Virus record (IMG/VR): IMGVR_UViG_3300017963_000189
DNA from: a virus
Taxonomy: Duplodnaviria > Caudoviricetes
Strand: one strand, 5' to 3'
Length of the DNA stretch: 64,000 nt
Below are positions 1 through 64,000 of this stretch, piece after piece. The notes beneath the pieces are model-generated. The model was not told the origin of the DNA. It saw only the letters and a list, made by a program, of their open reading frames with translations, and ran no database searches. The translations under genes were made by a program, and so were the position numbers. Every line of letters begins with the position of its first letter. The first letter of the stretch is position 1.

Positions 1-70
1 GGGAAGTAGGATTTTCACCCACAACTCCACCCGACTAAAGGCAGTATTTTGTATTTTAAACTATTCCCAT
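1..70 (-). tRNA. tRNA-like element, anticodon unresolved, 3' end cut by window edge
   Basis: Minus strand reads GGGAA-TA-GTTT..AAAT (D arm), CTGCC-TTTAGTC(G)-GGTGG, T arm GTGGG-TGAAAAT-CCTAC, then TTCCC. D loop lacks GG and the anticodon loop is atypical. Confidence 0.5.
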
Positions 71-118
71 ATGTAAATTTTATGTCAAAGAACTTCTATT
101 GTTTCACAACAATACTAT

Positions 119-147
119 AATATACTAAATAATTTTTATCTTGTCAA
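119..147 (-). promoter_or_regulatory. sigma70-type promoter (repeat family)
   Basis: AAAACAG-TTGACA-N17-TATATT. Confidence 0.8.
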
Positions 148-175
148 CTGTTTTTTTACTTTTTTTTAACTTTTT

Positions 176-301
176 TTATTCACCAAAAATCCAACTAAAT
201 AAGGCAAAAAATCCAAACACCTTCAATACCGCAAATAACAACCCTAATGTTACTACCAACATAATAACTCCAAGTATTCCAGCTATCCAATCAAAAACCA
301 T
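176..301 (-). CDS. small membrane protein (start revised to MVFDW)
   Basis: Hydrophobic 41 aa; GAAAGG SD; the longer ORF-track start runs through the promoter at 332-360. Confidence 0.55.
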   Translation of the reverse strand: MVFDWIAGILGVIMLVVTLGLLFAVLKVFGFFALFSWIFGE

Positions 302-331
302 TACTTTTCCTTTCTCAATTTTGTATACTAC

Positions 332-360
332 AATATACAAAATATTAGCATACTTGTCAA
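332..360 (-). promoter_or_regulatory. sigma70-type promoter (repeat family)
   Basis: CAGAAAACAG-TTGACA-N17-TATATT. Confidence 0.8.
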
Positions 361-444
361 CTGTTTTCTGGTTTTTTTTCAAAAAAAAAACCCGAACTAC
401 TTTCATAATTCGGGCTTTATATATTCTTTATGAAAGTAGTTTTC

Positions 445-660
445 TTATGGCGCTCCTGCTGTTGGTTGTTCATTATTATGATCATCAGCTTTACGGTTGG
501 CTTTTACCCAATAAATAAAATAGCCAACACCTAAGAGCATAGTAATCCCACCAACGGTACCGGGAGCGGCAAAACCGAGGGCGTTTACCAATAACGCTAA
601 GGCTAACGGTATAATAAATACCGCTAATAATAATCGTATAATAAGTTGTGATTTTTTCAT
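445..660 (-). CDS. hypothetical membrane protein (2 TM)
   Basis: Two hydrophobic segments; ATATTTATA motif upstream. Confidence 0.6.
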   Translation of the reverse strand: MKKSQLIIRLLLAVFIIPLALALLVNALGFAAPGTVGGITMLLGVGYFIYWVKANRKADDHNNEQPTAGAP

Positions 661-761
661 TGTTCCTACTTTCTTTTGTTATCTAATATAAATATAAACT
701 AAATTTCATTCCATGTTATATATCTTTATACTCGTATATAAATATAAAGTTCCAAAATTTT

Positions 762-974
762 TCACTTTTTTTTAAGTTTTTTACATTCACATTCGTATAC
801 TTCCATACCACTCCAGCCAGCCCATATCTCTCCGGTATCTTTACATCTATCACAATCATATTCTCTTAAAAGTTCCCTTGACTTCTTTACATGATATTTG
901 GTTAAACACCACATCCCAAATGCCGTTAAAAAACCAATAAGACATACAATTATTACTCCCTCAGGATTTTCCAT
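762..974 (-). CDS. hypothetical protein (TM plus CxxC)
   Basis: Tiles with neighbours; CDRC...CECK. Confidence 0.55.
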   Translation of the reverse strand: MENPEGVIIVCLIGFLTAFGMWCLTKYHVKKSRELLREYDCDRCKDTGEIWAGWSGMEVYECECKKLKKK

Positions 975-1197
975 TCTCTTGTTCCCTTATAGTATATTCT
1001 TCCACTTCTTTCTCAAATAACGCCAGTTCCTCGGCTTCCATGTCATATACACTCTTTCGTTTTGGAAGATTCGGGCCCGCCATTATCTCTCTCATAAGTT
1101 CTAAATATCTCAACCTACCTATAAAACGATCAGCTTTCGCCATGTCGTTGGCTAAACCGTCACTCATTTTACAATTACATTTTACACATCTACACAT
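961..1197 (-). CDS. hypothetical protein
   Basis: Overlapping tiling with both neighbours. Confidence 0.55.
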   Translation of the reverse strand: MCRCVKCNCKMSDGLANDMAKADRFIGRLRYLELMREIMAGPNLPKRKSVYDMEAEELALFEKEVEEYTIREQENGKS

Positions 1198-2344
1198 TTT
1201 GTATCTCCTTTATCTTTTCTATTACCATGTCACCGGAAATCCTTTTGGTACACTCAAATTGTCTACCACTGTCTTTGTGATACGGACACCAATTCCAATC
1301 ACCTTTATCAAATTCTACAAATGTGTCCACAAAACATCCCGTACATACCATACCATCATCTTTTTGAACATAATAATTGTTTTCTTTGAACTCAAACCAT
1401 GACTTTGAAAACCCACTAATCATTATCACTTTCTTTTTCAAGGCCCACGCTAACCAAGATAATCCTGATGTCAAACCTATAAAAAATATACAACGATTTA
1501 TTATGTCAATCACGTCTTGTATAGGTTTATCTTTTATCACCGTTACATTATCTAAGTCACATCCCTCTTTTGAAATTGATACCACTTCATAACCTTGATC
1601 TACTAAATAATCTACCACTTGTCGCCAACCATCAGGATTGTTCCAATACTTTGCTTGAGCGGTTGAATGTGTCGCTATACAAACATATGGTTTCTTCGGT
1701 CTTTCCATATTCGAATATGGAATATCTATTTCTGGGCGAATCTCTTTATACTCCAATCCCAACATATCAGTCGCCGTTTGTTGTAAAGGTATGGTTCTCC
1801 AATCCCTTTTATTTTTGAACGGATCATTAGGATTTATTCCGATAACATACATAGCATACAGATCATCCATTTCTACTCCAGGATTTACAAATTTAATTTT
1901 GGGATACTTACTGACGAAAAGTCCATTCCAGAATGTTGAACATATCACTTCGCATTGATGTTTTTTTCTAAATTCCTCTACATAAGGTATCCATGCTATT
2001 GTATCTCCAAGAGCTTTACTGTCAAGTTGAATATACACTCGTCTATTTTTTGCATTATAATCATGTATAAACAATGGTTTCTTATTTTTGAATACTCTTA
2101 TTTGATAATTGATAAACCATTTGAAATCTTCTTTTATCCAATGATTTATTTTTATTGTATCATGTTTTACTATTTCATTGTTTCTATCTTTATCTAATAA
2201 AAGTATATCGTAATCATTGTTATTCTTTTCGCCGAGAATCTCTACAAATGGTTGTCCTACAAAATGAAAATTCATCCTCTCTCTCATTTCATTCGTACCA
2301 CGTCTCTTACTATTCTCGTATATGTCTATAAGTCTCTCTTTCAT
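1190..2344 (-). CDS. autotransporter strand-loop-strand O-heptosyltransferase-like glycosyltransferase (GT-B)
   Basis: RVYIQLDSKALGDTIAWIPYVEEFRKKH, IATHSTAQAKYWNN, FFIGLTSGLSWLAWA match the Aah/TibC-like family. Confidence 0.75.
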   Translation of the reverse strand: MKERLIDIYENSKRRGTNEMRERMNFHFVGQPFVEILGEKNNNDYDILLLDKDRNNEIVKHDTIKINHWIKEDFKWFINYQIRVFKNKKPLFIHDYNAKNRRVYIQLDSKALGDTIAWIPYVEEFRKKHQCEVICSTFWNGLFVSKYPKIKFVNPGVEMDDLYAMYVIGINPNDPFKNKRDWRTIPLQQTATDMLGLEYKEIRPEIDIPYSNMERPKKPYVCIATHSTAQAKYWNNPDGWRQVVDYLVDQGYEVVSISKEGCDLDNVTVIKDKPIQDVIDIINRCIFFIGLTSGLSWLAWALKKKVIMISGFSKSWFEFKENNYYVQKDDGMVCTGCFVDTFVEFDKGDWNWCPYHKDSGRQFECTKRISGDMVIEKIKEIQNV

Positions 2345-3286
2345 CCTAATACAACTCGTCTTATATTTATCGCGTCAAATACGGGCTCGCCCGTGAGAAA
2401 ATATACATCGTCATAGTTGGCGAAACGATTATCATAATACTCAAGATTAAATAAAAATAAAGGTTTCTTCCAACTCAAAGCTTCCTTAACAACTAAAGGA
2501 TTACACTCCGCTATATTCGATGGAAATACAACAGCGTCACAGTGTGCGTAGTAATCGTCAACGTTATCTTTTTCGCCATGAATGAAACAATTCAATGGTT
2601 TATCCTCATAAAGGTTTCCAATAATCCTCAAAATTCTTGGCGTAATTTCCAACAAAATCAAATACTATTTTGTCCTTTATATTCTTGTCTAAATAACGCG
2701 CCAGTTCAAACGCATATCCTTGATTCTTATTTGGTGTAAATAACCCTACCACTAAGATATGCTTACAATTTCTCATTATATCTATATAGGGATACGGACG
2801 TTCTTCACCTACTTGTTCTTTTACTTCATATTCCACAATCTCTTTTGGTATATCTATAATGTTATATTGTTTCACTTGATACGGACTTACCATTACAAAT
2901 CTATCAGGATAAAACCTTTTCTTTTGTGGATTAAATTCAACCGTATGTGATGTTTCAAAAATCATAAATCGTCTACTATGATCATAAACGATTTCAGCAA
3001 TTTTATCATCCATAAAAAGTTCAGGTACTTCTTGTAAATGAATAATGTCAGGTTGTATTTGTTCTATATAAGATAATAACACTTCTTTATCATTATCAAG
3101 TGATAAGAAACTATCTCCAAGTAAATCTATTATTTTATTTCGTTGAACCACATAATGATCAGATAACTTTTCATATTCAACAATATAAATATCGTATGTA
3201 TCAACCAAAAGTTCTATTGTTCTCAATAGATATTGAGGCATTCCACCAGTTGAAAGATGTGGAACGATGTACATAACTTTTTTCAT
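2341..3286 (-). pseudogene. GT4 glycosyltransferase split by a frameshift (ORFs 2606-3286 and 2341-2661)
   Basis: N part PHLSTGGMPQYL...VGLFTPNKNQ ends WKPL*; C part in another frame has GEKDNVDDYY...FPSNIAECNPLVVKEALSWKKP. Confidence 0.65.
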
Positions 3287-3609
3287 ACAATCTCTTTCAT
3301 TATTATTTTCGCCCGTTTCGAAGGCTCTTTTGTCATAAATGGAACTGGGCGAGCCGTTGTGTAATCGTACTCGTTACGACCACAAGTTATATCGATTATG
3401 TCACCGGTCTCAGGATTCCTGAGAAACCAATGCGTGCCTTCCTCAATCTCCATACAATAAGGTTTATAACCTTTCTCTTTTCCCTCTAAATGATAATAAA
3501 CTTCACTCGCGGTATAACAATGACCGAATAACGGTCTATCTTTATCCCTATACTTTTTCTTTATAAGTTCAGGATGATTTATAAGTGATTTCTTTATTTC
3601 ATTTATCAA
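3283..3609 (-). CDS. conserved phage hypothetical protein
   Basis: GHCYTASE...THWFL...IIDIT...EPSKRA pattern; ATGA-type overlap. Confidence 0.65.
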   Translation of the reverse strand: MINEIKKSLINHPELIKKKYRDKDRPLFGHCYTASEVYYHLEGKEKGYKPYCMEIEEGTHWFLRNPETGDIIDITCGRNEYDYTTARPVPFMTKEPSKRAKIIMKEIV

Positions 3610-3784
3610 CCGTTACTCCATATGGTTTTTCACGATGGTTAGGAGTTTTCCCTACCATTTGTGGAATATAATTTACTTGTTTATACTCTCTACATCCTTG
3701 ACAATCACCAACTTGTTTTGCTGATACCAACAACCAAATCCTATCTATATCATAATGTGGAGCACATTCGTCACATACTAACAT
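3599..3784 (-). CDS. small Cys-rich hypothetical protein
   Basis: CDEC...CQGC; tiles with neighbour. Confidence 0.5.
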   Translation of the reverse strand: MLVCDECAPHYDIDRIWLLVSAKQVGDCQGCREYKQVNYIPQMVGKTPNHREKPYGVTVDK

Positions 3785-3810
3785 TGTTTTCTCTCGTTTG
3801 GAAATAAATA

Positions 3811-3893
3811 AAAAAGGCTTTACAGGTCAGCCACTCGCATCCCACCGGTTTGTTTCACCCGCCAAAGCCTTGTCCGCTGCGTAAAACCTTTTT
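3811..3893 (-). ncRNA. unassigned structured element / terminator directly 3' of tRNA-Thr
   Basis: Closing stem AAAAAGGTTTTACGCAGC...GCTGACCTGTAAAGCCTTTTT around a GC-rich core. Confidence 0.4.
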
Positions 3894-3894
3894 G

Positions 3895-3966
3895 AGCTCC
3901 CTATCAGAATCGAACTGATAACTTCTACTTACGAGGCAGATATTTTTCCAATTAAACTAAAGGAGC
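3895..3966 (-). tRNA. tRNA-Thr (CGT)
   Basis: GCTCCTT/AGGGAGC acceptor, TCTGC-CT-CGT-AA-GTAGA, T loop TTCGATT. Confidence 0.92.
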
Positions 3967-3968
3967 AT

Positions 3969-4085
3969 AAACGGCAACTAATTTACTTGTCGTGATTTTT
4001 TTCGTATAGGAATTTGCTCACGAAACAAACCCTAAAGAATGAGTTGCCGTTTGAACCTCGCTGTGATAAATCACTAGCGACCGGT
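3969..4085 (-). ncRNA. unassigned structured RNA 5' of tRNA-Thr
   Basis: 11-bp perfect inverted repeat AAACGGCAACT (3969-3979 / 4042-4052) with inner stem, plus hairpin 4055-4085. Confidence 0.4.
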
Positions 4086-4116
4086 CCCGTTATATTTTCG
4101 TTCTTGTCTATAAATA

Positions 4117-4539
4117 TTATACGTCTGAATTTTCAATAAGTTCCGCGGCTCTCTCTAAAAAGAAAATTTTATCTGTTTCAAGATCTGTATATACTCTTGT
4201 CCATGTTGGAGCACGAAATTCACCATCTACATAATCCAAATCAATTTGATCAACCGCATCACTACCAGTTTCCATATCTTCATATGTTTTAGCATATGTT
4301 TCGAACCATAAAATGTTTTCAGGTTTTGTTCCTTTTGGAAATACATCTTCTTGATTAAATAACTTTGTAGCAATCGTTTCACAAGCATTTGTTACACTTG
4401 TTCCGGTATCAGGAACTCCGGGCTCAGTCATTACAACTACACATTTTCCTTTATGTGTATACACTTGAACTATACACCATGAATCATGAATACCATATCC
4501 CTTGTATTCAAATCTAAAGTCTACATAATGTTGTTTCAT
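4117..4539 (-). CDS. hypothetical protein
   Basis: 140-aa ORF tiling with neighbours. Confidence 0.65.
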   Translation of the reverse strand: MKQHYVDFRFEYKGYGIHDSWCIVQVYTHKGKCVVVMTEPGVPDTGTSVTNACETIATKLFNQEDVFPKGTKPENILWFETYAKTYEDMETGSDAVDQIDLDYVDGEFRAPTWTRVYTDLETDKIFFLERAAELIENSDV

Positions 4540-4746
4540 TTACTTACCTTTCCCGGCGACATACCTACCTTTCGCCAATTCCTCTAAATGTTGTTCAATT
4601 TTTATGACCTTTTCCTGAAGCGCGTTTAACTCAACTTGCTTTAGCGCAACAGTTGGTTCAGTTTTTACGGCATTCAATGACCGAATTGCCGATTCAACTA
4701 ATTTTTCAAGATGTGTTTTTGTGTTTATTGGTATTGATGTACTCAT
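4540..4746 (-). CDS. hypothetical coiled-coil protein
   Basis: Tiling ORF. Confidence 0.55.
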   Translation of the reverse strand: MSTSIPINTKTHLEKLVESAIRSLNAVKTEPTVALKQVELNALQEKVIKIEQHLEELAKGRYVAGKGK

Positions 4747-4749
4747 AAC

Positions 4750-4971
4750 TTACTCCTTAAAAATTTCTCTAAGTTCCTTTTTTAAATCTTCTATTTCTTT
4801 TTCTTGTTTCGTCATTCTTTCTATCGCAATTTGTATTGTAGTCATATCCCACGTACCACCATAAACACCATATGTAGTTAAAGTTGTACTCAATTCGTCT
4901 TTCGCCACTCTTAGTTGGCGACGAAGTTCCTTGTAACGTTTACGTCGAGCTAAATAATCAACCAATTTCAC
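4750..4971 (-). CDS. hypothetical protein
   Basis: Tiling ORF. Confidence 0.55.
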   Translation of the reverse strand: MKLVDYLARRKRYKELRRQLRVAKDELSTTLTTYGVYGGTWDMTTIQIAIERMTKQEKEIEDLKKELREIFKE

Positions 4972-5207
4972 TTTTTTCTCCCATCGATTTGTTTTTTGAT
5001 GTCTCTTATTATTTCAATTTCATTTTCAAGAACCTTGATGAACTCATTTAACTCAACTTGAGCCATTGAACGTTCAACTTTACTTCCACCATTCTTTAAT
5101 AAATCTATCAACGTAAGCCCATTGATCTTCCAAAATGATTTCATCTTTGTCGCCCGTAACTTTCGCGCGTCTCGTATCTCATTTCTAATCCAATCAACTC
5201 TCGACAT
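4968..5207 (-). CDS. hypothetical protein
   Basis: Tiling ORF. Confidence 0.55.
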   Translation of the reverse strand: MSRVDWIRNEIRDARKLRATKMKSFWKINGLTLIDLLKNGGSKVERSMAQVELNEFIKVLENEIEIIRDIKKQIDGRKK

Positions 5208-5890
5208 TATAATACCATCGCTTTCTCGTGACCTACTATTATACTTGGATCAACCATTATTTTCATTCCTTTTTCAATTACCGTTCTACAAAATCCCACA
5301 TCCTCACTCGTAAAGTCTGTCATAATAATTCCATTATCTAAAGGTATATCTTCCCATATAGGCTTAAACCAGGGATAACCAACTTTTTCAAATACACCTT
5401 TTCGTACTAACATAAAACCCATACCGGTATAGGCGACTTCAATTAATGTGTCTTTATCATATACTTTTAAATCGTCAACACTCATAAATTTGAATGTACC
5501 ACTTCTTTTAAAAAATTCCAAATCCCAATTTACAACTGTTGCGAAGTGTTTTTGATCTTCCATTCTATATAAACCAGATACTATATCAAGTTGTGGATAA
5601 CCCTCAAGTGTGGCGACTAACTTAAAAAATTGTTCAGGATTCCATACTATATCCGAATCAATCCACATCATGTAATCATAATCTACTTGACCTTGAAAAG
5701 GCTTTTGATCCTTACCTCTTAGATTGTCGCCCCCTAAACACATATTACGGGCATAATAAACAACACTACTATACTTGTTTATAACCTGAAACTCAATGCC
5801 TCGTCTCCATAATTGACCAAGAGTTTCACTCCAAGACATTAAAAACTTGTTCGAATATGTTCTCCCAGGTATTGCTAAAATTATTTTCAT
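5207..5890 (-). CDS. GT2-like glycosyltransferase
   Basis: YARN...YMMWIDSDIV (DxD), GMGFMLV, SEDVGFC, VGHEK. Confidence 0.75.
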   Translation of the reverse strand: MKIILAIPGRTYSNKFLMSWSETLGQLWRRGIEFQVINKYSSVVYYARNMCLGGDNLRGKDQKPFQGQVDYDYMMWIDSDIVWNPEQFFKLVATLEGYPQLDIVSGLYRMEDQKHFATVVNWDLEFFKRSGTFKFMSVDDLKVYDKDTLIEVAYTGMGFMLVRKGVFEKVGYPWFKPIWEDIPLDNGIIMTDFTSEDVGFCRTVIEKGMKIMVDPSIIVGHEKAMVL

Positions 5891-6153
5891 ACATTCACCG
5901 TTTTGTCCACTGATAAATGATATTCACCTTTGATACGATAACTCGGAAATAGACGAACAAAATCAAGTTTGATTTTTTGTTCAACATTATTTATAACAGA
6001 ATCATCTATATATGTTTTGTTTTCTTCCTTTTGATAATATCTTATCACTACAAACCAAGTATCATCTTGTTCCCAATAATGAATAATATCATGTTCAAAA
6101 TTTCCATACCAACTATCAATGGCTCGTTGTACGTCTACATTTTGTAACTTCAT
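5887..6153 (-). CDS. hypothetical protein
   Basis: Tiling ORF. Confidence 0.55.
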   Translation of the reverse strand: MKLQNVDVQRAIDSWYGNFEHDIIHYWEQDDTWFVVIRYYQKEENKTYIDDSVINNVEQKIKLDFVRLFPSYRIKGEYHLSVDKTVNV

Positions 6154-6380
6154 TTCTCTACCTCTTTTTTATATGTCGCCTGACACACTCGACAACGATA
6201 TACAATAGTATAATCAAGATACTGCCCATCGTCGTCCTCTTTAATCTCCAAACACTTCTCCGTATATAAGTGTTCCTCTTTACAATTATGCTCGCCAACA
6301 TATCGGGGACGCGGAACTACATCCACGTGCCCGATTGTTAACCCCAAATCCCTTAATTTCTTGTACTCTTTACTCAACAT
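6150..6380 (-). CDS. hypothetical protein (start probably MLSK)
   Basis: ATG overlaps the PNK stop; CRVC motif. Confidence 0.5.
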   Translation of the reverse strand: MLSKEYKKLRDLGLTIGHVDVVPRPRYVGEHNCKEEHLYTEKCLEIKEDDDGQYLDYTIVYRCRVCQATYKKEVEK

Positions 6381-7431
6381 AAATAACCTTATTGAACTCA
6401 CTCTTTAAAGATTGTTCACCTTTCTTGAATAATTTATATTGTTTACGGATAATTGATTCCGGTACAACTGATCTATCAACTCCATTTTCTATATCCTTGT
6501 TTACTCGTTCTAATGAAGTTTCTACATCAGATTCAAATACAACGGCTATCTTTTGCGCACCATTGAAATCAGCCATAAACTCAACTCTCAACCATTTATT
6601 TACATTGGTAGCATCCAAATACACTTTACCATATCTACGTAACGCGACTTTCATTCTTATTTTCGCGGTTGGCCAAACTTCAGCATTCATAGATTGATCG
6701 GAAACATCACCGGTCAACTCTCTACGAATATCGTCTGGCGAAACAATGTATTTTGGATCAACATTTTTTAAATAACGAGATTTACCTGAACCAGATATTC
6801 CAACCATTACATATACCTTTTTACTGGAATGTCTTTGTTTGAAATATACCCACTTTTCTTTGATAACGTTTTTCAACCTATCAGACCAATCGGATTCTTT
6901 CAAATATAATTGTTTGGATATAACCTTGTCAGCGGTAATAAAATCATCTAAATCGGGATCATCTTGTAACTTCTTGTGACCCGGATTCAAATCCATATGT
7001 TTATCAATCATACGATAAGTTAAATCATAATGTTTGATTCTATTTTTTATAGATTCTAAATACTTTATAGATTCTTTTGGATGTCCAAAAGCATATATAC
7101 GATCATTACCTACATTAGTCTTAGTTCCCTTACCATAATCATGTAAAAAAGCTGCTTCTAACAAATCAGGACGTTTTAATTTCCATACAGCCATTACTAC
7201 ATAATAAGTGTGATAAAAAGCATCAAACTCAGGGTGATGGTTCAAACCTTGTGGAACGCCCTCTAAAGCGTTTACAACCTTAGCGGTAATATCATATTCA
7301 CGTAACGCTCTTTTCCATTCCTCTATATAAGTAGCATTAGTAACAATTCTACGTTGTGGATATTCACGAACAATCGCCCGTGAACATAACCAAGTTTCAA
7401 CCAATATGTTTTTTAAACTTTGTTGTGCCAT
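6370..7431 (-). CDS. HD-domain / polynucleotide kinase fusion (RNA end healing)
   Basis: HHPEFDAFYHT...AAFLHDYGK (CCA-enzyme-like HD domain) followed by P-loop VGISGSGKS, SPDDIR, LDATN. Confidence 0.8.
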   Translation of the reverse strand: MAQQSLKNILVETWLCSRAIVREYPQRRIVTNATYIEEWKRALREYDITAKVVNALEGVPQGLNHHPEFDAFYHTYYVVMAVWKLKRPDLLEAAFLHDYGKGTKTNVGNDRIYAFGHPKESIKYLESIKNRIKHYDLTYRMIDKHMDLNPGHKKLQDDPDLDDFITADKVISKQLYLKESDWSDRLKNVIKEKWVYFKQRHSSKKVYVMVGISGSGKSRYLKNVDPKYIVSPDDIRRELTGDVSDQSMNAEVWPTAKIRMKVALRRYGKVYLDATNVNKWLRVEFMADFNGAQKIAVVFESDVETSLERVNKDIENGVDRSVVPESIIRKQYKLFKKGEQSLKSEFNKVIYVE

Positions 7432-7453
7432 AATAACCTCTTTTCTTACCTAT

Positions 7454-7482
7454 AAGTTACAAAACTTTTTACTAAATGTCAA
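7454..7482 (-). promoter_or_regulatory. sigma70-type promoter (variant)
   Basis: AAAACAC-TTGACA-N17-TAACTT, 23 nt before the PNK start. Confidence 0.55.
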
Positions 7483-8080
7483 GTGTTTTTTTCAATATTT
7501 TTTCCTTTTCTAATACCTTATGTAACGCTTGTAAAATAAACAACTCATACTCTTTTCCTGCTCTCGCATACATATGAGTAATAACATTCTTTGGATCAAA
7601 ACCCTTTCGATATGGGCGATCCTGCGTCATAGCATCATAAACATCAACTATCGCTAATATCTGGGCGAGCCCGTTGAACTCCGTTCCCTTTAAACCATTT
7701 GGATAACCTGTACCATTCAACTTCTCATGATGTTGCTCAACTATCTCAGCTTCAGCATCCATACCAAGTGACCGTAAAATCGTAGCACTGTCTGATGGAT
7801 GTTGTTTGATACTCTCATATTCTTCGCCAGTTAATTTACCGGGTTTAAATAAAATACCCTTTGGTATCTTGATTTTTCCCACATCATGATAATACGCTGC
7901 ACGTGTTACCAGGTTCGCGGTTTTCAAGTCTAAACCCAACTCTTGGGCGACCATCTTAACAATCCTACCAACCCTTAAAGAATGTTTTTGGGTATAATCA
8001 GAGTCCTCTACGGCTTTCAGAAGACTCATTGTGATTAATACCCTTTGATAGTCTATTTCAAATTTAGTGTCCTTTGCCAT
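7472..8080 (-). CDS. HD-GYP cyclic-dinucleotide phosphodiesterase (stand-alone)
   Basis: YTQKHSLRV, YHDVGKIKIP, IKQHP, QHHEKLNGTGYPNGL, DVYDAMTQDRPYR. Confidence 0.9.
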   Translation of the reverse strand: MAKDTKFEIDYQRVLITMSLLKAVEDSDYTQKHSLRVGRIVKMVAQELGLDLKTANLVTRAAYYHDVGKIKIPKGILFKPGKLTGEEYESIKQHPSDSATILRSLGMDAEAEIVEQHHEKLNGTGYPNGLKGTEFNGLAQILAIVDVYDAMTQDRPYRKGFDPKNVITHMYARAGKEYELFILQALHKVLEKEKILKKTLDI

Positions 8081-9260
8081 TTATTTTCTCTACCAATAAA
8101 TTTTTTATTCGTTTTAATCCCTTTTGTTCGTACAATCCATGTATTACATCTATCGCCTTTAATTCAGGTTTATCTACCATAGTGAAAATAAATCCAACTC
8201 GATCACGTTTGATTTTATCTTGTATCTCTAACGCTAACTCTTTACGAGACATTTCAGGCGCTCTTTTTCTATAATACTCACCCTCTTTAGATAAATATTC
8301 AATCAATTCAAAATACCTTTTTTTCAACAACTTATATTCTTCTTTTACGGAATCAGGTAACTTGTCCAAATATACTTCAAATTCTTCTTCCTCGTTGTCC
8401 AATAAAACACCTACCAAGTTGTTAGTCACACCCTCGCCAGTAGCTACATGGTGTAAATGAACATACTTTGGCGACTTAACTTTTACTCGACCAACTACTA
8501 AATCATCTTTGAACTGAACAACTATAAATCCCTCAAATCCATTTCCCTTTTCATTCTCTTTATCAGCAATTTCAGATAATTCGGAAACATCCTTAACATC
8601 TTTCAAATCAAACAATCTTGGAAAACGTATAGAATATCCCTTGAACATCTTTTCGTATTTCTTCTTTATGGATTTATGGAATATATTAAAGTCACGTAAT
8701 TCACCATCGTTTTCTTTTAAACCAATGAAAACTAACTCTTTTACGCCTTCATAATCAACTACTATTTGATTTGATGGATGTACCAACTCAAACATATAAG
8801 TCAAATTTGGCGAAAATTCCGCAGTTAACTTTTCAAAATCTTCTTTAGAAACTACATCAAAGAAAATCTTGGAAAAAGAAATTCCATCCATATTAGACGC
8901 ATCATCAGCATCAATAGTTCCATTAGTTGCTACTCTCCATTCACCATCATAAAAATATACTTTTATAATAGAACCATCTACCTTTTCAACTACATAAGAA
9001 TCATCTAATATCAAATTGTAAGCATATATTTCACCGTAGTTGAAAAACTTATCAAATGGATGCGCAACTATATTCCAAGTTCCCTTTTCTAATATGATAC
9101 CACGAGATTCTTTTACAATCTTGTTAGAGAAATCGGAATTAAACTGATTATACTTGAATATAACTAAGTTATCCTTAGCATTAATATGCAAGTTGAACGG
9201 GTCTTTACGTAAATCATCTAAAGACCGTATTTTCAATATTTTTTGTAAGTTCAATTTCAC
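8064..9260 (-). CDS. RNA ligase (T4 Rnl1-like)
   Basis: ESRGIIL, PFDKFFN, motif I EKVDGS, FELV, EGFIV, RVKVK. Confidence 0.88.
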   Translation of the reverse strand: MKLNLQKILKIRSLDDLRKDPFNLHINAKDNLVIFKYNQFNSDFSNKIVKESRGIILEKGTWNIVAHPFDKFFNYGEIYAYNLILDDSYVVEKVDGSIIKVYFYDGEWRVATNGTIDADDASNMDGISFSKIFFDVVSKEDFEKLTAEFSPNLTYMFELVHPSNQIVVDYEGVKELVFIGLKENDGELRDFNIFHKSIKKKYEKMFKGYSIRFPRLFDLKDVKDVSELSEIADKENEKGNGFEGFIVVQFKDDLVVGRVKVKSPKYVHLHHVATGEGVTNNLVGVLLDNEEEEFEVYLDKLPDSVKEEYKLLKKRYFELIEYLSKEGEYYRKRAPEMSRKELALEIQDKIKRDRVGFIFTMVDKPELKAIDVIHGLYEQKGLKRIKNLLVEKINGKGH

Positions 9261-9286
9261 GTTATTTCTCCATTCATTTATACACC

Positions 9287-9315
9287 AATATACAAAATTA
9301 AAGTATAAATGTCAA
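9287..9315 (-). promoter_or_regulatory. sigma70-type promoter (repeat family)
   Basis: AATAACAG-TTGACA-N17-TATATT. Confidence 0.8.
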
Positions 9316-9569
9316 CTGTTATTTTTATTATTTACGCCTTGTTTCGGTTTTGATACATATTCTTCAAATAATTTTACAAGATCATCTTCACATCCTAATT
9401 CTTCAGCAAGTTCATCTAATTTTAATCCGCCCATACCACCTACAATACCACATAACATATTACCCCAAATATCGGCTACCTGTTGATCATGTTTCAAATG
9501 AACTTGTCTTTTAATTTCTACCTCTTTTTCATTTTCATCAAGATAGAATTTTTCTCGATCCTCACTCAT
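9312..9569 (-). CDS. hypothetical protein
   Basis: Tiling ORF. Confidence 0.5.
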   Translation of the reverse strand: MSEDREKFYLDENEKEVEIKRQVHLKHDQQVADIWGNMLCGIVGGMGGLKLDELAEELGCEDDLVKLFEEYVSKPKQGVNNKNNS

Positions 9570-9760
9570 TATACCAATGGAAGTTTACCGAATAACAGGA
9601 CGCCGTAATAGTTTAGAGTAACTAAAAGATTTACTACAAAAGCTACCCACATAAAAAATTTTATCAAGTTGTTAGCAACGCCTTTTTTATTCCAAAAATA
9701 CGCTGCTAAAAACAATAAAAATGTGTTTACGATTAAAACAATACCTAATAACATAACCAT
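9569..9760 (-). CDS. hypothetical membrane protein
   Basis: Two hydrophobic helices. Confidence 0.55.
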   Translation of the reverse strand: MVMLLGIVLIVNTFLLFLAAYFWNKKGVANNLIKFFMWVAFVVNLLVTLNYYGVLLFGKLPLV

Positions 9761-9767
9761 TCTCCTT

Positions 9768-10070
9768 TTACTTGTTTCGTTTTGCTGCTCTACGAGCTTT
9801 CTTTTTTTCTTTTAACGGGTCTTGACCCTTTTTTACTTTGAATTTTTTCTTACCACTTTTTGAATCTTTTAAAATAGCATCTTCAATCATATCTCTCAAA
9901 TCACCCGCATTATCAATTAATTTTTGAAGTCTTTTCCGTTCTTTCTGAGCCCCTTTACCTTTACCATATTTGAAATCAAGTTGATCTAATTTCTGAGCTG
10001 CGGATATTTTAACTCGTTCTTTTGCTCGTTCTAATGCTTCTTTTTTCTTTTGTTCTTTACTTTTCGCCAT
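9768..10070 (-). CDS. Lys-rich hypothetical protein
   Basis: 100-aa basic ORF. Confidence 0.6.
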   Translation of the reverse strand: MAKSKEQKKKEALERAKERVKISAAQKLDQLDFKYGKGKGAQKERKRLQKLIDNAGDLRDMIEDAILKDSKSGKKKFKVKKGQDPLKEKKKARRAAKRNK

Positions 10071-10337
10071 TTACATTACACCTTTTCTTTTCTTCTCTCT
10101 TGTAGTCCATATACGATCTAAAATGACCATAATAATTAGTAATACTCCAAATGTCAACCATCCAAATACTGCTGTAAATATATGTCCGATACAGATTGAT
10201 ATAATTATTGTAGCAATAACAAATAATATACATTGTCCATCTTCCATAAATATAACCCTTTCTTTTGTTTAGGTAAGCTGTTCCCTGGCCCCGTTAGTAA
10301 GTTTTACTACGCCCGGCAGAAAAAGTTCCCAACTTTT

Positions 10338-10664
10338 TCAGATTTTTCTATATTTATTTGCAAGTTTCTTTTGTCGTTTTGCTTCAATTTTTGCTTCCTC
10401 GATAACTCTAATATATTCCTTTAATGTTGTCCTATCATCAAGAGTAATCAAATCATATCCACTCAACATATCAATAAAATCACAGGCAGGAACATAACCT
10501 CTTTTCATATATATTTCGTCTACACATTCACGAGCATCAAGAAAATTCATTTGTTTTGACATTATCTTTCCTATCATCGCCAAAGTCGGCGTTACATAAT
10601 CTTGTGGATCATATAATTTACTTACTTCCGCTACATTAACACTAAAATATCTTGTTTTACTCAT
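10338..10664 (-). CDS. hypothetical protein (start uncertain)
   Basis: ORF-track start lies inside tRNA-Leu and the promoter; the next ATG abuts the -10 box, so the true start may be further downstream. Confidence 0.45.
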   Translation of the reverse strand: MSKTRYFSVNVAEVSKLYDPQDYVTPTLAMIGKIMSKQMNFLDARECVDEIYMKRGYVPACDFIDMLSGYDLITLDDRTTLKEYIRVIEEAKIEAKRQKKLANKYRKI

Positions 10665-10693
10665 AATATACGAAATAAAATAACCTTTGTCAA
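10665..10693 (-). promoter_or_regulatory. sigma70-type promoter (repeat family)
   Basis: AAAACAG-TTGACA-N17-TATATT. Confidence 0.75.
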
Positions 10694-10703
10694 CTGTTTT
10701 TTG

Positions 10704-10787
10704 TGACCAGAGCGAGACTTGAACTCGCACGAGATTTCTCCCACAACGCCCTCAACGTTGCGCGTCTGCCTATTCCGCCATCTGGCC
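10704..10787 (-). tRNA. tRNA-Leu (GAG)
   Basis: GGCCAGA/TCTGGTC, CAACG-TT-GAG-GG-CGTTG, long variable arm, TTCAAGT. Confidence 0.92.
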
Positions 10788-11027
10788 ATTTCCATTATCA
10801 AACAATTCACATTCCTCAACTACTTCGTGACCACATCTATAACCGTGAATACAATCTTTACAACAAGACTTCTTCCACAATTCTTTGAATGTCGCTCCGT
10901 TTTCTTTTATCCAATTCAATACAAACTCAACACCAGGATCAGCATCTATTCTAACACCTTCGCACCATTTTTCGATGTCGATTTTCTTTATTTGTACCAA
11001 CATATATTTTCTAAAGGAATGATCCAT
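10770..11027 (-). CDS. hypothetical protein with Cys-rich C-terminus
   Basis: KWCEG...DPG.EF..NWI..NG..F pattern; stop overlaps the tRNA-Leu 5' end. Confidence 0.55.
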   Translation of the reverse strand: MDHSFRKYMLVQIKKIDIEKWCEGVRIDADPGVEFVLNWIKENGATFKELWKKSCCKDCIHGYRCGHEVVEECELFDNGNGQMAE

Positions 11028-11030
11028 AAC

Positions 11031-11396
11031 CTACTCAACTTGTGAAATTTTCTCCAATACGTTTTCTACGTCATTTATCCCAAATCTTTTGTGTAAGAAA
11101 AAAACATAAGGATCATTGGACAATTCTGCAAGTGGAAATCCACTCATAAAAATTACCCTCAAATCATTTGATAATTCTCTTATCTTTTCATATACAACCA
11201 TTCCATTTACATCTGGCATCATCATATCGACAAATACCAAATCCAATTCATCTATATTCTTTTCGACCTTTTCTATTCCCTCAACGCCACCTAAGGCGAC
11301 AATAACCTCAATTCCTAACTCAAGTGATTCTAATATTTCTTGTAAATACTCGACCAATTCTTGTTCGTCGTCAATTATTAACACCAATTTCGCCAT
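11031..11396 (-). CDS. single-domain response regulator (REC)
   Basis: LIIDDE, LVFVDMMMPDVNG (phospho-Asp), IFMSG, LHK. Confidence 0.85.
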   Translation of the reverse strand: MAKLVLIIDDEQELVEYLQEILESLELGIEVIVALGGVEGIEKVEKNIDELDLVFVDMMMPDVNGMVVYEKIRELSNDLRVIFMSGFPLAELSNDPYVFFLHKRFGINDVENVLEKISQVE

Positions 11397-11533
11397 TCCC
11401 TTTCTCCACATAGTTCATTGTGATTCTCAACTATAAACCTATTCGTATATATACCTATTAATAAATATGAGATATAAAATAAATATAATCTTTATGAGAA
11501 AAAAGTGACGAACTGTTACGCCCGTCACATTTT

Positions 11534-12028
11534 TTATCGGCAATAACGATTTGCAGCATATGTTGCTGCCCAAGCGTATGGTTTACCCTCTACCTTGAAT
11601 CCCAAAGAATTCAAGTAACCAATAGCAGAATCGTAAATCATATTGGATGCGTATTGTTTCTTCACGTTAGCATCAACGTGTGTTCCAATATCATCAATAT
11701 TAATTCCGTTTTCGCTCAAGAACAACGCGGTTTCGACAATACGTTCAACTTCATTCCACAATCTCTTGAAGATGCCACCTTTATCTTCGCCAAGTTTATC
11801 GTCTCGTTCTCTTGTGTGAATAATGTGTACTCCACGTCCAACTCCATCTACCATACGGTGCATTCCAATAACTACAGAATAAATCGTACTTTTACTGTTC
11901 ACTTGAGAATCACATCCAACAAAAATTTCATATTGAATTTGACCATTAGCGTCACTCATGTAATCTTTCATGTATTCCAATACATCTGGAATTTTAGTAC
12001 CATCGTGTTTAACGAATTGTCTGTTCAT
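11534..12028 (-). CDS. RNase H-like YkuK/DUF458 family protein
   Basis: FVGCDSQ, RLWNEVE, HVDAN, GKPYAWAATYAA. Confidence 0.75.
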   Translation of the reverse strand: MNRQFVKHDGTKIPDVLEYMKDYMSDANGQIQYEIFVGCDSQVNSKSTIYSVVIGMHRMVDGVGRGVHIIHTRERDDKLGEDKGGIFKRLWNEVERIVETALFLSENGINIDDIGTHVDANVKKQYASNMIYDSAIGYLNSLGFKVEGKPYAWAATYAANRYCR

Positions 12029-12039
12029 TTTTTGTTCCT

Positions 12040-12426
12040 TTATTTATTTCCAAAATTACTTCTTACATCCCACTCTTTAAGCATATGTGGGAAAGATTTT
12101 AAATATTTACCATTTTCATCATATGGTTCATATGATTCATTTTCAATAAGTTTGATCGGCTTTCCGAGTACAAACGCAGCTCCCATATCAAAATGACTAC
12201 CAGTTGAAGTTGAATCAAAAAAGATATGAATTTCATCAGCCCATTTTATTGCTTCTACATTTTCATCACAAATACCTATACTCGTATTATCTTGATTTGT
12301 ATGTATGTGGGGCAAATGAACTTCATGACCATCACAAATTAACTTTTTTGTATATGATTCTAACTTTTCTCTTACTTCGTCTGTCGCCTCACGAACACTA
12401 CATATAATATAAATCTTTTTACCCAT
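12040..12426 (-). CDS. nucleoside 2-deoxyribosyltransferase-like / nucleotide N-hydrolase
   Basis: IYII...VHLPH...AIKWADEIHIFFD.TSTGSHFDMGAAFVLGKPI. Confidence 0.6.
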   Translation of the reverse strand: MGKKIYIICSVREATDEVREKLESYTKKLICDGHEVHLPHIHTNQDNTSIGICDENVEAIKWADEIHIFFDSTSTGSHFDMGAAFVLGKPIKLIENESYEPYDENGKYLKSFPHMLKEWDVRSNFGNK

Positions 12427-12715
12427 CTTCCCCTCTTTCTAAAACCTTTGCGGTCTTTGTATCTTTTTGTATATAATGTTGCCGAAAAAACTTCATTTCA
12501 CCAATTAACTGCGACAACAATAAAATAATCTTGTATAATCCCAAGGCGAAAATACCATAAAGAGCAAACTCAAATGCTCTATATGCTAACCATAGACCAT
12601 TTTCGCCAAATACCTCAAGACCAAGTGTAATCAAAAGTAAAACCGCCATGGCTATAAAACAAGCCGTACTAAAACCTTTGATTACACTATTTTCATCAAT
12701 TCCATACATAAACAC
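12419..12715 (-). CDS. hypothetical membrane protein
   Basis: Two TM segments. Confidence 0.55.
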   Translation of the reverse strand: MFMYGIDENSVIKGFSTACFIAMAVLLLITLGLEVFGENGLWLAYRAFEFALYGIFALGLYKIILLLSQLIGEMKFFRQHYIQKDTKTAKVLERGEDG

Positions 12716-12726
12716 CCCTTTTCTTT

Positions 12727-12903
12727 TTATCTTTTAGTTAATTTCCCTACGGGCTTTTCAACTACTTTACCATCTTCCATTACGATACGAACTTTCATCT
12801 TTTCATTTGTAGTGTCAATACTTTGACATACAATAGCACTTTCCATACGAATCTTACCTTGAATACTTACCTTATCACCACAACTAAAAGACATTCTTTT
12901 CAT
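12727..12903 (-). CDS. small hypothetical protein (58 aa, not in ORF track)
   Basis: MKRMSFSCGDKVSIQGK...KLTKR*, GGAG SD, promoter upstream. Confidence 0.55.
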   Translation of the reverse strand: MKRMSFSCGDKVSIQGKIRMESAIVCQSIDTTNEKMKVRIVMEDGKVVEKPVGKLTKR

Positions 12904-12933
12904 GTAAATCTCCTTGTTTTTATATGTTTAGTA

Positions 12934-12962
12934 AATCTACGAAATAAAACCGTATTTGTCAA
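12934..12962 (-). promoter_or_regulatory. sigma70-type promoter (variant)
   Basis: TTGACA-N17-TAGATT. Confidence 0.6.
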
Positions 12963-12970
12963 AGGCTTTT

Positions 12971-13435
12971 TTAAAAAAACTTATTTTTTCTTTCTTCCTC
13001 TACTTTTATTTCCTCTCGCAACTCCATTAAAAGTTTTCCTAACATATTATAGCCCGCTCCATCTTCATTTCTACCCCAAAAATAATCTGTTTTACTGTAC
13101 TCAACTATTTCTGCATTTCCGGTAGACAATAAAAGATTTCTCATACGATCTATCTTTTTGAATTTCGCCACAAGGGCTCGCCTCATAACTAATAACTTTA
13201 CTTCATTCCAATCACTTCTCAAAGGTAAATCGTCTCTACGACCCTCATGTGCAGCACCACCTGGCTTATCTTGATTTCGTATGTATTCTTCCCATTCAGT
13301 GCCTTCATATTTCTTAGATTGATAATAGTGTTCTGTACTTTTATAATCTCGACCATCAATAGTAATCGTTATAGGATAAAAATTACTAAACTCTCCAAAA
13401 GGCTCTTTAAGTTTCCTGAATATTATTTGTTTCAT
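12971..13435 (-). CDS. NADAR (YbiA/DUF1768) family protein
   Basis: FSNFY, STEHYYQSKK, RSDWNEVK..VM..AL.AKF, E.S..D.FWG, NMLGKLLMELR. Confidence 0.88.
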   Translation of the reverse strand: MKQIIFRKLKEPFGEFSNFYPITITIDGRDYKSTEHYYQSKKYEGTEWEEYIRNQDKPGGAAHEGRRDDLPLRSDWNEVKLLVMRRALVAKFKKIDRMRNLLLSTGNAEIVEYSKTDYFWGRNEDGAGYNMLGKLLMELREEIKVEEERKNKFF

Positions 13436-13646
13436 CTGGAAATCTCGTTTTCTCCATTGTGTCTATAAAATCTAAAAGTTGTTTCTTTACATCTTCATTG
13501 TTGTTACTATGTGAAATGTTCCAACGAGCACTTGTTAACAACATCCTTGCTTTAGTGTCGCTGGAACTTCCCACTTGATACGCGAACTTTAACATATAAT
13601 ATGAAATTTTTATAAAATTCATCCATGTTTTTATTTTTTTCACCAT
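13407..13646 (-). CDS. hypothetical protein
   Basis: Tiling ORF. Confidence 0.5.
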   Translation of the reverse strand: MVKKIKTWMNFIKISYYMLKFAYQVGSSSDTKARMLLTSARWNISHSNNNEDVKKQLLDFIDTMEKTRFPDETNNIQET

Positions 13647-14347
13647 CGTAGCGGTTTCCTTTTATTATAGATTTTCCGTATTTGTTCCTTTATCTTTACT
13701 ATGTTCCAATCAATATCATTTCCAATTCCATCTTCAATTTCATAATCTATATGATCAAGTTCATCTAAACAAACGAACTCACATCCCAAAAGGTTGTCCA
13801 CTCTTGACATATGCCAGTGACCATAAAACCAAATTTTAGGTTTATGAATCTCAAACATTTGATTCAATGCTGTAGAAGTTCTATTTCCTGTACCATCGTT
13901 TATGAACTCTTTCTTAAAGATTTGTTCAATTCCGATTCTCGGACATTCGTGTGTCAGCATTATATCGGGCTTGACTCTTTCATAATCCGCAATAGCATCC
14001 ATCAACTCGTTATAGGACAGTTGCTCTTCTTCCCACCAGGAGACGCCAGGGATACGCCAAGACCAATCTATTGACCAGGCTCCCCTGACAAAGAAGAATT
14101 TAAATCCATTGAACTCAACTTCACCATAACCTTTCCCAAAAGTATATTGTTCTCTTAGGCCTTTGTAATCGTCGTGATTACCTGGAATAATTTTATGGTT
14201 ATATGGATTTACCTTATTAGTAACAAGTGAATACCAATGTTTGGCGAAGCCGAAGTCACCTAATTGAATAGAATATTCTGCATCTTTTATTCTTTCCAAA
14301 TAGGCGTGAAATTTTCCATGTACATCGCCTATTAATCTAATTTTCAT
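13640..14347 (-). CDS. calcineurin-like metallophosphoesterase
   Basis: GDVHG, GDFG, GNHD, THECP, GHWH. Confidence 0.85.
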   Translation of the reverse strand: MKIRLIGDVHGKFHAYLERIKDAEYSIQLGDFGFAKHWYSLVTNKVNPYNHKIIPGNHDDYKGLREQYTFGKGYGEVEFNGFKFFFVRGAWSIDWSWRIPGVSWWEEEQLSYNELMDAIADYERVKPDIMLTHECPRIGIEQIFKKEFINDGTGNRTSTALNQMFEIHKPKIWFYGHWHMSRVDNLLGCEFVCLDELDHIDYEIEDGIGNDIDWNIVKIKEQIRKIYNKRKPLRW

Positions 14348-14535
14348 AAAGATTTCTCAATTTTCTCGTAAAAATATTTTTCCGTTTCATTTAAAGTTTC
14401 AAGATATTTTTCAAGTAACTTACGTGTTTTCTTTTTCAAGTCTCCACGTCTTAACAAGAAATTTAATCTCGTTTTCGCCATACCCAATTCCATCTTTTTT
14501 AAACTTTCTAAGATTTCATTTTGAATTGTTTCCAT
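14344..14535 (-). CDS. hypothetical protein
   Basis: Tiling ORF. Confidence 0.5.
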   Translation of the reverse strand: METIQNEILESLKKMELGMAKTRLNFLLRRGDLKKKTRKLLEKYLETLNETEKYFYEKIEKSL

Positions 14536-14550
14536 AACCTTTTCCTTTAT

Positions 14551-15219
14551 TTAAGATAATAATTCTAATAATCCATTTATTATTGTTTCTTTATTTTTAC
14601 GATAATCTTTTTCCCAAATAACAATAACGTTAAATCCCATTGATTCTAATAGTTGTTTTTTTTCTTTATCATATTTCCATATTTCTTTTGCTTTAATTTT
14701 CTTTTTGTTTTTTGTTATCAAATGATTTTTATCATATACATTTGGATTAGCATGCCAGTAATCTCCATTATATTCTACAATTATATTTTTGTTAGGTACA
14801 AATATATCTACAAAATACTTTTCAATATGTTTTTGTTTTTCAACTTGTATTTTATTTTTTGTTAATATATTTATTATTTCTATTTCAGCTTTTGATGATC
14901 TTCCTTTTTGCCAACGAACATCTGAATTGTTCCATATCATTGATTTTTTCATTTTATCATAAAAATTTTTATCTTTCCATTTTTCTTTAAGAGTTTTACT
15001 TATAGAGTTTTTGTGTTCTTGACTTAACTTTTTTCCTATCTTTGCATTTGTTATATTTTTTTTGTGAGATTCGGTTTTTGATTTTCCGGATAACGCATTA
15101 GATAGATTCTTTTTATGTTCTTCTGAAAAGGGTTTTTTGTTTTTTTGACTACGTTGCATTTTTTCTCTATATTCCGGATCGGCCCATAACCTTTTCATTT
15201 TTTCAGATCTTGATTCCAT
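14551..15219 (-). mobile_element. free-standing homing-type endonuclease (NUMOD3 repeats plus DUF559/Vsr-like nuclease)
   Basis: SEEHKKNLS/ESHKKNIT/SQEHKNSIS repeats; VDIF...IIVEYNGDYWH...VIVIWE; visibly more AT-rich than flanks. Confidence 0.7.
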
Positions 15220-15283
15220 ATAATTTTCCCCTTTATAATAAATATAAAGGTTTTCATTTTTTTAATAACCTCTTAAAAAAGTA

Positions 15284-15480
15284 ATTATTTCCTGTAGCCA
15301 GGATTCTGTCGTTTAAGATAGTCATTTATCTTTATGTGGCCTCAACCTTGCTATTATCGACCCGCTCACCGTCTAAGCTATTTTGAGTTGCATCCTCAGT
15401 GGTACAAACGACTTTCGTCTCCCATCTTAAGCAGCGATGTCCTGAGCTTCCTCTCCGTAGAGCGACTATCCAGAAATAAT
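15284..15480 (-). ncRNA. rnpB: RNase P RNA, minimal (~197 nt)
   Basis: P1 ATTATTTCTG/CAGGAAATAAT; P2 GATAGTC/GACTATC; P3 CTCT-ACGG-AGAG; CR-I GAGGAAGCTCAGG pairs with CR-V ACAGAATCCTGGCTAC (P4 with bulged U); CR-II-like TGCAACTCAAAA; CR-IV AGATAAATGAC. Confidence 0.85.
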
Positions 15481-15986
15481 TACTCTTTTGGTATTTCTAC
15501 ATTGACCATATCAAAACTATAATACTCTCTATAATATGTGTCAAGGATTAATTTCTTCACATCATAATTATGATGATTTATATCATACAAAGTTTCTACA
15601 TAAACTCCAGGTGTTTTCTTGTCTATATTCAATATCTCCGACAACGCCAGAGCGACAGCAGGCGACCGTGACAAACCTGCCTCACAATGAATCATAAAGT
15701 TTTTGTGTTTTTTATTTTTCAATCCAAACTCAATGATTTTTCGAGCATCACTATCATCAATTTGTTTTGGTTTAACTACCTCATAAAATGATGAAATTGT
15801 ACCGTCTGCCCGTTCATCATGAAATCGAAGATACAAAACATCTTTCATAAGTGGATTTTTCACCACTTCATATTGTGGATGTTCCGGCGACACTATTGAT
15901 ATACAACTAAATGGTACATCAATTTTGCTCATAAAACCTTGATCAGTAGCCATAGCTACATTGACTACAATAAATCTTATATTCAT
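15480..15986 (-). CDS. protein-tyrosine / dual-specificity phosphatase-like
   Basis: LRFHD and IHCEAGLSRSPAVALA (CX5R). Confidence 0.8.
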   Translation of the reverse strand: MNIRFIVVNVAMATDQGFMSKIDVPFSCISIVSPEHPQYEVVKNPLMKDVLYLRFHDERADGTISSFYEVVKPKQIDDSDARKIIEFGLKNKKHKNFMIHCEAGLSRSPAVALALSEILNIDKKTPGVYVETLYDINHHNYDVKKLILDTYYREYYSFDMVNVEIPKE

Positions 15987-16158
15987 ACACAACCTTTTAT
16001 TTATGTTTTAATCTATAATCTATATCTTTTAAAATAAAATATGTCACACTCTTTTTAACTACGTGATGTAACGCGACTAAAAATCCTACAAGTGCTAATC
16101 CAACAAGAATTGTTCCAAACATTGCTAATAATCCTTTCGTTCATTTATGTGTTTCTAT

Positions 16159-16187
16159 AATATACTAAAATATTTCCTATTTGTCAA
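16159..16187 (-). promoter_or_regulatory. sigma70-type promoter (repeat family)
   Basis: AAAACAG-TTGACA-N17-TATATT. Confidence 0.8.
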
Positions 16188-16195
16188 CTGTTTTT

Positions 16196-16645
16196 TTAAA
16201 TTTCTATATCCAATGGTTTCATTTCATAACCAACAATGTCACATAATATATTTATCCATGTTTGTTCAGAATAAATACCATCAGCTAAATCAGTACCCCG
16301 TGTCCAATTTTCCCCAACTCGCGGCTTACGAGTAGATGCTTGACAACCAAGATAACCTAAATCTTTTTCACCTTTATTTTTTCTATCTTTACGGCGAGCA
16401 CTAATACTATAAGTATGTGTTTCAGTGAATAGTTTTATCACAACTCTTTTTGTATCTTTGTGATAAAATATTAAAGCGGCTTTTTCGAAACGAGCAATGA
16501 TAGCTTTCAACCATCTTGCTAATTCAGGAAATATATGGGTAAGTTCATCACTTTGAATCAATCGACCACCATAAGTTTCTTCAAGACGATTAATAGTTGA
16601 TTCAAGTTGATCTAACATTTCTACGGCATCTTTTTTCTCATTCAA
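16196..16645 (-). CDS. hypothetical protein (TTG start after tRNA-Ser)
   Basis: GGAG SD before TTG; the ORF-track start lies inside the tRNA. Confidence 0.55.
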   Translation of the reverse strand: MNEKKDAVEMLDQLESTINRLEETYGGRLIQSDELTHIFPELARWLKAIIARFEKAALIFYHKDTKRVVIKLFTETHTYSISARRKDRKNKGEKDLGYLGCQASTRKPRVGENWTRGTDLADGIYSEQTWINILCDIVGYEMKPLDIEI

Positions 16646-16663
16646 TGTATTTCTCCGGTTTAG

Positions 16664-16747
16664 CGGAAGATAAAGGGATTGAACCTTTGATCCCAAAGGG
16701 AAGCCTCGGTTTTCGAAACCGGCACATTACCACTCTGTCAATCTTCC
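16664..16747 (-). tRNA. tRNA-Ser (CGA)
   Basis: GGAAGAT/ATCTTCC, G73, CGGT-TT-CGA-AA-ACCG, long variable arm. Confidence 0.9.
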
Positions 16748-16803
16748 ATATAGTCATTGACTTCTATTCGCCTCATTATCAATGACCTTTTCTCGTTTGA
16801 GTG

Positions 16804-16887
16804 CGGAGAGTATAGGGATTGAACCTATGCAGGGAAACCCCGGCCTCCGCTTTCCAAGCGGGCACATTACCACTCTGTCAACTCTCC
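16804..16887 (-). tRNA. tRNA-Ser (GGA)
   Basis: GGAGAGT/ACTCTCC, G73, CCGC-TT-GGA-AA-GCGG, long variable arm. Confidence 0.92.
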
Positions 16888-16893
16888 AATATT

Positions 16894-17202
16894 TTATTTC
16901 AACATCAAACGGTACGGATGTGTTTTTTGGTTTAAAGTGACTACTCTTTTTGTAGTACAAAAATCATTGATCAATGGAATATGAGTATTGATTAAATCCA
17001 ATAAATGATTCGCTTGTGTCATTGTATCAAACATTATTTTGATTTCTTCAAGACCAATTTCATATCCTCTAAATCCCGGCAAATCAGCATGAAAAACTTT
17101 TCTTATTTTTTCATATTGTGTATTATGAGCATCCGTCCATTCTGATATATCGTGTGTAGTCAGCCACGTATCAACACTTATTTTTACTATTACACCTATC
17201 AT
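16894..17202 (-). CDS. hypothetical protein
   Basis: 102-aa ORF with GGAG SD. Confidence 0.55.
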   Translation of the reverse strand: MIGVIVKISVDTWLTTHDISEWTDAHNTQYEKIRKVFHADLPGFRGYEIGLEEIKIMFDTMTQANHLLDLINTHIPLINDFCTTKRVVTLNQKTHPYRLMLK

Positions 17203-17333
17203 TTAATTTCTCCTGTATAGGTTTATATTTTATGTGTGACCTTATTCACTTAACATAATATATAACGTTGCCATACCGGAAATTATAAACACTCCAAGAA
17301 TTCCGCCTACCACTAATGATAATATTATTTCCA

Positions 17334-17624
17334 TTAAGCGTGATTTGTTTTCATCCTTTCAATTTCAACTTCCAATGAATTATCATTTCGTAATTCAACA
17401 TCATTTTTAATTTGTGGCATTTTCTCTTTTTTGTCCGAAACTGCTTCTATATAATCACCAATCATTTTATCCATCGCGTCACTATTATCCATAAGTGGAG
17501 TTTCACCTTCAATTTCCACCGTAACAGTTTCATATTTATCTTTTTTACCAAAAGCCTTTTCCCAATTATCCACATATTCATCATATGTAACATTCATCGG
17601 TCTCGGTTTATCACCTTTACTCAT
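17334..17624 (-). CDS. hypothetical protein
   Basis: Tiling ORF. Confidence 0.55.
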   Translation of the reverse strand: MSKGDKPRPMNVTYDEYVDNWEKAFGKKDKYETVTVEIEGETPLMDNSDAMDKMIGDYIEAVSDKKEKMPQIKNDVELRNDNSLEVEIERMKTNHA

Positions 17625-17826
17625 TGTTTAACCTCTTTTCATTCTTATTCATTAACATTGTTGGTTTACTATAATCTGCTGGTTCGGAATATGAATATAC
17701 CATTTCACATTCACAATAACCACAAATCGGAATATCGCTATCTTCGGCGACAACCCTAACATATTTCCTACCATAATTTTTATAATGTTTACAACCTACA
17801 TATTCACATAAAAATATATCACTCAA
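17617..17826 (-). CDS. small Zn-finger-like protein
   Basis: CEYVGC...CGYCEC. Confidence 0.55.
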   Translation of the reverse strand: MSDIFLCEYVGCKHYKNYGRKYVRVVAEDSDIPICGYCECEMVYSYSEPADYSKPTMLMNKNEKRLNNE

Positions 17827-17860
17827 TAAACCTCTCCATATTTACATATAAATATATAAG

Positions 17861-18088
17861 TTATTTTGTTTCCTCTTTTTTTCCAAAATACTTTTTCAAT
17901 ATAAGATGAAATACAAATAATGATATCGGAAACGCTAAAATATTACTCAATAAATCGGTATTTATTTTACTCGTATCTCCACCAAGAGCAAAAACTAATA
18001 AACCTATAATAAATCCCGCTCCAAAAGCAAATACAATATATCTCCATACAAACGACCACCAAACTTCCAATGTCTTTCCAAATTCCAT
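17861..18088 (-). CDS. hypothetical membrane protein
   Basis: Two TM segments. Confidence 0.6.
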   Translation of the reverse strand: MEFGKTLEVWWSFVWRYIVFAFGAGFIIGLLVFALGGDTSKINTDLLSNILAFPISLFVFHLILKKYFGKKEETK

Positions 18089-18098
18089 AACTTTCTCC

Positions 18099-18518
18099 TT
18101 AGTTTAAATACCACATATACCAACTAAATACATTTAATAATAAAAAGGCGACCCACAAAATGACTTGTGACCATACTTTCTTTTTTATCGCCCAATAAAT
18201 CCAAAAAAAGTTTGATACTATCCATACTGGCCAACACCATATCACTTTTAATCCACATAATACAATCCCTATAAGTGAAAATGTAGTAGCAATACGACCT
18301 ATAATAGTTAACTTTTTCTTTTCTTTACCTTCCCAATCAAACTCTTTTAGGTTTACATTTCCTATCTTTACAGGATCAACTTTTTTAGTTTTCCCTACAG
18401 CCTTTTCTATTGTTTTTTTCGCTTGTGTTGCTGCGGCTTTATTCTTTTCTTCCTCAATTATTGGATCAAATGTTTTATCAAGTTCTTGTGTAAAATCATC
18501 TAAATTATCATCTGCCAT
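18099..18518 (-). CDS. membrane protein with short PnuC-like C-terminal domain
   Basis: TTFSLIGIVL...K.IWCWPVWIVSNFFW...K..WSQ.IL...F....SWYMW resembles short phage PnuC-like proteins. Confidence 0.45.
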   Translation of the reverse strand: MADDNLDDFTQELDKTFDPIIEEEKNKAAATQAKKTIEKAVGKTKKVDPVKIGNVNLKEFDWEGKEKKKLTIIGRIATTFSLIGIVLCGLKVIWCWPVWIVSNFFWIYWAIKKKVWSQVILWVAFLLLNVFSWYMWYLN

Positions 18519-18552
18519 ATAACCCCCTTGCGTTGATTTGTACATAACTAAG

Positions 18553-18638
18553 CGGAAGATGTAGGATTCGAACCCACGCTACCAAAGGTAGACCTCGGTT
18601 TTCAAAACCGGTGCATTACCAGACTCTGCCAATCTTCC
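18553..18638 (-). tRNA. tRNA-Ser (TGA)
   Basis: GGAAGAT/ATCTTCC, G73, CGGT-TT-TGA-AA-ACCG, TTCGAAT. Confidence 0.92.
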
Positions 18639-18720
18639 AAAGTGGCGGGAGTTTAAAAACATCAACTCTTGATCACCACCTACTCCCGCTTAGTATGATG
18701 AATAGACCTGATGCTATGAG

Positions 18721-18806
18721 CGGAGAGTACAGGATTCGAACCTGTGTGTCCAAAGGACAACCTCCGGGTAGCAACCGGGTACATTACCTGACTCTGTCAA
18801 CTCTCC
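18721..18806 (-). tRNA. tRNA-Ser (GCT)
   Basis: GGAGAGT/ACTCTCC, G73, CCGG-TT-GCT-AC-CCGG, TTCGAAT. Confidence 0.92.
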
Positions 18807-18811
18807 ATATA

Positions 18812-19186
18812 TTATTTCATTTTCTTTTCTGCTAACTTTATTACTTGTTTTAAATATTTTACATATAATTTAAAATCTTTTTCTAAATTTGATGGTTTAT
18901 ACGGAATTTTTTTCTTAACAACAGGATCATGACTTCCATCTAATACATCAAATAAAAAATTAATTGGCGGATAATCATATCCCGCGGAAGCAATTATTAT
19001 CCAATCATCTTCTGGCGAACCTTTTCTATCACTATGCCAGTATACAAGTCCGTCCCTGGAATCCCATTCAGCTTCCCAACCATCAATTTTTTTGTTATTA
19101 ACTTTTTTACCAATATAATTATCTAAATCAGCAGGATATTCATCTAAATCAATTTTCTCTACTAATTTTTTCATCTTTATCGACAT
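18812..19186 (-). CDS. hypothetical protein with N-terminal IKMKKLVE motif
   Basis: Motif shared with 19534-19860 and 19862-20146. Confidence 0.6.
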   Translation of the reverse strand: MSIKMKKLVEKIDLDEYPADLDNYIGKKVNNKKIDGWEAEWDSRDGLVYWHSDRKGSPEDDWIIIASAGYDYPPINFLFDVLDGSHDPVVKKKIPYKPSNLEKDFKLYVKYLKQVIKLAEKKMK

Positions 19187-19188
19187 TC

Positions 19189-19413
19189 TTATTCTCCATA
19201 TAAGTCATTTAGTTCAACAATCATATCGTCCATATCTTCTAAAATTTCCTTGTCTCTTTCTTCGCCGTTGTCTTTAAAATATTCACTTTTTAATTGATTA
19301 AAGTCACGACGATGTTGAATAATTTTTCGTCTATCATCCCCACTTTGCATGGCGACTCTCCACATATCCATAAAATGATTCATTTTTTTACGTATAATTT
19401 CGCGTTTAGTCAT
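19189..19413 (-). CDS. hypothetical protein
   Basis: Tiling ORF. Confidence 0.55.
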   Translation of the reverse strand: MTKREIIRKKMNHFMDMWRVAMQSGDDRRKIIQHRRDFNQLKSEYFKDNGEERDKEILEDMDDMIVELNDLYGE

Positions 19414-19438
19414 TTACTTTCTCCACATAATAAATTTG

Positions 19439-19528
19439 AGTCGGTGACAGGATTTGAACCTGCGACAGGGTTTCCCCTTTTGCTGGTTTTGCAGACCAGC
19501 CCCTTAGACCAGACTCGGGCACACCGAC
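19439..19528 (-). tRNA. tRNA-Cys (GCA) with long variable arm
   Basis: GTCGGTG/CACCGAC, U73, CTGGT-CT-GCA-AA-ACCAG, variable arm AGGG-GAAA-CCCT, T arm GCAGG-TTCAAAT-CCTGT. Confidence 0.85.
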
Positions 19529-19533
19529 ATTAC

Positions 19534-19860
19534 TTACCACGGTTCTTCTAAAAAACGTAAAGCAGCTCTAATTAAACTACGATTGCCTATTGGATCATAG
19601 CTTTTTGTATGAGCTCTAAAATGATTTCTTTTATACCAAATATCCAATCCTTTAACTTTACTTCTATCAACTACTCTTGAACCGGCTCTACTTGGCGAAT
19701 CATAAGTCATATCTCTAACTTCGGCTTTAACATCTTTCATTTTGTTAATTTCATCTACAAACTTTTTCAAAGATAGCCGTTTTTTATTATCTTCAAACCA
19801 CTTTTCAATATCTTTAAGTGTTGTTTTACCTTCCAATAATGATTTAAGTTTTATAGACAT
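19534..19860 (-). CDS. hypothetical protein with N-terminal IKLKSLLE motif
   Basis: MSIKLKSLLEG. Confidence 0.6.
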   Translation of the reverse strand: MSIKLKSLLEGKTTLKDIEKWFEDNKKRLSLKKFVDEINKMKDVKAEVRDMTYDSPSRAGSRVVDRSKVKGLDIWYKRNHFRAHTKSYDPIGNRSLIRAALRFLEEPW

Positions 19861-19861
19861 T

Positions 19862-20146
19862 CTATTTCACCAACTTAAATGATACTACTTCCCATTTCGC
19901 CTTTTTTGAAGTCAATAAAATGGGAGTTTTACCTTTCCAACCTACTCTTACATGACGTTTCAACTCAACAATATATCCACCATTCTTACCAATACCCTCT
20001 AATCGAACCGTCCTATTCGTTTGTTTCATTGACTCAACTCGACCAACTTGCTGATATACAGGAAGTCTCGTCAAAAACATTTTAGAAACTAATGGATACA
20101 TTTCTTCAATTACATTTTTTTCTACTAACTTGTCTTTTAGTTTCAT
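19862..20146 (-). CDS. hypothetical protein (MKLKDKLVE start)
   Basis: The ORF-track start abuts the -10 box; a downstream ATG is more likely. Confidence 0.55.
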   Translation of the reverse strand: MKLKDKLVEKNVIEEMYPLVSKMFLTRLPVYQQVGRVESMKQTNRTVRLEGIGKNGGYIVELKRHVRVGWKGKTPILLTSKKAKWEVVSFKLVK

Positions 20147-20172
20147 TGAATTCTCCATAATTTTCATATATA

Positions 20173-20201
20173 AATATACGAAAATAAAATAACGTTGTCA
20201 A
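20173..20201 (-). promoter_or_regulatory. sigma70-type promoter (repeat family)
   Basis: AAAATAAC-TTGACA-N17-TATATT. Confidence 0.75.
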
Positions 20202-20202
20202 G

Positions 20203-20622
20203 TTATTTTTTGGCTTTTTTTACCGTTTTCGTTTTATCATTTGTACGTCTATTATATTTTGCTTGTTTCGCCTTTGCTTGAGCGGGTGTCTCATTTTTCC
20301 TACGATCTGCAATACCCATCTTTTCACGAACTACATAATTTGTATTTTGTTTTACCTGTGTGTCCATATTCTTTTTCTTCTTATATAAAAATATAGGAAT
20401 AAGAATAGGTAAAAGTGTTTTCAACATATCCAATATATCTTTTTGAGCTAAGAACTTCAACAATTCTTTCCCAAACTCAACACTTTCGCCTGCTGCTTCT
20501 TTAGCATCAGCTGCTATCGCTGCAGGCTCCCAGACATTCGTGTACCCTGTATATAAAAACCAACCAACGACTAAAATGATAATCAAGGTATATGTTCTGT
20601 GTTCTAAAATCCATCTAAACAC
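20203..20622 (-). CDS. hypothetical membrane protein
   Basis: N-terminal TM, LKTLLPILIPIF segment, basic tail. Confidence 0.6.
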   Translation of the reverse strand: MFRWILEHRTYTLIIILVVGWFLYTGYTNVWEPAAIAADAKEAAGESVEFGKELLKFLAQKDILDMLKTLLPILIPIFLYKKKKNMDTQVKQNTNYVVREKMGIADRRKNETPAQAKAKQAKYNRRTNDKTKTVKKAKK

Positions 20623-20634
20623 CTTCTTTCTCCG

Positions 20635-20997
20635 TTAATATTTCTTTTGATAAATCCCCAAATCAAAAACTACTTTATCTAATTCATTAACAACCTTGAT
20701 CAACATCATTCTTTTACCATAAAATTTTTGTAACTCTTTTGGCTTGATTTTTATTTCCTTTCCAAAAGATTCTATCTCATTTCCCTCTTTATCATACATA
20801 TAAACCACTAACCACGCATTATATGGTTTACTCTTTCCTTGTATCTCTACTTCATAAAGAAAATCTACAAATATGGTTTTTCCTTTACGATATTCTATAT
20901 CATATACTCCACTTTTTATTTTAGGAAGGGGCGACTCGCCAGAAAACAATGATCCCACAAATAAAAGTATCAATATGATTATCAATGACTTTTTCAT
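20635..20997 (-). CDS. putative secreted protein
   Basis: Signal-peptide-like MKKSLIIILILLFVGSLFS-G. Confidence 0.6.
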   Translation of the reverse strand: MKKSLIIILILLFVGSLFSGESPLPKIKSGVYDIEYRKGKTIFVDFLYEVEIQGKSKPYNAWLVVYMYDKEGNEIESFGKEIKIKPKELQKFYGKRMMLIKVVNELDKVVFDLGIYQKKY

Positions 20998-21458
20998 TTC
21001 TTTACCTCTTTCTTAAAGACGGTTATTTCCTTATCATGACTCTTTCTTGTAAAATATGGAATTATTACAGGTAACAATGTTGTAACTATTGCTAATATAC
21101 TATCCATCGTTCCCTCTTTATTCGCATTATTTTCCGTATGAGAAGCTTTCAATTCTGCTTCTAACTTCTCGTAATCTTCCTCTAATTCTTGTATTCTATA
21201 TTTCAACAATTCCATTTGTAAATACAATTCAGTATCAAATTCGTCCATATTTTCAGGAACAGATTCCGCTATAGCGGGTTCTTCGACAGATTCCTCAGCT
21301 ACTTCAGGTCTCTCAGCACTTTTTGTATGATGTTCTTTTGTAATGAATTCACCAAAGACAACATTATATGCCTTATCGAGTGTACCTTGACCATAGGCGA
21401 AAAGTAAAAAAAGAGTAATAGACAATCCCCAAACAAGTTTGCCAACTGTAAACTTCAT
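20994..21458 (-). CDS. membrane-anchored coiled-coil protein
   Basis: N-terminal TM, heptads, VTTLLPVIIPYF segment. Confidence 0.6.
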   Translation of the reverse strand: MKFTVGKLVWGLSITLFLLFAYGQGTLDKAYNVVFGEFITKEHHTKSAERPEVAEESVEEPAIAESVPENMDEFDTELYLQMELLKYRIQELEEDYEKLEAELKASHTENNANKEGTMDSILAIVTTLLPVIIPYFTRKSHDKEITVFKKEVKK

Positions 21459-21502
21459 AAAATTTCTCCTGATATTCTCTATATATAAATATAAGTGAAA
21501 TT

Positions 21503-21703
21503 TTATTTTATCTTGTTTACCGCTTTCTTTATTTCATTTAACGCTTCAAGAATTTCATAATATGTCGCCGATACAACATCAATTTCTTTAGTAATTTTAC
21601 GAATTTTACTTATTTGAAATTGATAGTATACGACAAAACCAACAAAGACTAACATAACCATAAATAAGATTGCGACTACAATCCATAATATCTCTGTTAT
21701 CAT
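21503..21703 (-). CDS. small membrane protein
   Basis: Single TM. Confidence 0.55.
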   Translation of the reverse strand: MITEILWIVVAILFMVMLVFVGFVVYYQFQISKIRKITKEIDVVSATYYEILEALNEIKKAVNKIK

Positions 21704-22137
21704 TTTTTGACTTCTTTAGTTTCACCAGGACCACCATCAAGCTGATCGGCTTTCTCTTTCCATTCCTTAAATACTTCAAAAAAGTTACTCAACTTCGCAT
21801 GAAGCGCATGACTAAACTCAACTTCCTCATTCATATCCAAACGACTATTCATTTCTTTCGCGACATAATCAACACTAAAATCTTGATATTGTCTAAGAAG
21901 TTTTTCTACTTCACTATGAATTGTTGAATATAATAATCGTTGAAATTGATCCCTGTCTCTCCAACTAATATCAAGGGCTTCGACTATTACCCTTATAATT
22001 TCTCTTGTAAGCCGTTTTTCAATATCATGATTTGGATTACTTATTTCACAATTTCCTTGACGTTGATAAGGATTGAATATTTCATTGTGTCCACTAAAAT
22101 TTCTATAATCCGTCGGACATTTATCATCTTTACTCAT
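21700..22137 (-). CDS. hypothetical protein
   Basis: Tiling ORF. Confidence 0.55.
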   Translation of the reverse strand: MSKDDKCPTDYRNFSGHNEIFNPYQRQGNCEISNPNHDIEKRLTREIIRVIVEALDISWRDRDQFQRLLYSTIHSEVEKLLRQYQDFSVDYVAKEMNSRLDMNEEVEFSHALHAKLSNFFEVFKEWKEKADQLDGGPGETKEVKK

Positions 22138-22145
22138 TTCGCCTC

Positions 22146-22616
22146 CTATAAACCAAATCTATCTAATTTAGCTGGTTCAATATCATAAACACTTGAGAAT
22201 TGAGTTTTGAGATTTCCAAACCAATCAATACCGTGTTTTTGAATAATGGTATAAAAATCTTGAACATCATGATCACGAAGTTTGTAATCCCATTCACCGG
22301 TCTTTTCATTCATAACTGGATGAACGTGTAACAATTCATGATACATCAAAATTTCTCGTGTTTCATCGTCAAGTTGATCCCACAAATCACCGGACATTTG
22401 AATAACATAATCACAATTACCAAATACTTTCAATAAGTTATTCGCCCTTGAACAATGACCAGCCGTAAACTTATTGATAAATGGATATACCAACAAATAC
22501 TTTATCCTAACATTTTCGATGCCCATATTTTTGTCGTGCATAACCTTGTCCGCTAATACTTCTAAGTCTTGACTTTTCACATACTCGCGATTCTTAATTT
22601 TTACAGTCTCACTCAT
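22146..22616 (-). CDS. putative phage metallopeptidase
   Basis: ILMYHELLH (HExxH)...RDHDVQDF. Confidence 0.7.
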   Translation of the reverse strand: MSETVKIKNREYVKSQDLEVLADKVMHDKNMGIENVRIKYLLVYPFINKFTAGHCSRANNLLKVFGNCDYVIQMSGDLWDQLDDETREILMYHELLHVHPVMNEKTGEWDYKLRDHDVQDFYTIIQKHGIDWFGNLKTQFSSVYDIEPAKLDRFGL

Positions 22617-22631
22617 AACATTTTTTCCTTT

Positions 22632-22829
22632 CTATGCTTTTTGTGTTACTCCACAATATTTACATTTCTCATAACTGTGATGTGAATCTCGCCCATCAGG
22701 TTCAAATTCATGTTCACATATTTCCTGAAGCGCTTTAATAGCCTTTTCGATTTTAATAACTTGTTGATTTAAATCAACTCGTTTTTGTTCTAAATCTTCA
22801 ACGGCTACTTGTAATACGGCTTGTTCCAT
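22632..22829 (-). CDS. hypothetical protein
   Basis: GGAG SD before MEQAV; CEH...CKYCG. Confidence 0.55.
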   Translation of the reverse strand: MEQAVLQVAVEDLEQKRVDLNQQVIKIEKAIKALQEICEHEFEPDGRDSHHSYEKCKYCGVTQKA

Positions 22830-22830
22830 A

Positions 22831-23187
22831 TTATACCTCCTGATTTGGAATAAACATTTCGTCTGCCAAATAAACTTCATGGCGACTATGAGATTTGGGA
22901 TGAAGTCTTTTAGCTAACACTTTAATTACTCTACGATCTTTCGGAACTCTAAACATTTTTTGTAGAAATTCGTCACATTGTTCTTTAGTTTTTAGTACAT
23001 GGAAACCTGATTCATAATATGTAGCACAAGAACCATCTTTGACTGTTTTCCTGTCAGCAGATAACCATTTACCAACTTCTAATTTCCTTGAACCACGTTC
23101 ATTTTTACCTTTAATCCCATGAAATAAAGTATGATATTCACCATTAATAACTTCAACTATTCTATAACATTCAATAATTTGATCCAT
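22831..23187 (-). CDS. hypothetical protein
   Basis: Tiling ORF. Confidence 0.6.
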   Translation of the reverse strand: MDQIIECYRIVEVINGEYHTLFHGIKGKNERGSRKLEVGKWLSADRKTVKDGSCATYYESGFHVLKTKEQCDEFLQKMFRVPKDRRVIKVLAKRLHPKSHSRHEVYLADEMFIPNQEV

Positions 23188-23233
23188 AACCTTTTCCTTT
23201 CACCTATATAACCTTTATACTACTCAATTTTAA

Positions 23234-25495
23234 TTAAGTTCCATCTAATATTTCTCTTATCTTTCTCGCCAATGATGTCGGCGTCACAGGTTTCTGAATA
23301 AAATTAGTTCCAGGATCTAATACCCCACGATGAACTATTGTGTTATCGGTGTAACCGGACATATACAAAACTTTTAGATTTGGTATAAAATCACTTAACT
23401 GGATCGCAAGTTCTCTACCGTCCATTCTCGGCATCACGACATCAGTCACCAACATATTTATTTTTGTTTGATTATTTTTCATCACTTCTATAGCTTCAAT
23501 ACCATTGGACGCACAAATAACTTTATATCCCATATCTCTTAACGCGTCACAAAGTAATAGACGAACTTCTTTTTCATCTTCTACTAATAACAATGATTCA
23601 TTTCCACTATAATCTAATATCTCTCCATTTATTTGTATTTCGTTTTTTGTCTCTCTATCCACTCTTGGCAAATATACCTTGAACGCCGTTCCTTGTCCAA
23701 TCTCACTATATACCCAAACAAAACCACCACTTTGTTTTATTATTCCATACGCCGTAGACAATCCTAAACCAACTCCCTTACCCATTTCTTTTGTCGTAAA
23801 AAATGGTTCAAAGATTCTTTCTTTTGTCGCCATATCCATTCCAACACCATCATCCGTAACAGAAAACATTATGTAACGACCTTTATCAATCATCTTTTGT
23901 TTTCGTTCAACGTGATCTTCATCAAAATATATATTTTTTGTCTCAAGTCTAATCAATCCTACATCTTGTTCAGGTATAGCATCCCGAGCATTGATTATCA
24001 TATTCATCATAACCAAACTAATTTGATTGACATCAACAAAACAATTACCCAAATCAGGATCAAGATGTTTAGCGATTTCTATATCTTCTCTTATCAGTGT
24101 CGCCAAAACTTTTATTTCATTTTCAAGAATGTTATTTAAGTTAACAACTTCTGGCGTCAAAATTTGTTTTCTACTAAAAGCAAGAAGTTGTTTTGTAAGT
24201 GCCTCGGCTCTATCAGCCGCATTATCTATTTTTTCTAATTTTGTTTGTAAATATATATGTGGTTCTGTTTCAGGACATTTTTGACTTCTCCTAATAAGAA
24301 GTTCAGTGTGACCACGAATAACGGTAAGAATGTTATTGAAATCGTGAGCAACTCCACCCGCTAATAAACCAATAGCTTCCAATTTAGCAGCTTGTCGTAA
24401 TTGTTCTTCAAGATTTAATTTTTCTGATATATCATAAAAAATTACAAGTATAGATTGTTTATTTTTATATATTATTGGTTTAGCAACAACTTCAACATCT
24501 ATGATACTACCATCTTTTTTAAAGAATTTTTCGTCTAACGGTTCATTAGTTTCTCCTGTTTCTATCATATTTTTTATTCTTCCTTTAACAACACTTCTAT
24601 AATCAGGATGAACATAATCCATTACTTTGTCGCCAACCAAATCTTTATAATTGTCAGCTCCAATTAATTGACATGCAGCAGGATTGGCGAAAACAATCTC
24701 CATACTTTTTATATTGTAAACTATGATTGAAGATGGTAAAAGTTCCACTAAATCTTTATATTGTCTTTCAAGAGATTCAAGTTTTAGTTTTTCACTTATA
24801 TCATTGAACAAAACCATACTTGCTTTTTGATTCTTATAAGTTATTAATTTAGAAATCACTTCCATTTCAATAGCTTCTTTTTTATCATGTGATAAAAATT
24901 TCATTCTACTCGCTGGACAATATCCTTTTTCTTGTAATTCCTTTATTCGCCGTTTTCCTTCCTCAATAGAATCAGGATGGACGGATTCAAAAACACTTTC
25001 AGGTTTATCATCGTCCAATGGACGATTTATCATTTTTCTCGCTTGTTTGTTGGAAAATAATTTTTGTTTTGTTTTTAAACTATAAACTGCCATTCCGATT
25101 GGCAAAAGTTCAACTAAATCTTCATAGTATTGTTCTTTTTCTATTTGTTTAGTAATATCTATACCAAAACTTAAAAATGTATTATTTGGAGTTATTTCTG
25201 CAGAAAATAAACCATGACGTGTTTCACCATTTTTATGTAATATGGTAAACTCTCTATTTAATACTTTACCTTTTTCACGTAATTCATTACTAATCGCGAT
25301 CCGTTCTTCCGGATACTTCCACATATTAAATTCAAGAGAAGTTTTACCAATTATTTCTTCTCGTGCATAACCGGTCATTTCACAAAATAAATCATTTACT
25401 TTTATAAACTTTCCAGTGTCCAATTCGCTATATGCTACCGCAATAGGTAACGAACCATATACTTTATCAAATGAAATTGTTATATCGTCGTTCAA
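23234..25495 (-). CDS. hybrid sensor histidine kinase (3 PAS, HisKA, HATPase_c, REC), CckA-like architecture
   Basis: PAS motifs (VNDLFCEMTGY, VHPDS, ANPAA...VHPDY); H box AGGVAHDFNNIL; N box NARDAI; DDGVGMD; FEPFFTTK..GKGVGLGL; REC VEDE...TDVVMP...QKP. Confidence 0.92.
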   Translation of the reverse strand: MNDDITISFDKVYGSLPIAVAYSELDTGKFIKVNDLFCEMTGYAREEIIGKTSLEFNMWKYPEERIAISNELREKGKVLNREFTILHKNGETRHGLFSAEITPNNTFLSFGIDITKQIEKEQYYEDLVELLPIGMAVYSLKTKQKLFSNKQARKMINRPLDDDKPESVFESVHPDSIEEGKRRIKELQEKGYCPASRMKFLSHDKKEAIEMEVISKLITYKNQKASMVLFNDISEKLKLESLERQYKDLVELLPSSIIVYNIKSMEIVFANPAACQLIGADNYKDLVGDKVMDYVHPDYRSVVKGRIKNMIETGETNEPLDEKFFKKDGSIIDVEVVAKPIIYKNKQSILVIFYDISEKLNLEEQLRQAAKLEAIGLLAGGVAHDFNNILTVIRGHTELLIRRSQKCPETEPHIYLQTKLEKIDNAADRAEALTKQLLAFSRKQILTPEVVNLNNILENEIKVLATLIREDIEIAKHLDPDLGNCFVDVNQISLVMMNMIINARDAIPEQDVGLIRLETKNIYFDEDHVERKQKMIDKGRYIMFSVTDDGVGMDMATKERIFEPFFTTKEMGKGVGLGLSTAYGIIKQSGGFVWVYSEIGQGTAFKVYLPRVDRETKNEIQINGEILDYSGNESLLLVEDEKEVRLLLCDALRDMGYKVICASNGIEAIEVMKNNQTKINMLVTDVVMPRMDGRELAIQLSDFIPNLKVLYMSGYTDNTIVHRGVLDPGTNFIQKPVTPTSLARKIREILDGT

Positions 25496-25515
25496 CTATT
25501 CTCTCCGTAAATAAG

Positions 25516-25595
25516 AATCCCCGGTGAGAATCGAACTCACATTCTCAGCTCCGGTTACGGCTACAAGCTTAGGAGGCTTGCCCGGCTACGGGGAC
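25516..25595 (-). tRNA. atypical tRNA-Arg (CCT): D arm absent, extended variable region
   Basis: GTCCCCG/CGGGGAT acceptor, only TAGCCGGG before CAAGC-CT-CCT-AA-GCTTG, 23-nt variable region, GTGAG-TTCGATT-CTCAC. Confidence 0.7.
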
Positions 25596-25598
25596 ATT

Positions 25599-25805
25599 CT
25601 ATTTTTTATCTTTCTCCACTTTCATTCTTTTTACAAAACCATCAGGGTCTTTTTTGTATTCCACAATCATATCAGTAAATGCTTTACTGATACCTTCCTC
25701 AATCGTCATACCCAAACTTTGAATTTTTTCTACAATATCATCTTCTAATTCTACGACAGTAAAAACTTCTCCAGTTTTTTCGTCGATAAGTTCTACTTCA
25801 ACCAT
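25599..25805 (-). CDS. hypothetical protein
   Basis: GGAGAG SD; ATATTTATA upstream. Confidence 0.55.
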   Translation of the reverse strand: MVEVELIDEKTGEVFTVVELEDDIVEKIQSLGMTIEEGISKAFTDMIVEYKKDPDGFVKRMKVEKDKK

Positions 25806-25848
25806 GTCATTTCTCTCCTACTATATAAATATGTATAGATATAAAAAA

Positions 25849-26526
25849 TCAAACAACACTGCAATTTTCTTTTATATATCTTTCTCTGGCTAAAACCATT
25901 CCTCTAAATTGATCCAATGTATCAACCATCATAAAAGGTATATCATTATTATCTCTACGATACCAACCATTACCACGTTCCCGTTTAAACAGGACACCTA
26001 CACTACCATTTTCACTGGCATGTATAGTTTCTACTGTTTGTGGTTTATCGTCCAACAAATAATTCGGATGATACAACTCTTTTTGACTTGAGAAAATCAA
26101 ATCTTCATACGTTATTTTATTTTCTTCTAACCATTCAATAGTACCCACTTTTGATTCCGGTGTATATTGATGTGTTGATAAAACTATACGACAATTCGGC
26201 AGTTTTTCTTTCAAGATGTTGAAATGTTTATACCATTGTCCTGGCGTCACAAGCGCCGGAGCATGGCGAAACACATCATAAGTCAAATCACCACCAAAAA
26301 ATAACTCAGTCATAAGTTTATCGACTTCCTCACCTTTTTCTTCCGGCCAGTATTCATCTTTGAACCACCAACCACGTATTTCACTCGGATGAACTTTATA
26401 TTGTTCATATTGTGGATAACGTTCAAAGAATAATTTCTCTGAATAGCCATGAAAATCGCGCAATACGCCATCTATATCGTGATGAATCGTAATAATTCTA
26501 TTTGTAATAACTTCTATTTTTCCCAT
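25849..26526 (-). CDS. HAD-family 5'(3')-deoxyribonucleotidase-like
   Basis: HDIDGVLRDF (DxDG), LST, K...LLDD. Confidence 0.75.
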   Translation of the reverse strand: MGKIEVITNRIITIHHDIDGVLRDFHGYSEKLFFERYPQYEQYKVHPSEIRGWWFKDEYWPEEKGEEVDKLMTELFFGGDLTYDVFRHAPALVTPGQWYKHFNILKEKLPNCRIVLSTHQYTPESKVGTIEWLEENKITYEDLIFSSQKELYHPNYLLDDKPQTVETIHASENGSVGVLFKRERGNGWYRRDNNDIPFMMVDTLDQFRGMVLARERYIKENCSVV

Positions 26527-26535
26527 AAGCCCCCT

Positions 26536-26778
26536 TTATACATACGTTTTATACATATCAAACAACTTCTCTAATGTTTCCTTTTCTATTTCCTTATCTT
26601 GATGTATCTTTCCTATTGTCGCCAGAATCGTCTGGGCTCGCCCAGAACGAGACTGGTTTAATGTCTTTTCATTTGGATCATAACCATTAGTCTCAAATGT
26701 CTTTACTAAATACTTCTTTAGTAATACATTTAACTTCTTTATCGTCTCGTCCTTTTTTGAATCAGGTATCATTATCAA
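26536..26778 (-). CDS. hypothetical protein (paralogous helical domain)
   Basis: IEKETLEKLFDMYK. Confidence 0.55.
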   Translation of the reverse strand: MIMIPDSKKDETIKKLNVLLKKYLVKTFETNGYDPNEKTLNQSRSGRAQTILATIGKIHQDKEIEKETLEKLFDMYKTYV

Positions 26779-27197
26779 GATACACCACCATTCTCTACAA
26801 TGTCCTCTACAAACTTCTTAGCCTCAATCAATGACATCTTTTCACCACTTGTCGGTATTACATTTTCCCTGGCGTATTTTATCGCTTCCACTTTACCCAT
26901 TGTATGATTAGCGTATATGTCTTTTATCATCCAATCAATAACCTGTTCATATGACATATCTTCACCATTGTTATCGGCTCGCCACTTTTTGATAGTTTGA
27001 TTTTTACGCCAAATAAAATTCATCCGTTTTAACGTTTCCGGTGTTACTTCATTGTCTCGTTTAATTCTTGTTATAGTATCAGTAACTTCAATCCAATCTT
27101 CATGAAAAAGATTATCTGGATTATTATCATGAATTTCATCTAATAATTCAGCTAACTTTTGAAGTTTGTCCAAAACTCTTTGTTTCTTGTCTAACAT
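26775..27197 (-). CDS. hypothetical protein (paralogous helical domain)
   Basis: VTPETLKRMNFIWRK. Confidence 0.6.
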   Translation of the reverse strand: MLDKKQRVLDKLQKLAELLDEIHDNNPDNLFHEDWIEVTDTITRIKRDNEVTPETLKRMNFIWRKNQTIKKWRADNNGEDMSYEQVIDWMIKDIYANHTMGKVEAIKYARENVIPTSGEKMSLIEAKKFVEDIVENGGVS

Positions 27198-27500
27198 TTA
27201 GAAACCCTTTTTATCTAATCTCCGATCATAAAACTTTAATACTGTTTGATTGTCAACTTCCCAATGATCAACATATTGTTCTTGTAACTCAAAGATCATT
27301 GTTTTCGCCCCTTCCACATCACCATCTATTATACGAAACCAAATACGTCTGAGTTCCAAATATAAAATATTACTGTTAGTATTCGCCATCCATTGACGTA
27401 AATCTCTTTCAAAACTAAATGTGTCGCCTTTATCAAGACAATCTAAATAATGTTCAAAAATCTCCGCTGCGGGTTTTGCATGTTTTCCTACATATCTCAT
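27198..27500 (-). CDS. hypothetical protein
   Basis: Tiling ORF. Confidence 0.55.
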   Translation of the reverse strand: MRYVGKHAKPAAEIFEHYLDCLDKGDTFSFERDLRQWMANTNSNILYLELRRIWFRIIDGDVEGAKTMIFELQEQYVDHWEVDNQTVLKFYDRRLDKKGF

Positions 27501-27784
27501 TCGTCGCCCCTTTCTTCCGTTTTATTTGTATGTTCATCTAAAAATTGTTGTGATCTATTATGTGTAATTTCTCGTATGTCTATATCAGCAACTGCTTTTA
27601 TTATCGCTATTACCGTAATACGAAAAGGTCGGCGTAGTGACCATTTAGTTTCTACACCGACCAAGTTGTAATCCCCAGCCTTCAAGTTAGCTATTATTTT
27701 ACGATAATTAAAAATTGTACCATCAAAAGTAGTTTCGAACGTATAACTTTTTTGTATTAATTTTTGTGGTATTTCATTACGCAT
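27497..27784 (-). CDS. hypothetical protein
   Basis: Tiling ORF. Confidence 0.55.
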   Translation of the reverse strand: MRNEIPQKLIQKSYTFETTFDGTIFNYRKIIANLKAGDYNLVGVETKWSLRRPFRITVIAIIKAVADIDIREITHNRSQQFLDEHTNKTEERGDE

Positions 27785-28130
27785 TCTTTTTCCTCAACCA
27801 ACCTTCATAAATTTTAAATTCTTCACGATATGGAGCAACAATGTCGCCATTAGCAATCTTGGCTAATTGACCAGCATACCGCAACATTTTTTTCTTGACG
27901 TGTTTGAACTGACCTTCTGAAACAAATCCATGTTCCAAAAACCACTTGGCGACTGAAGTCATAAAGTCACCATCAAAACCACTAAACCCAACACCATTAG
28001 CATATTTGGTGTATTCAGCACTTTGTTCATCAGCAGTTTGAAGTTCATAAATACGTATCAAACCCTTGATAACTGCTACGTCATTAGTCTCAAGTAAATT
28101 CTTGATTTCGTCTTTAGTCCACTTTTTCAT
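27777..28130 (-). CDS. conserved hypothetical protein
   Basis: First gene after the promoter at 28170; GGAG SD. Confidence 0.65.
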   Translation of the reverse strand: MKKWTKDEIKNLLETNDVAVIKGLIRIYELQTADEQSAEYTKYANGVGFSGFDGDFMTSVAKWFLEHGFVSEGQFKHVKKKMLRYAGQLAKIANGDIVAPYREEFKIYEGWLRKKNA

Positions 28131-28169
28131 TATATACTCCTATTAGTTGTTATCTCAATTAACTACTAT

Positions 28170-28198
28170 AATATACAACATTTCGGAGTATTTGTCAA
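28170..28198 (-). promoter_or_regulatory. sigma70-type promoter (repeat family); its TGA is the upstream gene's stop
   Basis: CAGAAAACAG-TTGACA-N17-TATATT. Confidence 0.85.
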
Positions 28199-28743
28199 CT
28201 GTTTTCTGATTTATTTTTTACTAATTCGTTAGCGAACTTTCTAACTGACTCCCAATACAATAAATAGTCTGTTCTTCGTCTTTCTCTTATAGGATTTCGC
28301 CATCTTTCGTCAGGTCTATTATCTTGTCTCAACCAATGATAAATATCAGCCCACTCGGTTTCTGCATCAAATCCGGCTTTATCGTCCAAGTAAACATCAA
28401 AATATGGTTTATTTGTATAGTCACCATAATCGCCTTCACCTATCTCAGGATTATCATTTACATATTCAAACTCTATATTATGTAACGACAACAAATTAAT
28501 ATAGTGTCTTATTTGATCTTTATGTGAACAAGTATAAAGAATCGTCCTTATATCTGGGCGAGCCGTAAGTAATTGTAATGACGGTTTCGCCCATTCGTAA
28601 AAATCTAACTTGTTTACTAACTTTTCCTTGTGATTCGGACGTATGATCACACCATGCATGTCGATTAACCAATAGGTTTCATACCATTGTTGTCTCATTT
28701 GTTTATCATATTGACGATGTATAACGTCTATAATTGCTCCCAT
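28195..28743 (-). CDS. HAD-like protein translationally coupled to pncA
   Basis: LIDMHGVI, LYTCS, KPYFDVYLDDKAGF. Confidence 0.6.
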   Translation of the reverse strand: MGAIIDVIHRQYDKQMRQQWYETYWLIDMHGVIIRPNHKEKLVNKLDFYEWAKPSLQLLTARPDIRTILYTCSHKDQIRHYINLLSLHNIEFEYVNDNPEIGEGDYGDYTNKPYFDVYLDDKAGFDAETEWADIYHWLRQDNRPDERWRNPIRERRRTDYLLYWESVRKFANELVKNKSENS

Positions 28744-29363
28744 TAATATCTTTCCTCAATAACATTTGAAACAATCAACTCAACATCATTTTCCTGCATT
28801 TCTATCAAAGCATCATCCGCTCCATCAAGACCCGCAACACCATCAACAACAACATAAGTTATAAATCCCAAACTTTCAGCATCAAGAGCTGTAAACTTTA
28901 CACAATAGTCTGTCGCCAAACCAACAATATAAACTTCGTCAATCGCTTGATCATCTAAAATGTCACATAAATCTGTTTCAAACAATTTACCATTGTCAAA
29001 AAATCCACTGTAAGAATCTACTTCGGGATTCGTTCCTTTTACAACATATTCATTAATCCATTCTAAATGTAAATCCTTATGTAATTCAGCACCGTTTGTT
29101 CCTTGAACACAGTGATCCGGCCACAAAACTTGTTCTACACCATTTAAATTAATAACATCAAACAACATACTGCCTTCATGACTTGACGCAAATGACTTAT
29201 GACCCTCAGGATGCCAATCTTTCGTGGCGACAATTAAATCCCAATCAACGTTTGCGGTAAGTTTATTTACAACAGGAATGATTTTTCCGGCGTTCGGTAC
29301 TTCCAATGATCCGCCTTCCATAAAATCATTTTGAATGTCTACTAAAATCAAAGCTTTTCTCAT
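28743..29363 (-). CDS. pncA: nicotinamidase
   Basis: LVDIQNDF..GGSL, DWHP..H.SF, WPDHCVQGT, KG..P.VDSYSGF, GLATDYCVK.TALDA. Confidence 0.93.
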   Translation of the reverse strand: MRKALILVDIQNDFMEGGSLEVPNAGKIIPVVNKLTANVDWDLIVATKDWHPEGHKSFASSHEGSMLFDVINLNGVEQVLWPDHCVQGTNGAELHKDLHLEWINEYVVKGTNPEVDSYSGFFDNGKLFETDLCDILDDQAIDEVYIVGLATDYCVKFTALDAESLGFITYVVVDGVAGLDGADDALIEMQENDVELIVSNVIEERY

Positions 29364-29366
29364 ATC

Positions 29367-30113
29367 TTACCTCCTGTATATCGGTGGATATTTAGTTTTA
29401 TGTTCATTTATCCTAATCATTTTCTTTACTTTTTCAATCTTATCGGCATGATCAATAGGATATTCTTTACCGGTTTCAAGATAATATAGAATAGAATCTA
29501 ATACATCATAACTCATTCCAATATCTTTTTCATCAGTCTGCCCTTCCCAAAGAGCAGCAGTAGGCGTTCTCTCAACCAAATCGTCGGGAATACCTAAGTT
29601 TCTCGCCATCCCTTTTACTTCCCACTTGTAATATTCTGCTATCGGAAGCACATCAACTCCACCATCACCGTATTTAGTAAAATATCCAATCATATCTTCA
29701 CTCTTATTTCCGGTTCCGGCGACCAACATATTATTTTTTCCAGCGACAGCATAAAGGAAAGTCATTCTCAATCTTGCTCTTATATTCGCTTGTTCTAACC
29801 TACCCAACAAAATCGGAGCTTCCTCGACCATCGCGTTATATGTTTCTCTCATATCATAAAAGACAGTTTCAATACCAAGAAGTTTAGCAACTCTATCAGC
29901 GTCAAGTTCATCTTGTTCACCAGAATAAATCGGCATAATAACACCAATAACATTTTCTTTACCAACGGCTTTTACCGCGAGAGCGGCGACAAGAGTAGAA
30001 TCAATACCACCACTCAAACCAACGACATAACCATTAGTTCCAGAAATAGTATTATAATTCTCTAACCAACTTGCAATGTCTTTTATTTCCGGTTCAAAAT
30101 TAAGATTACTCAT
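29367..30113 (-). CDS. nadE: NH3-dependent NAD+ synthetase
   Basis: GLSGGIDS, ANIRARLRM, GTGNKSE, GYFTKYGDG, PTAALWEGQTDE; no glutaminase domain. Confidence 0.93.
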   Translation of the reverse strand: MSNLNFEPEIKDIASWLENYNTISGTNGYVVGLSGGIDSTLVAALAVKAVGKENVIGVIMPIYSGEQDELDADRVAKLLGIETVFYDMRETYNAMVEEAPILLGRLEQANIRARLRMTFLYAVAGKNNMLVAGTGNKSEDMIGYFTKYGDGGVDVLPIAEYYKWEVKGMARNLGIPDDLVERTPTAALWEGQTDEKDIGMSYDVLDSILYYLETGKEYPIDHADKIEKVKKMIRINEHKTKYPPIYRR

Positions 30114-30141
30114 TTATATACCTTTCTTTATGTACTTTCTT

Positions 30142-30170
30142 AATATACAAAATTAAGTTCACTTTGTCAA
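30142..30170 (-). promoter_or_regulatory. sigma70-type promoter (repeat family); its TGA is the pncB stop
   Basis: GAAAACAG-TTGACA-N17-TATATT. Confidence 0.85.
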
Positions 30171-31345
30171 CTGTTTTCTATAATTCTTTTCGCTAAATCT
30201 ATCATTTCAGGATCACCGGTGTGTTTTCCCTCAACATCACTCAACTTGATTGTCGGTATCCATTTTTTACCTTGTGGTTTAGCAGAAACCATCTTGATAA
30301 CAATATTCAATGGAGTAACATCAGGAATATCATTAGAAAGATTAGTTCCCATTCCATATGAAATTTTAATTCTACCATGTCCAAAATGACTATTTATTCT
30401 TTCAATTTCCTTTGGATTCAACCCATCGGAGAATACAATCGTTTTAGTTCTTGGATCAATACCAAGTTTCTTGTAATGTTCAATAGCTCTTTTTCCAAAC
30501 TCAATAGGATCACCAGAATCGTGTCTAACACCATCAAATAATTTAGCATACATTGTGTCAAACGATCCAAAAAAATTCTTTGTGGTGAAAGTGTCCGTGA
30601 GTGCTATACCCAACTCTCCATTATAAACATCGACCCAACGACCAAGAGCAACAGCGTTTGCTTGATGAAAACCATATTTCGCAGCGTGAAACATAAACCA
30701 TTCATGAGCTTGTGTTCCAATAGGTTTTATTCCATACTTACGAGCTAAGTGGACATTACTTGTACCAACAAAATGATTTGATTTACTAAATGTTCTAACC
30801 ATTCTACTTTGACTCTTGTAAGAATGTCGCCGTCTTGTTCCAAAATCGGCTAAACTTATAGTAGGTACTAAATCAAATAAGAAATCTCTTTTTGATTCAT
30901 TATGATTTTCTATATCTCCCCAATGTACATTACCAATACCTTTACCGGTATGAATGAAATAAAGTTCTGAAATCAAAGCCATAAGCGGAACTTCCCATAA
31001 GATTGTTCTATACCATAATCCCTCAATCTCTACTGAAAGTTCACCATCATTCCAAAAAATCTTTATTTCATCAGCGTTATAGCGATAACCTTTCAGGAAA
31101 TCTATATAAACAGGATCAAAGAAATAAAGGTTTTCTCTCAAATAATCTTCCTCACCATCGGTAAGAAAAAGTTTTTCCATATCCCAAACCATGTCGCCCA
31201 AATCCTTAGCAACTGCTTCAGGAATGTAAGTTTTCCCACGATTGAAAAACTTATACTTTACTTCGGCACGCGGGTACAACTTCGTAACTGCGTTCTGCAT
31301 TGTAAACTTATATAAATCATTGTCTAAAATAGATTTGATTAACAT
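30167..31345 (-). CDS. pncB: nicotinate phosphoribosyltransferase
   Basis: ILDNDLYKFTM, DFGTRRR, GTSNV, GTQAHEWFM, RHDSGDP, FSDGL, GMGTNL, KLSD..GKHTG. Confidence 0.93.
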   Translation of the reverse strand: MLIKSILDNDLYKFTMQNAVTKLYPRAEVKYKFFNRGKTYIPEAVAKDLGDMVWDMEKLFLTDGEEDYLRENLYFFDPVYIDFLKGYRYNADEIKIFWNDGELSVEIEGLWYRTILWEVPLMALISELYFIHTGKGIGNVHWGDIENHNESKRDFLFDLVPTISLADFGTRRRHSYKSQSRMVRTFSKSNHFVGTSNVHLARKYGIKPIGTQAHEWFMFHAAKYGFHQANAVALGRWVDVYNGELGIALTDTFTTKNFFGSFDTMYAKLFDGVRHDSGDPIEFGKRAIEHYKKLGIDPRTKTIVFSDGLNPKEIERINSHFGHGRIKISYGMGTNLSNDIPDVTPLNIVIKMVSAKPQGKKWIPTIKLSDVEGKHTGDPEMIDLAKRIIENS

Positions 31346-31354
31346 TATAACCTC

Positions 31355-32227
31355 TTAAAATATTAGTGAACCTTTATCATCCCATTTGGTATAAATCTTA
31401 CCATCTTCTCGGATGATCATATATTTCAAAACATTTTTCATTTCTTTACTCATACAATCATCGTCCACCACCGTAGAAATTCCCTCAACCGAATACTTCA
31501 TAGCTCCAAAGGGTAATCTTTCCAACTCGTGACCATGATATTTAATATAATTAATAATCGTTTTCAACGTTTCCTTTTTAGCAGCATTTTCCACAATCCA
31601 TTTGTCTTGTTTTGTATCTTCATCACTTGTATACAACTTTCTAAAAGTAACTTGATCAACTTCCATTTCAATTAATCTATTGAAGATTCTTTTTACATAA
31701 ACATCGTCATATATATCAGTAAGATTGATAGACAACCTTACATTAAAATTCATTTTCTTTAAATTATCAACAACATAACTAATATCAACTTGTCGATCTA
31801 TAGGCATAACCATTATATCAGCATTATTGTTAGAATCAAAAATATCTACTACACTCAAACTAATAGTGGAAATATCCTCAAACCAATCGGCATAAAGTTC
31901 AATTACTTCCAACAAACCAACACTACTTGCAATACCACTTGTTTGTAACTCAATCCACTTAAAAGGGCTACTCAAATTACGATTTATACTAAGAATATCA
32001 ACTACCGCATCCATATTATCAAGAGGCTCACCGGTTGAAGTCAACATTAAAGTGTTAGTTCCATTATCCCTTGCAAACTCCATACGTTTCTTTACGTTTC
32101 TCAAATATTGAAGTCTGTCCTCGGATTTTTTAAACTTTCTATTCTCTTTGTTCATGTGAGAAACACAAAAAGGACATCTATTAGGACATTTAGCTGGGAT
32201 AACGATTGATAAACTTTGTACTTCCAC
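31355..32227 (-). CDS. radical SAM protein
   Basis: CPNRCPFC (CX3CX2C), TSTGEP, ELQTSG. Confidence 0.85.
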   Translation of the reverse strand: MEVQSLSIVIPAKCPNRCPFCVSHMNKENRKFKKSEDRLQYLRNVKKRMEFARDNGTNTLMLTSTGEPLDNMDAVVDILSINRNLSSPFKWIELQTSGIASSVGLLEVIELYADWFEDISTISLSVVDIFDSNNNADIMVMPIDRQVDISYVVDNLKKMNFNVRLSINLTDIYDDVYVKRIFNRLIEMEVDQVTFRKLYTSDEDTKQDKWIVENAAKKETLKTIINYIKYHGHELERLPFGAMKYSVEGISTVVDDDCMSKEMKNVLKYMIIREDGKIYTKWDDKGSLIF

Positions 32228-32257
32228 TCTATAACCTTTCTCTTTTTAAACTACCTA

Positions 32258-32286
32258 AATATACGAAATAAATGTGGATTTGTCAA
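32258..32286 (-). promoter_or_regulatory. sigma70-type promoter (repeat family); its TGA is the nadD stop
   Basis: CAGAAAACAG-TTGACA-N17-TATATT. Confidence 0.85.
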
Positions 32287-32927
32287 CTGTTTTCTGATCT
32301 TTTTTCATATAATTTATGTTCTCTAATGTAGTTTAAAACCTTACGGGGCAAGTATCTTCCTGCAACGGTAACTCCACTTTTCAACCAATTACGTACCAAT
32401 GTTGCTGATAAACTATTCCGTTTTACATCAATTACGATAATCTTATTAATGTTTTTTGATAGAATAGGATTAGAACTAATAATTTTTGCAATATCATCTG
32501 TACCTCTACCAATAACTACAAGGCTCGCCATTTCAAAAATCTTTTCTGGTTGTTTCCAATTATGAAATTCTTTTAGATTATCACTCCCCATAACGAAGAA
32601 CAACTCACTTTCTCTAAACATATTTTTATATCGGCGTAACAGCTCATATGTATACATTTTTCCAAATGAAAGAGCATCTACTCCACCAACACTATAAATA
32701 CATCCATCAATCGGAGCACTATCATCGAAAATTTCCTGAATCATATTGATTCTATGTTCGACATCTTCTAAACCATTTTTGTCATATTCATTATTTGTTG
32801 GCTCAAACATTAACCAACTTAGACTTAATTTTTTCGCCACTAATTCAGCAATCTGAACGTGCGCAGTTGTTATCGGATTGAATGATCCGCCATAAATACC
32901 AACTTTACCCGTCAATCTCTGTGTCAT
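32283..32927 (-). CDS. nadD: nicotinate/nicotinamide-nucleotide adenylyltransferase
   Basis: GGSFNPITTAH, HRINM, YTYE.L, FVMGSDNL..FH.W, SATLVR. Confidence 0.9.
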   Translation of the reverse strand: MTQRLTGKVGIYGGSFNPITTAHVQIAELVAKKLSLSWLMFEPTNNEYDKNGLEDVEHRINMIQEIFDDSAPIDGCIYSVGGVDALSFGKMYTYELLRRYKNMFRESELFFVMGSDNLKEFHNWKQPEKIFEMASLVVIGRGTDDIAKIISSNPILSKNINKIIVIDVKRNSLSATLVRNWLKSGVTVAGRYLPRKVLNYIREHKLYEKRSENS

Positions 32928-33282
32928 CTGGTAACTCCACTTCTATTAAATCCAATATAAAATACCATGATTCATTCCTATCTTCTTCTGATACTTGAGC
33001 CAACAACTTACCTGCTTCTTCTGGCGAAATCCTAAACGTTACTCGATTTCCATGATTATATAAAAAAGGAATAAGTTCAGATACATCAGCATCCATCGCT
33101 ATAAACTCAAGTAACAATGAATACAAATCTAAATCCCATACACATTGACCCAACTCTTTGGCTTGTTCTTGAACAAATTCAACAAACTTGTCCTCGTCTA
33201 TACATGAATCATATACCCATGAATCAAGTTCATTAACATCTTCAATCGACAAACCTAACAATTTTTCCATCCATTTATCCAT
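32905..33282 (-). CDS. acidic hypothetical protein
   Basis: Overlaps the nadD start; ATATTTATA upstream. Confidence 0.55.
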   Translation of the reverse strand: MDKWMEKLLGLSIEDVNELDSWVYDSCIDEDKFVEFVQEQAKELGQCVWDLDLYSLLLEFIAMDADVSELIPFLYNHGNRVTFRISPEEAGKLLAQVSEEDRNESWYFILDLIEVELPDDTEIDG

Positions 33283-33349
33283 AATATATCTCCCACGTTA
33301 TATTATATTAAACGAACTAAAAACATAAAAGTTCATTCATATATAAATA

Positions 33350-33592
33350 TTATGGTAATTCACATCCCACTTCTGTAATCTCAGTTTGTAACCCTAAATA
33401 CTCAAGTTTGTCTTTCATTTCAATAGCTTTTTCTTTGTCAATGTTCTCTACTATCGGACAAGAACCATTTACGTGAGTGATTAAAGTAAATGATTGAGCT
33501 TCGTCAAGTTCCAAACCGCATACTTCCATCAGTGCCATCTGCACATCCGAGTGATGATTTACATCGTCATTGATTAGGTGTAAACTATACAT
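33350..33592 (-). CDS. clpS: ClpS-like N-degron adaptor
   Basis: LHLINDDVN...V..AL.EVCG....EA....L.TH.NG......KE.A......L...GL..EI. Confidence 0.7.
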   Translation of the reverse strand: MYSLHLINDDVNHHSDVQMALMEVCGLELDEAQSFTLITHVNGSCPIVENIDKEKAIEMKDKLEYLGLQTEITEVGCELP

Positions 33593-33741
33593 CTTTCTTA
33601 CCTTTCTTTTCGTTCTCTATTATATCCATTATTCGCCGTGTGGCTACATCGGTTATTCGTTTCTTAGCCATTTTTGAGTGACCGTCCATTACCTGTTGAA
33701 CGGTCACTATGACTTCATGAATTTTGTTTTCTAAATCTTTG

Positions 33742-34056
33742 TTAGACATTTCTATCCAAAATTTGAAATTCTAAAGGTTTCCAACCTTTTGCTTTACGAA
33801 TCTTATTGAAGTTTTTTACGTAGGCACGAGTTTCATCAAGCTCCATCGGAATGATTCTTACTTTGAGACCTGTCTTTTCATCCAAGTTCATACGTTCAGC
33901 AAAAACTGTTGAATCAACGCCAGTAATCAAAGAATCTCCACGATTCTTTTTCAAGTATGTTCCATTCGGCATACATACAATCATATCATAATCATCATTA
34001 ATTACTTTGACACGAAATTCAAAGTGTCCTCTAATATCCATTTTTCTAAACTTCAT
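33742..34056 (-). CDS. hypothetical protein
   Basis: Tiling ORF. Confidence 0.55.
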   Translation of the reverse strand: MKFRKMDIRGHFEFRVKVINDDYDMIVCMPNGTYLKKNRGDSLITGVDSTVFAERMNLDEKTGLKVRIIPMELDETRAYVKNFNKIRKAKGWKPLEFQILDRNV

Positions 34057-34313
34057 ACACGTTCCTTTCTTTGTTTTTCTTTATATGAAATGATCCAATT
34101 AGGCTGTGTTGCTAACCATTCATCTTCGTCGGGAATATCCCATTCAATGTTACCACAATCGTAACATCTTACACCATAAGCGCCACTGGCCTGTTCGCAC
34201 AAGGCGTTCCAGGCTCGATTCCAAGACCCACGATCAAGAAATAATGATCCACATTTTTCACAAGTAGGTATTTTAAAGAAGTGACAAAACGATTTAAAAA
34301 ATGCTTTAATCAT
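34053..34313 (-). CDS. Zn-ribbon hypothetical protein
   Basis: CEKC...CYDC. Confidence 0.55.
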   Translation of the reverse strand: MIKAFFKSFCHFFKIPTCEKCGSLFLDRGSWNRAWNALCEQASGAYGVRCYDCGNIEWDIPDEDEWLATQPNWIISYKEKQRKERV

Positions 34314-34563
34314 TTAAAAATAATCTTTCTAACTGTTTTTCTGTTATATCATAAAATCCATCTGGCCAAGTGTGACAACGACCATCCGAATCTATCTCAA
34401 TTTTGTGTTCATTAAACATTACATAATATCCACTTAACTTTTGTTCCATAATCTGAACGCGAACATCATTAAAAGAATATTCACTTTCAATAGTTCCAAT
34501 GAAGTTATCTTTAGGATCATATAAAAAACACATGATTTGTGGTATGTTATTTATTTTAATCAT
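34306..34563 (-). CDS. hypothetical protein
   Basis: Tiling ORF. Confidence 0.6.
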   Translation of the reverse strand: MIKINNIPQIMCFLYDPKDNFIGTIESEYSFNDVRVQIMEQKLSGYYVMFNEHKIEIDSDGRCHTWPDGFYDITEKQLERLFLND

Positions 34564-34573
34564 AATATCCTCA

Positions 34574-34801
34574 TTACATATTTGCTATCATTTCTTCAAC
34601 TAAAATCAAATCTTCAGCAACAATATTCAACTCTCGTTGTTTTTCTGCTAACAAATCATTCAACACTTCAACTTTATTTTGATAAATTATTTCTTTGAGT
34701 TCGGCAATTTCAGCTTCCAAACGTTCTTTTTTAGCATACATCTTTTTTACATAACTAAAATCTTGTTCCATTTTATATATCCTTATTTTACGGGATTCCA
34801 A
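34574..34801 (-). CDS. coiled-coil hypothetical protein
   Basis: Tiling ORF; start uncertain. Confidence 0.5.
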   Translation of the reverse strand: MESRKIRIYKMEQDFSYVKKMYAKKERLEAEIAELKEIIYQNKVEVLNDLLAEKQRELNIVAEDLILVEEMIANM

Positions 34802-35088
34802 ATAGTTAATCTATGTTTTAATTTACCTATTCTTTCTATATCAGTAAAACCCTCAGGAATTTCTCGACCAGTTCTTTTCCAATTTTTACGAGCTTCACCT
34901 TTAGACCGAAACAATCCAAACATAACTAATATATCAAACATATCTTCATCAGGTCCAACACCAACAAAACCTTCATCTTCACCAAACAAATGTTTGAATA
35001 AATCTACATTTGATTCTAAATTATCATTTTGTACGATAACATTAAACTCTTGACCCATACTCATTTTATTTTTTCCTTTCTCAAACAT
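34783..35088 (-). CDS. hypothetical protein with weak S4-like motif
   Basis: ILVMFGLFRSKGEARK resembles the TyrRS C-terminal S4-like helix. Confidence 0.5.
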   Translation of the reverse strand: MFEKGKNKMSMGQEFNVIVQNDNLESNVDLFKHLFGEDEGFVGVGPDEDMFDILVMFGLFRSKGEARKNWKRTGREIPEGFTDIERIGKLKHRLTIWNPVK

Positions 35089-35093
35089 ACCTA

Positions 35094-35122
35094 AATATAC
35101 GAAAAAACGGCGTCTTTGTCAA
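35094..35122 (-). promoter_or_regulatory. sigma70-type promoter (repeat family)
   Basis: AAAACAG-TTGACA-N17-TATATT. Confidence 0.85.
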
Positions 35123-35139
35123 CTGTTTTTTTCAATATT

Positions 35140-35166
35140 TGTAACTTTTTTTCATTTTTTCTCGTA
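35140..35166 (+). promoter_or_regulatory. ECF-type promoter candidate for the plus-strand cassette
   Basis: TGTAAC-N17-CGTA, 26 nt before the ATG at 35193. Confidence 0.5.
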
Positions 35167-35192
35167 TACTATATAAACGAAAGGAATAAACC

Positions 35193-35330
35193 ATGTTTAC
35201 AAACATTATTTTAGGAATTATTATTTTGATTTTCGCCATACCATTTGTCTACATTATTATTGCAGACCTATTTGACGTGGCGAAACGATTAAAACCATAC
35301 ATCATATTAGCGTTCAACAAACTCACATAA
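35193..35330 (+). CDS. small membrane peptide (45 aa, not in ORF track)
   Basis: GAAAGGA SD; MFTNIILGIIILIFAIPFVYIIIADLF... Confidence 0.6.
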   Translation: MFTNIILGIIILIFAIPFVYIIIADLFDVAKRLKPYIILAFNKLT

Positions 35331-35341
35331 GGAGGCTTATC

Positions 35342-35737
35342 ATGAAACTTTTACTAACTTTTTTACTTGTCATTTTATTCGTGTCGCCAACATTAGCAAA
35401 CAGCGAACGACTTATTAAAAATGCGTTACCAAATTATGAACTTGCATTAAGTTCAAATAATAACGGGCTAATCATTTCTGCCGTTGAAAATGTAGTTGAA
35501 TTAAAAATTCGTGCTCCATATTTAGATTTGTCAAAGATCATAACTAAACTTGATAAATTGTCTGAAAGTGAAACACCTGAAATTAAATACAAATCTTTTG
35601 TTGTTAGTTCATTTCTTAAAAATCCACACTTTTTTACTTGGCTAAAAGATAAAAACGATCAAGAAAAACTTGAGTTAATGAAAAAAATGTTGTCTCATTT
35701 AGAACAATTCGCTAACAAAAAACATAAGGAGAATTAA
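35342..35737 (+). CDS. secreted helical (HEAT-like) protein
   Basis: AAGGAGG SD; signal peptide; LSSNNNGLIISAV...ETPEIKYKSF. Confidence 0.75.
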   Translation: MKLLLTFLLVILFVSPTLANSERLIKNALPNYELALSSNNNGLIISAVENVVELKIRAPYLDLSKIITKLDKLSESETPEIKYKSFVVSSFLKNPHFFTWLKDKNDQEKLELMKKMLSHLEQFANKKHKEN

Positions 35738-35739
35738 TT

Positions 35740-36141
35740 ATGAAACAATTTTTTATTATTCTACTTTCATTGTTGTTTGTTGTTCCTGTAATGTCTCAAG
35801 ATACTTTATCTGTCAGGACTTTTGATGATCTTGGCCCAGCCCTTGAGAAAAAACTTGAGCCTCTCAAACAACTTGAATCATTACCACACGACGATTGTAA
35901 TTGCGAAGAATGTATGGTAATCAAAAACAAGGTTGCTGACGAAGTTGACGCCATCGTTTTAGATGTCGATATTCAACTTGAACCCTGGCAATCTCGTACA
36001 TTCCATGAAAAAATAAAATATGGTATGAACAAGATTGAAACACTTAATAAACTGGGCGAAAAAATTCGTAACAAGGAGCGTCTTCGGCATAGACACCACG
36101 ATCACGAATGCGAAAAATGCCCGAAAACATTGGAAAATTAA
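35740..36141 (+). CDS. secreted protein with Cys/His motifs
   Basis: AAGGAG SD; signal peptide; HDDCNCEEC, HDHECEKC. Confidence 0.75.
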   Translation: MKQFFIILLSLLFVVPVMSQDTLSVRTFDDLGPALEKKLEPLKQLESLPHDDCNCEECMVIKNKVADEVDAIVLDVDIQLEPWQSRTFHEKIKYGMNKIETLNKLGEKIRNKERLRHRHHDHECEKCPKTLEN

Positions 36142-36157
36142 TCATAGGAGTAATAAC

Positions 36158-36478
36158 ATGGAACTTGGATTTTTAGTACCTGTAGCATTTTTGTTCTTAA
36201 TCGGTTGGATTGTTAAAACAATCTCTGACAACAAAGTAAGAAAACGTGCTTTAGAAAATGGTAATCTCAATGAAAGTATCAAACATCTATGGCAAAAATC
36301 TTACGCGAATCGTCCACTACAAAACATTAAATGGGCTATTATATTTGCCGGAATTGGATTCGTAATACTTCTTGCTCACCTGTTCGCCCTTGCTGAAGCT
36401 GTCGCTATTGGATTCGTATGTATTGTTGTCGCTGTTGCTTTACTTGTATATTATAAAATGGAAAAAAATAAATGTTAA
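36158..36478 (+). CDS. DUF6249-like membrane protein
   Basis: AGGAG SD before MELGFLVP; TM, KVRKRALE.G, IKWAIIFAGIG, two more TMs. Confidence 0.65.
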   Translation: MELGFLVPVAFLFLIGWIVKTISDNKVRKRALENGNLNESIKHLWQKSYANRPLQNIKWAIIFAGIGFVILLAHLFALAEAVAIGFVCIVVAVALLVYYKMEKNKC

Positions 36479-36494
36479 AACAATCCTACCTAAT

Positions 36495-36533
36495 AAAAAG
36501 GGCGTCATTCTAACCCCCAGACGCCCTTTTTTT
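36495..36533. terminator. bidirectional intrinsic terminator
   Basis: AAAAAGGGCGTC-N13-GACGCCCTTTTTTT between convergent genes. Confidence 0.8.
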
Positions 36534-36747
36534 AATTCAAATCCTCTTTTGATTCTACTATTACCGTTACATCGGGACGCCCTAACGCTTTAGCAAGAGT
36601 TTCTAACATAAATGTCGTCTCAACCTTTTCTTCAGTTGTCACTGGACTATTCACTCTAATTTTGAATGTTCCATCCGACGGCAATGAACTTATTTCTTTA
36701 ATCAACCTATTTGCTAAATCATCTACCTCTTTCTCATAATCTGTCAT
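36532..36747 (-). CDS. hypothetical protein
   Basis: Tiling ORF. Confidence 0.55.
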   Translation of the reverse strand: MTDYEKEVDDLANRLIKEISSLPSDGTFKIRVNSPVTTEEKVETTFMLETLAKALGRPDVTVIVESKEDLN

Positions 36748-36748
36748 A

Positions 36749-37006
36749 TTATATTCCTTTCCCTAAATCGTCTAAAAACTTTAACATTCCTTTTTCAATA
36801 AAATCATATACGTGTTGGGCGACATACTCAAGTTTATCTACATGAAATGAATCATGAGAAGGATTTTCACTAACTCCACTTGAGCAGTTACATGCGCTCA
36901 TAGAGATTAATCCAAACCATTGACCTCTTTCATCTTCGCCAACTTCCGAGATAATCCAAAAAGAGTTACCAAACTTTACTACATTTCCTTTATTATAACG
37001 TCTCAT
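36749..37006 (-). CDS. hypothetical protein
   Basis: Tiling ORF. Confidence 0.55.
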   Translation of the reverse strand: MRRYNKGNVVKFGNSFWIISEVGEDERGQWFGLISMSACNCSSGVSENPSHDSFHVDKLEYVAQHVYDFIEKGMLKFLDDLGKGI

Positions 37007-37153
37007 TTGTCTTTTACTATAACAGTTTTTTCATTTATCAAACCAACAATAAGTTGTGTTTGTAACTCAACAAATTCTTCTAATTCATCTACACTCATTT
37101 TATCCAATATCTCTTGTCGCTCTTTCGCGGGTTTCCCCATAAATTCTAATATA

Positions 37154-37786
37154 TCAATTTCCATATGCGTCTACGCCTCCAAATGATTTATACAAACTAT
37201 TTAATGTTACTATTTCTATTTTTTCCAATCCACCAGTTCGCTGATCAAATTTTCTCTCTATATCATAAACAACCTTTGACGCCTTTTCTATCGATTCTTC
37301 ACTTAAATTAAACCTATTACTTTCAATCGCACTTTTTATTCTTCTAAACTTACCACGAATGGATGCTCTTTTCTCAGTATATTCAACAATATTATTTGCA
37401 TCTTCAAATGACTTTATAGGATCACTCCAAGTTTTTATAGGCGTCGATCCGTGATACAAATCCCAATCACCGGTTTCTTTATTAAATGATAAAATCCAAT
37501 TACCTTTACGACGAAATTCCGTGACCTCAATCATTTCCCAATCTTGATCTTTCGCCCATTCTTTTATAACGAAATCAAGTGCTTCTCCCTTTGACGAAAA
37601 TTCAGCGACCCGGTTATCAACTTTCTTAGCGTTTACAATCCACCTTTCTTTACCATCACCTGGCATCAATACTCTACTTACACCATAAACACCTAATGTA
37701 AATAATTTATTATCCATAGGCGAATTATCACTAATTTGACCAAAAAAATCTAAAGCGATTCTATATTCTAATGCAGTACCACTCAT
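37154..37786 (-). CDS. hypothetical protein (paralogous helical C-terminus)
   Basis: IRGKF...LEKIEIVTLNSLYK. Confidence 0.65.
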   Translation of the reverse strand: MSGTALEYRIALDFFGQISDNSPMDNKLFTLGVYGVSRVLMPGDGKERWIVNAKKVDNRVAEFSSKGEALDFVIKEWAKDQDWEMIEVTEFRRKGNWILSFNKETGDWDLYHGSTPIKTWSDPIKSFEDANNIVEYTEKRASIRGKFRRIKSAIESNRFNLSEESIEKASKVVYDIERKFDQRTGGLEKIEIVTLNSLYKSFGGVDAYGN

Positions 37787-38220
37787 GGTATATCCTTTTT
37801 CACAAATGAATATGATTCATAAACATCTAATCCTACCACTCGTCCAAATGTCGCCGTTGAATCACTCGTCAGGCGAAAAGCAAACATAAAAGGTTTTCCA
37901 TTTTCATCATGAAAGTTTGATGGTTTATTGTTAAACAATCGTTTCTCAACTTTACATACAATAATATTTTTATATACACCTTTTAATTTGAAATATCGTC
38001 CACTCATATATTGTGATGTCGCCACCTTTTTCGTGGGCTCGCCATCTAAATTTCTCAAATATGAGTTGTACTCAAATATCCATATATCTAATTCGGCTTG
38101 AAAATATACCTCGGTGTAAAAATGTTGATCCCAATGTTTTATTTGCCATAAGCCAGAATGCGGGTGTCCGGCGACACCCACACTAACTAATATAATGAAT
38201 ATTAAAATAAGTTTTTTCAT
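37783..38220 (-). CDS. putative secreted protein
   Basis: Signal-peptide-like N-terminus. Confidence 0.6.
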   Translation of the reverse strand: MKKLILIFIILVSVGVAGHPHSGLWQIKHWDQHFYTEVYFQAELDIWIFEYNSYLRNLDGEPTKKVATSQYMSGRYFKLKGVYKNIIVCKVEKRLFNNKPSNFHDENGKPFMFAFRLTSDSTATFGRVVGLDVYESYSFVKKDIP

Positions 38221-38771
38221 TTAGACGCTTCCGTATCGGGACGACTTGCTTCAGTTTTATTTGTTCCATTAGCAACCAAATCCAAAAGTTCTTCTGTATG
38301 TAATAGATCGGCAGCTTTTTTGACTTTAGGAACAATTACTTTGTATATTTCTTTTACCAATCCCAAGAAAATATATTTCATGAAAACAAATGTTATTCCA
38401 AATACAATCGCCGTCCAAATACTACCGGTAGACGCGATTAAAACTGCTAAACTTGTATATAACACACTCGACATACTTGTTTGAAATTTATACCATTTTG
38501 AGTTAAGTTTTTTATCCCACTTCAAAATAGATTCAATCTTTTTCTTGTCCTTTAAATCCTTACTACCGAAAATCGTATCACCGTCTAACATTCCTATAAC
38601 AATAAGTAATACAACAGTGATTACAAGTTCAAGAATAAACATAATCCACATATAAAAAATCGTTATCGACTCACATGCCGAATTTCCGTAGTAATAACCA
38701 TAAATAACTACGGCAGGAATAACTAACCAACCTAAGATATTACCTAAAGTTGTTTTAATTGCTTGCTTCAT
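38217..38771 (-). CDS. multi-pass membrane protein
   Basis: About four hydrophobic segments. Confidence 0.65.
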   Translation of the reverse strand: MKQAIKTTLGNILGWLVIPAVVIYGYYYGNSACESITIFYMWIMFILELVITVVLLIVIGMLDGDTIFGSKDLKDKKKIESILKWDKKLNSKWYKFQTSMSSVLYTSLAVLIASTGSIWTAIVFGITFVFMKYIFLGLVKEIYKVIVPKVKKAADLLHTEELLDLVANGTNKTEASRPDTEASK

Positions 38772-38793
38772 AACATTCTCCTTATTTTATTGT

Positions 38794-38982
38794 TTATATT
38801 CCAATCCAATCTTCAAAATCTTCTTTTTCGACTTCTTTATCCCACGAAAAATTAAATCCCAACCAACAATATATCGCAGGATTCTTTTTCAATGTCAATC
38901 GTCTCGGTATGATATAACGATACCATATAACATATACACCTTTTACAGGTGACCCGAGTAACCTATACAACTTGTTTAGCAT
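38794..38982 (-). CDS. hypothetical protein
   Basis: Tiling ORF. Confidence 0.45.
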   Translation of the reverse strand: MLNKLYRLLGSPVKGVYVIWYRYIIPRRLTLKKNPAIYCWLGFNFSWDKEVEKEDFEDWIGI

Positions 38983-39820
38983 TAGCTTCTGCCTCCATTT
39001 GTTTAAATTCTAAATCTATATCTTTACTTACTTGTATATTTTCTTTATATAATGTATTTAATCGTTTCGCCGTCTCTTTTGTGAATATTCTCTTGTCCAT
39101 AAATTCTTTATAATAACTTTCTAATACATTAAAATCTTGTTCAACTATTTCAAGAGCATCATCAGCCATATGAAATTGTAACAACTTGTCTCTATTCTCT
39201 CGGATTAATTGAGAAATTATATAAAACTTTTTTCTTATGTGTTCGTCTTTATCTTCCCATATACGAATACTATCTTTTTTATATGAAGCATGATTTTCTT
39301 CTGTACGATAACGTTTTACACCATCACTATCTTTCAATACAAGACGTACTTTCATTACTTTATACTTAAACTCACCATTCTTTAAAACAAGAACTCTATC
39401 ACCTACATGAATATCACTATTTGTATTGACGCCAACTAAATCGTTCGGCCCCACAGTTTGAAAATGTATGTTACCATTACCTGATGGTTTTGTTGGTTGA
39501 ATAACATATTCTAATTGTCTATCATGAACTTGAACTCTCGCAACACTCCACGTATCAGTATTATTGTAACCGAGTTCCGGATGATTCTCTCCAAACCTAA
39601 CAATGTCGCCCAACGCAAATGTTTTCGCTAAAGTAACTTCTTTAGTAGAGAATATTTTTTTCGTTCCCTCTACATGAATAAGTACACTACCCGTTTGCAC
39701 TATTGGTTGACCAACGGTTTCTACAACAAAATAACTTCCTTTTGGAAATGTTGTATTTTTATACTTACAATCTTTTGTCGTAACTACAATGTCACGCGGG
39801 TTTATTTTGTTTGCGCTCAT
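38963..39820 (-). CDS. hypothetical protein (SH3/KOW-like repeats plus paralogous helical domain)
   Basis: LGDIV, VGDRV repeats; IRKKF...FTKETAKRLNTLYK. Confidence 0.65.
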   Translation of the reverse strand: MSANKINPRDIVVTTKDCKYKNTTFPKGSYFVVETVGQPIVQTGSVLIHVEGTKKIFSTKEVTLAKTFALGDIVRFGENHPELGYNNTDTWSVARVQVHDRQLEYVIQPTKPSGNGNIHFQTVGPNDLVGVNTNSDIHVGDRVLVLKNGEFKYKVMKVRLVLKDSDGVKRYRTEENHASYKKDSIRIWEDKDEHIRKKFYIISQLIRENRDKLLQFHMADDALEIVEQDFNVLESYYKEFMDKRIFTKETAKRLNTLYKENIQVSKDIDLEFKQMEAEANAKQVV

Positions 39821-40185
39821 TTCTCAACTTTTGATTTAATTCTAATTTTCTAATCTTTTCGTCTACTCTTTCCTTTTCCACAAGAAGTTCGGCTAAATCG
39901 AGTGCGGAATCACTTCCATGTATTCGCATGATTTACCTCGCTTCCAGAACTTCCACATTCATACCGTATATACTTGCAGCGGCGTGTGTGGCATCAAAAA
40001 TATTATACTCAAAAACAGTTCCAACTTTCATTTCACCAACGAATACATTATAGGCTCTCATAGATAACTCCAGTCTTATATGATTTATATGTTTTATAAA
40101 GTGCTTGAACTACTTGAATCACAATTAAAGTTATAAAAATAATCCAAAATAATGACATCTTTTCTTTCCTTTTTTAATGTACCTA

Positions 40186-40214
40186 AATATACGAAAAAAT
40201 ATAACCTTTGTCAA
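40186..40214 (-). promoter_or_regulatory. sigma70-type promoter (repeat family)
   Basis: CAGAAAACAG-TTGACA-N17-TATATT. Confidence 0.85.
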
Positions 40215-40232
40215 CTGTTTTCTGATATTTTT

Positions 40233-41009
40233 TTATGTACTCGGTGTGTGTATAACCGCGTGAGCATTAGGTATTTCAAAATTCATCAAAGTTCTATATT
40301 CTTCTATACTATATTTTGGTTCATAACCGGTTGGAACATTACCATCATATACCCATTTAGGATCAGCGTAAAAGACTTGACTTTTCTTTTCGATTTTCCA
40401 AATCTCATTCAACTTCCTAATATCTTCTTTAGAAAATTCTTCGTGATATAAAAACTTATCAAACTTATATTTGACGTGTCTCATATTCGCCACGTGTTGA
40501 TCGATTAACGCTTTAACAAAATTTTCTTTCTTACGAAGCTCAAGAGTTGTCTTGTTTGTATTCATCAAGGCGAATAACTTCTTGAATTTCATACATATAT
40601 CATCGTCTTTTTCTCTCCATATACGGACATCGTCACAATCTACATAAAATCCAATATCACCACCACCAATAGAATCAGCGACCAGATATAACTTACCGGT
40701 TTCATCCCATTCTTTTACAATACCGATAACACCTTGAGATTCTCCACATTTGACTATAACCCGACCACCTTTACACGCTATCAAAACTTCCTCACCATTT
40801 GGTTTCCTATCTATTAAACTCGAGGCATCCCAATAAAGTTCCATTTCACTTTCATAAAATCCAACATTGGTTTCTTTGACGCCCCACAAATGATCGTCTG
40901 ACAAATACTTCCCGTGATAAACTTTAAGAGTTAATATATCACCTTTCTTAAAGCGTTCCATTCCACGTTTGACATCAACCTTTAGTTTTACCTGATCACC
41001 GGATTTCAT
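40233..41009 (-). CDS. hypothetical protein (paralogue of 38963-39820)
   Basis: ICMKF...FSKEDIRKLNEIWK. Confidence 0.65.
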   Translation of the reverse strand: MKSGDQVKLKVDVKRGMERFKKGDILTLKVYHGKYLSDDHLWGVKETNVGFYESEMELYWDASSLIDRKPNGEEVLIACKGGRVIVKCGESQGVIGIVKEWDETGKLYLVADSIGGGDIGFYVDCDDVRIWREKDDDICMKFKKLFALMNTNKTTLELRKKENFVKALIDQHVANMRHVKYKFDKFLYHEEFSKEDIRKLNEIWKIEKKSQVFYADPKWVYDGNVPTGYEPKYSIEEYRTLMNFEIPNAHAVIHTPST

Positions 41010-41251
41010 TATAGTTTCACCACTCCACCTGATGTTTTACGTCTCACATTAAAGTCTTTAATTCTCTTGGCGAAATCCCTATTAAGTTTACGAGATTCAT
41101 AACGTCTTTCCATTTCAGCGTTCGCCAGAGACTCGTTCTTGTACTTATCAACTAAACGATATACCTTTTCACTTGTATCATAACGATACAACAACCATTC
41201 TTTCTTACTATACTCAACAACCAAAAATAACTTCGGTCTACCCACTCTCAT
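41009..41251 (-). CDS. hypothetical protein
   Basis: Tiling ORF. Confidence 0.55.
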   Translation of the reverse strand: MRVGRPKLFLVVEYSKKEWLLYRYDTSEKVYRLVDKYKNESLANAEMERRYESRKLNRDFAKRIKDFNVRRKTSGGVVKL

Positions 41252-41254
41252 GAC

Positions 41255-41524
41255 TTACCTACTTTCTTTTTTAGTGTAAACCCTGTTACATACAGGGCAC
41301 TTTAGTTCGGCAGTAACCACACTCGGCTCATTGGAACGCCATACAAATCTTTCTGTATATTCCAATGCGACCTGTTCATTATTATTTTTACAACTTGGAC
41401 ATAAATAATTTTTTCGTCCAACTTTCTTTTTCGTCTCAAACACTTTGCGCCTCCGTAACCCTTTTGATTTGGTGGCGCAAACGTGATTCGTGTTTGTCCA
41501 TTTCACGTAATCTATTTTCTTCAT
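41255..41524 (-). CDS. Zn-ribbon protein
   Basis: CPSC...CPVC. Confidence 0.6.
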   Translation of the reverse strand: MKKIDYVKWTNTNHVCATKSKGLRRRKVFETKKKVGRKNYLCPSCKNNNEQVALEYTERFVWRSNEPSVVTAELKCPVCNRVYTKKESR

Positions 41525-41746
41525 TTACCATATCATTCTTTTTTGTAGATTTGGCAATAGTTGAATACTTTTCGCCATTCCACTTCATTAAATGATATCG
41601 GTTTTCCCATGCAACAATCACATATTTCAGCTTTCGTCCAGGGTCATTGAATTTCTTCATGTTTTTTGCCTCCCGAGCAACTTTCTTTTTCAACGGAATA
41701 ACCTTTACGGTTATCTCGTCATTATCTTCATTAAACTTGTATATTT

Positions 41747-42109
41747 TCATCGTAAGTAATTAACTCCATATACATCAGTTCCAGCTAAAGGATCATCATT
41801 ATAGATGTTTCCACGAGCATGTTTAGCAGGAGCACTCCAGCTCGCAGGTTTATAAATATCTCCAGTAGCGATTTCAACAAAAGCATAAACCGAACGATCA
41901 TGGACAACTTTAGCAAATTTACGACCAAACGTTAAATCCCAGGGTTTGGGCGACAAATTAGAAAAGTTCTCCAAAATGTGTTTTTCGTCACGTTCACGTA
42001 ACAAAACCATAAAGTTCATAATCGCTTCATCAAAATTTTTATTACTCATTTTCAAATCCTTTCTTGACTTGTTATACCCAAATATAATCAATTCGGGCAT
42101 AACAGTCAA
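41747..42109 (-). CDS. conserved phage hypothetical protein
   Basis: GRKFAKV...SVYAFVEIATGDIYKPASWSAPAKHARGNI; start probably MSNKN. Confidence 0.7.
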   Translation of the reverse strand: MTVMPELIIFGYNKSRKDLKMSNKNFDEAIMNFMVLLRERDEKHILENFSNLSPKPWDLTFGRKFAKVVHDRSVYAFVEIATGDIYKPASWSAPAKHARGNIYNDDPLAGTDVYGVNYLR

Positions 42110-42121
42110 GGGCTTTTTTAA

Positions 42122-44695
42122 TTATTTTTCAGTAAATAGTTTATTCAACGCACGGGCAAGAGGTACAACTTGAGTAACATTAATATGTGTAGCATCTTTA
42201 CCATACATCATTTTAAATCTACTCATATCAGGATCAACTTTTGATGTGATGAAGAATGACAAGATTTTCACACCATTCGCCCGAATCTTATCTACATTAT
42301 GTTTCGCGATTTCATAAGCATTCATTCTTGAATACTCAGGAAGATTCTCATTTACCATATTAGGATAACCATCAGAGAAGTTTATAAAGTAACCATCTTT
42401 ACCGCTCATTGATTTGAGAATGTCTTTCATCACCGCTTCATAACATAGACCTTCTGGAGTAATTCCAAAAGTTCCGATATAAGGAAAGAGTTTTTGAATC
42501 TTTTTGAACTTATCTTTCCTTGAATCATATGCGATAACCATCAGAGGAATTTGATCATAATTATACCATTTACTCCGACGAGTTTTGGGTTTAGAATAAG
42601 TTCCACGAAATGAAATCACAACTTCAAGATTTTCAACTTGAGTAGCAGCGTAAGCAATCGCTACTGCAGCGATCATTGTGTTTTTCCATTTTTCACCACT
42701 CATTGAACCACTCGCATCAATAGTAATATGAACAACAGCGTTACCGTATTGATCTTTGTTGATTGTCTCAAAGATTTGAGTAGTACCAACACCTAATTGA
42801 TGTAATAGGCGACGATCTACTTTCCCAAAGGTTTTACGTTTACTTTTATATACCTTAGTTTCATTTCTAACTTGTAGTTTCTTCGCCAGAAGTTTTCCTA
42901 AACGAGTACCAGTAGTCACAGCTTCTTGTGATTCAGAATCAATCTTCGCTTCGTAAATAGGGTTATAATCTTCGTCACGTTCCCCTGTGTAATCCTTATC
43001 ACAAATCCCAAATGTCAACATAATGTCTTTGTTGAGTTTTCTAACTACATAAACATCGGTACCGGTTTTAGAATCACCTTGAACGTGTTCAACTGTCGTT
43101 CCAGCATCCTCAATATCTTTCAATGTCTTAGCATCTTTTTTACTCAAACCTTGTTTCTTAACGTCACCGTCTAACATATCGGATTGAGTTTCCAACTCTT
43201 TTTCAAGTTTCTTTTCATCTTTAGAATCTAAATCTTCAGGTTCTTCTTCGGGTTCTTCATCTTCCGATTCATCGTCAGAATCTTCATCGTCGCTCTCATT
43301 ACTTTCACTACCATTACTATCAGATTCATCATCAGTTTCATCTTCGTCTGATTCTTCGTCACCATCTTCACTTTCGTTACTATCGTTACTATCGTTACTT
43401 TCGTTATCATCGTCATTTTCGTCTATATCTTCATCAGTTCCATCAGCATTTCCGCCTTTGGAATTTTCACTATCGTCGGATTCTTCATCATTTTCAGTCT
43501 CGTCAGTATCACCATTACCAGATTCATCAGATTCGTTTTCATCATTTTCATCAGATTCGTCGTTTTCACCGTTTGTTGAAACACCATCATCGGATGAAAC
43601 ATCGTCGTTTTCATCTTCGTTTTCAACGGAATCGTCATTTTCATTTTCATCAGATTCTTCTGATGGTTCATTACTTGGCTCAGGTGTTCCGCTATCACCA
43701 GGATCAGAATCATCTAAATCACCAGCATCTTCGTAATCGTCTCTATTATCATTTTCTTCAGGAACATCTTGACTTGATCCATCACCGTCCTGCGGATCGC
43801 CTTGATCTGAAGATTCTTCGTTTTCATTTTCTTCATCTTGTTCGGGCTGCGGTGTAGGAATATTTTTAACAATCATTCTAACAACTTCAATCGCAACGTC
43901 AATAACTTCTTGAGTATTCTCAAGACGAGAAATGTTGGCGACATCAATAAGATTAATAATATCTTCTAATCCAGGAAGAGCTTTAGGATCACTCGCGGGA
44001 TTAATGTGATTGACAATTCTAAAATTGTATGATTTAAAATTTGGTTCACGACCAAAAGAACTTTCCAAACCTTTAGTGATAAGTTTAGAATGAAAATATT
44101 TCTTATACAATGCTGTATAATATGGTTCGTAACCAGGAATCATCTTAATCATTTTATCATCAATACGACGATCTTCAATATAATTTTCATAACTTTTTAC
44201 GATTTTACGAATAATAACATCTAAATTATGATGTTCCGCATAACCAATTCTTGTAGATTCGTCAATCAAATCTTGTGGAATTGTCCAAACATTTTTGGCT
44301 CCCCAACTATCCATCAAGTTTTTAAGAGCTTCCCAATCAGTCCAAAGAATATGACTTGACTCATGAAGTGCTAAACCAACAACAGAATCAAACTCTTTAT
44401 TCTTACATACAGCAGAAAGAATAACCTTATCTTCTTGATCGGTTACGTATGAATGACCTTTAAGATTATATACAACAGGAATGTCTTTACGTGTAGCGAT
44501 TTTTACGAATCGAGCGACTGCTCTACGATATGAAGCAAGAGTAATCAAATCTTTGTTATGTTTTGGAAGTTGACCTAACCAATAATTTGAATACAAATCA
44601 TCAGTAGAATTTTCATCTTCGTCGCCAAAACCATAACGATCTTTAATTACTTCCTCTAAATAGTCAACATCGTTATATGTAAGTTCTTTACTCAT
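42122..44695 (-). CDS. VWA-domain protein (CobT-like) with N-terminal HExxH region and long acidic linker
   Basis: LALHESSHILWT; >200-aa D/E/S/N-rich tract; MIDAS ITIDASGSMSG, TPEG, FSDG. Confidence 0.85.
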   Translation of the reverse strand: MSKELTYNDVDYLEEVIKDRYGFGDEDENSTDDLYSNYWLGQLPKHNKDLITLASYRRAVARFVKIATRKDIPVVYNLKGHSYVTDQEDKVILSAVCKNKEFDSVVGLALHESSHILWTDWEALKNLMDSWGAKNVWTIPQDLIDESTRIGYAEHHNLDVIIRKIVKSYENYIEDRRIDDKMIKMIPGYEPYYTALYKKYFHSKLITKGLESSFGREPNFKSYNFRIVNHINPASDPKALPGLEDIINLIDVANISRLENTQEVIDVAIEVVRMIVKNIPTPQPEQDEENENEESSDQGDPQDGDGSSQDVPEENDNRDDYEDAGDLDDSDPGDSGTPEPSNEPSEESDENENDDSVENEDENDDVSSDDGVSTNGENDESDENDENESDESGNGDTDETENDEESDDSENSKGGNADGTDEDIDENDDDNESNDSNDSNESEDGDEESDEDETDDESDSNGSESNESDDEDSDDESEDEEPEEEPEDLDSKDEKKLEKELETQSDMLDGDVKKQGLSKKDAKTLKDIEDAGTTVEHVQGDSKTGTDVYVVRKLNKDIMLTFGICDKDYTGERDEDYNPIYEAKIDSESQEAVTTGTRLGKLLAKKLQVRNETKVYKSKRKTFGKVDRRLLHQLGVGTTQIFETINKDQYGNAVVHITIDASGSMSGEKWKNTMIAAVAIAYAATQVENLEVVISFRGTYSKPKTRRSKWYNYDQIPLMVIAYDSRKDKFKKIQKLFPYIGTFGITPEGLCYEAVMKDILKSMSGKDGYFINFSDGYPNMVNENLPEYSRMNAYEIAKHNVDKIRANGVKILSFFITSKVDPDMSRFKMMYGKDATHINVTQVVPLARALNKLFTEK

Positions 44696-44723
44696 TTAGT
44701 CCTATCCTTAATTTTTATACTTA

Positions 44724-44752
44724 AATATAACGAATTCCGACGTATTTGTCAA
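44724..44752 (-). promoter_or_regulatory. sigma70-type promoter (repeat family)
   Basis: CAGAAAACAG-TTGACA-N17-TATATT. Confidence 0.85.
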
Positions 44753-45014
44753 CTGTTTTCTGGTTTTTCTGGTGAAAAAATTTTATCCCACCAACATATA
44801 ATTGTTGCGATTATGGCGAGCCCGATAAAAAATACTAAACCACCAATAAATATAATTACAAATAATGTTCCTATCATTTTAATCCTTTATGAACAAAATA
44901 ATGCTATTAAACCACAAATCCCTATAAACATGAATCGAGACTTTTGTTCTTCTGATGAAACTAAATATCCTATTACTCCAATGAATAAAAAAAGTAACGC
45001 GAGTGATGTCATAT

Positions 45015-45269
45015 TTAATCCTTTAATATTTTTGTATGTTGATATAAATAATATGGGAATGAAAACATTGTGATAAGTCCGGCGACAACTCCAATGATTT
45101 GAAAGATACCAAATAATATAACCATGAAATATATATCCTTAAACCATACACCAATAACGGTACAAATAATAGTACATCCAAGTAATATTAAAAATCCAAC
45201 CGTCATAACTAATGATTCTCTTTTCTCAAGATTCTTTATATCTACAAAATAGTTCCCTGTGAATTTCAT
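45015..45269 (-). CDS. membrane protein
   Basis: Two TM segments. Confidence 0.55.
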   Translation of the reverse strand: MKFTGNYFVDIKNLEKRESLVMTVGFLILLGCTIICTVIGVWFKDIYFMVILFGIFQIIGVVAGLITMFSFPYYLYQHTKILKD

Positions 45270-45270
45270 A

Positions 45271-45531
45271 TCAGTCCTCTAATTTCTCTATCAAATATTG
45301 TGGGTATAAAAAACTCGCGACATATAAAACACAAACTGCTAAACAACCAACAATAACAATCGGTAATCCTATCATCTTTGTTTCTAATGATGAATTCAAC
45401 CATGTATTGAAAACTAACCACCATTCAGCATAATTGAAATAATGTATTAGTGTCGGAGCAAATTTGATCGCTAAATATAATTGAACCCAAAATGTTAATA
45501 ACTGTAACGCTACAACTTTTCCTTTTTTCAT
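45271..45531 (-). CDS. membrane protein
   Basis: Two TM segments. Confidence 0.55.
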   Translation of the reverse strand: MKKGKVVALQLLTFWVQLYLAIKFAPTLIHYFNYAEWWLVFNTWLNSSLETKMIGLPIVIVGCLAVCVLYVASFLYPQYLIEKLED

Positions 45532-45845
45532 AATACCTTTCCCTCAACCTTTACCTTTTTATATGTCTTAATTTCGTGTGGGCGAATAATATGAACTTTC
45601 TTAGTTCGTTCATCAACTAAATGAAGATATACAACCTTATTAAAGTTTTCTACACGAGCATAATTATCATCGTTGTCGCCATCAAGTAATATATTCAACA
45701 CGCGACCATCATGATAATAATATGTCATATCATATATTCCATCCATGTCTACTGTCGCCGTCGATTCAACTGTACAACTCGATAACAATAACCCAACTAA
45801 TAACAATAACAAAAATCCCTTTAACTCTTTTGTAAATTCTATCAT
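45528..45845 (-). CDS. putative lipoprotein
   Basis: Lipobox-like LLLSSC. Confidence 0.55.
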   Translation of the reverse strand: MIEFTKELKGFLLLLLVGLLLSSCTVESTATVDMDGIYDMTYYYHDGRVLNILLDGDNDDNYARVENFNKVVYLHLVDERTKKVHIIRPHEIKTYKKVKVEGKVL

Positions 45846-46243
45846 TCTTCATCCCCTTTCGGTTTTAAATGTGGAAATAACTTGTAAAAACGCTTCCACG
45901 CCGTCTTTCGTTTTTTTCTTGGATAACGTAACCAACCACGCTGCGGGTGACCACTACCCTTATTTATAAAATCCTTGTTATCTTGTCTGGGACGCTTAGG
46001 CATCTTGTTATACTTTTGACGTTCCTCACAAAATTTACTTCCTCTATAATTTTCCCACCATATCTCCCGAACATCCCCTAATACCTTTAGATTCTTCGCC
46101 AGTTCAAAGATTTCATCAAGTATAGGATTACGATAATCACATTCATCTTTCAACTCTACAAACTTGTCATATTCCATCGGCCAAGTTATTGACATTAAAT
46201 ATATCATTCGTCGGTTCATCTTATTTCTTGACATCTTTTTCAT
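45842..46243 (-). CDS. basic hypothetical protein
   Basis: Tiling ORF. Confidence 0.6.
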   Translation of the reverse strand: MKKMSRNKMNRRMIYLMSITWPMEYDKFVELKDECDYRNPILDEIFELAKNLKVLGDVREIWWENYRGSKFCEERQKYNKMPKRPRQDNKDFINKGSGHPQRGWLRYPRKKRKTAWKRFYKLFPHLKPKGDEE

Positions 46244-46473
46244 TAGAACTCTCCATCATTTGCTAAATGCCACTTTTGACAATATGGACAAAAATAAACT
46301 TTCCATACTATACGTTCCCTATATCTCTCATTAGCTTCCCGGCCCCAAGCGAGTGCTTCTAACTCACTATTATATTGTTTCTTGTCACCACACATCTTTC
46401 GTCGCCGTTCTGCTTCTTCCTGTAACTCAGTGTCCCTGAGTTTCTTTTGTCGTCTTTTCTTTCTTCGTGTCAT
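46243..46473 (-). CDS. small Zn-finger-like phage protein
   Basis: CGDKKQY...VYFCPYCQKWHL. Confidence 0.6.
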   Translation of the reverse strand: MTRRKKRRQKKLRDTELQEEAERRRKMCGDKKQYNSELEALAWGREANERYRERIVWKVYFCPYCQKWHLANDGEF

Positions 46474-46474
46474 A

Positions 46475-46765
46475 TCAATTCAACGGTTTAATATACAATC
46501 CATCTTTATAGGCGATAAAACCCTCTCCACCAAACCAACTCTCGGCTTCCCTACACATTTCGCCAGGTTTATGATCAAAACCACATTTTACACATTTACC
46601 ATTTAGATAATTTTTCTTAAAGTTATCACAAAAATCTGCGATGCTCATAACAGTAAAATATTGATCAAGATAAATATCCCATAATTCTTCACAAGTCATT
46701 TTTGTCGTCTGACTCAACTTCCATATTCTACGTTTATTACGATTTCGTAACCTATTGAGATTCAT
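46475..46765 (-). CDS. hypothetical protein
   Basis: CVKCG..H...C. Confidence 0.55.
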   Translation of the reverse strand: MNLNRLRNRNKRRIWKLSQTTKMTCEELWDIYLDQYFTVMSIADFCDNFKKNYLNGKCVKCGFDHKPGEMCREAESWFGGEGFIAYKDGLYIKPLN

Positions 46766-46974
46766 TGTAACTCTCCATCTAAATAACCCAATATCAACTT
46801 TACAAGAGCATATATCAATGTAACACCACCAAAGAATATAAATCCTGCTGCGAGTGTTTGGAACGCTAATGATAATCCTACTGAAAATAATAATGCTCCC
46901 ATAAATAATACTTTTACCAATTCACTTTTATTCATTACATAATCCTTTCTATTATGTTTGTCGCCTTTTCCCAA
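46762..46974 (-). CDS. membrane protein
   Basis: Two TM segments; start probably MNKSE. Confidence 0.5.
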   Translation of the reverse strand: MGKGDKHNRKDYVMNKSELVKVLFMGALLFSVGLSLAFQTLAAGFIFFGGVTLIYALVKLILGYLDGELQ

Positions 46975-47309
46975 TTCCTGGCGAAAAATCTATTAATCTC
47001 AAATTTATTTAAACTATATATCAAAGTAATCAACAAACCAATTACTATAACAACCATATAAAGCAATAACACAGATTTAAGTTCTATACTATAAGTTTGA
47101 TGAATCCAAAGAGCTAATACGGCGAGCCCGTAAAGAGCAGCAAAAACACCTAATGAAGTTAAAGTTGTTTTCCACTTTTTAATCATAATAACCCAGGGAC
47201 GCCAGAACAAAAATCGTAACAACTCAAAAATCTTCAAGGCGACAAAAACAAGAATTGTCAATATAAACTTCAATACTCTTAATATGTAATATAAAATTAT
47301 CCCAAACAT
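46935..47309 (-). CDS. membrane protein
   Basis: Hydrophobic segments. Confidence 0.55.
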   Translation of the reverse strand: MFGIILYYILRVLKFILTILVFVALKIFELLRFLFWRPWVIMIKKWKTTLTSLGVFAALYGLAVLALWIHQTYSIELKSVLLLYMVVIVIGLLITLIYSLNKFEINRFFARNWEKATNIIERIM

Positions 47310-47433
47310 TTCTTAATCTCCTTTATTAAAAGTACTGTCACAAATAAAGTAATTCCACCTAATATACCAACTATAAATGCTTCTACTAAAAAATTTACAA
47401 ACGGACTTAACATAACCTCTGTTCCTTATAATA

Positions 47434-48678
47434 TTATTTAACAAGATTCATTCTTTTAATTGAACGATTACTACTTGTACTCAATACATAAAAATAAGTT
47501 CCACTCGCTAACTCACTACCATCAAAATCTACGGAATAACTACCAACATTCAATCGACCATTAACTAATACTTCAACAACCCTACCCTGAATGTCATATA
47601 CAACTAACTTAACATTGTCGGTATTAGGAATACTAAATTCAATCGTAGTGTTCGGATTAAATGGATTCGGATAGTTTTGAAAAACATTAAACTCAATAGG
47701 AATGTCGCCTAACGTCTCAATAGAATTTGGTTCTTCTACCTTTGGTTCGGTTAACGGACTCTCGTAGGCACCTAAATCAGGTAACCCAGGACCACATCTC
47801 GGATTTCCCTCTATATCTAATTCGGGAGCATAATACATCGTTGAATCAACTAATATGGAATCAACTCCAGCTCCAATAGCGGATGAATAATCACTTAAAT
47901 GATAATCGTTGTTTTCAAGTGAAACAAACACTGTGTCGCCCAATGTCTCACCGAATGGGGCATAAATCGAATTTGATATTGTCGCTTCTCCATCATGTGC
48001 GTTTAAAGTAACACTTTTTGTAATAATAGAATTGATAACTGTTATCTTTAATCTACTCTTGTCGGTTTCTTGATAGCCTTCAATCGGACCGGTAACAGTT
48101 GAATTCATAATAATAGAATGAAAAACTTCCTTTGGTTCTTTACGTTCACTCTCACTATAAAGATAAATACCAGTATAAAAATCAAGTCCATAAACTATAC
48201 TATTCGTCATTTCAGTAGAAGTAGATATGAAAGCAACTCCGGCGAAATGATTTGAATTCACAATAAGATTGCGTAATTTACAAGAAATGTTTTCATTAAA
48301 ATTATTAGACATACATAAAACTTGAGCGCCATAGTCTTCAAATCCCCAACTAATTGCTCTACCCCCTTTAATAGTAAATCCAATTACTTCACTACTATCA
48401 GCTTGTACCCATAATGCTTCGCCAGAACCTAAATCACCATCAATAATTGTATTCAAAATATGAAAATATCTGGCGTCCAATATAAATTCTGAAGCTAAAA
48501 CAATACTCTTGTTAAGTATAACATTTGAGTATGTTCCATCACGAACGATTATTGTATCACCATCTGCTACGGAATCAATAGCCGTTTGAATCGTCGGATA
48601 ATTATCCGGTACATATACCGTTTCACCAAACGATAACGACACTAAAACTAAACTTAACAAAATAACTAAATACTTCAT
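47434..48678 (-). CDS. secreted beta-helix (pectin-lyase-like) protein with T9SS-type C-terminal sorting-like domain
   Basis: Signal peptide MKYLV...SLSFG-E; VPDNYPTIQTAID...GDTIIVRDGTY; DYHLSDYSSAIGAG; C-terminal FQNYPNPFNPNTTIEF...VYDIQGRVV..L...ASGTYFYVL...KRMNLVK. Confidence 0.85.
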   Translation of the reverse strand: MKYLVILLSLVLVSLSFGETVYVPDNYPTIQTAIDSVADGDTIIVRDGTYSNVILNKSIVLASEFILDARYFHILNTIIDGDLGSGEALWVQADSSEVIGFTIKGGRAISWGFEDYGAQVLCMSNNFNENISCKLRNLIVNSNHFAGVAFISTSTEMTNSIVYGLDFYTGIYLYSESERKEPKEVFHSIIMNSTVTGPIEGYQETDKSRLKITVINSIITKSVTLNAHDGEATISNSIYAPFGETLGDTVFVSLENNDYHLSDYSSAIGAGVDSILVDSTMYYAPELDIEGNPRCGPGLPDLGAYESPLTEPKVEEPNSIETLGDIPIEFNVFQNYPNPFNPNTTIEFSIPNTDNVKLVVYDIQGRVVEVLVNGRLNVGSYSVDFDGSELASGTYFYVLSTSSNRSIKRMNLVK

Positions 48679-48697
48679 AATATAACCCTTTCTTTGT

Positions 48698-48961
48698 TTA
48701 TTTACTTTCATCTAATATATTATCTATATACCAAATATCTGCTTCGGTAATCGGATCAAATTCTTCCTTGAAATATTTACGACCAAATGAATCTTCTATA
48801 TATCCACTTTCGCCCACATTCCACTGATCACGAAACATCAATCCATCATATTCTTCCTGAGTAATGTATATCCGCATCCAGAATCGCGGTGGTACATCAT
48901 ACATCGCTTTTACATACCTGTACTTCTGTCCTCGGTATTCCATCTTAAACTCCATATCCAT
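48698..48961 (-). CDS. hypothetical protein
   Basis: Tiling ORF. Confidence 0.55.
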   Translation of the reverse strand: MDMEFKMEYRGQKYRYVKAMYDVPPRFWMRIYITQEEYDGLMFRDQWNVGESGYIEDSFGRKYFKEEFDPITEADIWYIDNILDESK

Positions 48962-49098
48962 TTATCAACTGAAATTGTTTCAACTTCTCAATCTCAATCT
49001 TAGTTCTAATAATATCCAACTCCAATTTAATTATTTGAGCTTGACGCTGATCGATGATCTTACTTTTGAGTAATCTCATAACATCTTTGTATACATCA

Positions 49099-49386
49099 CT
49101 ATTTCTTGACATTTTTATTTCCTTTTACACTAATATAAGACTTTTTAGAATACTTGTCAACTGTTTTTTTCAGATACCATTGATAAATGGCGAAAATCTT
49201 ATCAAAAAATGTAACATCACTTACTAAGTAACAACTGTGTTCTTGACCAGTATACTTCACTTTATTATCATGAAATATCTTTTCTTTTCCATACTTAGTA
49301 CAATAAATGTATTTACCATGTTCATTCTTGAATATACATTTTTCGCCAACTAAAATGTTATTAAAATACTTTTTTTCTAACTTCAT
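49099..49386 (-). CDS. hypothetical protein
   Basis: Tiling ORF. Confidence 0.5.
   Translation of the reverse strand: MKLEKKYFNNILVGEKCIFKNEHGKYIYCTKYGKEKIFHDNKVKYTGQEHSCYLVSDVTFFDKIFAIYQWYLKKTVDKYSKKSYISVKGNKNVKK
49132..49160 (-). promoter_or_regulatory. sigma70-type promoter (repeat family)
   Basis: AAAACAG-TTGACA-N17-TATATT, inside the 3' end of ORF 49099-49386. Confidence 0.8.
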
Positions 49387-49700
49387 TAAAATATCCCACT
49401 AAAACTTTGAAATGAAAATCCCATTATTAAAATTAAAAATACACCGATCGCCGTCAACAATGAAAATATCGATATTCCTACAAATTCCATCGGTGTCATA
49501 CTTTGCAATGTTGTATTCTTGTCATATGTAAAATACAAAAATAAAACTCCAACAACTATCAAGAAAATTCCAGGGTTATCGGCGAAAACAAAAATAATCG
49601 ACACCAATACACTTATTATTACTGAAATTAAAAGTATACCTACAAATAACCCTACTAACCAATGACTACCTTGATTAAAATTTTGTCTACTCGTGTACAT
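49386..49700 (-). CDS. membrane protein
   Basis: Three TM segments. Confidence 0.55.
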   Translation of the reverse strand: MYTSRQNFNQGSHWLVGLFVGILLISVIISVLVSIIFVFADNPGIFLIVVGVLFLYFTYDKNTTLQSMTPMEFVGISIFSLLTAIGVFLILIMGFSFQSFSGIF

Positions 49701-49834
49701 TATATTTCCCTCGTGTTTAATTCAACTATAACTTTGTTTATCTCGCCCATTTCTTGTATGGAAGCACAAATGTAGCCAATAAGATAGGCGACAACCATCA
49801 AAAGAATACCTAATATAATCCATAAAAACATAAT

Positions 49835-50041
49835 TTACTCCATCAAATATTTATCTAAATAATTTTTAATTATTGTAAGTTTCTTTACTGTACCATGTAC
49901 GTAAAACATACTTGTATAAAATGAAATCTTTGTTTCTGTCCAAAACTCAATATACTTTTTTTCTTCACACTCAATACAAAATCGTCTGAAATCAGCCTTC
50001 CCAAAACCACTAACCTCATATCTCATTTTCGCTTCACTCAT
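49835..50041 (-). CDS. hypothetical protein
   Basis: Tiling ORF. Confidence 0.5.
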   Translation of the reverse strand: MSEAKMRYEVSGFGKADFRRFCIECEEKKYIEFWTETKISFYTSMFYVHGTVKKLTIIKNYLDKYLME

Positions 50042-50043
50042 TA

Positions 50044-50322
50044 TTAACCCTTTCCAAATAATCTAATCAAAATTGCTAATAACGCGGATAATATAACTAA
50101 ATCTTGTACCTTTAAATCACTCACTGGTTTATCAAACCAACTAGCAACTTGTGGTGAAGTAGCTATCATTTCTAATACATGGGCGAGAAAATAAACAATA
50201 CAAAATAAAACAAATAATCCTATAATTGTTCCCACAATTAAAAGTATAGCCTTTCCAAACCACGAATCTAAAATACTCCAAAATCCTAATGTAATCTTAT
50301 TCCACATATAAAACCTTTCCAC
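50044..50322 (-). CDS. membrane protein
   Basis: Two TM segments. Confidence 0.55.
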   Translation of the reverse strand: MERFYMWNKITLGFWSILDSWFGKAILLIVGTIIGLFVLFCIVYFLAHVLEMIATSPQVASWFDKPVSDLKVQDLVILSALLAILIRLFGKG

Positions 50323-50552
50323 AAGTTAAAGTGTCAACTAAATATTAAAGTGTCAACTAAATTCGTTTTGTATATGTTATCAACACTGAATATTTCCTAT
50401 CACTCATTTGATATTGTAACTCACATGAAACCCGTTCGTCGGGATATAGTGAATCTAAAAAATCATTTACCTTTTTCTCAAAACTTACTTCACGAGTATC
50501 TTCTATTAATTTAACCTGAAATTTCTTTGGTGACATAACTTATTCCTTTTAA

Positions 50553-50882
50553 TTAGTCATTTATTAATAATAATCTTATTCCATCTTCACTTTTATAATT
50601 CCATCCAGCTATCTCGTCACTGTTCATATCATTGTGCGTATGAAAAAATACCTTGTGATTCTCGGTCTCAACATTGATAACTTCCACGGAATCAAAATGT
50701 AACTTACCCTTACTATCCCTACGAGCGGGACCGGAAAAATCGTCAAAACGACCATCTAACTCGGATACTTCCCAAACTAAACTACGGTTCTTCTTGTTCC
50801 AAGCACGTTTCATCAATTCCTTTGTTACATATAATCTCATTCCTAAAATCCTTTCAAATTTTATCAGTACTATAATATACAA
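50553..50882 (-). CDS. hypothetical protein (true start probably MRLYV)
   Basis: The ORF-track start overlaps the -10 box. Confidence 0.5.
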   Translation of the reverse strand: MYIIVLIKFERILGMRLYVTKELMKRAWNKKNRSLVWEVSELDGRFDDFSGPARRDSKGKLHFDSVEVINVETENHKVFFHTHNDMNSDEIAGWNYKSEDGIRLLLIND

Positions 50883-50902
50883 AATAAAACCGTATTTGTC
50901 AA
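50874..50902 (-). promoter_or_regulatory. sigma70-type promoter (repeat family); its TGA is the upstream gene's stop
   Basis: CAGAAAACAG-TTGACA-N17-TATATT. Confidence 0.85.
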
Positions 50903-51150
50903 CTGTTTTCTGATAAATCTGGTAACTTTGGTAAATCCACTTTCATAAAATGTGCTTCCTCTACCTCACTCTCGTACATAAACTGCCCGCTCGCTACATA
51001 CATAAATCCATTAGCACACCTGTGTACTTCCATAAACATTAACTCCGGTTTAACGGTCTCACCATTCGGTCTGTCATACTTACCATATCGATAACCATAA
51101 AACCAATAACAACCTTCCTCTTTCGGAAATTCTCTACTCCATTTACTCAT
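50899..51150 (-). CDS. hypothetical protein
   Basis: GGAG SD; ends ENS*. Confidence 0.6.
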   Translation of the reverse strand: MSKWSREFPKEEGCYWFYGYRYGKYDRPNGETVKPELMFMEVHRCANGFMYVASGQFMYESEVEEAHFMKVDLPKLPDLSENS

Positions 51151-51272
51151 TCTAATTCTCCATTTCTCGGGGCGAGCCCGATACCAATCACTCTTTTAAT
51201 AATTTTACGTTCGGAAACGGCGACTCCACCAATAATTACTTTAATTAATTTCTCGCCGCTAACCAATATCCT

Positions 51273-51464
51273 TTAATTAAAAATAATCGTTTCGGAAACT
51301 TCTCTGGGTTGCGGAATATAAATAACTTCACCATCGGTAAATATGTTCATTTCCTTAAACTCGTATAAAGGAAGTTCCTCAATATCATCTACTAAATCAA
51401 TCGGTACGTTTCGTATAACCTTTTCACCTGAATCGTTGTGAAATATCATCTTGACTGTAACCAT
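51273..51464 (-). CDS. hypothetical protein
   Basis: GAAAGG SD. Confidence 0.5.
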   Translation of the reverse strand: MVTVKMIFHNDSGEKVIRNVPIDLVDDIEELPLYEFKEMNIFTDGEVIYIPQPREVSETIIFN

Positions 51465-51483
51465 TAAATAACCTTTCCTTTCT

Positions 51484-52098
51484 TTACCTCTGTAATACTA
51501 ACTTCTTAGTGTCTCTAAAATACGTTGTCGTCATTTGATAAAAATATACACCACTCGATACCTGTTCACCATTATCATTCCTACCATCCCACCGTATCTT
51601 GTAATGTCCTATATCCTTACTCTCGTCAACTAAAACCCTAACCTTGTTCCCTAACATATCATAAACTACTATCGTTACACTCGTGTTCTTTGCTATACTA
51701 TACTCAATCGTCGTTATGGGATTAAACGGGTTCAGATAATTTTGAGATAAATCATACGATTTATCTCCGTCATTATCCTCACCAACAATTCGTGTAACTG
51801 TCGTGCTGACTTCATTCGACGGCCCACTCTCTAATACATTTAAAGAATCATCATGATATACTGCTGTGACTTTCCAATAATATGTCTCTCCCTCTGTAAT
51901 CTGGTAATCATAATAAAAGGAATCTAAACCCGCTACATTATCTAAATATACCATCGTTCCTGCTTGTATATCCCTATACATCCTATAATCAATAAGTGTA
52001 TAATTTGGATCATTAGGTGGCGTCCACTCTAAATGTATATATTCCTGAGAAAATAACCCTTGACTTAATAAAAATAAAAATATTAATAATTTTCTCAA
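51484..52098 (-). CDS. secreted FN3-domain protein with FlgD-Ig/T9SS-type C-terminal domain
   Basis: Signal peptide; LEWTPP...Y.MYR...YYD...GETYYWKVTAVY...ESGPSNEV; LSQNYLNPFNPITTIEY...WDGRND.G.QVSSGVYFY...TKKLVLQR. Confidence 0.85.
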   Translation of the reverse strand: MRKLLIFLFLLSQGLFSQEYIHLEWTPPNDPNYTLIDYRMYRDIQAGTMVYLDNVAGLDSFYYDYQITEGETYYWKVTAVYHDDSLNVLESGPSNEVSTTVTRIVGEDNDGDKSYDLSQNYLNPFNPITTIEYSIAKNTSVTIVVYDMLGNKVRVLVDESKDIGHYKIRWDGRNDNGEQVSSGVYFYQMTTTYFRDTKKLVLQR

Positions 52099-52126
52099 TG
52101 CGCCTCTCCGGTTACGGCGACAATCC

Positions 52127-52309
52127 TTATTTCTTCTTGTCCACCAATTCTGCTTTCATGATACTTACATCAACTACTATATATGCTAAAGCTAATAATA
52201 CCATTCTCTCAAATGTATATATTCCAACATCAACACTTATTACAAATACAAAGTATACTATTAAATATGATCCAATTCTTTGAAAAACTCTTTTTGTGTG
52301 TTTATCCAT
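52127..52309 (-). CDS. small membrane protein
   Basis: Two TM segments. Confidence 0.5.
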   Translation of the reverse strand: MDKHTKRVFQRIGSYLIVYFVFVISVDVGIYTFERMVLLALAYIVVDVSIMKAELVDKKK

Positions 52310-52694
52310 TCTTTAATATCCCTTTTATTACATCAGCTAATGCTTTTAATCCCTCTAATGTGTCTACATGATATAAACCTACTCCAAATCCCTTATACCA
52401 TTCTTTAGGTGACGGACATCCACAATGACCAGCAACCCGAACAACCTGACCATATTCCTTATGTAACTTCTCGGCGACATCCGCAGGAATACCCGGCCCT
52501 CGACATACCCAATATGTCCACGCTCTCTCAAATCCCCAACCTGAACCCTTAATCTCTCCAATTACGGATGTAGGTACTTCACCATCAAAAGGGCGACTGA
52601 ATTTCGTATACTCAATACCAGCATACTTTAATTCTCTGATAATACCATCGTCACAATCCGCAACACCAGCATAATTCTTTAAATAATCATCCAT
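52302..52694 (-). CDS. conserved hypothetical protein
   Basis: GWGFERAWTYW...VRVAGHCGCPSP. Confidence 0.65.
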   Translation of the reverse strand: MDDYLKNYAGVADCDDGIIRELKYAGIEYTKFSRPFDGEVPTSVIGEIKGSGWGFERAWTYWVCRGPGIPADVAEKLHKEYGQVVRVAGHCGCPSPKEWYKGFGVGLYHVDTLEGLKALADVIKGILKNG

Positions 52695-52861
52695 TTCTAA
52701 TACCTTTCTCTTATCCTAATACCTCTATTTCATATCTACCATCAGGTAAATCATTAATTCTGTATGTTAAATGTTTCTTATCCAACTCTTTGATAGCTTT
52801 ACCGAGTTTGCTGACTACAAATCTCGCTATTACTCGTCCTTTCATTGTGTCGCCTTTCTTT

Positions 52862-53305
52862 TTATAAATTTCTTATCTCTATTGAATCATCATACTCTAA
52901 ATCGTATACATACTCTGTAGAATCACTTAAAATCTCAATCGTAGTCTCAACTAAAAAATCTGTATATACACCTAATGAATCCTTTGGTACAATATATATC
53001 TGCTGAGCTAATGTGTAATACTCATAATAATCTTCATCCCACGCGTACCAGATCATCGAAATCGCTAATACACTGTCACTCGTCAATTTTGTGATGTCTG
53101 CCATATCAGGTGATAAAAATAACATTCCATCGTCGCCATTTGTAATACAAAATAAATCACTATCATCAAAACTCGTTTCAAGTGAATCTAAAAATTGTGT
53201 TTCTAATGAACTATATTCAAGACCATCGGTTACCCAAATCGTTGTCGGTAACTCTTGACCAAAACTTATTCCAACTAATAAAATGAATATTAAACTAAAT
53301 CTCAT
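52862..53305 (-). CDS. acidic secreted protein
   Basis: Signal peptide MRFSLIFILLVGISFG-Q. Confidence 0.65.
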   Translation of the reverse strand: MRFSLIFILLVGISFGQELPTTIWVTDGLEYSSLETQFLDSLETSFDDSDLFCITNGDDGMLFLSPDMADITKLTSDSVLAISMIWYAWDEDYYEYYTLAQQIYIVPKDSLGVYTDFLVETTIEILSDSTEYVYDLEYDDSIEIRNL

Positions 53306-53449
53306 TAACCCATTTCTCCCATTCTTTACGGGTATACCATTTATCTCTATAATAATGTCCTTTACACTTCGGACAAAATATGTGAATTAAATCCATACCA
53401 CTAAGATTTTGCGTTCCCTTGTTACCACAAAATTTACATTTCTTTGATT

Positions 53450-53713
53450 TTATCTCCATGACTTACTAAATCTCATTGCTGATTCAGCACTACCACAATG
53501 CTTAATAGCTATAACAAAATGTGATCTTTCATCGTCACTAAAATTTCCATCTTTAAGACGTTCACTTTTATATTCGGCCCATGTCAATAAACGAAATAGA
53601 TTTCCGGTACGTTTTAATATCTTCATAATATTTTGAGCAACAGTCTCTGTTTCGCTCTTATATACTATTGATTCATACGGAAAATTTGTAAAATCTGCTG
53701 GATATTTTTTCAT
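53450..53713 (-). CDS. hypothetical protein
   Basis: GAAAGGA SD. Confidence 0.6.
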   Translation of the reverse strand: MKKYPADFTNFPYESIVYKSETETVAQNIMKILKRTGNLFRLLTWAEYKSERLKDGNFSDDERSHFVIAIKHCGSAESAMRFSKSWR

Positions 53714-53733
53714 AACGTTTCCTTTCTTATTTA

Positions 53734-53961
53734 TTAGTTTTTGTCAAAAACTCCATCAATCTCTACACTTAATCTTTCTTCTTCTGTCATTTCTCTAAAT
53801 GAATAAATAGCACGTTCCATCTTATTCAAGTCAGCAAAATGTGTTCCCGTTACGCGCCAATCTCTCGGTGATACATCCTTTGTAAACTCGTCGTAAACTT
53901 CTTTGAATTCCTGAAGTTTTTCTAACATTTTCTTTTTCTTCTTGTCAAATGACTTACTCAT
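53734..53961 (-). CDS. hypothetical protein
   Basis: Tiling ORF. Confidence 0.55.
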   Translation of the reverse strand: MSKSFDKKKKKMLEKLQEFKEVYDEFTKDVSPRDWRVTGTHFADLNKMERAIYSFREMTEEERLSVEIDGVFDKN

Positions 53962-54244
53962 TGTTAATCCTTTCTTCTATCGGTACATTAAGTTCAAATG
54001 AAGCAATCGGGTCGCCCATTGAATAAGGTACATACGCTTCAAAATCCTTAATCTCTTGAAGTGTACTTACTTCTTTACTTGTGTATATATGGATCACTCC
54101 GTCTTTGCCCTTTATATAATGATATAACGTTTTAAGACTTTCAACATATACTAATAATGTATATCCCACGGGCTTGAGCCAGGTGTTCGGTTCAACTTCC
54201 CTATATCCCATCTTAGTTAGTTCTTCTTTCATTTGTTTTCCCAA
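53954..54244 (-). CDS. hypothetical protein
   Basis: Tiling ORF. Confidence 0.55.
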   Translation of the reverse strand: MGKQMKEELTKMGYREVEPNTWLKPVGYTLLVYVESLKTLYHYIKGKDGVIHIYTSKEVSTLQEIKDFEAYVPYSMGDPIASFELNVPIEERINNE

Positions 54245-54678
54245 AATTTCTTGACTGCTTCTAAATACTCATTTAATTCATTCCATTCAGCTTCGCTGAT
54301 ACGCTCATACATTTCTACACTATACGTATCATATCTCTGGTAATCCTTTACCTCTTTCTTTATATTGATTTCTCCCTTTCTCATAGGGCTTCTTGGCTCG
54401 TCGCCGAAGAAAACTATTATAGCATCGGCTTCTACCCATATAACGCCATTAGAATCTAAATCAGCACTATGTAATTTGTAATAAAAACGCTGATCATTTC
54501 CAAAAGTACCTTTGTAATAAGCACCATTCTCATTGATGTCTTTTACTATCGCTAAATTTTTAGCATTAATCCTCTCAAATTCTTTCTCGTCGTTTATCTT
54601 GTCTTGCTTTTGAATCTCAAGATATTCGGCGCCTGTCTTGTCGGGATATTCACGCGCTAACTGATCAATAGTTCTCAT
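54229..54678 (-). CDS. hypothetical protein
   Basis: Tiling ORF. Confidence 0.6.
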   Translation of the reverse strand: MRTIDQLAREYPDKTGAEYLEIQKQDKINDEKEFERINAKNLAIVKDINENGAYYKGTFGNDQRFYYKLHSADLDSNGVIWVEADAIIVFFGDEPRSPMRKGEINIKKEVKDYQRYDTYSVEMYERISEAEWNELNEYLEAVKKFWENK

Positions 54679-54972
54679 TTATTTTCCCTCTTTATCATTC
54701 TCACTGAAATATTCATCTTCCCAAATGTTGTTCAACGGATATGGTTCTTCTTTCGCTATAATGTCGGATTCGGATACTAATATCGATCCACCGTCCTTAC
54801 ATAATATACCATACCATCTACCTTTTCTTTCTTCATCTGTTACAGGAACTTGTTGGGCATCTAACCATTCCTGACTTTGACCGGTTTCACTAAATACTAA
54901 ATAAATGTTAAATACACGTCCCTGATGTCCGTGTTTTCCTGTCCTTACATATTCGCCTAAATATGACTTCAT
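54679..54972 (-). CDS. hypothetical protein
   Basis: Tiling ORF. Confidence 0.6.
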   Translation of the reverse strand: MKSYLGEYVRTGKHGHQGRVFNIYLVFSETGQSQEWLDAQQVPVTDEERKGRWYGILCKDGGSILVSESDIIAKEEPYPLNNIWEDEYFSENDKEGK

Positions 54973-54974
54973 TT

Positions 54975-55181
54975 CTATTCCTCTCTTATTTTATCTATTG
55001 TGTCTTTAACGTCTTGTAACTCTTTATATACTTGTGTCGTGTTTTCGCCAATAATAAACCTAATCCGCTTCCGTTTATTTGGAAAAAACGGTAATGCGGG
55101 AACGGTTATATAATACTTAATCTTCCTTACTCTATATCCCTTATATTCGCCTTCTAACAATGTGTCAAATTTCTTTATCAT
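54975..55181 (-). CDS. hypothetical protein
   Basis: Tiling ORF. Confidence 0.5.
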   Translation of the reverse strand: MIKKFDTLLEGEYKGYRVRKIKYYITVPALPFFPNKRKRIRFIIGENTTQVYKELQDVKDTIDKIREE

Positions 55182-55184
55182 GAT

Positions 55185-55451
55185 TTATCCTAATTTGTTG
55201 ATAATCCAAATACCAATTCCAGCAACTACCATTGATCCATGTATAATGTATTCAGCTAATATGAATGTTTCTTTGATTTCAACTGATGTTAATTGTGTGT
55301 CTAATGACATAACTGAAAGTATAAAAGCTATAACTAAAGCTATGAAAAGTTCAAAAAATAATATCCTCTTTCCATAATACTTAACAAACGCCCAAATTAT
55401 ATCCCACTTCGTTATATCCCACATATTACTCTCCTTTATATGACCATTCAA
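55185..55451 (-). CDS. membrane protein
   Basis: Two TM segments. Confidence 0.5.
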   Translation of the reverse strand: MNGHIKESNMWDITKWDIIWAFVKYYGKRILFFELFIALVIAFILSVMSLDTQLTSVEIKETFILAEYIIHGSMVVAGIGIWIINKLG

Positions 55452-55611
55452 AGTTCGGTTCTAATTTTAATATCTTGTTTTCAATATCCCAAAATCGTTT
55501 TAATGCTTCATCCGCAGCTTTCATCGTATAAGCTTTACTTACTTCCTCTTTGTATATTCTTTCATGTTCAACTTTTAATTTTTCTAATGTAGTCATTTTT
55601 TCTTTCCTCAT
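55426..55611 (-). CDS. hypothetical protein
   Basis: First gene after the promoter at 55624. Confidence 0.5.
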   Translation of the reverse strand: MRKEKMTTLEKLKVEHERIYKEEVSKAYTMKAADEALKRFWDIENKILKLEPNFEWSYKGE

Positions 55612-55623
55612 TTATTATATCTA

Positions 55624-55652
55624 AATATACGAAAAAATAGCGTATTTGTCAA
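55624..55652 (-). promoter_or_regulatory. sigma70-type promoter (repeat family)
   Basis: CAGAAAACAG-TTGACA-N17-TATATT. Confidence 0.85.
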
Positions 55653-55762
55653 CTGTTTTCTGATATTTCTGAAATCAATAAGCCTCTCAGCATTCAAAAT
55701 CCCAATACCTAAAATCAACATCAATAATAACCAACTACCTAATAAAATGATTCTGATGTCCA

Positions 55763-56104
55763 CTACATATTCTCCAATTTCTCTTTTAATCTTTTCGCCT
55801 TGTTCGCGAAAAATTCGTAATGTAAATCACCCTCACCAAGCGCGTCTCTCATATATTCAGCATCCTCGATTTCCTGCTTCAATCTGTATTCGTAACTGTC
55901 CTCTACAAAATCTAAATCAAATGATTCCTTTGAAGCGGATCGCGATCCAGGTCCATCCCACCTGTCTATAAAAATGTTGTCGTTTTTATATCCATTATCT
56001 TTCAACCATCTATCCCTCGCCAAAATCGTCCTAAAATACTTCGTGTCAACATGAACGTCACTACGATCATATTCCTCGTAAATCTTGACTACATGAACTT
56101 TCAT
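55763..56104 (-). CDS. hypothetical protein
   Basis: AAGGAG SD; promoter upstream. Confidence 0.65.
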   Translation of the reverse strand: MKVHVVKIYEEYDRSDVHVDTKYFRTILARDRWLKDNGYKNDNIFIDRWDGPGSRSASKESFDLDFVEDSYEYRLKQEIEDAEYMRDALGEGDLHYEFFANKAKRLKEKLENM

Positions 56105-56132
56105 CTTCTGACTCCTTTTTTAATGTCACTAT

Positions 56133-56161
56133 AATATAATACATTTTAGCGTCATTGTCAA
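56133..56161 (-). promoter_or_regulatory. sigma70-type promoter (repeat family)
   Basis: CAGAAAACAG-TTGACA-N17-TATATT. Confidence 0.85.
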
Positions 56162-56342
56162 CTGTTTTCTGATATTTCTTTCAATGCTGGCAATATATTT
56201 TATCCTCTCATATCATATACACCGGGGCGCGTCTCAAAAAGCGACCTCACGACACAAGCACACAATGTTGAGCGCACCGGTGCTGCTGCTCTTCTGTTTT
56301 CCTGACTTTCCCCCTGTCTCCGTGTACCCGTGTCCAGCGCAT

Positions 56343-56372
56343 AAAAAAAACCGGACTCAAAAGAATCCGGTT
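56343..56372 (-). terminator. intrinsic terminator
   Basis: AACCGGATTC-TTTT-GAGTCCGGTT followed by a T run. Confidence 0.65.
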
Positions 56373-56485
56373 CGCGGGGTGCGCTACCATGCAGCTCGTA
56401 TACGTTATAACTCGTTTGTCTACTCGTAAGTATGACTCACTCTTATATATTATACTCAGGGATACGGTTAAAAGTTCCCTAAAAT

Positions 56486-56520
56486 AGAAAAAACCGAGGT
56501 GTGACCAGCACCTCGGCTTT
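56486..56520 (-). terminator. intrinsic terminator
   Basis: CCGAGGTG-CTGGTCA-CACCTCGG-TTTTTT. Confidence 0.8.
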
Positions 56521-56650
56521 CCTTGCAAGAACGAGTAGGTATAGGAAAGGAGTTAACTATACCATACTCTTGTTTATAGTCCGAGACACCACTCTCAGAC
56601 TTATTAACCGGGACACCACTCCCGGTTATCCCCAACTAACCACCTATCCT
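56486..56650 (-). ncRNA. candidate multi-hairpin sRNA downstream of the AAA+ gene
   Basis: Two hairpins with identical GTGGTG loops, one with an anti-SD-like loop (AACTCCTTTC), then the terminator. Confidence 0.5.
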
Positions 56651-56656
56651 ATATAA

Positions 56657-57943
56657 TTAGTTTGTAAAGAAATCTTCGTCCTCGTTGAATAGATCATCCG
56701 TTTCATTGTTTTCCGATTCCTCTACTTCCTGTACTTCTACTTTTGGTTTCGCCATTGGAAATGTGTCTACATTATCCAAATGACTTTCACCTTGTACAAC
56801 TTGTCTCATGTGCGCTCTCTCAGATTCCCCGACTCCGCCTTCATCGTCGTACATTGGAAATACGACAGCTTCCATTACCTCGGTGAACTTGAAACCATCA
56901 ATCAATAACGCGACCTGCTCAACAGTTGACCGTGTCGAAATAATAGTTGATAATTCCGGTTCCTCGGATATAACGTTTTCTCGTGTATACCAAGCAACTT
57001 TGGCGATACCCTTGAGTAATTCTTTATTCACTTTAGGATATAACAACTTCAAAAGATTATATTCTTCATCTTCCGTTAAAACAGGTATATCTACTATTGT
57101 GGTGAATCTATCTTTTGTCGCCCGATCAATCTGACGAGTTGATGTATATTCCGTACCAACGTTCTCAGTACCAAAGAAACATACACCATCAGCAACCTCA
57201 ACTACAGGGGTATCAGGATGTTCGTCAATTCTGAGATAACGTTGATCTTTGTCAAGTACCGTTAAAAGGATATTCTCGGCGTCATTGGAAAGCCGTGAGA
57301 CTTCATCCAAAACTACCACTGCACCCGGAGTAGTAATCGCTGTAACGAATTCACTTTTGGCGAAATACGTACCTTTATCAGGATCGTAGTGAGTATTACC
57401 AATCAAAGCTGTACGAGCGTCCTGCATCGCTCCAAGATTAAACTTGAAAACTGGGCGACCATACGCTTTTGCTAATGTAGTAGCAGTTAAAGTTTTTCCA
57501 CCACCACTATGACCATTAAATAATATATTTTCTCCGCGTAACAGAGCACGTACACTATATTTCCAATGAAGTTCTGAAAGAACTAAGGTATTAGGTTTTT
57601 TAGCGTAAGCGTTCATTACACCGGTTCTTACTTCATCATCAGTAAGTTTCTTATACTCATTATCATTAGAGTTTTCGCCAGACGAAACACCGGGATCGGC
57701 GAACGGACTCGTATACGATTTTGGTAACTTGTCCTTTTCAATACGACGCCAGATAACGTTCCCCGCTTTGGAAACTTTCTTACCAAGATAACGTTCCCTG
57801 TCTACGGCGAAACGGCGAGCCCCATAAGGAATAGTTTCATTCACCGGTTCACGGGATAAAACTTCCACGGGTACTAATTTGTTTCCCTCTCTTATTACTT
57901 CTACAATAATGTCAAATGAATCTTGTTTTTTATTTTTCGCCAT
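56657..57943 (-). CDS. MoxR/CobS-like AAA+ ATPase
   Basis: Walker A GHSGGGKT, FNLG, Walker B VVLDEVSR, GTEN...DRATKDRF, STR. Confidence 0.88.
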   Translation of the reverse strand: MAKNKKQDSFDIIVEVIREGNKLVPVEVLSREPVNETIPYGARRFAVDRERYLGKKVSKAGNVIWRRIEKDKLPKSYTSPFADPGVSSGENSNDNEYKKLTDDEVRTGVMNAYAKKPNTLVLSELHWKYSVRALLRGENILFNGHSGGGKTLTATTLAKAYGRPVFKFNLGAMQDARTALIGNTHYDPDKGTYFAKSEFVTAITTPGAVVVLDEVSRLSNDAENILLTVLDKDQRYLRIDEHPDTPVVEVADGVCFFGTENVGTEYTSTRQIDRATKDRFTTIVDIPVLTEDEEYNLLKLLYPKVNKELLKGIAKVAWYTRENVISEEPELSTIISTRSTVEQVALLIDGFKFTEVMEAVVFPMYDDEGGVGESERAHMRQVVQGESHLDNVDTFPMAKPKVEVQEVEESENNETDDLFNEDEDFFTN

Positions 57944-57978
57944 TTGGCGACTCCTTAATTAGTGATCAATAATACTAT

Positions 57979-58007
57979 AATATAATAAATATAATCTACA
58001 ATGTCAA
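57979..58007 (-). promoter_or_regulatory. sigma70-type promoter (repeat family)
   Basis: CAGAAAACAG-TTGACA-N17-TATATT. Confidence 0.85.
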
Positions 58008-58019
58008 CTGTTTTCTGGT

Positions 58020-58304
58020 TTATTTTCTAAGTTTATCGTTTATACTTTTTGGATAATGCTTACCTGCTCTCTTAGATACATAGTTGAAAATCCGTGATCC
58101 GCATTCCATACATTCGCCGAAATGACCTTTCATTTTTATAGTTCCAACGGAAAACTTAGTGTCGTTCGGCAAGAAACCAAACCCTGTCGGTAACTCCAGA
58201 GTCCCTGTTCCATCGGCCCATACATCGCCCCCACCTTTACAATCGGGACACTCCATATAGTTTTTCTTCTTGTCATACTTTTTAATCTTTGGTAAATCTG
58301 ACAT
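58020..58304 (-). CDS. Zn-ribbon protein
   Basis: CPDC...CMEC; GAAAGGA SD. Confidence 0.6.
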   Translation of the reverse strand: MSDLPKIKKYDKKKNYMECPDCKGGGDVWADGTGTLELPTGFGFLPNDTKFSVGTIKMKGHFGECMECGSRIFNYVSKRAGKHYPKSINDKLRK

Positions 58305-58333
58305 CTTAGTTCCTTTCTAAATGTTACAATACA

Positions 58334-58362
58334 AATATAACTAATTACCGCTTAACAGTCAA
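58334..58362 (-). promoter_or_regulatory. sigma70-type promoter (repeat family)
   Basis: CAGAAAACAG-TTGACT-N17-TATATT. Confidence 0.75.
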
Positions 58363-58404
58363 CTGTTTTCTGATCTTTTTTTCATTAACCTTTTCGCCAA
58401 CGAG

Positions 58405-58562
58405 CTCGGAAAAAGAGGCGAACCGCGCACGGAGTCTGGCCTGTTATCCCACAATACAATATAATAAATTAATAGTCAACAGTCAACTGTTTTCTGAGAA
58501 AAGCGTCCCAGCTAAATGGACACTGGAACACGGTTTATTTTCGCGCACTCGGAAAAAGAGGC
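58405..58562. repeat. 15-bp direct repeat CTCGGAAAAAGAGGC (58405-58419, 58548-58562)
   Basis: Two identical copies in non-coding DNA; also ACACGGTTTAT at 58528-58538 and 58627-58637. Confidence 0.8.
58458..58486 (-). promoter_or_regulatory. sigma70-type promoter (repeat family)
   Basis: CAGAAAACAG-TTGACT-N17-TATATT. Confidence 0.75.
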
Positions 58563-58760
58563 TATACCTTTATTTCAGGAAGCCATTAGCATGCCCGTAT
58601 TTTTATTGTAGGACGGCGTCCCTGTGACACGGTTTATACCCTTGTTGGAAATGATCTTTGGAAATGGGGCGCCAATAACGCCGTCACACAAGCACACCGT
58701 GGTGCTGAGACAATTTGATATTCTTTTATGGGCGTTATGGAATACTAAGTGTATAACTGA

Positions 58761-58800
58761 AAGTGGTTGACAGTGGTGTAAAGTGGTTGATTGTGGATAT
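58761..58800. repeat. 10-bp phased repeats (iteron-like)
   Basis: AAGTGGTTGA-CAGTGGTGTA-AAGTGGTTGA-TTGTGGATAT. Confidence 0.6.
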
Positions 58801-59055
58801 TTGAAAAATATTTCAAAAGCGTAAAGACAATAACGAGACTCTTTACAGAATATGTGATAAAGTATTGAGGCTCAACGGAGTTAGATGAACTGTAGTACAG
58901 TAATGGTGGGATATGAATGGCGAAGGTACAACTGTGTCATTTTGGTATATGATAAGGTGTGAACAGGGACACTGAGAATAGTGGAGTAGTTTACAGGGAT
59001 GAAAGGAATGAGTAGATTTATATTAAAAAAGGATTTTATGAGTTGAATAAATTTC

Positions 59056-59316
59056 TTATTGTTGACCGATTGTTTTAGATTTAGATTTACCACATCGTAT
59101 ACATTTGTATTGTACGATAAAGGGAATTAAGGGAGTAGTCAGGAACGCTGTTAGTATACCGGTAATAGGGTTAGATGAATTTGGTTGTTTAATATCATTA
59201 GGGTTAGAGATTTCATATTTATGAATTCCGAGTATACATCTAACAGAGAATGATTTCTTTTTAGGTTTATTTCTTAGAGTAATTCCGTGAGTGTCATATA
59301 GATTTCTTTTATTCAT
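59056..59316 (-). CDS. hypothetical protein
   Basis: CILGIHKY...CIRCGK. Confidence 0.55.
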   Translation of the reverse strand: MNKRNLYDTHGITLRNKPKKKSFSVRCILGIHKYEISNPNDIKQPNSSNPITGILTAFLTTPLIPFIVQYKCIRCGKSKSKTIGQQ

Positions 59317-59334
59317 ATTACTATGTCCTTTATA

Positions 59335-59601
59335 TTAGTCAAATAGTTTTTTACATTTTTCAGCAGTTTCATTTACAGTATCATTATTATTTTTGTTGTC
59401 GCCACAAAAGATGTAATGAAGTTTTTTGAGTAGTTCTCTCAATGGATAATTTCCCGGTTCCAGGAGTTGTTCTTTTTTGACGATCATTTTATGTACTTTT
59501 TTATGATGTTTGAATACCCATCTTAACATTTCTATTTCGTCTTTATTAAATGTAAGTGTTAATTCTTCTATCGTATTATTTGTTTTGATTGATGCTTTCA
59601 T
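59335..59601 (-). CDS. hypothetical protein
   Basis: Tiling ORF. Confidence 0.5.
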   Translation of the reverse strand: MKASIKTNNTIEELTLTFNKDEIEMLRWVFKHHKKVHKMIVKKEQLLEPGNYPLRELLKKLHYIFCGDNKNNNDTVNETAEKCKKLFD

Positions 59602-59622
59602 ATTGTGATCCTTTATTTTTTA

Positions 59623-59883
59623 TTATGTCGCCTCGACATCATGAGTATTTACTAATGTAGAATGATTAGTTTGTTGACATTCATGTAATGTCATTAGAAT
59701 AAGATTTCTTACAGCGTTATCGTATACAAATGATCTTGAAAGTGAATCAGTCCATTGACCGAGTTTCAGTCTCAGGTAGTGATATTGTTCTCTATACTCA
59801 GCGTCACTGATATGCGGTTCATGAAGTGATCCCATATTAAATTGATGTAGAGTTTGACAAATTTCAAGTATATTTTTATTCAT
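59623..59883 (-). CDS. hypothetical protein
   Basis: AAGGA SD. Confidence 0.5.
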   Translation of the reverse strand: MNKNILEICQTLHQFNMGSLHEPHISDAEYREQYHYLRLKLGQWTDSLSRSFVYDNAVRNLILMTLHECQQTNHSTLVNTHDVEAT

Positions 59884-60213
59884 TTTTTATTCCTTTTTCT
59901 TTATTGATTTGATTTATCAGTGATTGTATATATTGTAAATGAGCGTAATAGGAACCTGAGTAAGTCCAATTTCCATTTTCTTCAAGACGTTTTGCTTCTA
60001 TTAATTCACGTTCTAAACGTTCAAGTTTAGTCATTTTCATATCCTCTCCAGATGATGATTACGATTTTTTTGTAGTCATATATTTCAAATAGTTTATAGT
60101 TATGTGGTTTCTTTTTATGTTTATGGAATGTAAGAGTATGTGGATTCCATTCATATATTTCTTTTTTCATTTAGTGTCCTTTCATCAGAGAACCGAATGT
60201 TTTTTATTAAAGA

Positions 60214-60420
60214 TTAACTGGTATCTTTTGTCATTTGATTATACAGGGAAGTAAGACATCTTTTTTGTTCTTTAGACAGTTTACCTTGATTAAGTTGTAG
60301 GAATAGTTCTCTTATTTTTTTAATCGCCTCATTAATATCGTCTTGGATCAAGATTCTATTAGGTTGAGTAGACAGAATAATAGCTCCCTTTGTAGTAAAT
60401 TCTTTTGGTTGATTTTTCAT
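60214..60420 (-). CDS. hypothetical protein (weak paralogous helical motif)
   Basis: LSKEQKRCLTSLYN. Confidence 0.5.
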   Translation of the reverse strand: MKNQPKEFTTKGAIILSTQPNRILIQDDINEAIKKIRELFLQLNQGKLSKEQKRCLTSLYNQMTKDTS

Positions 60421-60678
60421 TGTATTATATTTTACCTCTTATGTATTCAATTTTTATACGTCACCGAGGCGTAATTTAATTAAAGATTAATTGGTGACTC
60501 TCTCACTCCGTGAAATAGAATTCTTTAAGTTCTTTAATTATTTCATGAACTTGTGCTAATGCTATAGAGTAGTCCATTTCATCAGGGAAATCAGGGAGTT
60601 TAACCGCAGTTTCCAATTTATCTACGAGTTCATCTTTCCATTCGTTATTTGCTTCTGCTATACCTGCTGATATTATAC

Positions 60679-61050
60679 TCATTTTTCTTCGTCCTTTCCG
60701 TCGTATTCATTATATTTAAACCACAAGACATTATAGTAAGGGATAAACAGATTACCGTCGAAGTCTTTACAGTTATGTAGAGTAATGAAGTCAAACATAG
60801 CTTTCATAGTTACATCTTCGCAGTAGAATGTAGCAGCTATCATACTATCTTTATATTTCACTTGTACTTTATATTTGTATACCGTGTTACTTATGAGATT
60901 ATCATTTTGGATTTCGCCAGTTGGAATTGTGTTATTTTGTTCGGCGTCACTGTTACAACCGTATACAAAAAGACTTATCACAAAACAAACGAGTACCGCG
61001 AATCCGATTCTAATCCAAATATCTGCTTCATCCATATCTTTATATTTCAT
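60679..61050 (-). CDS. putative lipoprotein
   Basis: Hydrophobic stretch then FVYGC. Confidence 0.55.
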   Translation of the reverse strand: MKYKDMDEADIWIRIGFAVLVCFVISLFVYGCNSDAEQNNTIPTGEIQNDNLISNTVYKYKVQVKYKDSMIAATFYCEDVTMKAMFDFITLHNCKDFDGNLFIPYYNVLWFKYNEYDGKDEEK

Positions 61051-61359
61051 TTAGTCCTCCAGATTTTCTCGATAATAGTATTTGACATTATAGTATTCTA
61101 TATAAAATTTATTATTATTAGCTTCTTTACAATCATCTATGTATATTGTACTACCGGTTATTCTTACATTTGATCCATGAAAGATTTCAGTAGAATCATT
61201 ATTAAAAGTAATAACAAGTCTTTCTTTATAGATACTTTCATCATTAAGGTTTTCGCCACAACCGACTTGGGCGAACAAAATACAAAATGTCAATCCAAGT
61301 AAAAGTATAGAATGTACTATCCAAATTTGATAACGTTTCATTTTATGTCCTTTCGCCAT
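61051..61359 (-). CDS. putative lipoprotein
   Basis: Hydrophobic stretch then AQVGC; weak similarity to 60679-61050. Confidence 0.55.
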   Translation of the reverse strand: MAKGHKMKRYQIWIVHSILLLGLTFCILFAQVGCGENLNDESIYKERLVITFNNDSTEIFHGSNVRITGSTIYIDDCKEANNNKFYIEYYNVKYYYRENLED

Positions 61360-61826
61360 TAATCACTAAATACACCATATCCAACAAACTCAATGTGTCT
61401 ATCCTTATCGTCGTGACCGTAAAACGGTAACCAGGGAATAGGATCATTAATAATTCTCAGATCTAAATCTTCGTCACAATAATTTAGCAGAAATACCCAA
61501 AGTTCAGCCATATCTTCTGGCGACAAATGGATTTCTTGTAGATGATTTTCCATATCAGTAATAGATGTCCAGTCAAATCCCATATCTTTGAGTAGTTGAT
61601 ATTCAGGGTCAGCTTTCCTGATAAAGTCAACACCATATTCATCACAAAGATTGTGGATGTCTACTCCCGTTTTATCTTTAATAGTGTAATGAACTTCTCT
61701 TACATATGCGACAGGTTTTGCTGAATGGACAAGGAAGTATTCACATTTACCGTGACCATCAGCACTCCAGTCTCCGATGGGAAGTTTAAATTCGTATAAT
61801 TGTTGAACGTCATTATTTTCATTCAT
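61359..61826 (-). CDS. hypothetical protein
   Basis: 155-aa ORF. Confidence 0.65.
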   Translation of the reverse strand: MNENNDVQQLYEFKLPIGDWSADGHGKCEYFLVHSAKPVAYVREVHYTIKDKTGVDIHNLCDEYGVDFIRKADPEYQLLKDMGFDWTSITDMENHLQEIHLSPEDMAELWVFLLNYCDEDLDLRIINDPIPWLPFYGHDDKDRHIEFVGYGVFSD

Positions 61827-61827
61827 A

Positions 61828-62037
61828 TTATCCGTCCTTTTTATCTCCTAATGTATCTAAAAAATTCATTAATTTTTCATAACAAGTAGAACACAAATCT
61901 TTTTCACCCGCGACACTGCGTTGTATGTGAGTATGTTTATCTACTTCAAATGATATTTTATAAAATGGATCAAAAGAAGCTTTTTTATCTACTTCAAAAC
62001 CACAACCATCACATACTATTATTTCTTTTTTCGCCAT
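61828..62037 (-). CDS. small Zn-finger-like protein
   Basis: CDGCG...DLCSTC. Confidence 0.6.
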   Translation of the reverse strand: MAKKEIIVCDGCGFEVDKKASFDPFYKISFEVDKHTHIQRSVAGEKDLCSTCYEKLMNFLDTLGDKKDG

Positions 62038-62046
62038 AATTATCTC

Positions 62047-62304
62047 CTATTTATACGCTTCATCCACTCGATCAAATTGTGGTGGCTCCACAGTTGGATC
62101 GGGCAATAATCCCTCTTGTTCAAGTTGAAATTCTAAATCAACGATTCGTTTGCGAAGATACTCAATACATTCCATAGTAGGTTTACCATATTCTTTACTA
62201 TGAACTTCTTGTGATCCACATACACGACAAACTTCATTCGGTTCTTCTTGACCCTTATTAAGTCCACGCCGATCATTAATTGTATATCCCTTTTCTTCAC
62301 TCAT
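62047..62304 (-). CDS. hypothetical protein
   Basis: Tiling ORF. Confidence 0.55.
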   Translation of the reverse strand: MSEEKGYTINDRRGLNKGQEEPNEVCRVCGSQEVHSKEYGKPTMECIEYLRKRIVDLEFQLEQEGLLPDPTVEPPQFDRVDEAYK

Positions 62305-62321
62305 AATTTACCCCTTTCTTA

Positions 62322-62558
62322 TTAATAAGAACCATCTATTAAGGCGATACCTATTGCGAACGGGAACGCGAAACATAACCAACCAACAGTACCCGACAAT
62401 CCCCACATGATAGCTCCCCAGATGAACAGCCAAAATGATGGTTCAGTAATACCATGAAACATATTTACAGCTCCACCCCAAAAGAGTAGATAAACACCTA
62501 CGTATAGACCTATAACTATACCGATTAAAATTAATAAACCACCTAATAATTTCTTCAT
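62322..62558 (-). CDS. membrane protein
   Basis: Gly-rich TM segments; promoter upstream. Confidence 0.6.
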   Translation of the reverse strand: MKKLLGGLLILIGIVIGLYVGVYLLFWGGAVNMFHGITEPSFWLFIWGAIMWGLSGTVGWLCFAFPFAIGIALIDGSY

Positions 62559-62593
62559 GATTTGTTCCTTTCTATTTAGATTATATTTCTTAT

Positions 62594-62622
62594 AATATAC
62601 GAAATTATTTCGTATTTGTCAA
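62594..62622 (-). promoter_or_regulatory. sigma70-type promoter (repeat family)
   Basis: TTGACA-N17-TATATT. Confidence 0.75.
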
Positions 62623-62984
62623 GTAATTTCTTTAGCTTCCGCCCATGCTATTTTAATGTTTGTCCAAATCCATTTGATAAATTTTACAATCGCCCAACCA
62701 ATCCATGTGGCTAACGCTGTTAAAAATGTAACAGCAAATCCTACGACATATAAAGGTACGGCTTTACCGTCACCATCTACCGAATCCAACCAACCGAATA
62801 CATCTACAATGACATATCCAACTATATGAAATACCCCAAATAATATTGAAAAGACAATAGCTAATACAACTACTATTATAATCACTTCAAGAATATCCGT
62901 CCAACCGCGCCAACCCGTTATCCGTTTAATCTCGTTCCATTTATTTCTTAGAAAGATTCTAAAAAAGTTAAGTAGAAAGTTCAT
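62619..62984 (-). CDS. membrane protein
   Basis: Two TM segments. Confidence 0.55.
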   Translation of the reverse strand: MNFLLNFFRIFLRNKWNEIKRITGWRGWTDILEVIIIVVVLAIVFSILFGVFHIVGYVIVDVFGWLDSVDGDGKAVPLYVVGFAVTFLTALATWIGWAIVKFIKWIWTNIKIAWAEAKEIT

Positions 62985-63187
62985 TTATTTTCTCCCTCAT
63001 ATTGAAAGTCTTTTTTACACTTAGGGCATTGCATCATAACACCCTCTTTTTTTATTCGTTTTATACAATTTTTGGCGATATGTCTATTAACCGGTCCTTT
63101 AGATTCACCTATAAAATCTAACATCATTAGATGTGTATAGTCAAAAGTTGATTTACAATTTGGACAATGGATATTTTCTATTTTCAT
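62981..63187 (-). CDS. Zn-ribbon protein
   Basis: CPNC...CPKC. Confidence 0.55.
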   Translation of the reverse strand: MKIENIHCPNCKSTFDYTHLMMLDFIGESKGPVNRHIAKNCIKRIKKEGVMMQCPKCKKDFQYEGENK

Positions 63188-63468
63188 TCCAACAGACCTT
63201 TCTTTTCAGAATACTTCATATATTTTCTTACTTTTGTCTTTTTCGCCTCAATTTGTTCAGCACTATACAAAATCGTCTCTCTAATATCTTCACCAAATAA
63301 CATTTCAATCACGGCGACCAACTCAATAAATTCCCGTAAGATCACTTCTTGAGGCGACTCGTCTAAAAAATCATCGTCTAACCCAAATCGTTGAGCTTTT
63401 CCGACACCTTGAATTATTTCAGATGCTTCTTCACCTATACACGTTAGCAAATATTCCTTTTTATTCAT
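63184..63468 (-). CDS. MazG-like NTP pyrophosphohydrolase
   Basis: EEASEIIQGVGKAQRFG...LREFIELVAV. Confidence 0.6.
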   Translation of the reverse strand: MNKKEYLLTCIGEEASEIIQGVGKAQRFGLDDDFLDESPQEVILREFIELVAVIEMLFGEDIRETILYSAEQIEAKKTKVRKYMKYSEKKGLLE

Positions 63469-63622
63469 TTATAATTTTCCTTATAATATTCATCACTCAT
63501 TTTAGGTTTAAATGGTAATTTAGCACATTTAGGACATATATTATTATGAACTATGATGTAAATATAATGTCCAATATAATGTTTGGTTGATGCTTCTCTA
63601 CCACATGAATAACATTTCATAT

Positions 63623-63874
63623 TTATATTCCTTTGTATGTCGCCTCTTGTTCATCAAAATTATCTTTCCAATGATCAAAAGGTTCATAATTTTTTGTAGC
63701 GTAATTGTATACTCCATATTTATTTACTCGTATCACTTCCCAAAATGCTTCGTGTGGGCGTACCACATCACAATTAAGTTCTTTCGCCAATTCAATCATT
63801 TCTCTTACTGATTTGAGCATTTGTGGTACACTACTTTCATTAATAGTTACCACCACAGCAATATTTCTTTTCAC
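63623..63874 (-). CDS. hypothetical protein
   Basis: GAAGGAG SD (GTG start). Confidence 0.5.
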   Translation of the reverse strand: MKRNIAVVVTINESSVPQMLKSVREMIELAKELNCDVVRPHEAFWEVIRVNKYGVYNYATKNYEPFDHWKDNFDEQEATYKGI

Positions 63875-64000
63875 GTATTGCTCCTTCCACTTCTTTTCTT
63901 TGTCTCAACATTTTTAAACCCACTTTAATACCAACTTCTTGAGCTTCTTCTCTTGTGTCATAAGTATCTTCTGGCATATAACTACTATAAACTTTCATAT

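Follow-up and report, generated by a model that had tools for sequence, protein, structure and literature searches.

The 64,000-nt stretch of phage DNA that was analyzed here at its full length (hereafter the window) contains a gap flanked by an ORF that ends at 15480 and an ORF that starts at 15219, with all of the surrounding genes on the minus strand, and a first-pass annotation had assigned a minimal RNase P RNA to this gap. Only two ribozymes are universal; RNase P RNA, which trims tRNA precursors, is one of them and, to our knowledge, has so far been treated as a strictly cellular gene. The assignment raises the question of whether a virus carries such a gene at this locus and, if so, what the gene would do for the phage. 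On comparative sequence grounds, positions 15275–15489 of the minus strand are a gene for a miniature phage RNase P RNA that derives from the bacterial type A. The element comprises 215 nt, with a core at 15285–15478. All of the sequence strings quoted in the first-pass annotation are present, and they are on the minus strand; the extent given there, 15284–15480 (~197 nt), correctly placed an RNA gene in the gap and set its boundaries too narrowly, as P1 is longer, with 20 bp and one bulged G.

Numbered such that index 1 corresponds to window position 15478 and counts downwards along the minus strand, the RNA opens with P1 (15471–15489 with 15275–15294; core index 1–8 with 185–193). The 5′ strand of P1 (15471–15489) overlaps the stop codon (15482–15480) of the upstream ORF, and its 3′ strand (15275–15294) terminates in a run of six U (15280–15275) that may mark the end of the transcript; a canonical terminator hairpin was not found at the 3′ end of the element. 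P1 leads into P2, an 8-bp helix formed by 15463–15470 (GAUAGUCG) and 15317–15324 (UGACUAUC; index 9–16 with 155–162), and then into P3 (15453–15462), a 3-bp hairpin with a UACG cap (index 17–19 with 24–26), so that the P1, P2, and short P3 described in the first pass are all recovered. The following segment, GAGGAAGCUCAGG (15441–15453), holds CR-I/J3-4 and the 5′ strand of P4. It pairs, read from 15453 to 15441, with CCUGGCU at 15302–15296 (index 31–33 and 35–38 with 177–183), leaving U34 (15445) bulged as had been proposed. P4 with its bulged U is the metal-binding active-site helix of RNase P, and the crossing of P2 by P4, which is seen here, is a trait of all RNase P RNAs.

P5 is formed by CAUC at 15436–15439 and GAUG at 15391–15394 (index 40–43 with 85–88). 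The 41 nt between its strands (15395–15435) are a vestigial specificity domain made up of one helix and one small hairpin, namely a 5-bp P7-like helix (15422–15426 with 15398–15402; index 53–57 with 77–81) and a 3-bp, GAAA-capped hairpin (15410–15419; index 60–62 with 67–69); names for these remnants that are based on P7, P8, or P9 are tentative. With so short an insert and no P10–P14, the specificity domain is mostly missing, as the first reading had it, and the window RNA has no counterpart of CR-II or CR-III, by whose T-loop motifs the tRNA elbow is recognized. The string that had been labeled CR-II-like, UGCAACUCAAAA, is instead the 3′ strand of P5 followed by the 3-nt J5/15 and the 5′ strand of P15. 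The reading as a minimal RNase P RNA thus stands in its architecture and its conserved core nucleotides and falls in the CR-II assignment. A P6 pseudoknot links 15430–15434 in J5/7 to 15362–15366 in the P17 loop (index 45–49 with 113–117).

J5/15 consists of CAA (index 89–91; within 15388–15394, after the P5 3′ strand). A segment alignment places its adenosines at the position of E. coli A248/A249, and GCAA is invariant in alignments A1 and A4; in E. coli the J5/15 adenosines contact substrate nucleotide –1. Between J5/15 and the joiner from P15 to CR-IV extends the P15-P16-P17 arm (15341–15387), with P15 at 15384–15387 and 15341–15344 (index 92–95 with 135–138), P16 at 15376–15378 and 15350–15352 (index 101–103 with 127–129), and the P17 hairpin at 15359–15373 (index 106–108 with 118–120). 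The L15 loop, AAGGU in the window RNA and CGGGU in most relatives, carries the GGU (15345–15347; index 132–134) that pairs with the 3′-CCA of tRNA. P18 is absent from the window copy, in which 16 nt connect P15 to CR-IV. CR-IV (AGAUAAAUG, 15323–15331, index 148–156) occupies J15/2, in place of J18/2, directly 5′ of the P2 3′ strand, and CR-V (ACAGAA, 15309–15304, index 170–175) runs into the 3′ strand of P4 within ACAGAAUCCUGGCUA (15295–15309); both are among the strings quoted in the first-pass annotation. The catalytic domain is intact, with P1–P5, the P4 and P6 pseudoknots, J5/15, P15–P17 with GGU, CR-I, CR-IV, and CR-V.

Segment alignment with E. coli rnpB reveals the same elements in the same order and spacing. 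CR-I and the P4 5′ strand read GAGGAAAGUCCGG (nt 61–73) in E. coli and GAGGAAGCUCAGG in the window; the P5 3′ strand, J5/15, and P15 read GGAGCAAGGCCAAAUAG (compare also E. coli GGAGCAAGGCC) and GGAUGCAACUCAAAAUAG, respectively; the L15 GGU with the P15 3′ strand reads GGGUAGGCU (nt 291–299) and AAGGUUGAGGC; and CR-IV reads AGAUGAAUG (nt 328–336) and AGAUAAAUG. CR-V with the P4 3′ strand is ACAGAACCCGGCUUA (nt 347–361) in E. coli and ACAGAAUCCUGGCUA in the window, and the stretch from CR-IV to CR-V runs AGAUGAAUGACUGUC..ACGACAGAACCCGGCUUA in the former and AGAUAAAUGACUAUC..ACGACAGAAUCCUGGCUA in the latter. The window RNA shows structural traits of RNase P clan CL00002: a P4 that crosses P2 and bulges a U, flanked by CR-I (GAGGAAAGUCC-like) and CR-V (ACAGAA...GGCUUA-like), a CR-IV (AGAUGAAUG-like) 5′ of the P2 3′ strand, and a P1-P2-P3 stack.

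The combination of core motifs, in order, has a single match in the 64-kb window, and 100 dinucleotide-shuffled versions gave none. The folding energy of the single sequence is unremarkable on both strands (z = –1.3 and –1.2), and the case for the RNA is comparative and not thermodynamic. Three motif scans of IMG/VR returned 66 loci, one of them a false positive (L028), which correspond to ~52 distinct copies. The homologues are found on IMG/VR phage contigs, in two huge phages, and in the cultured phage DLP6; they measure ~180–240 nt, and many of the carrier contigs are 300–500 kb long. The nearest relative of the window RNA, L060, lies on a complete 405-kb phage contig and is 83% identical over 119 nt. 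Longer relatives, L002, L003, and L009 (AAGUC-GAAA-GACUU) among them, have a P18-like, GNRA-capped hairpin. A blastn search of the GenBank phages gave partial matches only in the uncultured phages LR756502 (642 kb) and LR756501/3 (735 kb), which links the LR756502 copy (L001) to the window, and the P1–P4 helices of the LR756502 and LR756501 copies differ from those of the window by compensatory changes, as judged by eye; the same search with one relative, L008, gave no match.

Two covariance models describe the family. The first, R1, was built from 16 copies with a hand-drawn nested structure from which P4 and P6 were left out; it scores every copy at 64–190 bits and, in a search of five large genomes, found one copy in each of four and two in the fifth. 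The T4 stable RNAs rnaC and rnaD of the tRNA cluster, considered as degenerate relatives, were rejected, as R1 does not match them with filters off. The second model, R2, was built from 18 copies that exclude the window, with a structure from RNAalifold, which unaided found P2, P5, the P7-like helix, the hairpin, P15, P16, and P17. R2 matches the window at 15285–15478 on the minus strand with 149 bits (E = 8e-44). The copy in the Stenotrophomonas phage DLP6 (KU682439.2, 105777–106016; 86 bits, E = 5e-19) fills an unannotated gap between a hypothetical CDS and a tRNA-Arg gene within a tRNA array, and the DLP6 paper does not mention RNase P.

Covariation was measured on an alignment of 52 sequences (A3). 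Standard pairs form in 92.0% of cells, compared with 64.5% after shuffling, and 0 of 500 shuffles reach the observed value; when the partners are slid by 1–3 columns, 32–50% of cells pair. Changes on both sides are found in 44 of 53 pairs, including 8 of the 8 P1 pairs tested, 6 of 8 in P2 (91.5% of cells paired), and 4 of 4 in P5 (99% of cells paired); the closing C-G of P3 is invariant and its remaining pairs covary, as do both remnant helices of the specificity domain. The nested helices were fitted by the model and are hence favored in the pairing count, a bias from which P4 and P6, outside the alignment model, are free. All seven P4 pairs are 100% paired (50 of 50 sequences), with double changes and up to five pair types (four Watson-Crick plus G-U) at the three inner pairs, and 91% of P6 cells are paired, with double changes in five of five pairs. 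Because the scan patterns fixed GAGGAAG, TC, AAAUG, ACAGRA, and RCUA, ascertainment accounts for part of the invariance seen at these letters, at the three outer P4 pairs, and at the bulged U; the inner P4 pairs and all other helices were unconstrained by the patterns. Compensatory changes in P1, P2, and P4, the test that the first-pass annotation had set for itself, are abundant across the family.

A match to the Rfam RNase P models, also named as a check at that stage, was not obtained for the window copy, either at gathering thresholds or at E ≤ 10 on positions 15180–15560 (381 nt). Rfam searches likewise gave no RNase P match for the longer relative L008, the bacterial type A model (RF00010) left the element unmatched in three large related genomes, no RF02357 match was reported for the family, and no member reaches an Rfam gathering score. 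With permissive filters, RF00373 (RNaseP_arch) aligns full-length with three members, L053 (32.9 bits, E = 1.6e-6), L001 (32.4 bits, E = 2.4e-6), and L067 (25 bits, E = 5e-4); these alignments span model positions 1–288, with scores below the gathering score of 84. The alignment of L001 matches P1, P2, P3, GAGGAA (CR-I), P5, GCAA, P15, CR-IV, and CR-V and passes over the specificity domain. Taken alone, the missing Rfam match of the window copy would count against the first-pass reading, in line with the refuting condition set there; we regard it as probably outweighed by these family-level matches. In the reverse direction, a search of the annotated 1-kb rnpB locus of E. coli with R1 gave, as its best match, the CR-IV/CR-V end of the gene, at a weak score (7.7 bits, E = 0.023 in 2 kb, filters off), and R1 did not find rnpB on the whole E. 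coli chromosome. The core pattern of the phage family, run over 185,579 prokaryote species (one genome each), yielded seven matches. Three of these are DPANN-type archaeal RNase P RNAs (L082, L084, and L085) that lie above the RNaseP_arch gathering score, at 95–100 bits, and that R2 scores at 29–35 bits (E = 1e-7 to 1e-9). One further match, L087, comes from a 13-kb contig, on which a copy of the phage type sits within a tRNA array, and the remaining three (L081, L083, and L086; 8–17 bits with R2) are probably chance, pattern-only matches.

In terms of RNase P class, the window RNA displays P5, a 3-nt J5/15 with conserved adenosines, P15 with a GGU loop, and a P6 pseudoknot from J5/7 to the P17 loop, all traits of type A, and it lacks the P7–P14 specificity domain with CR-II/CR-III, P18 with its GNRA loop, and an RF00010 gathering score. 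It resembles the bacterial type A (RF00010; M1 RNA/rnpB, 377 nt) in the order and pairing of P1–P6 and P15–P17, a P2 of 7–8 bp, the J5/15 of 3 nt, the GGU in L15, and near-identical CR-I, CR-IV, and CR-V strings. It differs in its size (215 nt compared with about 350–400), in the replacement of P8–P14 by a 41-nt stem-loop, in the loss of P18 from the window copy, in being missed by RF00010, and in being virus-encoded. The length of P2 (7–8 bp) and J5/15 (3 nt), the presence of P6, P16, and P17, the P18-like hairpin, and the RnpA genes described below together point to a bacterial type A origin.

Other reduced RNase P RNAs are reminiscent of the phage RNA to varying degrees. The archaeal type T RNA of the Thermoproteaceae (RF02357) is likewise a natural RNA of ~200 nt that keeps its catalytic domain intact and has lost most of the specificity domain, and older covariance models failed to detect it as well (PMC3579882). 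In type T, P2 is 3 bp long, the P5/P15 linker is 2 nt, and P15 is shortened (PMC3579882), and the RNA works with archaeal proteins, whereas the phage RNA has a P2 of bacterial length, a 3-nt linker, and P16, P17, and P6. Type T as the closest relative is thus ruled out by the 8-bp P2 and 3-nt linker of the window RNA, and the loss of size in the two looks like independent reduction. The E. coli catalytic domain alone cleaves substrates, with efficiency depending on a P6-like interaction and not on P18 (PMC5839562); this engineered RNA, Eco CP RPR, has essentially the same parts as the phage RNA and is active without the specificity domain (PMC5839562), but it is a laboratory construct of reduced efficiency, whereas the phage RNA is natural and conserved and keeps a small, covarying stump of the specificity domain. 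Reduced RNAs without P12, P13, P14, and P18 are also known from Candidate Phyla Radiation (CPR) bacteria (PMC8172020). These and the ~206–220-nt DPANN RNAs recovered above are short, fall below or near Rfam thresholds, and share the universal core; they differ in retaining CR-II/CR-III-like specificity elements, the DPANN RNAs shortening the P15–P17 arm instead, and in being the only RNase P RNA of their cell, whereas the phage RNA is an accessory viral gene.

The surroundings of the element are rich in functions that act on RNA. The window (33% G+C; 41% in the element) has seven tRNA genes, all on the strand of the element, the nearest of which is 1.2 kb away, farther than in many relatives. 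A tRNA gene is present at 40 of 53 loci in the family, and the one closest to the element invariably shares its strand; the distance to it is at most 100 nt at 18 loci, 500 nt at 25, and 2 kb at 33. In three relatives (L043, L052, and L064), tmRNA genes are also close by. The window also encodes a T4 Rnl1-like RNA ligase (8067–9260) and a polynucleotide-kinase-like protein (6373–7431); together with the tRNA genes, they mark the region as one concerned with the handling of RNA and tRNA. Directly upstream of the element is a Cys-phosphatase-like ORF (15483–15992) and directly downstream a DUF559/MTES_1575 endonuclease-like ORF (14554–15219). Further neighbors in the window include a metallophosphatase, NADAR, and NAMPT. 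Position –1 is a U in each of the seven window tRNAs, in keeping with the preference of bacterial RNase P, and none of their genes encodes CCA; the retained GGU can therefore act only after CCA addition.

A promoter-like site at 15516–15544 on the minus strand precedes P1 by ~27 nt and falls within the 3′-terminal part of the ORF upstream. It consists of TTGACA, 17 nt, and TATAGT and matches the consensus at 11 of 12 positions, in a region where the count of such sites is not above shuffled expectation. Together with the six terminal U, this consensus match suggests a separate transcription unit. In several relatives, TAnnTTTG motifs, which we take to be of the Bacteroidota promoter type, were noted by eye just upstream of the element. 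The public sequencing runs that contain the stretch are two DNA runs, from sediment and seawater metagenomes, and no RNA run is listed among them.

The protein partner was sought in the carrier genomes. RnpA (PF00825) is encoded in 2 of 10 large carriers, LR756502 (52 bits) and a 476-kb IMG/VR genome (49 bits), and the two proteins are mutually related, with a common motif FAVSSKKFKRAVDRNR(V/I)KRLM. No rnpA was found in the other eight, six of which are rated 95–100% complete. Nor was one detected in the window, in agreement with the first pass, by phmmer with the phage RnpA proteins against 422 frames of at least 50 aa and by a search for the RNR motif, a search of limited sensitivity in a window that is a fragment. 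Because the window and 8 of the 10 large carriers are without rnpA, host RnpA is assumed to be the partner.

The retained parts of the phage RNA are the active site, the acceptor-end contacts, and the RnpA-binding parts, as known from the T. maritima and E. coli enzymes. They also constitute the parts list of the active E. coli catalytic domain (PMC5839562), which is why we read the phage RNA as a functional ribozyme whose task, with host RnpA, is to remove the 5′ leaders of phage pre-tRNAs, a reading to which we assign a probability of about three in four. We infer that the RNA is transcribed, finds a protein partner, acts as a catalyst, and benefits the phage, in the following manner. Transcribed from its own promoter in a region of tRNA, RNA-ligase, and polynucleotide-kinase genes, the RNA would fold into the catalytic core and bind host RnpA, or, in some related phages, RnpA supplied by the phage. 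The complex would then cleave the 5′ leaders off phage pre-tRNAs, so that tRNA maturation would be sustained or raised during infection. Substrates would be read via the acceptor stem, the –1 nucleotide, the leader, and the 3′ end, and the T-loop/D-loop contact of the missing domain would be dispensed with.

Other roles for a conserved RNA of this architecture have to be weighed against leader removal. P2-P3, CR-IV, CR-V, and P15 form the protein-binding face of RNase P RNA, and CR-I, CR-IV, and CR-V also form the RnpA surface. Retention of this face is what would be expected of a decoy that captures host RnpA, or competes with the host M1 RNA, and so disturbs host tRNA maturation with no processing of phage tRNAs; loss of the specificity domain would weaken tRNA binding, and most carrier genomes are without an rnpA of their own, as such a sponge would have it. 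The positions needed for chemistry are conserved as well, however (the bulged U, the P4 geometry, the J5/15 adenosines, the GGU, and P6), the gene is located within the phage's own tRNA arrays, and an RnpA encoded by the phage itself, as in two carriers, makes little sense for a sponge, and we consider this role improbable. An active ribozyme with another main substrate, such as tRNA-like mRNA structures, tmRNA precursors, or the spacers of tRNA arrays, is unlikely too, if slightly less so. The choice of substrate should loosen without the domain that reads the T-loop, C-domain constructs cleave simple hairpins (PMC5839562), and tmRNA genes are close to the element in the three relatives named above; yet the genes with which the element is associated are tRNA genes on the same strand, the window tRNAs carry the canonical U(–1), and no alternative conserved target was seen.

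The notion that a host rnpB was once captured and is now decaying in the phage genome, or that the element is an unrelated structured RNA with a fortuitous likeness to RNase P, would account for the lack of an Rfam match for the window copy and for its unexceptional folding energy. It is difficult to reconcile with ~52 diverged copies that preserve 12 helices by compensatory change, with the presence of a single-copy gene in complete phage genomes of 357–490 kb, with ordered core motifs that also retrieve certified RNase P RNAs, and with full-length Rfam matches down to E = 1e-6. The covariation in particular largely refutes this explanation, to which we attach very little weight. The reading as a ribozyme that matures phage tRNAs is the one we retain.

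In the full-text literature outside subscription journals, we came across no description of an RNase P RNA gene in a phage or other virus, and Rfam scans of megaphage genomes gave only tRNAs and a tmRNA (PMC8172020). The ribozyme itself is known; what is new here is the structural form that it takes and the kind of genome that hosts it. Since current Rfam models miss the phage family, a new Rfam model is warranted. Taken as a whole, the family rather likely represents a widespread new class of viral RNase P ribozymes that act on phage pre-tRNAs with host or phage RnpA. If so, these would be the first RNase P RNAs of viral origin, no natural one of the bacterial type would be smaller, and in some huge phages the phage RNA together with the phage RnpA would make up a complete viral RNase P holoenzyme.

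An RNase P free of the specificity domain would then repeatedly have been found sufficient in nature, and the dozens of natural minimal RNAs of ~180–240 nt would provide a direct test of how much the specificity domain, P18, and P6 each contribute. Bench experiments on the question are within reach through the copy carried by DLP6, a phage in culture, and the rnpA genes of two phages. A viral RNase P RNA would also account for gaps that are conserved in phage tRNA arrays and carry no annotation. For the biology of large phages, a conserved viral version would mean that their translation toolkit of tRNAs, tmRNA, and tRNA repair extends to the maturation of tRNA 5′ ends, such that these phages would bring along, with their tRNAs, their own tRNA-maturation enzyme.

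The window contains seven tRNA genes on the minus strand (at 3894, 10703, 16663, 16803, 18552, 18720, and 19438), and four tRNA-Ser isoacceptors (16663–18806) are the neighbors of the last of these. A U is found at position −1 in all seven genes, and the 3′ CCA is encoded in none of them. The gene at 19438–19528 (−) specifies a 91-nt class-II tRNA that combines a long variable arm and a D arm resembling those of tRNA-Leu, tRNA-Ser, and tRNA-Tyr with a GCA (Cys) anticodon; it may be a mis-assigned or a recoding tRNA. In terms of tRNA maintenance, genes for a polynucleotide-kinase-like protein (6373–7431, −) and an Rnl1-like RNA ligase (8067–9260, −; 180 bits against phrog_562) constitute a T4-style tRNA-repair set. 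The window also encodes a metallophosphatase (13643–14347, −) and a Cys-phosphatase-like ORF (15483–15992, −), the stop codon of which falls within P1 of the ribozyme gene. An NAD-related gene cluster (12043–13435, 18102–18545, and 30170–31345, all −) comprises NADAR, nucleoside deoxyribosyltransferase-like, NMN-transporter-like, and nicotinamide phosphoribosyltransferase genes.

In several related huge phages, tRNAs with a CUA anticodon (amber suppressors) lie near the ribozyme gene (L003 1739–1810, L017 11265–11338, L049 8568–8641, L057 5497–5648, and L064 9933–10005), which hints at TAG recoding. In another related phage contig, L004, the ribozyme gene is preceded, at a distance of about 190 nt, by a group I intron (5812–6025; Rfam, 64 bits), which itself directly follows a tRNA-Tyr gene. 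Two diverged ribozyme copies about 300 nt apart (1884–2062 and 2376–2616, both −) occur in L024, a complete 488-kb phage that has direct terminal repeats; one copy is only 179 nt long, and 21 tRNA genes lie beside the pair. A phage-type copy (167 bits) is also present inside a 10-tRNA array on the 13-kb contig JBBAEW010000057.1 (L087), which is binned in a 'Saccharofermentanales' MAG and is probably a phage fragment within that bin.

Short RNase P RNAs were also found in DPANN (Micrarchaeota-type) archaeal MAGs (L082 7303–7522, L084 486–691, and L085 5975–6181); these are just 206–220 nt long, yet score above the Rfam gathering threshold. They seem to retain CR-II/CR-III-like elements and to have nearly lost the P15–P17 arm, such that their reduction appears opposite in direction to that of the phage RNA.

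Two huge phages that have the ribozyme gene also encode a small RnpA, at L070 1435–1803 (LR756502.1 525189–525473) and at L074 1498–1797 (−). Both proteins, about 99–122 residues in length, have an intact RNR motif, and the ribozyme and RnpA of each phage are candidates for complete viral RNase P holoenzymes.

What the first reader, a model, noticed from the sequence alone, without database searches (positions are those of the whole stretch)
25516..25595. D-armless tRNA-Arg(CCU) with a new hairpin in the variable region
Seen: a canonical Arg-like start (GTCCCCGTAGC), a perfect anticodon arm (CAAGC-CTCCTAA-GCTTG) and a perfect T arm. Only 8 nt (TAGCCGGG) separate the acceptor and anticodon stems, while the variable region is 23 nt and can form TAGC-CG-TAAC-CG-GA-GCTG. 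Established: D-armless tRNAs are known mainly from animal mitochondria, and bacterial ArgRS relies on D-loop A20. Inference: the intact stems argue against decay. It may be a rearranged tRNA whose variable hairpin replaces the D arm, a nuclease-resistant tRNA, or a decoy for anticodon nucleases.
Basis: partly seen in the sequence, partly recalled or inferred. Interest (0 to 1): 0.75.

Follow-up and report, generated by a model that had tools for sequence, protein, structure and literature searches.

The report
Rewired phage arginine tRNA gene
This 80-base gene is a member of a widespread phage family of arginine tRNAs in which the anticodon arm branches out of the D arm instead of following it, a conserved design that standard tRNA finders mostly miss and that I could not find described in print.

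Summary
The element is real and lies on the minus strand at 25516-25595.

It is neither a decayed gene nor truly D-armless. I collected more than 120 distinct homologues, mostly from uncultured viral contigs. Cultured phages also carry it: the Pseudomonas PA11 group, about 300 Vibrio phage records and Microbacterium phage Pumpernickel.

Covariation defines a conserved fold:
- Positions 8-11 pair with 47-50.
- Positions 12-14 pair with 36-38 and carry the anticodon arm.
- The loop UAAYYGGA (39-46) looks like a D loop.
- R41 covaries with Y55 like the Levitt pair.

All members found without an anticodon constraint read arginine codons. They sit in phage tRNA arrays, usually supply an Arg anticodon that the ordinary tRNAs there lack, and about half encode CCA.

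My reading is a working tRNA-Arg(CCU) for AGG codons, charged by the host ArgRS. Expression and charging are untested.

This scan had already noted the same design elsewhere in this genome (e1-5406206, e1-5406234). Why phages use it is unknown.

The parts
25516..25595 (-). Whole rewired tRNA-Arg(CCU) gene, 80 nt (element position p = 25596 minus the window coordinate). CCA is not encoded.
   Evidence: (95.9 bits with family model R1)
25589..25595 (-). Acceptor stem, 5' strand (positions 1-7)
   Evidence: 7/7 paired; every pair covaries in the family
25585..25588 (-). UAGC, 5' strand of helix II (positions 8-11), pairs with 47-50
   Evidence: 10:48 is GC79 AU38 CG2 UA2; 11:47 is CG91 UA14 AU9 UG4; RNAalifold predicts it unaided
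25582..25584 (-). CGG, 5' strand of helix III (positions 12-14), pairs with 36-38
   Evidence: 13:37 paired in 121/121 (GC98 AU14 CG6 UA2 GU1); 12:38 invariant C:G; 14:36 paired in 79/121 with A.C and A.A mismatches tolerated
25564..25580 (-). Anticodon arm (positions 16-32): 5-bp stem and loop CUCCUAA; anticodon CCU at 25571-25573
25558..25560 (-). CCG, 3' strand of helix III (positions 36-38)
25550..25557 (-). UAACCGGA, D-loop-like bulge (positions 39-46): A40, R41, Y42, Y43, G44, G45, A46 resemble canonical A14, R15, Y16, Y17, G18, G19, A20
   Evidence: Conserved motif. 41:55 covaries (AU111 GC5 GG5). The base after GG is A in all Arg-type and U in all Ile-type members. The mapping to canonical numbers is inference.
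25546..25549 (-). GCUG, 3' strand of helix II (positions 47-50)
25541..25545 (-). AGAAU, 5-nt linker to the T stem (positions 51-55); U55 pairs with A41 (Levitt-like)
25524..25540 (-). T arm (positions 56-72): 5-bp stem and loop UUCGAUU
25516..25523 (-). Acceptor stem 3' strand (positions 73-79) and discriminator U80

Best explanation
The element is a working phage tRNA gene for arginine (anticodon CCU, reading AGG). It belongs to a conserved family, found almost only in phages, with a rearranged secondary structure.

Shown by covariation: after the 7-bp acceptor stem the chain runs without a spacer into helix II (8-11 with 47-50). Helix III (12-14 with 36-38) follows and carries a normal anticodon arm. 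On the way back, an 8-nt loop, UAAYYGGA, separates the 3' strands of helices III and II. A 5-nt linker then leads into a normal T arm, and R41 pairs with Y55, the base just before the T stem. In effect, the anticodon arm is inserted into a D arm that starts at U8, and the place where the anticodon arm normally sits is reduced to five bases.

Inferred: the RNA is transcribed together with the neighbouring minus-strand genes, since no convincing promoter or terminator of its own was found. It is then cut out by RNase P and 3' processing enzymes and given CCA enzymatically, because this copy does not encode CCA. The host ArgRS would charge it through C35, U36 and the A that follows GG (the A20 equivalent), and it would serve the phage's AGG codons (10.6% of Arg codons in the window).

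Unknown: the three-dimensional fold, and the benefit of the rearrangement.
For: Family and fold:
- Loop-anchored pattern scans and a covariance model recover 69 distinct members and later 121 distinct 80-nt members.
- All acceptor-stem, anticodon-stem and most T-stem pairs covary. So do 10:48, 11:47, 13:37, 14:36 and 41:55.
- RNAalifold predicts the same helices unaided.
- Microbacterium phage Pumpernickel has lost G10 together with G47-C48, so both strands of helix II are shortened.

tRNA function:
- The nine members found by patterns with no anticodon constraint all carry Arg anticodons.
- Paralogues found by the model or by BLAST, rather than by pattern, are also Arg: CCU, UCG, GCG, UCU, ACG.
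- The elements sit inside phage tRNA arrays.
- Only 3 of 17 configurations with an ordinary tRNA-Arg share its anticodon, and many arrays of 20 or more tRNAs have no ordinary tRNA-Arg in the DNA held.
- CCA follows the discriminator in 47 of 85 unique members and 66 of 121.
- The anticodon loop keeps U33 and A37.
- The base after GG is A in all 79 Arg-type members and U in all 6 Ile-type members.
- In Pseudomonas phage Ty (50 kb) the element is the only tRNA-like gene.
- No ArgRS gene is found in three 98-100% complete phage genomes that carry it.

This copy:
- It scores 95.9 bits and matches the consensus at every conserved position.
- Two metagenome assemblies hold the region with no differences, though they may be the source samples.
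- AGG codons are in use.
Against: There is no expression, processing, CCA-addition or charging data for any member, and no RNA run holds this stretch.

The window's copy has a G1.U79 wobble, a U discriminator and no encoded CCA. Each of these is seen in other members but is not typical of tRNA-Arg.

The later search patterns fixed C35, K36 and GGA, so Arg-specificity and the A after GG are unbiased only for the earlier scans and for the paralogue and BLAST-found members.

Geometry is a problem. Only one base (A46) separates G45 from G47 in helix II, so G44-G45 probably cannot make the canonical elbow contact with the T loop while helix II stacks under the acceptor stem. The stack from U8 to the anticodon loop is about 13 layers against about 11 in a normal tRNA.
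Confidence: 0.75

Rival explanations
1. tRNA-like decoy: the RNA copies a tRNA-Arg closely enough to bind or soak up a host tRNA-cutting nuclease (or a modification enzyme) but is not used in translation.
For: This phage carries a polynucleotide kinase and an Rnl1-like RNA ligase, a tRNA-repair kit, so tRNA-directed conflict is plausible here. Phage tRNAs are known to counter tRNA-targeting defences (PMC10264068, PMC11464382, PMC11555353, listed). No charging data exist.
Against: A decoy would not need encoded CCA, an anticodon set that complements the ordinary Arg tRNAs in the same array, a canonical 7/5 acceptor/T helix of the kind EF-Tu binds, or an amino-acid-specific base after GG. In several arrays it is the only Arg tRNA in the DNA held.
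Confidence: 0.1
2. One reading: a D-armless tRNA in which a new hairpin in the 23-nt variable region stands in for the D arm.
For: The hairpin can be drawn on this sequence (-22.6 kcal/mol). Rfam's tRNA model aligns some members this way, deleting the D arm and inserting 20 nt in the variable region.
Against: Positions 36 and 37 covary with 14 and 13, not with 45 and 44. 36:45 is unpaired in 38 of 121 members, and the partners G44 and G45 never change. The GCUG strand covaries with UAGC at 8-11, not with 33-36; the second TAGC is peculiar to this copy and a few others.
Confidence: 0.03
3. Decayed or rearranged tRNA pseudogene, or an assembly artefact, with no function.
For: tRNA finders reject it. 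CCA is not encoded in this copy.
Against: More than 120 distinct sequences from unrelated phages keep the same layout, with compensatory changes in every helix. Cultured phage genomes carry it. Two assemblies agree base for base.
Confidence: 0.02
4. tRNA-like processing signal: an RNase P / RNase Z cleavage module that separates the mRNAs of the flanking genes, with the anticodon irrelevant.
For: It lies 3 nt after the stop codon of a 68-aa ORF and 20 nt before the start of the histidine kinase gene, with no promoter or terminator of its own.
Against: A pure processing signal would not keep a 7-nt anticodon loop restricted to Arg anticodons, nor complement the Arg set in tRNA arrays. Most family members lie among tRNA genes rather than between protein genes.
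Confidence: 0.05

Closest known systems
Canonical bacterial and phage tRNA-Arg (Rfam RF00005; for example E. coli argU-type tRNA-Arg UCU/CCU)
   Same: 7-bp acceptor stem, 5-bp T stem with a GUUCGA-type loop, 5-bp anticodon stem with a 7-nt loop (U33, C35, A37), Arg anticodons, a GG-A motif like G18-G19-A20, an R:Y pair next to the T stem like R15:Y48, frequent encoded CCA, and a location in phage tRNA arrays.
   Different: There is no D hairpin between the acceptor and anticodon stems. U8 and A9 are base-paired in a helix with 47-50. The anticodon arm sits on a 3-bp stem that branches from inside the D arm. The junction at the acceptor stem is three-way rather than four-way, and the RNA is 80 nt long. 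Rfam misses 20 of 27 sampled members and scores the others 33-38 bits through a wrong alignment; the Ty copy, outside that sample, scores 44.3 bits.
D-armless mitochondrial tRNAs (metazoan mt tRNA-Ser(AGY), nematode and mite minimal tRNAs; PMC2797822)
   Same: No conventional D hairpin 5' of the anticodon arm, and only a short spacer after the acceptor stem.
   Different: Those are truncated RNAs of about 45-65 nt, with a short replacement loop and often degenerate T arms. This one is 80 nt, has a fully canonical T arm, and keeps D-stem-like and D-loop-like sequences moved to the 3' side of the anticodon arm.
Allo-tRNAs and other non-canonical cloverleaves with 8/4 or 9/3 acceptor/T branches (Mukai et al., PMC5389517)
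   Same: Natural, conserved departures from the standard cloverleaf, found in bacteria and their phages by metagenome mining.
   Different: Allo-tRNAs change stem lengths but keep the order acceptor, D, anticodon, V, T. Here the 7/5 branch is standard and the order of the arms is changed. That paper holds no mention of 'tRNAArg' and only passing mentions of the D arm and D stem.
Permuted and split tRNA genes (Cyanidioschyzon merolae, Nanoarchaeum); from my own knowledge
   Same: The order of tRNA segments in the gene differs from the cloverleaf.
   Different: In those cases processing restores a normal mature tRNA. Here the 5' and 3' acceptor strands are at the ends of the gene in normal order, and no excision of one segment would restore a cloverleaf: removing 12-38 would delete the anticodon arm.

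Membership tests
Canonical tRNA (Rfam RF00005) | 7-bp acceptor stem with a 5-bp T stem and a 7-nt T loop adjacent to it | tested here: met
Canonical tRNA (Rfam RF00005) | 5-bp anticodon stem and 7-nt loop with U33 and a purine at 37 | tested here: met
Canonical tRNA (Rfam RF00005) | D hairpin (10-13 paired with 22-25) between the acceptor and anticodon stems, forming a four-way junction | tested here: not met
   Only 8 nt lie there; they pair with bases 3' of the anticodon arm
Canonical tRNA (Rfam RF00005) | Reaches the Rfam gathering score (29 bits) | tested here: not met
   No tRNA match for this copy even at E up to 10; 7 of 27 sampled relatives pass marginally
Canonical tRNA (Rfam RF00005) | Mature RNA with a CCA end that is aminoacylated and used by the ribosome | not testable with these tools
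   No RNA run holds the stretch
Rewired phage tRNA-Arg family (defined here; also noted earlier in this scan) | Helix 8-11:47-50 directly after the acceptor stem | tested here: met
   UAGC/GCUG in this copy; covariation
Rewired phage tRNA-Arg family (defined here; also noted earlier in this scan) | Helix 12-14:36-38 carrying the anticodon arm | tested here: met
   CGG/CCG in this copy
Rewired phage tRNA-Arg family (defined here; also noted earlier in this scan) | Loop UAAYYGGA, R41:Y55 pair and 5-nt linker to the T stem | tested here: met
   UAACCGGA, A41:U55 and AGAAU in this copy
Rewired phage tRNA-Arg family (defined here; also noted earlier in this scan) | Arg anticodon (NCU or NCG) | tested here: met
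   CCU
D-armless mitochondrial-type tRNA | Truncated RNA (about 45-65 nt) in which the D arm is replaced by a short unpaired loop | tested here: not met
   80 nt; the spacer is base-paired to downstream sequence. ARAGORN's mitochondrial mode gives only a 48-nt partial call.
Class II tRNA (long variable arm) | Conserved hairpin within the variable region | tested here: not met
   The proposed hairpin has no covariation and competes with covarying pairs

The most novel reading that the evidence does not exclude
The rearranged topology is adaptive. It gives phages an arginine tRNA that still works with ArgRS, EF-Tu and the ribosome, but that host tRNA-directed nucleases or other tRNA-recognising defences (or the phage's own host-shutoff enzymes) no longer recognise, because they read the D arm or tRNA core. 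It would also show that the tRNA shape can be built with a different strand topology, giving a natural new scaffold for orthogonal tRNAs.
Probability: 0.2. Interest if true: 0.9.

Novelty: new variant of a known kind. Interest (0 to 1): 0.8.

Why it matters
The order of the arms in the cloverleaf is among the most conserved features in biology. Known exceptions shorten or lose arms, or change stem lengths.

A large, covariation-supported family in which the anticodon arm branches from inside the D arm would be a new way to build a tRNA. It occurs in cultured Pseudomonas, Vibrio and Microbacterium phages and is specific for arginine, with a related isoleucine form.

It has three consequences:
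- Phage tRNA inventories are undercounted. None of the GenBank rows returned for the roughly 310 matching records annotates it as a tRNA, and two tRNA finders mostly miss or miscall it.
- It raises direct questions about how ArgRS, RNase P, EF-Tu and the ribosome accept the altered core.
- It is immediately testable in laboratory phage-host pairs.

If the design evades tRNA-targeting defences, it adds a structural strategy to the known anticodon-loop escape mutations.

Tried and rejected
- **Whole genome:** none is held for this window, so the other copies reported by earlier notes could not be read.
- **Relatives through flanking proteins:** the NT5C-like protein and the hybrid histidine kinase found no related viral loci. 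A 3-kb blastn against GenBank phages found nothing.
- **Exact 24-nt scan of the anticodon arm:** nothing.
- **First motif scan:** it returned mostly ordinary tRNAs, mainly tRNA-Gly, whose anticodon stem reads AGCUGA, plus a few non-tRNA stretches. Only L010 was a true relative. L015, L023, L024 and L027 were false pattern hits.
- **My first mapping:** I took AGCUG to be the D loop and 11-14:42-45 to be the D stem, as in the MFE fold. I rejected this because 14:42 is unpaired in 44 of 69 members and 13:43 does not covary.
- **ARAGORN relaxed, intron and mitochondrial modes:** these gave unconvincing alternative folds.
- **Expression:** no RNA holder is listed for this stretch, so expression could not be examined. 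The two DNA runs may be the source samples.
- **Promoter and terminator scan:** no credible signal.
- **Context of the Brucella and Ochrobactrum hits:** unresolved.
- **Literature:** four full-text searches and one paper look-up found no description of this design. That is not proof that none exists.
- **Not used:** the metagenome scan, and 3D modelling of RNA, which these tools do not offer.

Full report
**What is in the window.** Read on the minus strand, 25516-25595 is an 80-nt element. Its parts, in order:
- a 7-bp acceptor stem with a G.U pair at the top;
- the 8 bases UAGCCGGG;
- a perfect 5-bp stem with the loop CUCCUAA (anticodon CCU);
- 23 further bases;
- a perfect T arm with the loop UUCGAUU;
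- the acceptor 3' strand and a U discriminator.

CCA is not encoded. The element lies 3 nt after the stop codon of a 68-aa ORF and 20 nt before the start of a PAS/HisKA/HATPase/receiver hybrid kinase gene.

The window is about 33% GC, and every ORF of 200 aa or more lies on the minus strand. It has phage hallmarks: a phage metallopeptidase, an Rnl1-like RNA ligase and a polynucleotide kinase. ARAGORN finds seven ordinary tRNA genes, none of them for arginine.

ARAGORN at default settings and Rfam, at the gathering score and at E up to 10, do not report the element. Relaxed ARAGORN modes give unconvincing folds.

**Finding relatives.** Searches through the flanking proteins and through long DNA stretches found nothing. 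Pattern scans anchored on the loops did.
- A first scan gave one true relative, L010, among ordinary tRNAs and a few non-tRNA stretches.
- A second scan, with no constraint on the anticodon, gave nine elements in total, counting the window's own copy. All share the layout, have entirely different but compensated stems, and carry Arg anticodons.
- The same pattern found only 11 places in 596 billion bases of bacterial and archaeal genomes. Most are short MAG contigs carrying phage-like tRNA arrays or phage-family genes.

A covariance model built from the first nine separates family members (62-100 bits) from ordinary tRNAs (30 bits or less), with a few divergent relatives in between. The window's copy scores 95.9 bits.

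**The fold.** On 69 distinct sequences, every acceptor and anticodon-stem pair and most T-stem pairs show changes on both sides. The informative part is the region where the D arm should be. Three models were compared, and the last scan, which left positions 47-50 free, made the result decisive (121 distinct 80-nt sequences):

| Pair | Counts |
|---|---|
| 10:48 | GC 79, AU 38, CG 2, UA 2 |
| 11:47 | CG 91, UA 14, AU 9, UG 4, unpaired 3 |
| 9:49 | AU 118, unpaired 3 |
| 8:50 | U.G in all 121 |
| 12:38 | C:G in all 121 |
| 13:37 | Paired in 121/121 (GC 98, AU 14, CG 6, UA 2, GU 1) |
| 14:36 | Paired in 79/121, with A.C and A.A mismatches |
| 41:55 | AU 111, GC 5, GG 5 |

RNAalifold, run without guidance, predicts the same helices. 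Microbacterium phage Pumpernickel has lost G10 together with G47-C48.

The rival pairings fail:
- 14:42 is unpaired in most members.
- 13:43 does not covary.

On this copy the supported fold costs -25.8 kcal/mol.

The fold therefore reads, in order: acceptor stem; helix II (8-11 with 47-50) with no spacer; helix III (12-14 with 36-38); the anticodon arm; the 8-nt loop UAAYYGGA between the two 3' strands; a 5-nt linker; the T arm. Put simply, there is a D arm that starts at U8, and the anticodon arm on a 3-bp stem is inserted between its 5' strand and its loop.

The loop resembles the canonical D loop A14-R15-Y16-Y17-G18-G19-A20. R41:Y55 behaves like the Levitt pair R15:Y48, since 55 is the base just before the T stem. 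These equivalences are inferences from motif and position, not tests.

**Evidence that it is a working tRNA-Arg.**
- Members found without any anticodon constraint are all Arg. So are the paralogues and cultured-phage copies found by the model or by BLAST.
- The elements lie inside phage tRNA arrays.
- Their anticodons usually complement the ordinary Arg tRNAs present. Examples are ordinary CCG, UCU and CCU plus rewired ACG, or ordinary ACG and CCG plus rewired UCU.
- Only 3 of 17 configurations overlap. Many arrays of 20 or more tRNAs have no ordinary tRNA-Arg in the DNA held.
- CCA follows the discriminator in about half of the members.
- The base after GG is A in all 79 Arg-type unique members and U in all 6 members of a related Ile-type group (GAU, UAU) that has the same topology. 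This fits A20 being the D-loop identity element of bacterial ArgRS (established knowledge). The later patterns fixed that A, so the clean evidence comes from the members not found by pattern.
- No ArgRS gene is found in three nearly complete phage genomes that carry the element, so the host enzyme would have to charge it.
- In Pseudomonas phage Ty the element is the only tRNA-like gene in 50 kb.
- In this window AGG makes up 10.6% of Arg codons.

**Cultured phages and annotation.** The element is present in three groups:
- the Pseudomonas aeruginosa PA11 group (PA11, TC6, PSA11, IME180, Ty, PP21 and others);
- about 300 Vibrio phage records (for example D419 and 234P1);
- Microbacterium phage Pumpernickel.

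None of the rows returned annotates it as a tRNA. It is left blank or overlapped by a hypothetical or homing/HNH endonuclease CDS.

Rfam's tRNA model passes 7 of 27 sampled members at 33-38 bits, and the Ty copy at 44.3 bits. It does so by deleting the D arm and inserting 20 nt in the variable region, which is the wrong architecture. ARAGORN miscalled two members, as tRNA-Pyl and tRNA-Thr.

**What is not known.**
- No RNA data exist for this stretch.
- The two DNA runs that hold it agree exactly but may be its source.
- The three-dimensional fold is open. Helices II and III and the anticodon stem share a continuous 5' strand of 13 bases, about two layers more than the distance from U8 to the anticodon loop in a normal tRNA.
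- Only A46 separates G45 from helix II, so a fully canonical G18-G19 contact with the T loop looks difficult.
- Why phages keep this design is also open. Escape from tRNA-directed nucleases is attractive given the known cases of phage tRNAs that evade such defences (PMC10264068, PMC11464382, PMC11555353) and the repair genes in this phage. Nothing here tests that idea.

**Comparison and novelty.** It works like a tRNA-Arg but fails a defining feature of the canonical family: the D hairpin and the four-way junction. It is not a mitochondrial-type D-armless tRNA, a class II tRNA, an allo-tRNA or a permuted gene. Full-text searches found no description of it.

Earlier notes of this scan had already reported the same design at two other places in this genome, and this very element in an overlapping window. 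I reached the fold independently from other phages' sequences. I also refine that reading: the D-loop-like motif is UAAYYGGA, and GCUG is a helix strand that pairs with U8-C11.

Noticed in passing
L083:8601-8678 (-), L057:926-1007 (-), L010:2915-2991 (+), L075:10049-10125, L082:6220-6383: Ile-type relatives (anticodons GAU and UAU, 77-82 nt) with the same topology. The 3-bp stem before UAA covaries (CUC/GAG against CUG/CAG), and U rather than A follows the GG. The rewired design is therefore not limited to arginine.
   Followed up: partly
L045:4255-4332 (+), L104:2598-2675 (-), L019:4040-4118 (+): A shorter Arg subclass (78-79 nt, anticodons GCG and UCG) with TAA/TAT-CCCC after the acceptor stem and GG...GG flanking the D-loop-like motif. 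The topology is the same but the register differs, and it scores only 39-42 bits with the main model.
   Followed up: partly
L125:4551-4971 (Vibrio phage D419, OZ195672): A GOLLD RNA (Rfam RF02032, 176 bits, above the gathering score) lies beside the phage's tRNA array, under several small annotated 'hypothetical protein' CDSs.
   Followed up: no
L124:4281-4352 (Microbacterium phage Pumpernickel): A weak YrlA-like (Y RNA-like) match of 30 bits, below the gathering score of 69, just after a tRNA cluster.
   Followed up: no
window 19438-19528 (-) and 10703-10787 (-): ARAGORN calls a 91-nt tRNA-Cys(GCA) with a long variable arm. It also calls a tRNA-Leu(GAG) that Rfam does not report at its gathering score.
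   Followed up: no
window 6370-7431 (-) and 8064-9260 (-): A polynucleotide-kinase-like protein and an Rnl1-like RNA ligase: a T4-type tRNA repair pair in the same phage.
   Followed up: no
L019:3169-3251 and L113:1223-1305: ARAGORN miscalls two rewired Arg tRNAs, one as tRNA-Pyl(cta) and one as tRNA-Thr(ggt). Such odd calls in phage annotations may mark further members.
   Followed up: partly
L014:1103-1175 (-): ARAGORN calls a tRNA with anticodon UUA (an ochre suppressor type) next to a rewired tRNA-Arg in a 248-kb phage contig.
   Followed up: no
window 23234-25495 (-): The gene directly downstream encodes a 753-aa hybrid histidine kinase (two PAS domains, HisKA, HATPase, receiver). This is unusual cargo for a phage.
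   Followed up: no

Follow-up and report, generated by a model that had tools for sequence, protein, structure and literature searches.

A predicted complete Preiss-Handler pathway in a jumbo phage and its probable role in maintaining the NAD+ of the infected cell

Phage routes for rebuilding NAD+

The depletion of NAD+ is a widespread bacterial strategy against phages, and three phage routes that rebuild this cofactor, NARP1 to NARP3, have been shown by experiment. NARP1 consists of the PRPS-like protein Adps together with Namat, NARP2 of Nampt and Nmnat, as in the Vibrio phage KVP40 type (Osterman et al. 2024), and NARP3 of PnuC and NadR (Yan et al. 2026, Sci Adv, PMC13464706). The last two are made of ordinary salvage enzymes which, when encoded by a phage, overcome NADase defences (for NARP3, PMC13464706). 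The deamidated route, which runs in four steps through nicotinate, is the obvious remaining candidate, and it seems to occur frequently in very large phages. Of the 668 gut jumbo phages considered by Li et al. 2024 (Microbiome, PMC11662467), 174 encode a salvage or Preiss-Handler pathway in full; the authors described pncB-nadD-nadE clusters, mentioned phage pncA and proposed a counter-defence role against NAD+ depletion. According to the same study, the NAD-synthesis genes of jumbo phages occur alongside at least 15 kinds of NAD-consuming enzyme genes, and their NAD pathways complement those of the host. A literature search returned no activity, expression or defence assay for any phage Preiss-Handler cluster, and nothing relevant for the term "NARP4" or for an experimental study of phage PncA or PncB.

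The locus described here is a further example of the Preiss-Handler clusters already catalogued in jumbo phages in 2024. An earlier note on this DNA had presented it as a candidate third NAD-reconstitution system; the third place is already taken by NARP3 (PMC13464706), and the use of this pathway in counter-defence had been put forward by Li et al. 2024 (PMC11662467). What is new is that its PncB and PncA are closest to an adjacent gene pair of Ignavibacteriota that gained nadD and nadE in the phage only, and that a radical SAM gene neighbours pncB. The locus thereby offers a compact, complete and promoter-equipped example of the deamidated route.

Organization of the locus

The window, a stretch of 64,000 nucleotides, is part of a metagenome contig of 309,378 bp. 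According to the list of open reading frames, positions 28195-32927 hold six co-oriented ORFs on the minus strand, in the order nadD, radical SAM gene, pncB, nadE, pncA and HAD-like gene. These genes, the preceding orf125 and the promoter-like cassettes are the following, in the direction of transcription:

35094..35122, minus strand: promoter-like cassette (TTGACA-17-TATATT), upstream of small ORFs leading into orf125 and nadD
32905..33282, minus strand: orf125, whose end overlaps the start of nadD by 23 nt
32283..32927, minus strand: nadD, 214 aa (TIGR00482, PF01467)
32258..32286, minus strand: promoter-like cassette overlapping the nadD stop codon, which would drive the radical SAM gene and pncB
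31355..32227, minus strand: radical SAM gene, 290 aa, GTG start (PF04055)
30167..31345, minus strand: pncB, 392 aa (NF003704, TIGR01514)
30142..30170, minus strand: promoter-like cassette overlapping the pncB stop codon, which would drive nadE, pncA and the HAD-like gene
29367..30113, minus strand: nadE, 248 aa (NF010587, PF02540)
28743..29363, minus strand: pncA, 206 aa (NF008623)
28195..28743, minus strand: HAD-like gene, 182 aa, whose start overlaps the pncA stop (phrog_1238)
28170..28198, minus strand: promoter-like cassette across the HAD-like stop codon, which starts the next unit (orf117)

The motif TTGACA-N16-18-TATAWT occurs 18 times in the window, always on the minus strand, against 0.38 copies expected from shuffled sequences, and its copies lie 28-40 nt ahead of start codons, all on the coding strand. 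In the cassette at 32258-32286, 30 nt separate the end of the -10 element from the GTG codon with which the radical SAM gene starts. Three of the copies split the cluster into nadD, then the radical SAM gene with pncB, and finally nadE with pncA and the HAD-like gene. The internal copies of a strong promoter that the earlier note had seen are thus borne out. Its account of the gene content was accurate for the four NAD genes and incomplete for the rest, as the radical SAM gene between nadD and pncB and the HAD-like gene that follows pncA, both inside the coordinates given there, had been left out. The product of orf125 gave no match in Pfam, NCBIfam or PHROG, and the gene is kept beside nadD in a related contig, at 70% identity.

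The four NAD enzymes

Families were assigned with Pfam and NCBIfam profiles using curated cut-offs. PncA scores 219.7 bits with NF008623 (cut-off 174), and its best match among solved structures is the nicotinamidase 2wt9 (E 1e-47), in alignment with which it keeps the Asp-Lys-Cys triad (D9, K109 and C154) and the metal ligands D49/H51 and H84. PncB exceeds the cut-offs of two models (456.2 bits against 379 for NF003704, and 407 against 269.6 for TIGR01514); it is closest to the structure 2im5 (E 6e-95) and reads GTQAHEW at residues 210-216, keeping the conserved GTxxHEW His.

NadE reaches 267.9 bits with NF010587, whose cut-off is 255, matches PF02540 with an E value of 1e-73, and finds its best structural counterpart in the NH3-dependent NAD synthetase 2e18 (E 1.5e-51). 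Since it is a protein of 248 aa with a single PP-loop domain (SGGIDS at 34-39) and lacks a glutaminase domain, it is assigned to the NH3-dependent type. NadD, which also matches PF01467, scores 134.8 bits with TIGR00482 (cut-off 112.45), is most similar to the bacterial NadD chain 2h29 (E 2.7e-23), and shows the segments GGSFNPITTAH (13-23) and SATLVR (174-179). In the first of these it reads T-T-A-H where H-x-G-H is usual, the first His being replaced by Thr, and a preference of the enzyme for NaMN over NMN is putative. With all four families confirmed by profile search and their motif residues kept, the claim of four intact, co-oriented NAD genes holds, and together they are predicted to encode the complete deamidated route from nicotinamide to NAD+ that the earlier note had recognized as the Preiss-Handler pathway.

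Comparison with described NAD systems

The term "NAD-jumbo phage" refers to genomes of more than 200 kb which encode every step of at least one NAD+ pathway; here the contig measures 309,378 bp and encodes all four steps. As in the clusters of those phages, of which the pncB-nadD-nadE cluster of Kuafu_71 is an example, a jumbo genome carries a clustered and self-sufficient route from nicotinate to NAD+, for which counter-defence is a proposal. Unlike the Kuafu_71 type, the locus adds pncA, so that the route starts from nicotinamide, the product of NADases, and it holds interleaved radical SAM and HAD-like genes and three promoter cassettes. It also differs from the gut NAD-jumbo phages in coming from marine or sediment samples and in having a PncB that is sister to that of Ignavibacteriota. 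A cultured jumbo phage, Bacillus phage G (497 kb), has PncB-like, NadD-like and NadE genes within ~5 kb (gp277-gp283), but these are 25-34% identical to the ones described here, no match to pncA was found, and an RNA 2'-phosphotransferase is annotated in the cluster.

Like NARP2, the route would make NAD+ from nicotinamide, PRPP and ATP. Neither requires ADP-ribose and, therefore, a change in this half of the molecule, such as the ADPR-1P formed by aRES, should not matter; needing only nicotinamide, the locus should withstand defences of this kind. However, NARP2 takes two steps through amidated NMN, whereas the route described here takes four through nicotinate, NaMN and NaAD, with different enzyme families (PncA, PncB, NadD and NadE) and at a higher cost in ATP. 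It resembles NARP3 in that a phage carries NAD salvage enzymes of an ordinary bacterial kind; in contrast, NARP3 imports nicotinamide riboside from an outside supply, while this locus would recycle internal nicotinamide.

The earlier note had found neither the NARP1 nor the NARP2 pair, and the same result was obtained among the Pfam-annotated genes of the window (~1-58,700), which include no PRPP-synthetase-like gene, no second phosphoribosyltransferase and no Nampt (NadV), the sole phosphoribosyltransferase being of the PncB type by curated models. Regarding NARP3, the window has no NadR and no full PnuC; its one PnuC match, an ORF at 18099-18545, is confined to profile positions 110-173 of 175 and thus resembles the C-terminal third only.

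Proposed function of the cluster

The reading that best fits these data, with a probability of roughly 0.7, is that of a complete Preiss-Handler pathway in a jumbo phage of at least 309 kb which keeps or rebuilds the NAD+ of the infected cell. Following the established chemistry of these families, PncA would convert nicotinamide into nicotinate and NH3, PncB would join nicotinate to PRPP to yield NaMN, NadD would adenylate NaMN to NaAD, and the single-domain, NH3-dependent NadE would turn NaAD into NAD+, possibly reusing the NH3 freed by PncA. The cluster appears to sit in an early-type accessory region of the phage and, as sigma-70-like cassettes precede its three units, the enzymes would be made early and in quantity. 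The NAD+ pool could thus be kept or rebuilt from free nicotinamide regardless of the fate of the ADP-ribose half, which would offset losses both to host NADase effectors and to the NAD-consuming enzymes of the phage itself.

Several considerations temper the counter-defence part of this proposal. Bacteria such as Escherichia coli and Bacillus subtilis already own these four enzymes, yet NADase defences still work; a benefit would need a flux much higher than that of the host. The route consumes PRPP and two ATP, plus a third ATP if PncB couples ATP hydrolysis, which is costly for a depleted cell. Moreover, nicotinamide inhibits SIR2-type enzymes, as known from yeast Pnc1 and Sir2, and its clearance by PncA could therefore speed NADases of this type. 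Removal of the NADase product, counted as an advantage in the earlier note, consequently cuts both ways, since product inhibition of these NADases could be relieved. That the deamidated intermediates escape NADases is speculation.

The cluster could also be a purely metabolic auxiliary module with no specific role against NADase immunity, supplying NAD+ for jumbo-phage biosynthesis and NAD-consuming enzymes or complementing a host with weak salvage. The co-occurrence of NAD-synthesis genes with genes for 15 or more kinds of NAD-consuming enzymes and the complementation of host pathways (PMC11662467) argue for this view; clusters beside many NAD-consuming phage enzymes would fit a general metabolic role equally well. 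In addition, cyanophages and Pelagibacter phages commonly carry nadE by itself, and NARP1 and NARP2 are faster and less costly than this route. Against it, early-type promoters precede the genes, and the accessory region that holds them also carries NADAR, a domain family that one report describes as used by phages against DarT-type ADP-ribosylation (PMC11825919). Taken as the sole explanation, a metabolic function is considered rather unlikely, even if a serious candidate, and the two roles are not mutually exclusive.

The radical SAM neighbour of pncB

The one element of the locus that could yield new chemistry is the recurring radical SAM neighbour of pncB. The protein matches PF04055 (E 1.7e-9) and has a CX3CX2C motif at C14/C18/C21; a 266-aa gene call made for it in one assembly would lose this Fe-S motif. 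It belongs to a family of more than 1080 homologues, many of them on contigs of 100-500 kb. A sequence search of solved structures gave no meaningful match. The best folds for its AlphaFold model (pLDDT 85.7) are viperin-like enzymes and MoaA, with TM scores of 0.63-0.70, although it scores only 15 bits with the viperin model NF038283 (cut-off 180) and 18 bits with the MoaA model TIGR02666 (cut-off 284). MoaA is also defined by a second, C-terminal Fe-S cluster, and beyond the CX3CX2C motif the family alignment shows a single invariant Cys, C258. The protein thus falls outside both families, and the modelled likeness to them is at the level of the fold only.

The association with NAD genes raises the possibility that this enzyme is a working salvage partner, recurring by pncA, pncB or nadE in several jumbo-phage lineages. 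The radical SAM-pncB unit could make, repair or salvage a modified pyridine nucleotide or another nucleotide (such as an NAD analogue resistant to cleavage by NADases or a dehydrated nucleotide of the viperin type), or convert another precursor into a substrate of PncB. If so, the module would be a new kind of NAD-centred counter-defence instead of duplicating host salvage. The radical SAM gene stops 9 nt ahead of pncB in the same promoter-bounded unit, and pncA, pncB or nadE lies within 5 kb in 21 of 80 viral radical SAM loci compared with 3 of 80 loci of the HAD-like control family, an excess with a Fisher p of ~9e-5 when counted per locus and not significant in a crude test at the level of clades. 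In the radical SAM tree, NAD-linked members are spread over as many as four clades, the adjacency is kept although the PncB lineages differ, and viperin and MoaA, which the fold resembles, act on nucleoside triphosphates. However, around three quarters of the family loci have no nearby NAD gene, the canonical pathway has no radical SAM step, and the family scores are far under the viperin and MoaA cut-offs. The well-supported branches, moreover, require the linkage to have arisen just once, and it may thus reflect an inherited order of genes. A partnership of this kind is accordingly regarded as improbable.

The HAD-like gene

The last gene of the cluster encodes a protein with a cap-less HAD fold that matches phrog_1238 (E 3.7e-11) and scores 21 bits with NF046079, whose cut-off is 165. 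In the family alignment, motif I is an invariant D28-x-H30 instead of DxD, and S73, K112 and D121 are conserved. A sequence search of solved structures gave no meaningful match; the best fold for the AlphaFold model (pLDDT 90.6) is 2obb (BT_0820, a cap-less HAD), with a TM score of 0.71 by target. Three candidate roles were rejected. It is not a regular part of the pathway, as only 3 of the 80 loci of its family have NAD genes nearby and distant members occur in unrelated contexts. Nor is it Tad3, a ThsB-binding inhibitor according to a review, with which it shares the HAD fold only (TM 0.51 by query and 0.29 by hit). Finally, it is no analogue of the aRES/Adpp phosphatase, because Adpp is an unrelated Macro-domain protein. 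In the 735-kb phage LR756501, pncB is followed by a homologue.

Phage context and origin of the genes

The locus is phage DNA and not host chromosome, as the earlier note had assumed. Apart from the length of the contig, the window shows dense small ORFs on one strand, 7 tRNAs, a uniform GC content, a T4 RnlA-type RNA ligase among other PHROG matches, and a PhageMetallopep domain. The nearest relatives of PncB come from published huge phages and IMG/VR contigs, and the order of the six genes is kept in other metagenome contigs, at 66-78% protein identity. Relatives are classed as viral in IMG/VR and include a complete genome of 405 kb with terminal repeats. They are recognizable at the protein level only, given that megablast found no match to the cluster among 50,697 phage records. 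A search of sequencing runs matched two DNA runs, which may be the source samples, and no RNA run. That the locus is instead a piece of bacterial chromosome or a mis-assembled junction could be argued from its metagenomic origin and from the 55-60% identity of PncB and PncA to Ignavibacteriota proteins, but it is very hard to reconcile with an arrangement that recurs in independent assemblies from several samples, on a 309-kb and a 98-kb contig among them, with the one-strand small ORFs and the phage-type promoters flanking and inside the cluster, and with the uniform GC content, the phage-like neighbours and the viral relatives.

In the PncB tree, the phage protein is sister to PncB of Ignavibacteriota (support 96/95). 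Among cellular homologues, those closest to PncB and PncA are a pncB-pncA pair found at four loci of Ignavibacteriota/Melioribacteraceae, with identities of 58-60% for PncB and 55-60% for PncA. In these bacteria, pncB and pncA are adjacent, while in the phage nadE lies between them; the radical SAM and HAD-like genes were not found at the bacterial loci, and neither nadD nor nadE occurs within 6 kb of the pair, which indicates that the set of four genes was assembled in the phage. The phage PncBs need at least two placements in the tree, and most simply four, so the gene has been acquired repeatedly. The host probably belongs to the Ignavibacteriota/Bacteroidota group.

A predicted nicotinamide-to-NAD pathway

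Six ORFs are arranged head-to-tail on the minus strand at 28195-32927, as seen in the ORF list. They correspond to nadD, a radical SAM gene, pncB, nadE, pncA, and a gene for a HAD-like protein. The families of NadD, PncB, NadE, and PncA were assigned with curated models, each of the four exceeding its family cut-off. Alignment to solved enzymes revealed the triad and metal ligands of PncA, the conserved His segment of PncB, the SGGxDS loop of NadE, and both nucleotide-binding motifs of NadD, which upholds the identities originally proposed for these proteins. The NadE encoded here is of the short, single-domain, NH3-dependent type. The earlier note described a cluster of four genes, which are indeed intact and co-oriented, but it overlooked two others: the radical SAM gene (290 aa), which separates nadD from pncB and stops 9 nt short of the latter, and the HAD-fold gene (182 aa), whose start overlaps the stop of pncA. 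Judged by its sequence, this locus is predicted to be a real and intact nicotinamide-to-NAD pathway encoded by a phage.

The assignment of this DNA to a phage, and not to a host chromosome, is also borne out, as the evidence points to a viral origin. The window corresponds to positions 213188-277187 of a 309,378-bp metagenome contig, and the same stretch was assembled separately from a second sample in a contig of 97.8 kb. It consists almost entirely of small ORFs on one strand, shows a uniform GC content (31-36%), holds seven tRNA genes, and encodes a phage metallopeptidase domain, as well as three consecutive genes that likely constitute an RNA-repair set:

6370-9260, minus strand: T4 RnlA-type RNA ligase, HD-domain protein, and AAA_33 kinase-like protein (ATPase)

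Within the phage collection, PncB has its nearest relatives in LR756501/03 (735 kb) and LR756500, huge phages that have been published, and within IMG/VR in viral contigs of up to 317 kb. Moreover, the order nadE-pncA-radical SAM-pncB appears in a complete 405-kb relative with terminal repeats. The sequencing runs containing the sequence are labelled as sediment and seawater metagenomes, which may be its source.

Promoter cassettes

The earlier proposal that the cluster contains internal copies of a strong promoter has been confirmed at the level of the motif. There are 18 matches to TTGACA-N16-18-TATAWT in the window, compared with 0.38 expected from shuffles, and three of these copies fall in the cluster. 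All 18 are on the coding (minus) strand. Examples are the following:

Motif copies representing the promoter cassette
119-147, minus strand
9287-9315, minus strand
28170-28198, minus strand
30142-30170, minus strand
32258-32286, minus strand
62594-62622, minus strand

A longer consensus, roughly AGAAAACAGTTGACAAA...ATTTnGTATATTATAGTA, is common to the copies; the whole cassette, of ~45 nt (AGAAAACAGTTGACAAA...GTATATTATAGTA), is repeated 18 times in the window and ends 28-40 nt upstream of start codons. Its A-rich upstream arm often doubles as the final codons of the preceding gene, which gives NadD, PncB, and the HAD-like protein the same C-terminus, ...ENS. The genes nadD, pncB, and that of the HAD-like protein each have a stop codon overlapped by one copy, and the cluster therefore falls into three units bounded by promoters: nadD and the small ORFs preceding it; the radical SAM gene with pncB; and nadE and pncA with the HAD-like gene. 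Due to their likeness to sigma-70 sites, the cassettes are probably active early promoters. They resemble the mobile early-promoter cassettes described for T4-type phages, and may delimit units subject to shuffling.

The radical SAM and HAD-like genes

31355-32227, minus strand: radical SAM protein of a ~290-aa family, with a viperin/MoaA-like fold
28195-28743, minus strand: cap-less HAD-fold protein (family alignment A1)

The radical SAM family comprises more than 1080 proteins of ~290 aa, many of them on contigs of 100-500 kb, and is widespread in jumbo-phage contigs. A CX3CX2C motif is invariant across the family, together with several Arg, Lys, and aromatic residues. The structural model (pLDDT 85.7) has viperin-like enzymes and MoaA as its closest structures, at the level of fold only. 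Among 80 IMG/VR radical SAM loci (L053-L132), 21 carry pncA, pncB, or nadE within 5 kb, and pncB is found in 15; when near NAD genes, the radical SAM gene mostly directly precedes pncB. The HAD-like family served as the control, with NAD genes nearby in 3 of 80 loci. The NAD-linked radical SAM members are distributed in up to four clades, but only one change is forced by well-supported branches, and inherited gene order could account for the linkage.

The HAD-like protein adopts a cap-less HAD fold, with BT_0820 as its best match (TM 0.71 by target), and motif I of its family shows an invariant Asp-x-His in place of the usual Asp-x-Asp. Members of this family are widespread among phages, and most show no linkage to NAD genes. 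Its name in PHROGs (phrog_1238), "phosphoheptose isomerase", looks like a misnomer.

Conservation in other phages

Three further metagenome contigs keep the six-gene order, with protein identities of 66-78%. Variant orders appear in other phage lineages, such as pncB-nadE-pncA-nadD (L016) and pncB-nadE-nadD (L017). In LR756501.1 (735 kb; locus at 422257-439429), pncB, a homologue of the HAD-like gene, and nadE are consecutive, and pncA is located at a distance of 6 kb. This phage was credited only with nadD by Li et al. 2024 (PMC11662467), so the two sets of genes together indicate that it may encode the entire Preiss-Handler route. Another variant, nadE-pncA-...-radical SAM-pncB, lacks nadD. 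The complete 405-kb genome mentioned above (IMGVR_UViG_3300027899_000001) belongs to this type, and no NadD-family match was found across its whole length; nadD is therefore the dispensable step in such clusters.

In a collection of 50,697 phage records, PncB-like proteins were detected in 16, PncA-like in 10, NadD-like in 16, and NadE-like in 51, counts that include many unverified fragments. A clear combination of pncA, pncB, and nadE is restricted in this collection to LR756501/03, setting aside the multi-contig record of Acinetobacter phage MD-2021a, which states no host and in which matches to the three genes are either on separate contigs or separated by tens of kb. Bacillus phage G holds a group of PncB-like, NadD, and NadE genes. 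On one viral contig (L082), a gene for a TonB-dependent outer-membrane receptor is located at 8613-10583, ~1 kb downstream of pncB.

Origin of the genes and likely host

The closest cellular PncBs, with 58-60% identity, are those of Ignavibacteriales and Melioribacteraceae, in which pncA directly follows pncB and its product is 55-60% identical to the phage PncA. In a maximum-likelihood tree, the PncB of the window and two phage relatives are sister to an Ignavibacteriota clade (support 96/95); this tree was rooted at midpoint only, so it gives no direction of transfer. Phage PncBs overall occupy at least two separate placements, most simply four. In all the bacterial loci compared, nadD is absent near pncB (~6 kb), and neither the radical SAM nor the HAD-like gene is present, while a nadE-like gene within ~6 kb was found in only two, both from Pseudomonadota (L039 and L040). 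The full four-gene set was built in phage. As for the host, a member of the Bacteroidota/Ignavibacteriota group fits two proteins with a type IX secretion C-terminal sorting domain (Por_Secre_tail):

47434-48711, minus strand: protein with Por_Secre_tail domain
51484-52098, minus strand: protein with Por_Secre_tail domain

Relation to known systems and possible role

The cluster belongs to a kind that has already been catalogued. Of 668 gut jumbo phages in Li et al. 2024 (PMC11662467), 174 were reported to encode a complete salvage or Preiss-Handler pathway. The same study described pncB, nadD, and nadE in clusters, noted pncA in phages, and put forward a counter-defence function for such pathways, pending experiments. 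The earlier designation of the cluster as a candidate third system for NAD reconstitution has been overtaken by NARP3, formed by PnuC and NadR (PMC13464706). The deamidated route is unmentioned in Iyer et al. 2022 and in the NARP1/2 preprint, and a literature search found no experimental test of it in phages.

According to established enzymology, the four proteins would convert nicotinamide, with PRPP and ATP, into nicotinate, NaMN, NaAD, and finally NAD+, and the NH3 released by PncA would be available to NadE. Nicotinamide would be the only piece of NAD+ required, and therefore the route should be insensitive to how a defence treats the ADP-ribose half. The four-step route is expected to share this property with NARP2 (Nampt and Nmnat), which works against the NAD-depleting defence aRES. 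Its ATP cost is above that of NARP1 (Adps and Namat) or NARP2. NADase effectors still kill many bacteria that possess these four enzymes, so a benefit to the phage would depend on high expression. In addition, nicotinamide is a natural brake on SIR2-type NADases, and its clearance may lift this brake. A candidate counter-defence role, as proposed earlier by others, is reasonable. The data fit equally well with a general role in supplying NAD to a large phage that has NAD-consuming enzymes (cf. Li et al. 2024, PMC11662467).

Other genes in the window

12971-13435, minus strand: stand-alone NADAR-domain protein (PF08719, E 3e-33)
18099-18545, minus strand: 148-aa protein, charged in its N-terminal half and hydrophobic in its C-terminal part
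23234-25495, minus strand: hybrid histidine kinase of 753 aa (PAS domains, HisKA, HATPase, receiver)
~11031-11396, minus strand: single-domain response regulator, ~12 kb from the hybrid histidine kinase
33350-33592, minus strand: ClpS-like adaptor of 80 aa (PF02617, E 5e-9)

The NADAR gene is a further NAD/ADP-ribose-related gene in the accessory region of the NAD cluster, and a NADAR gene is also found near a distant radical SAM relative (L028). The product of 18099-18545 aligns with the PnuC/NMN-transporter profile solely over the final third of that profile (positions 110-173 of 175, E 4e-8), and is a fragment or cut-down derivative, not a full transporter. The ClpS-like adaptor is encoded just upstream of the NAD cluster, and is absent at the equivalent position in a related contig.
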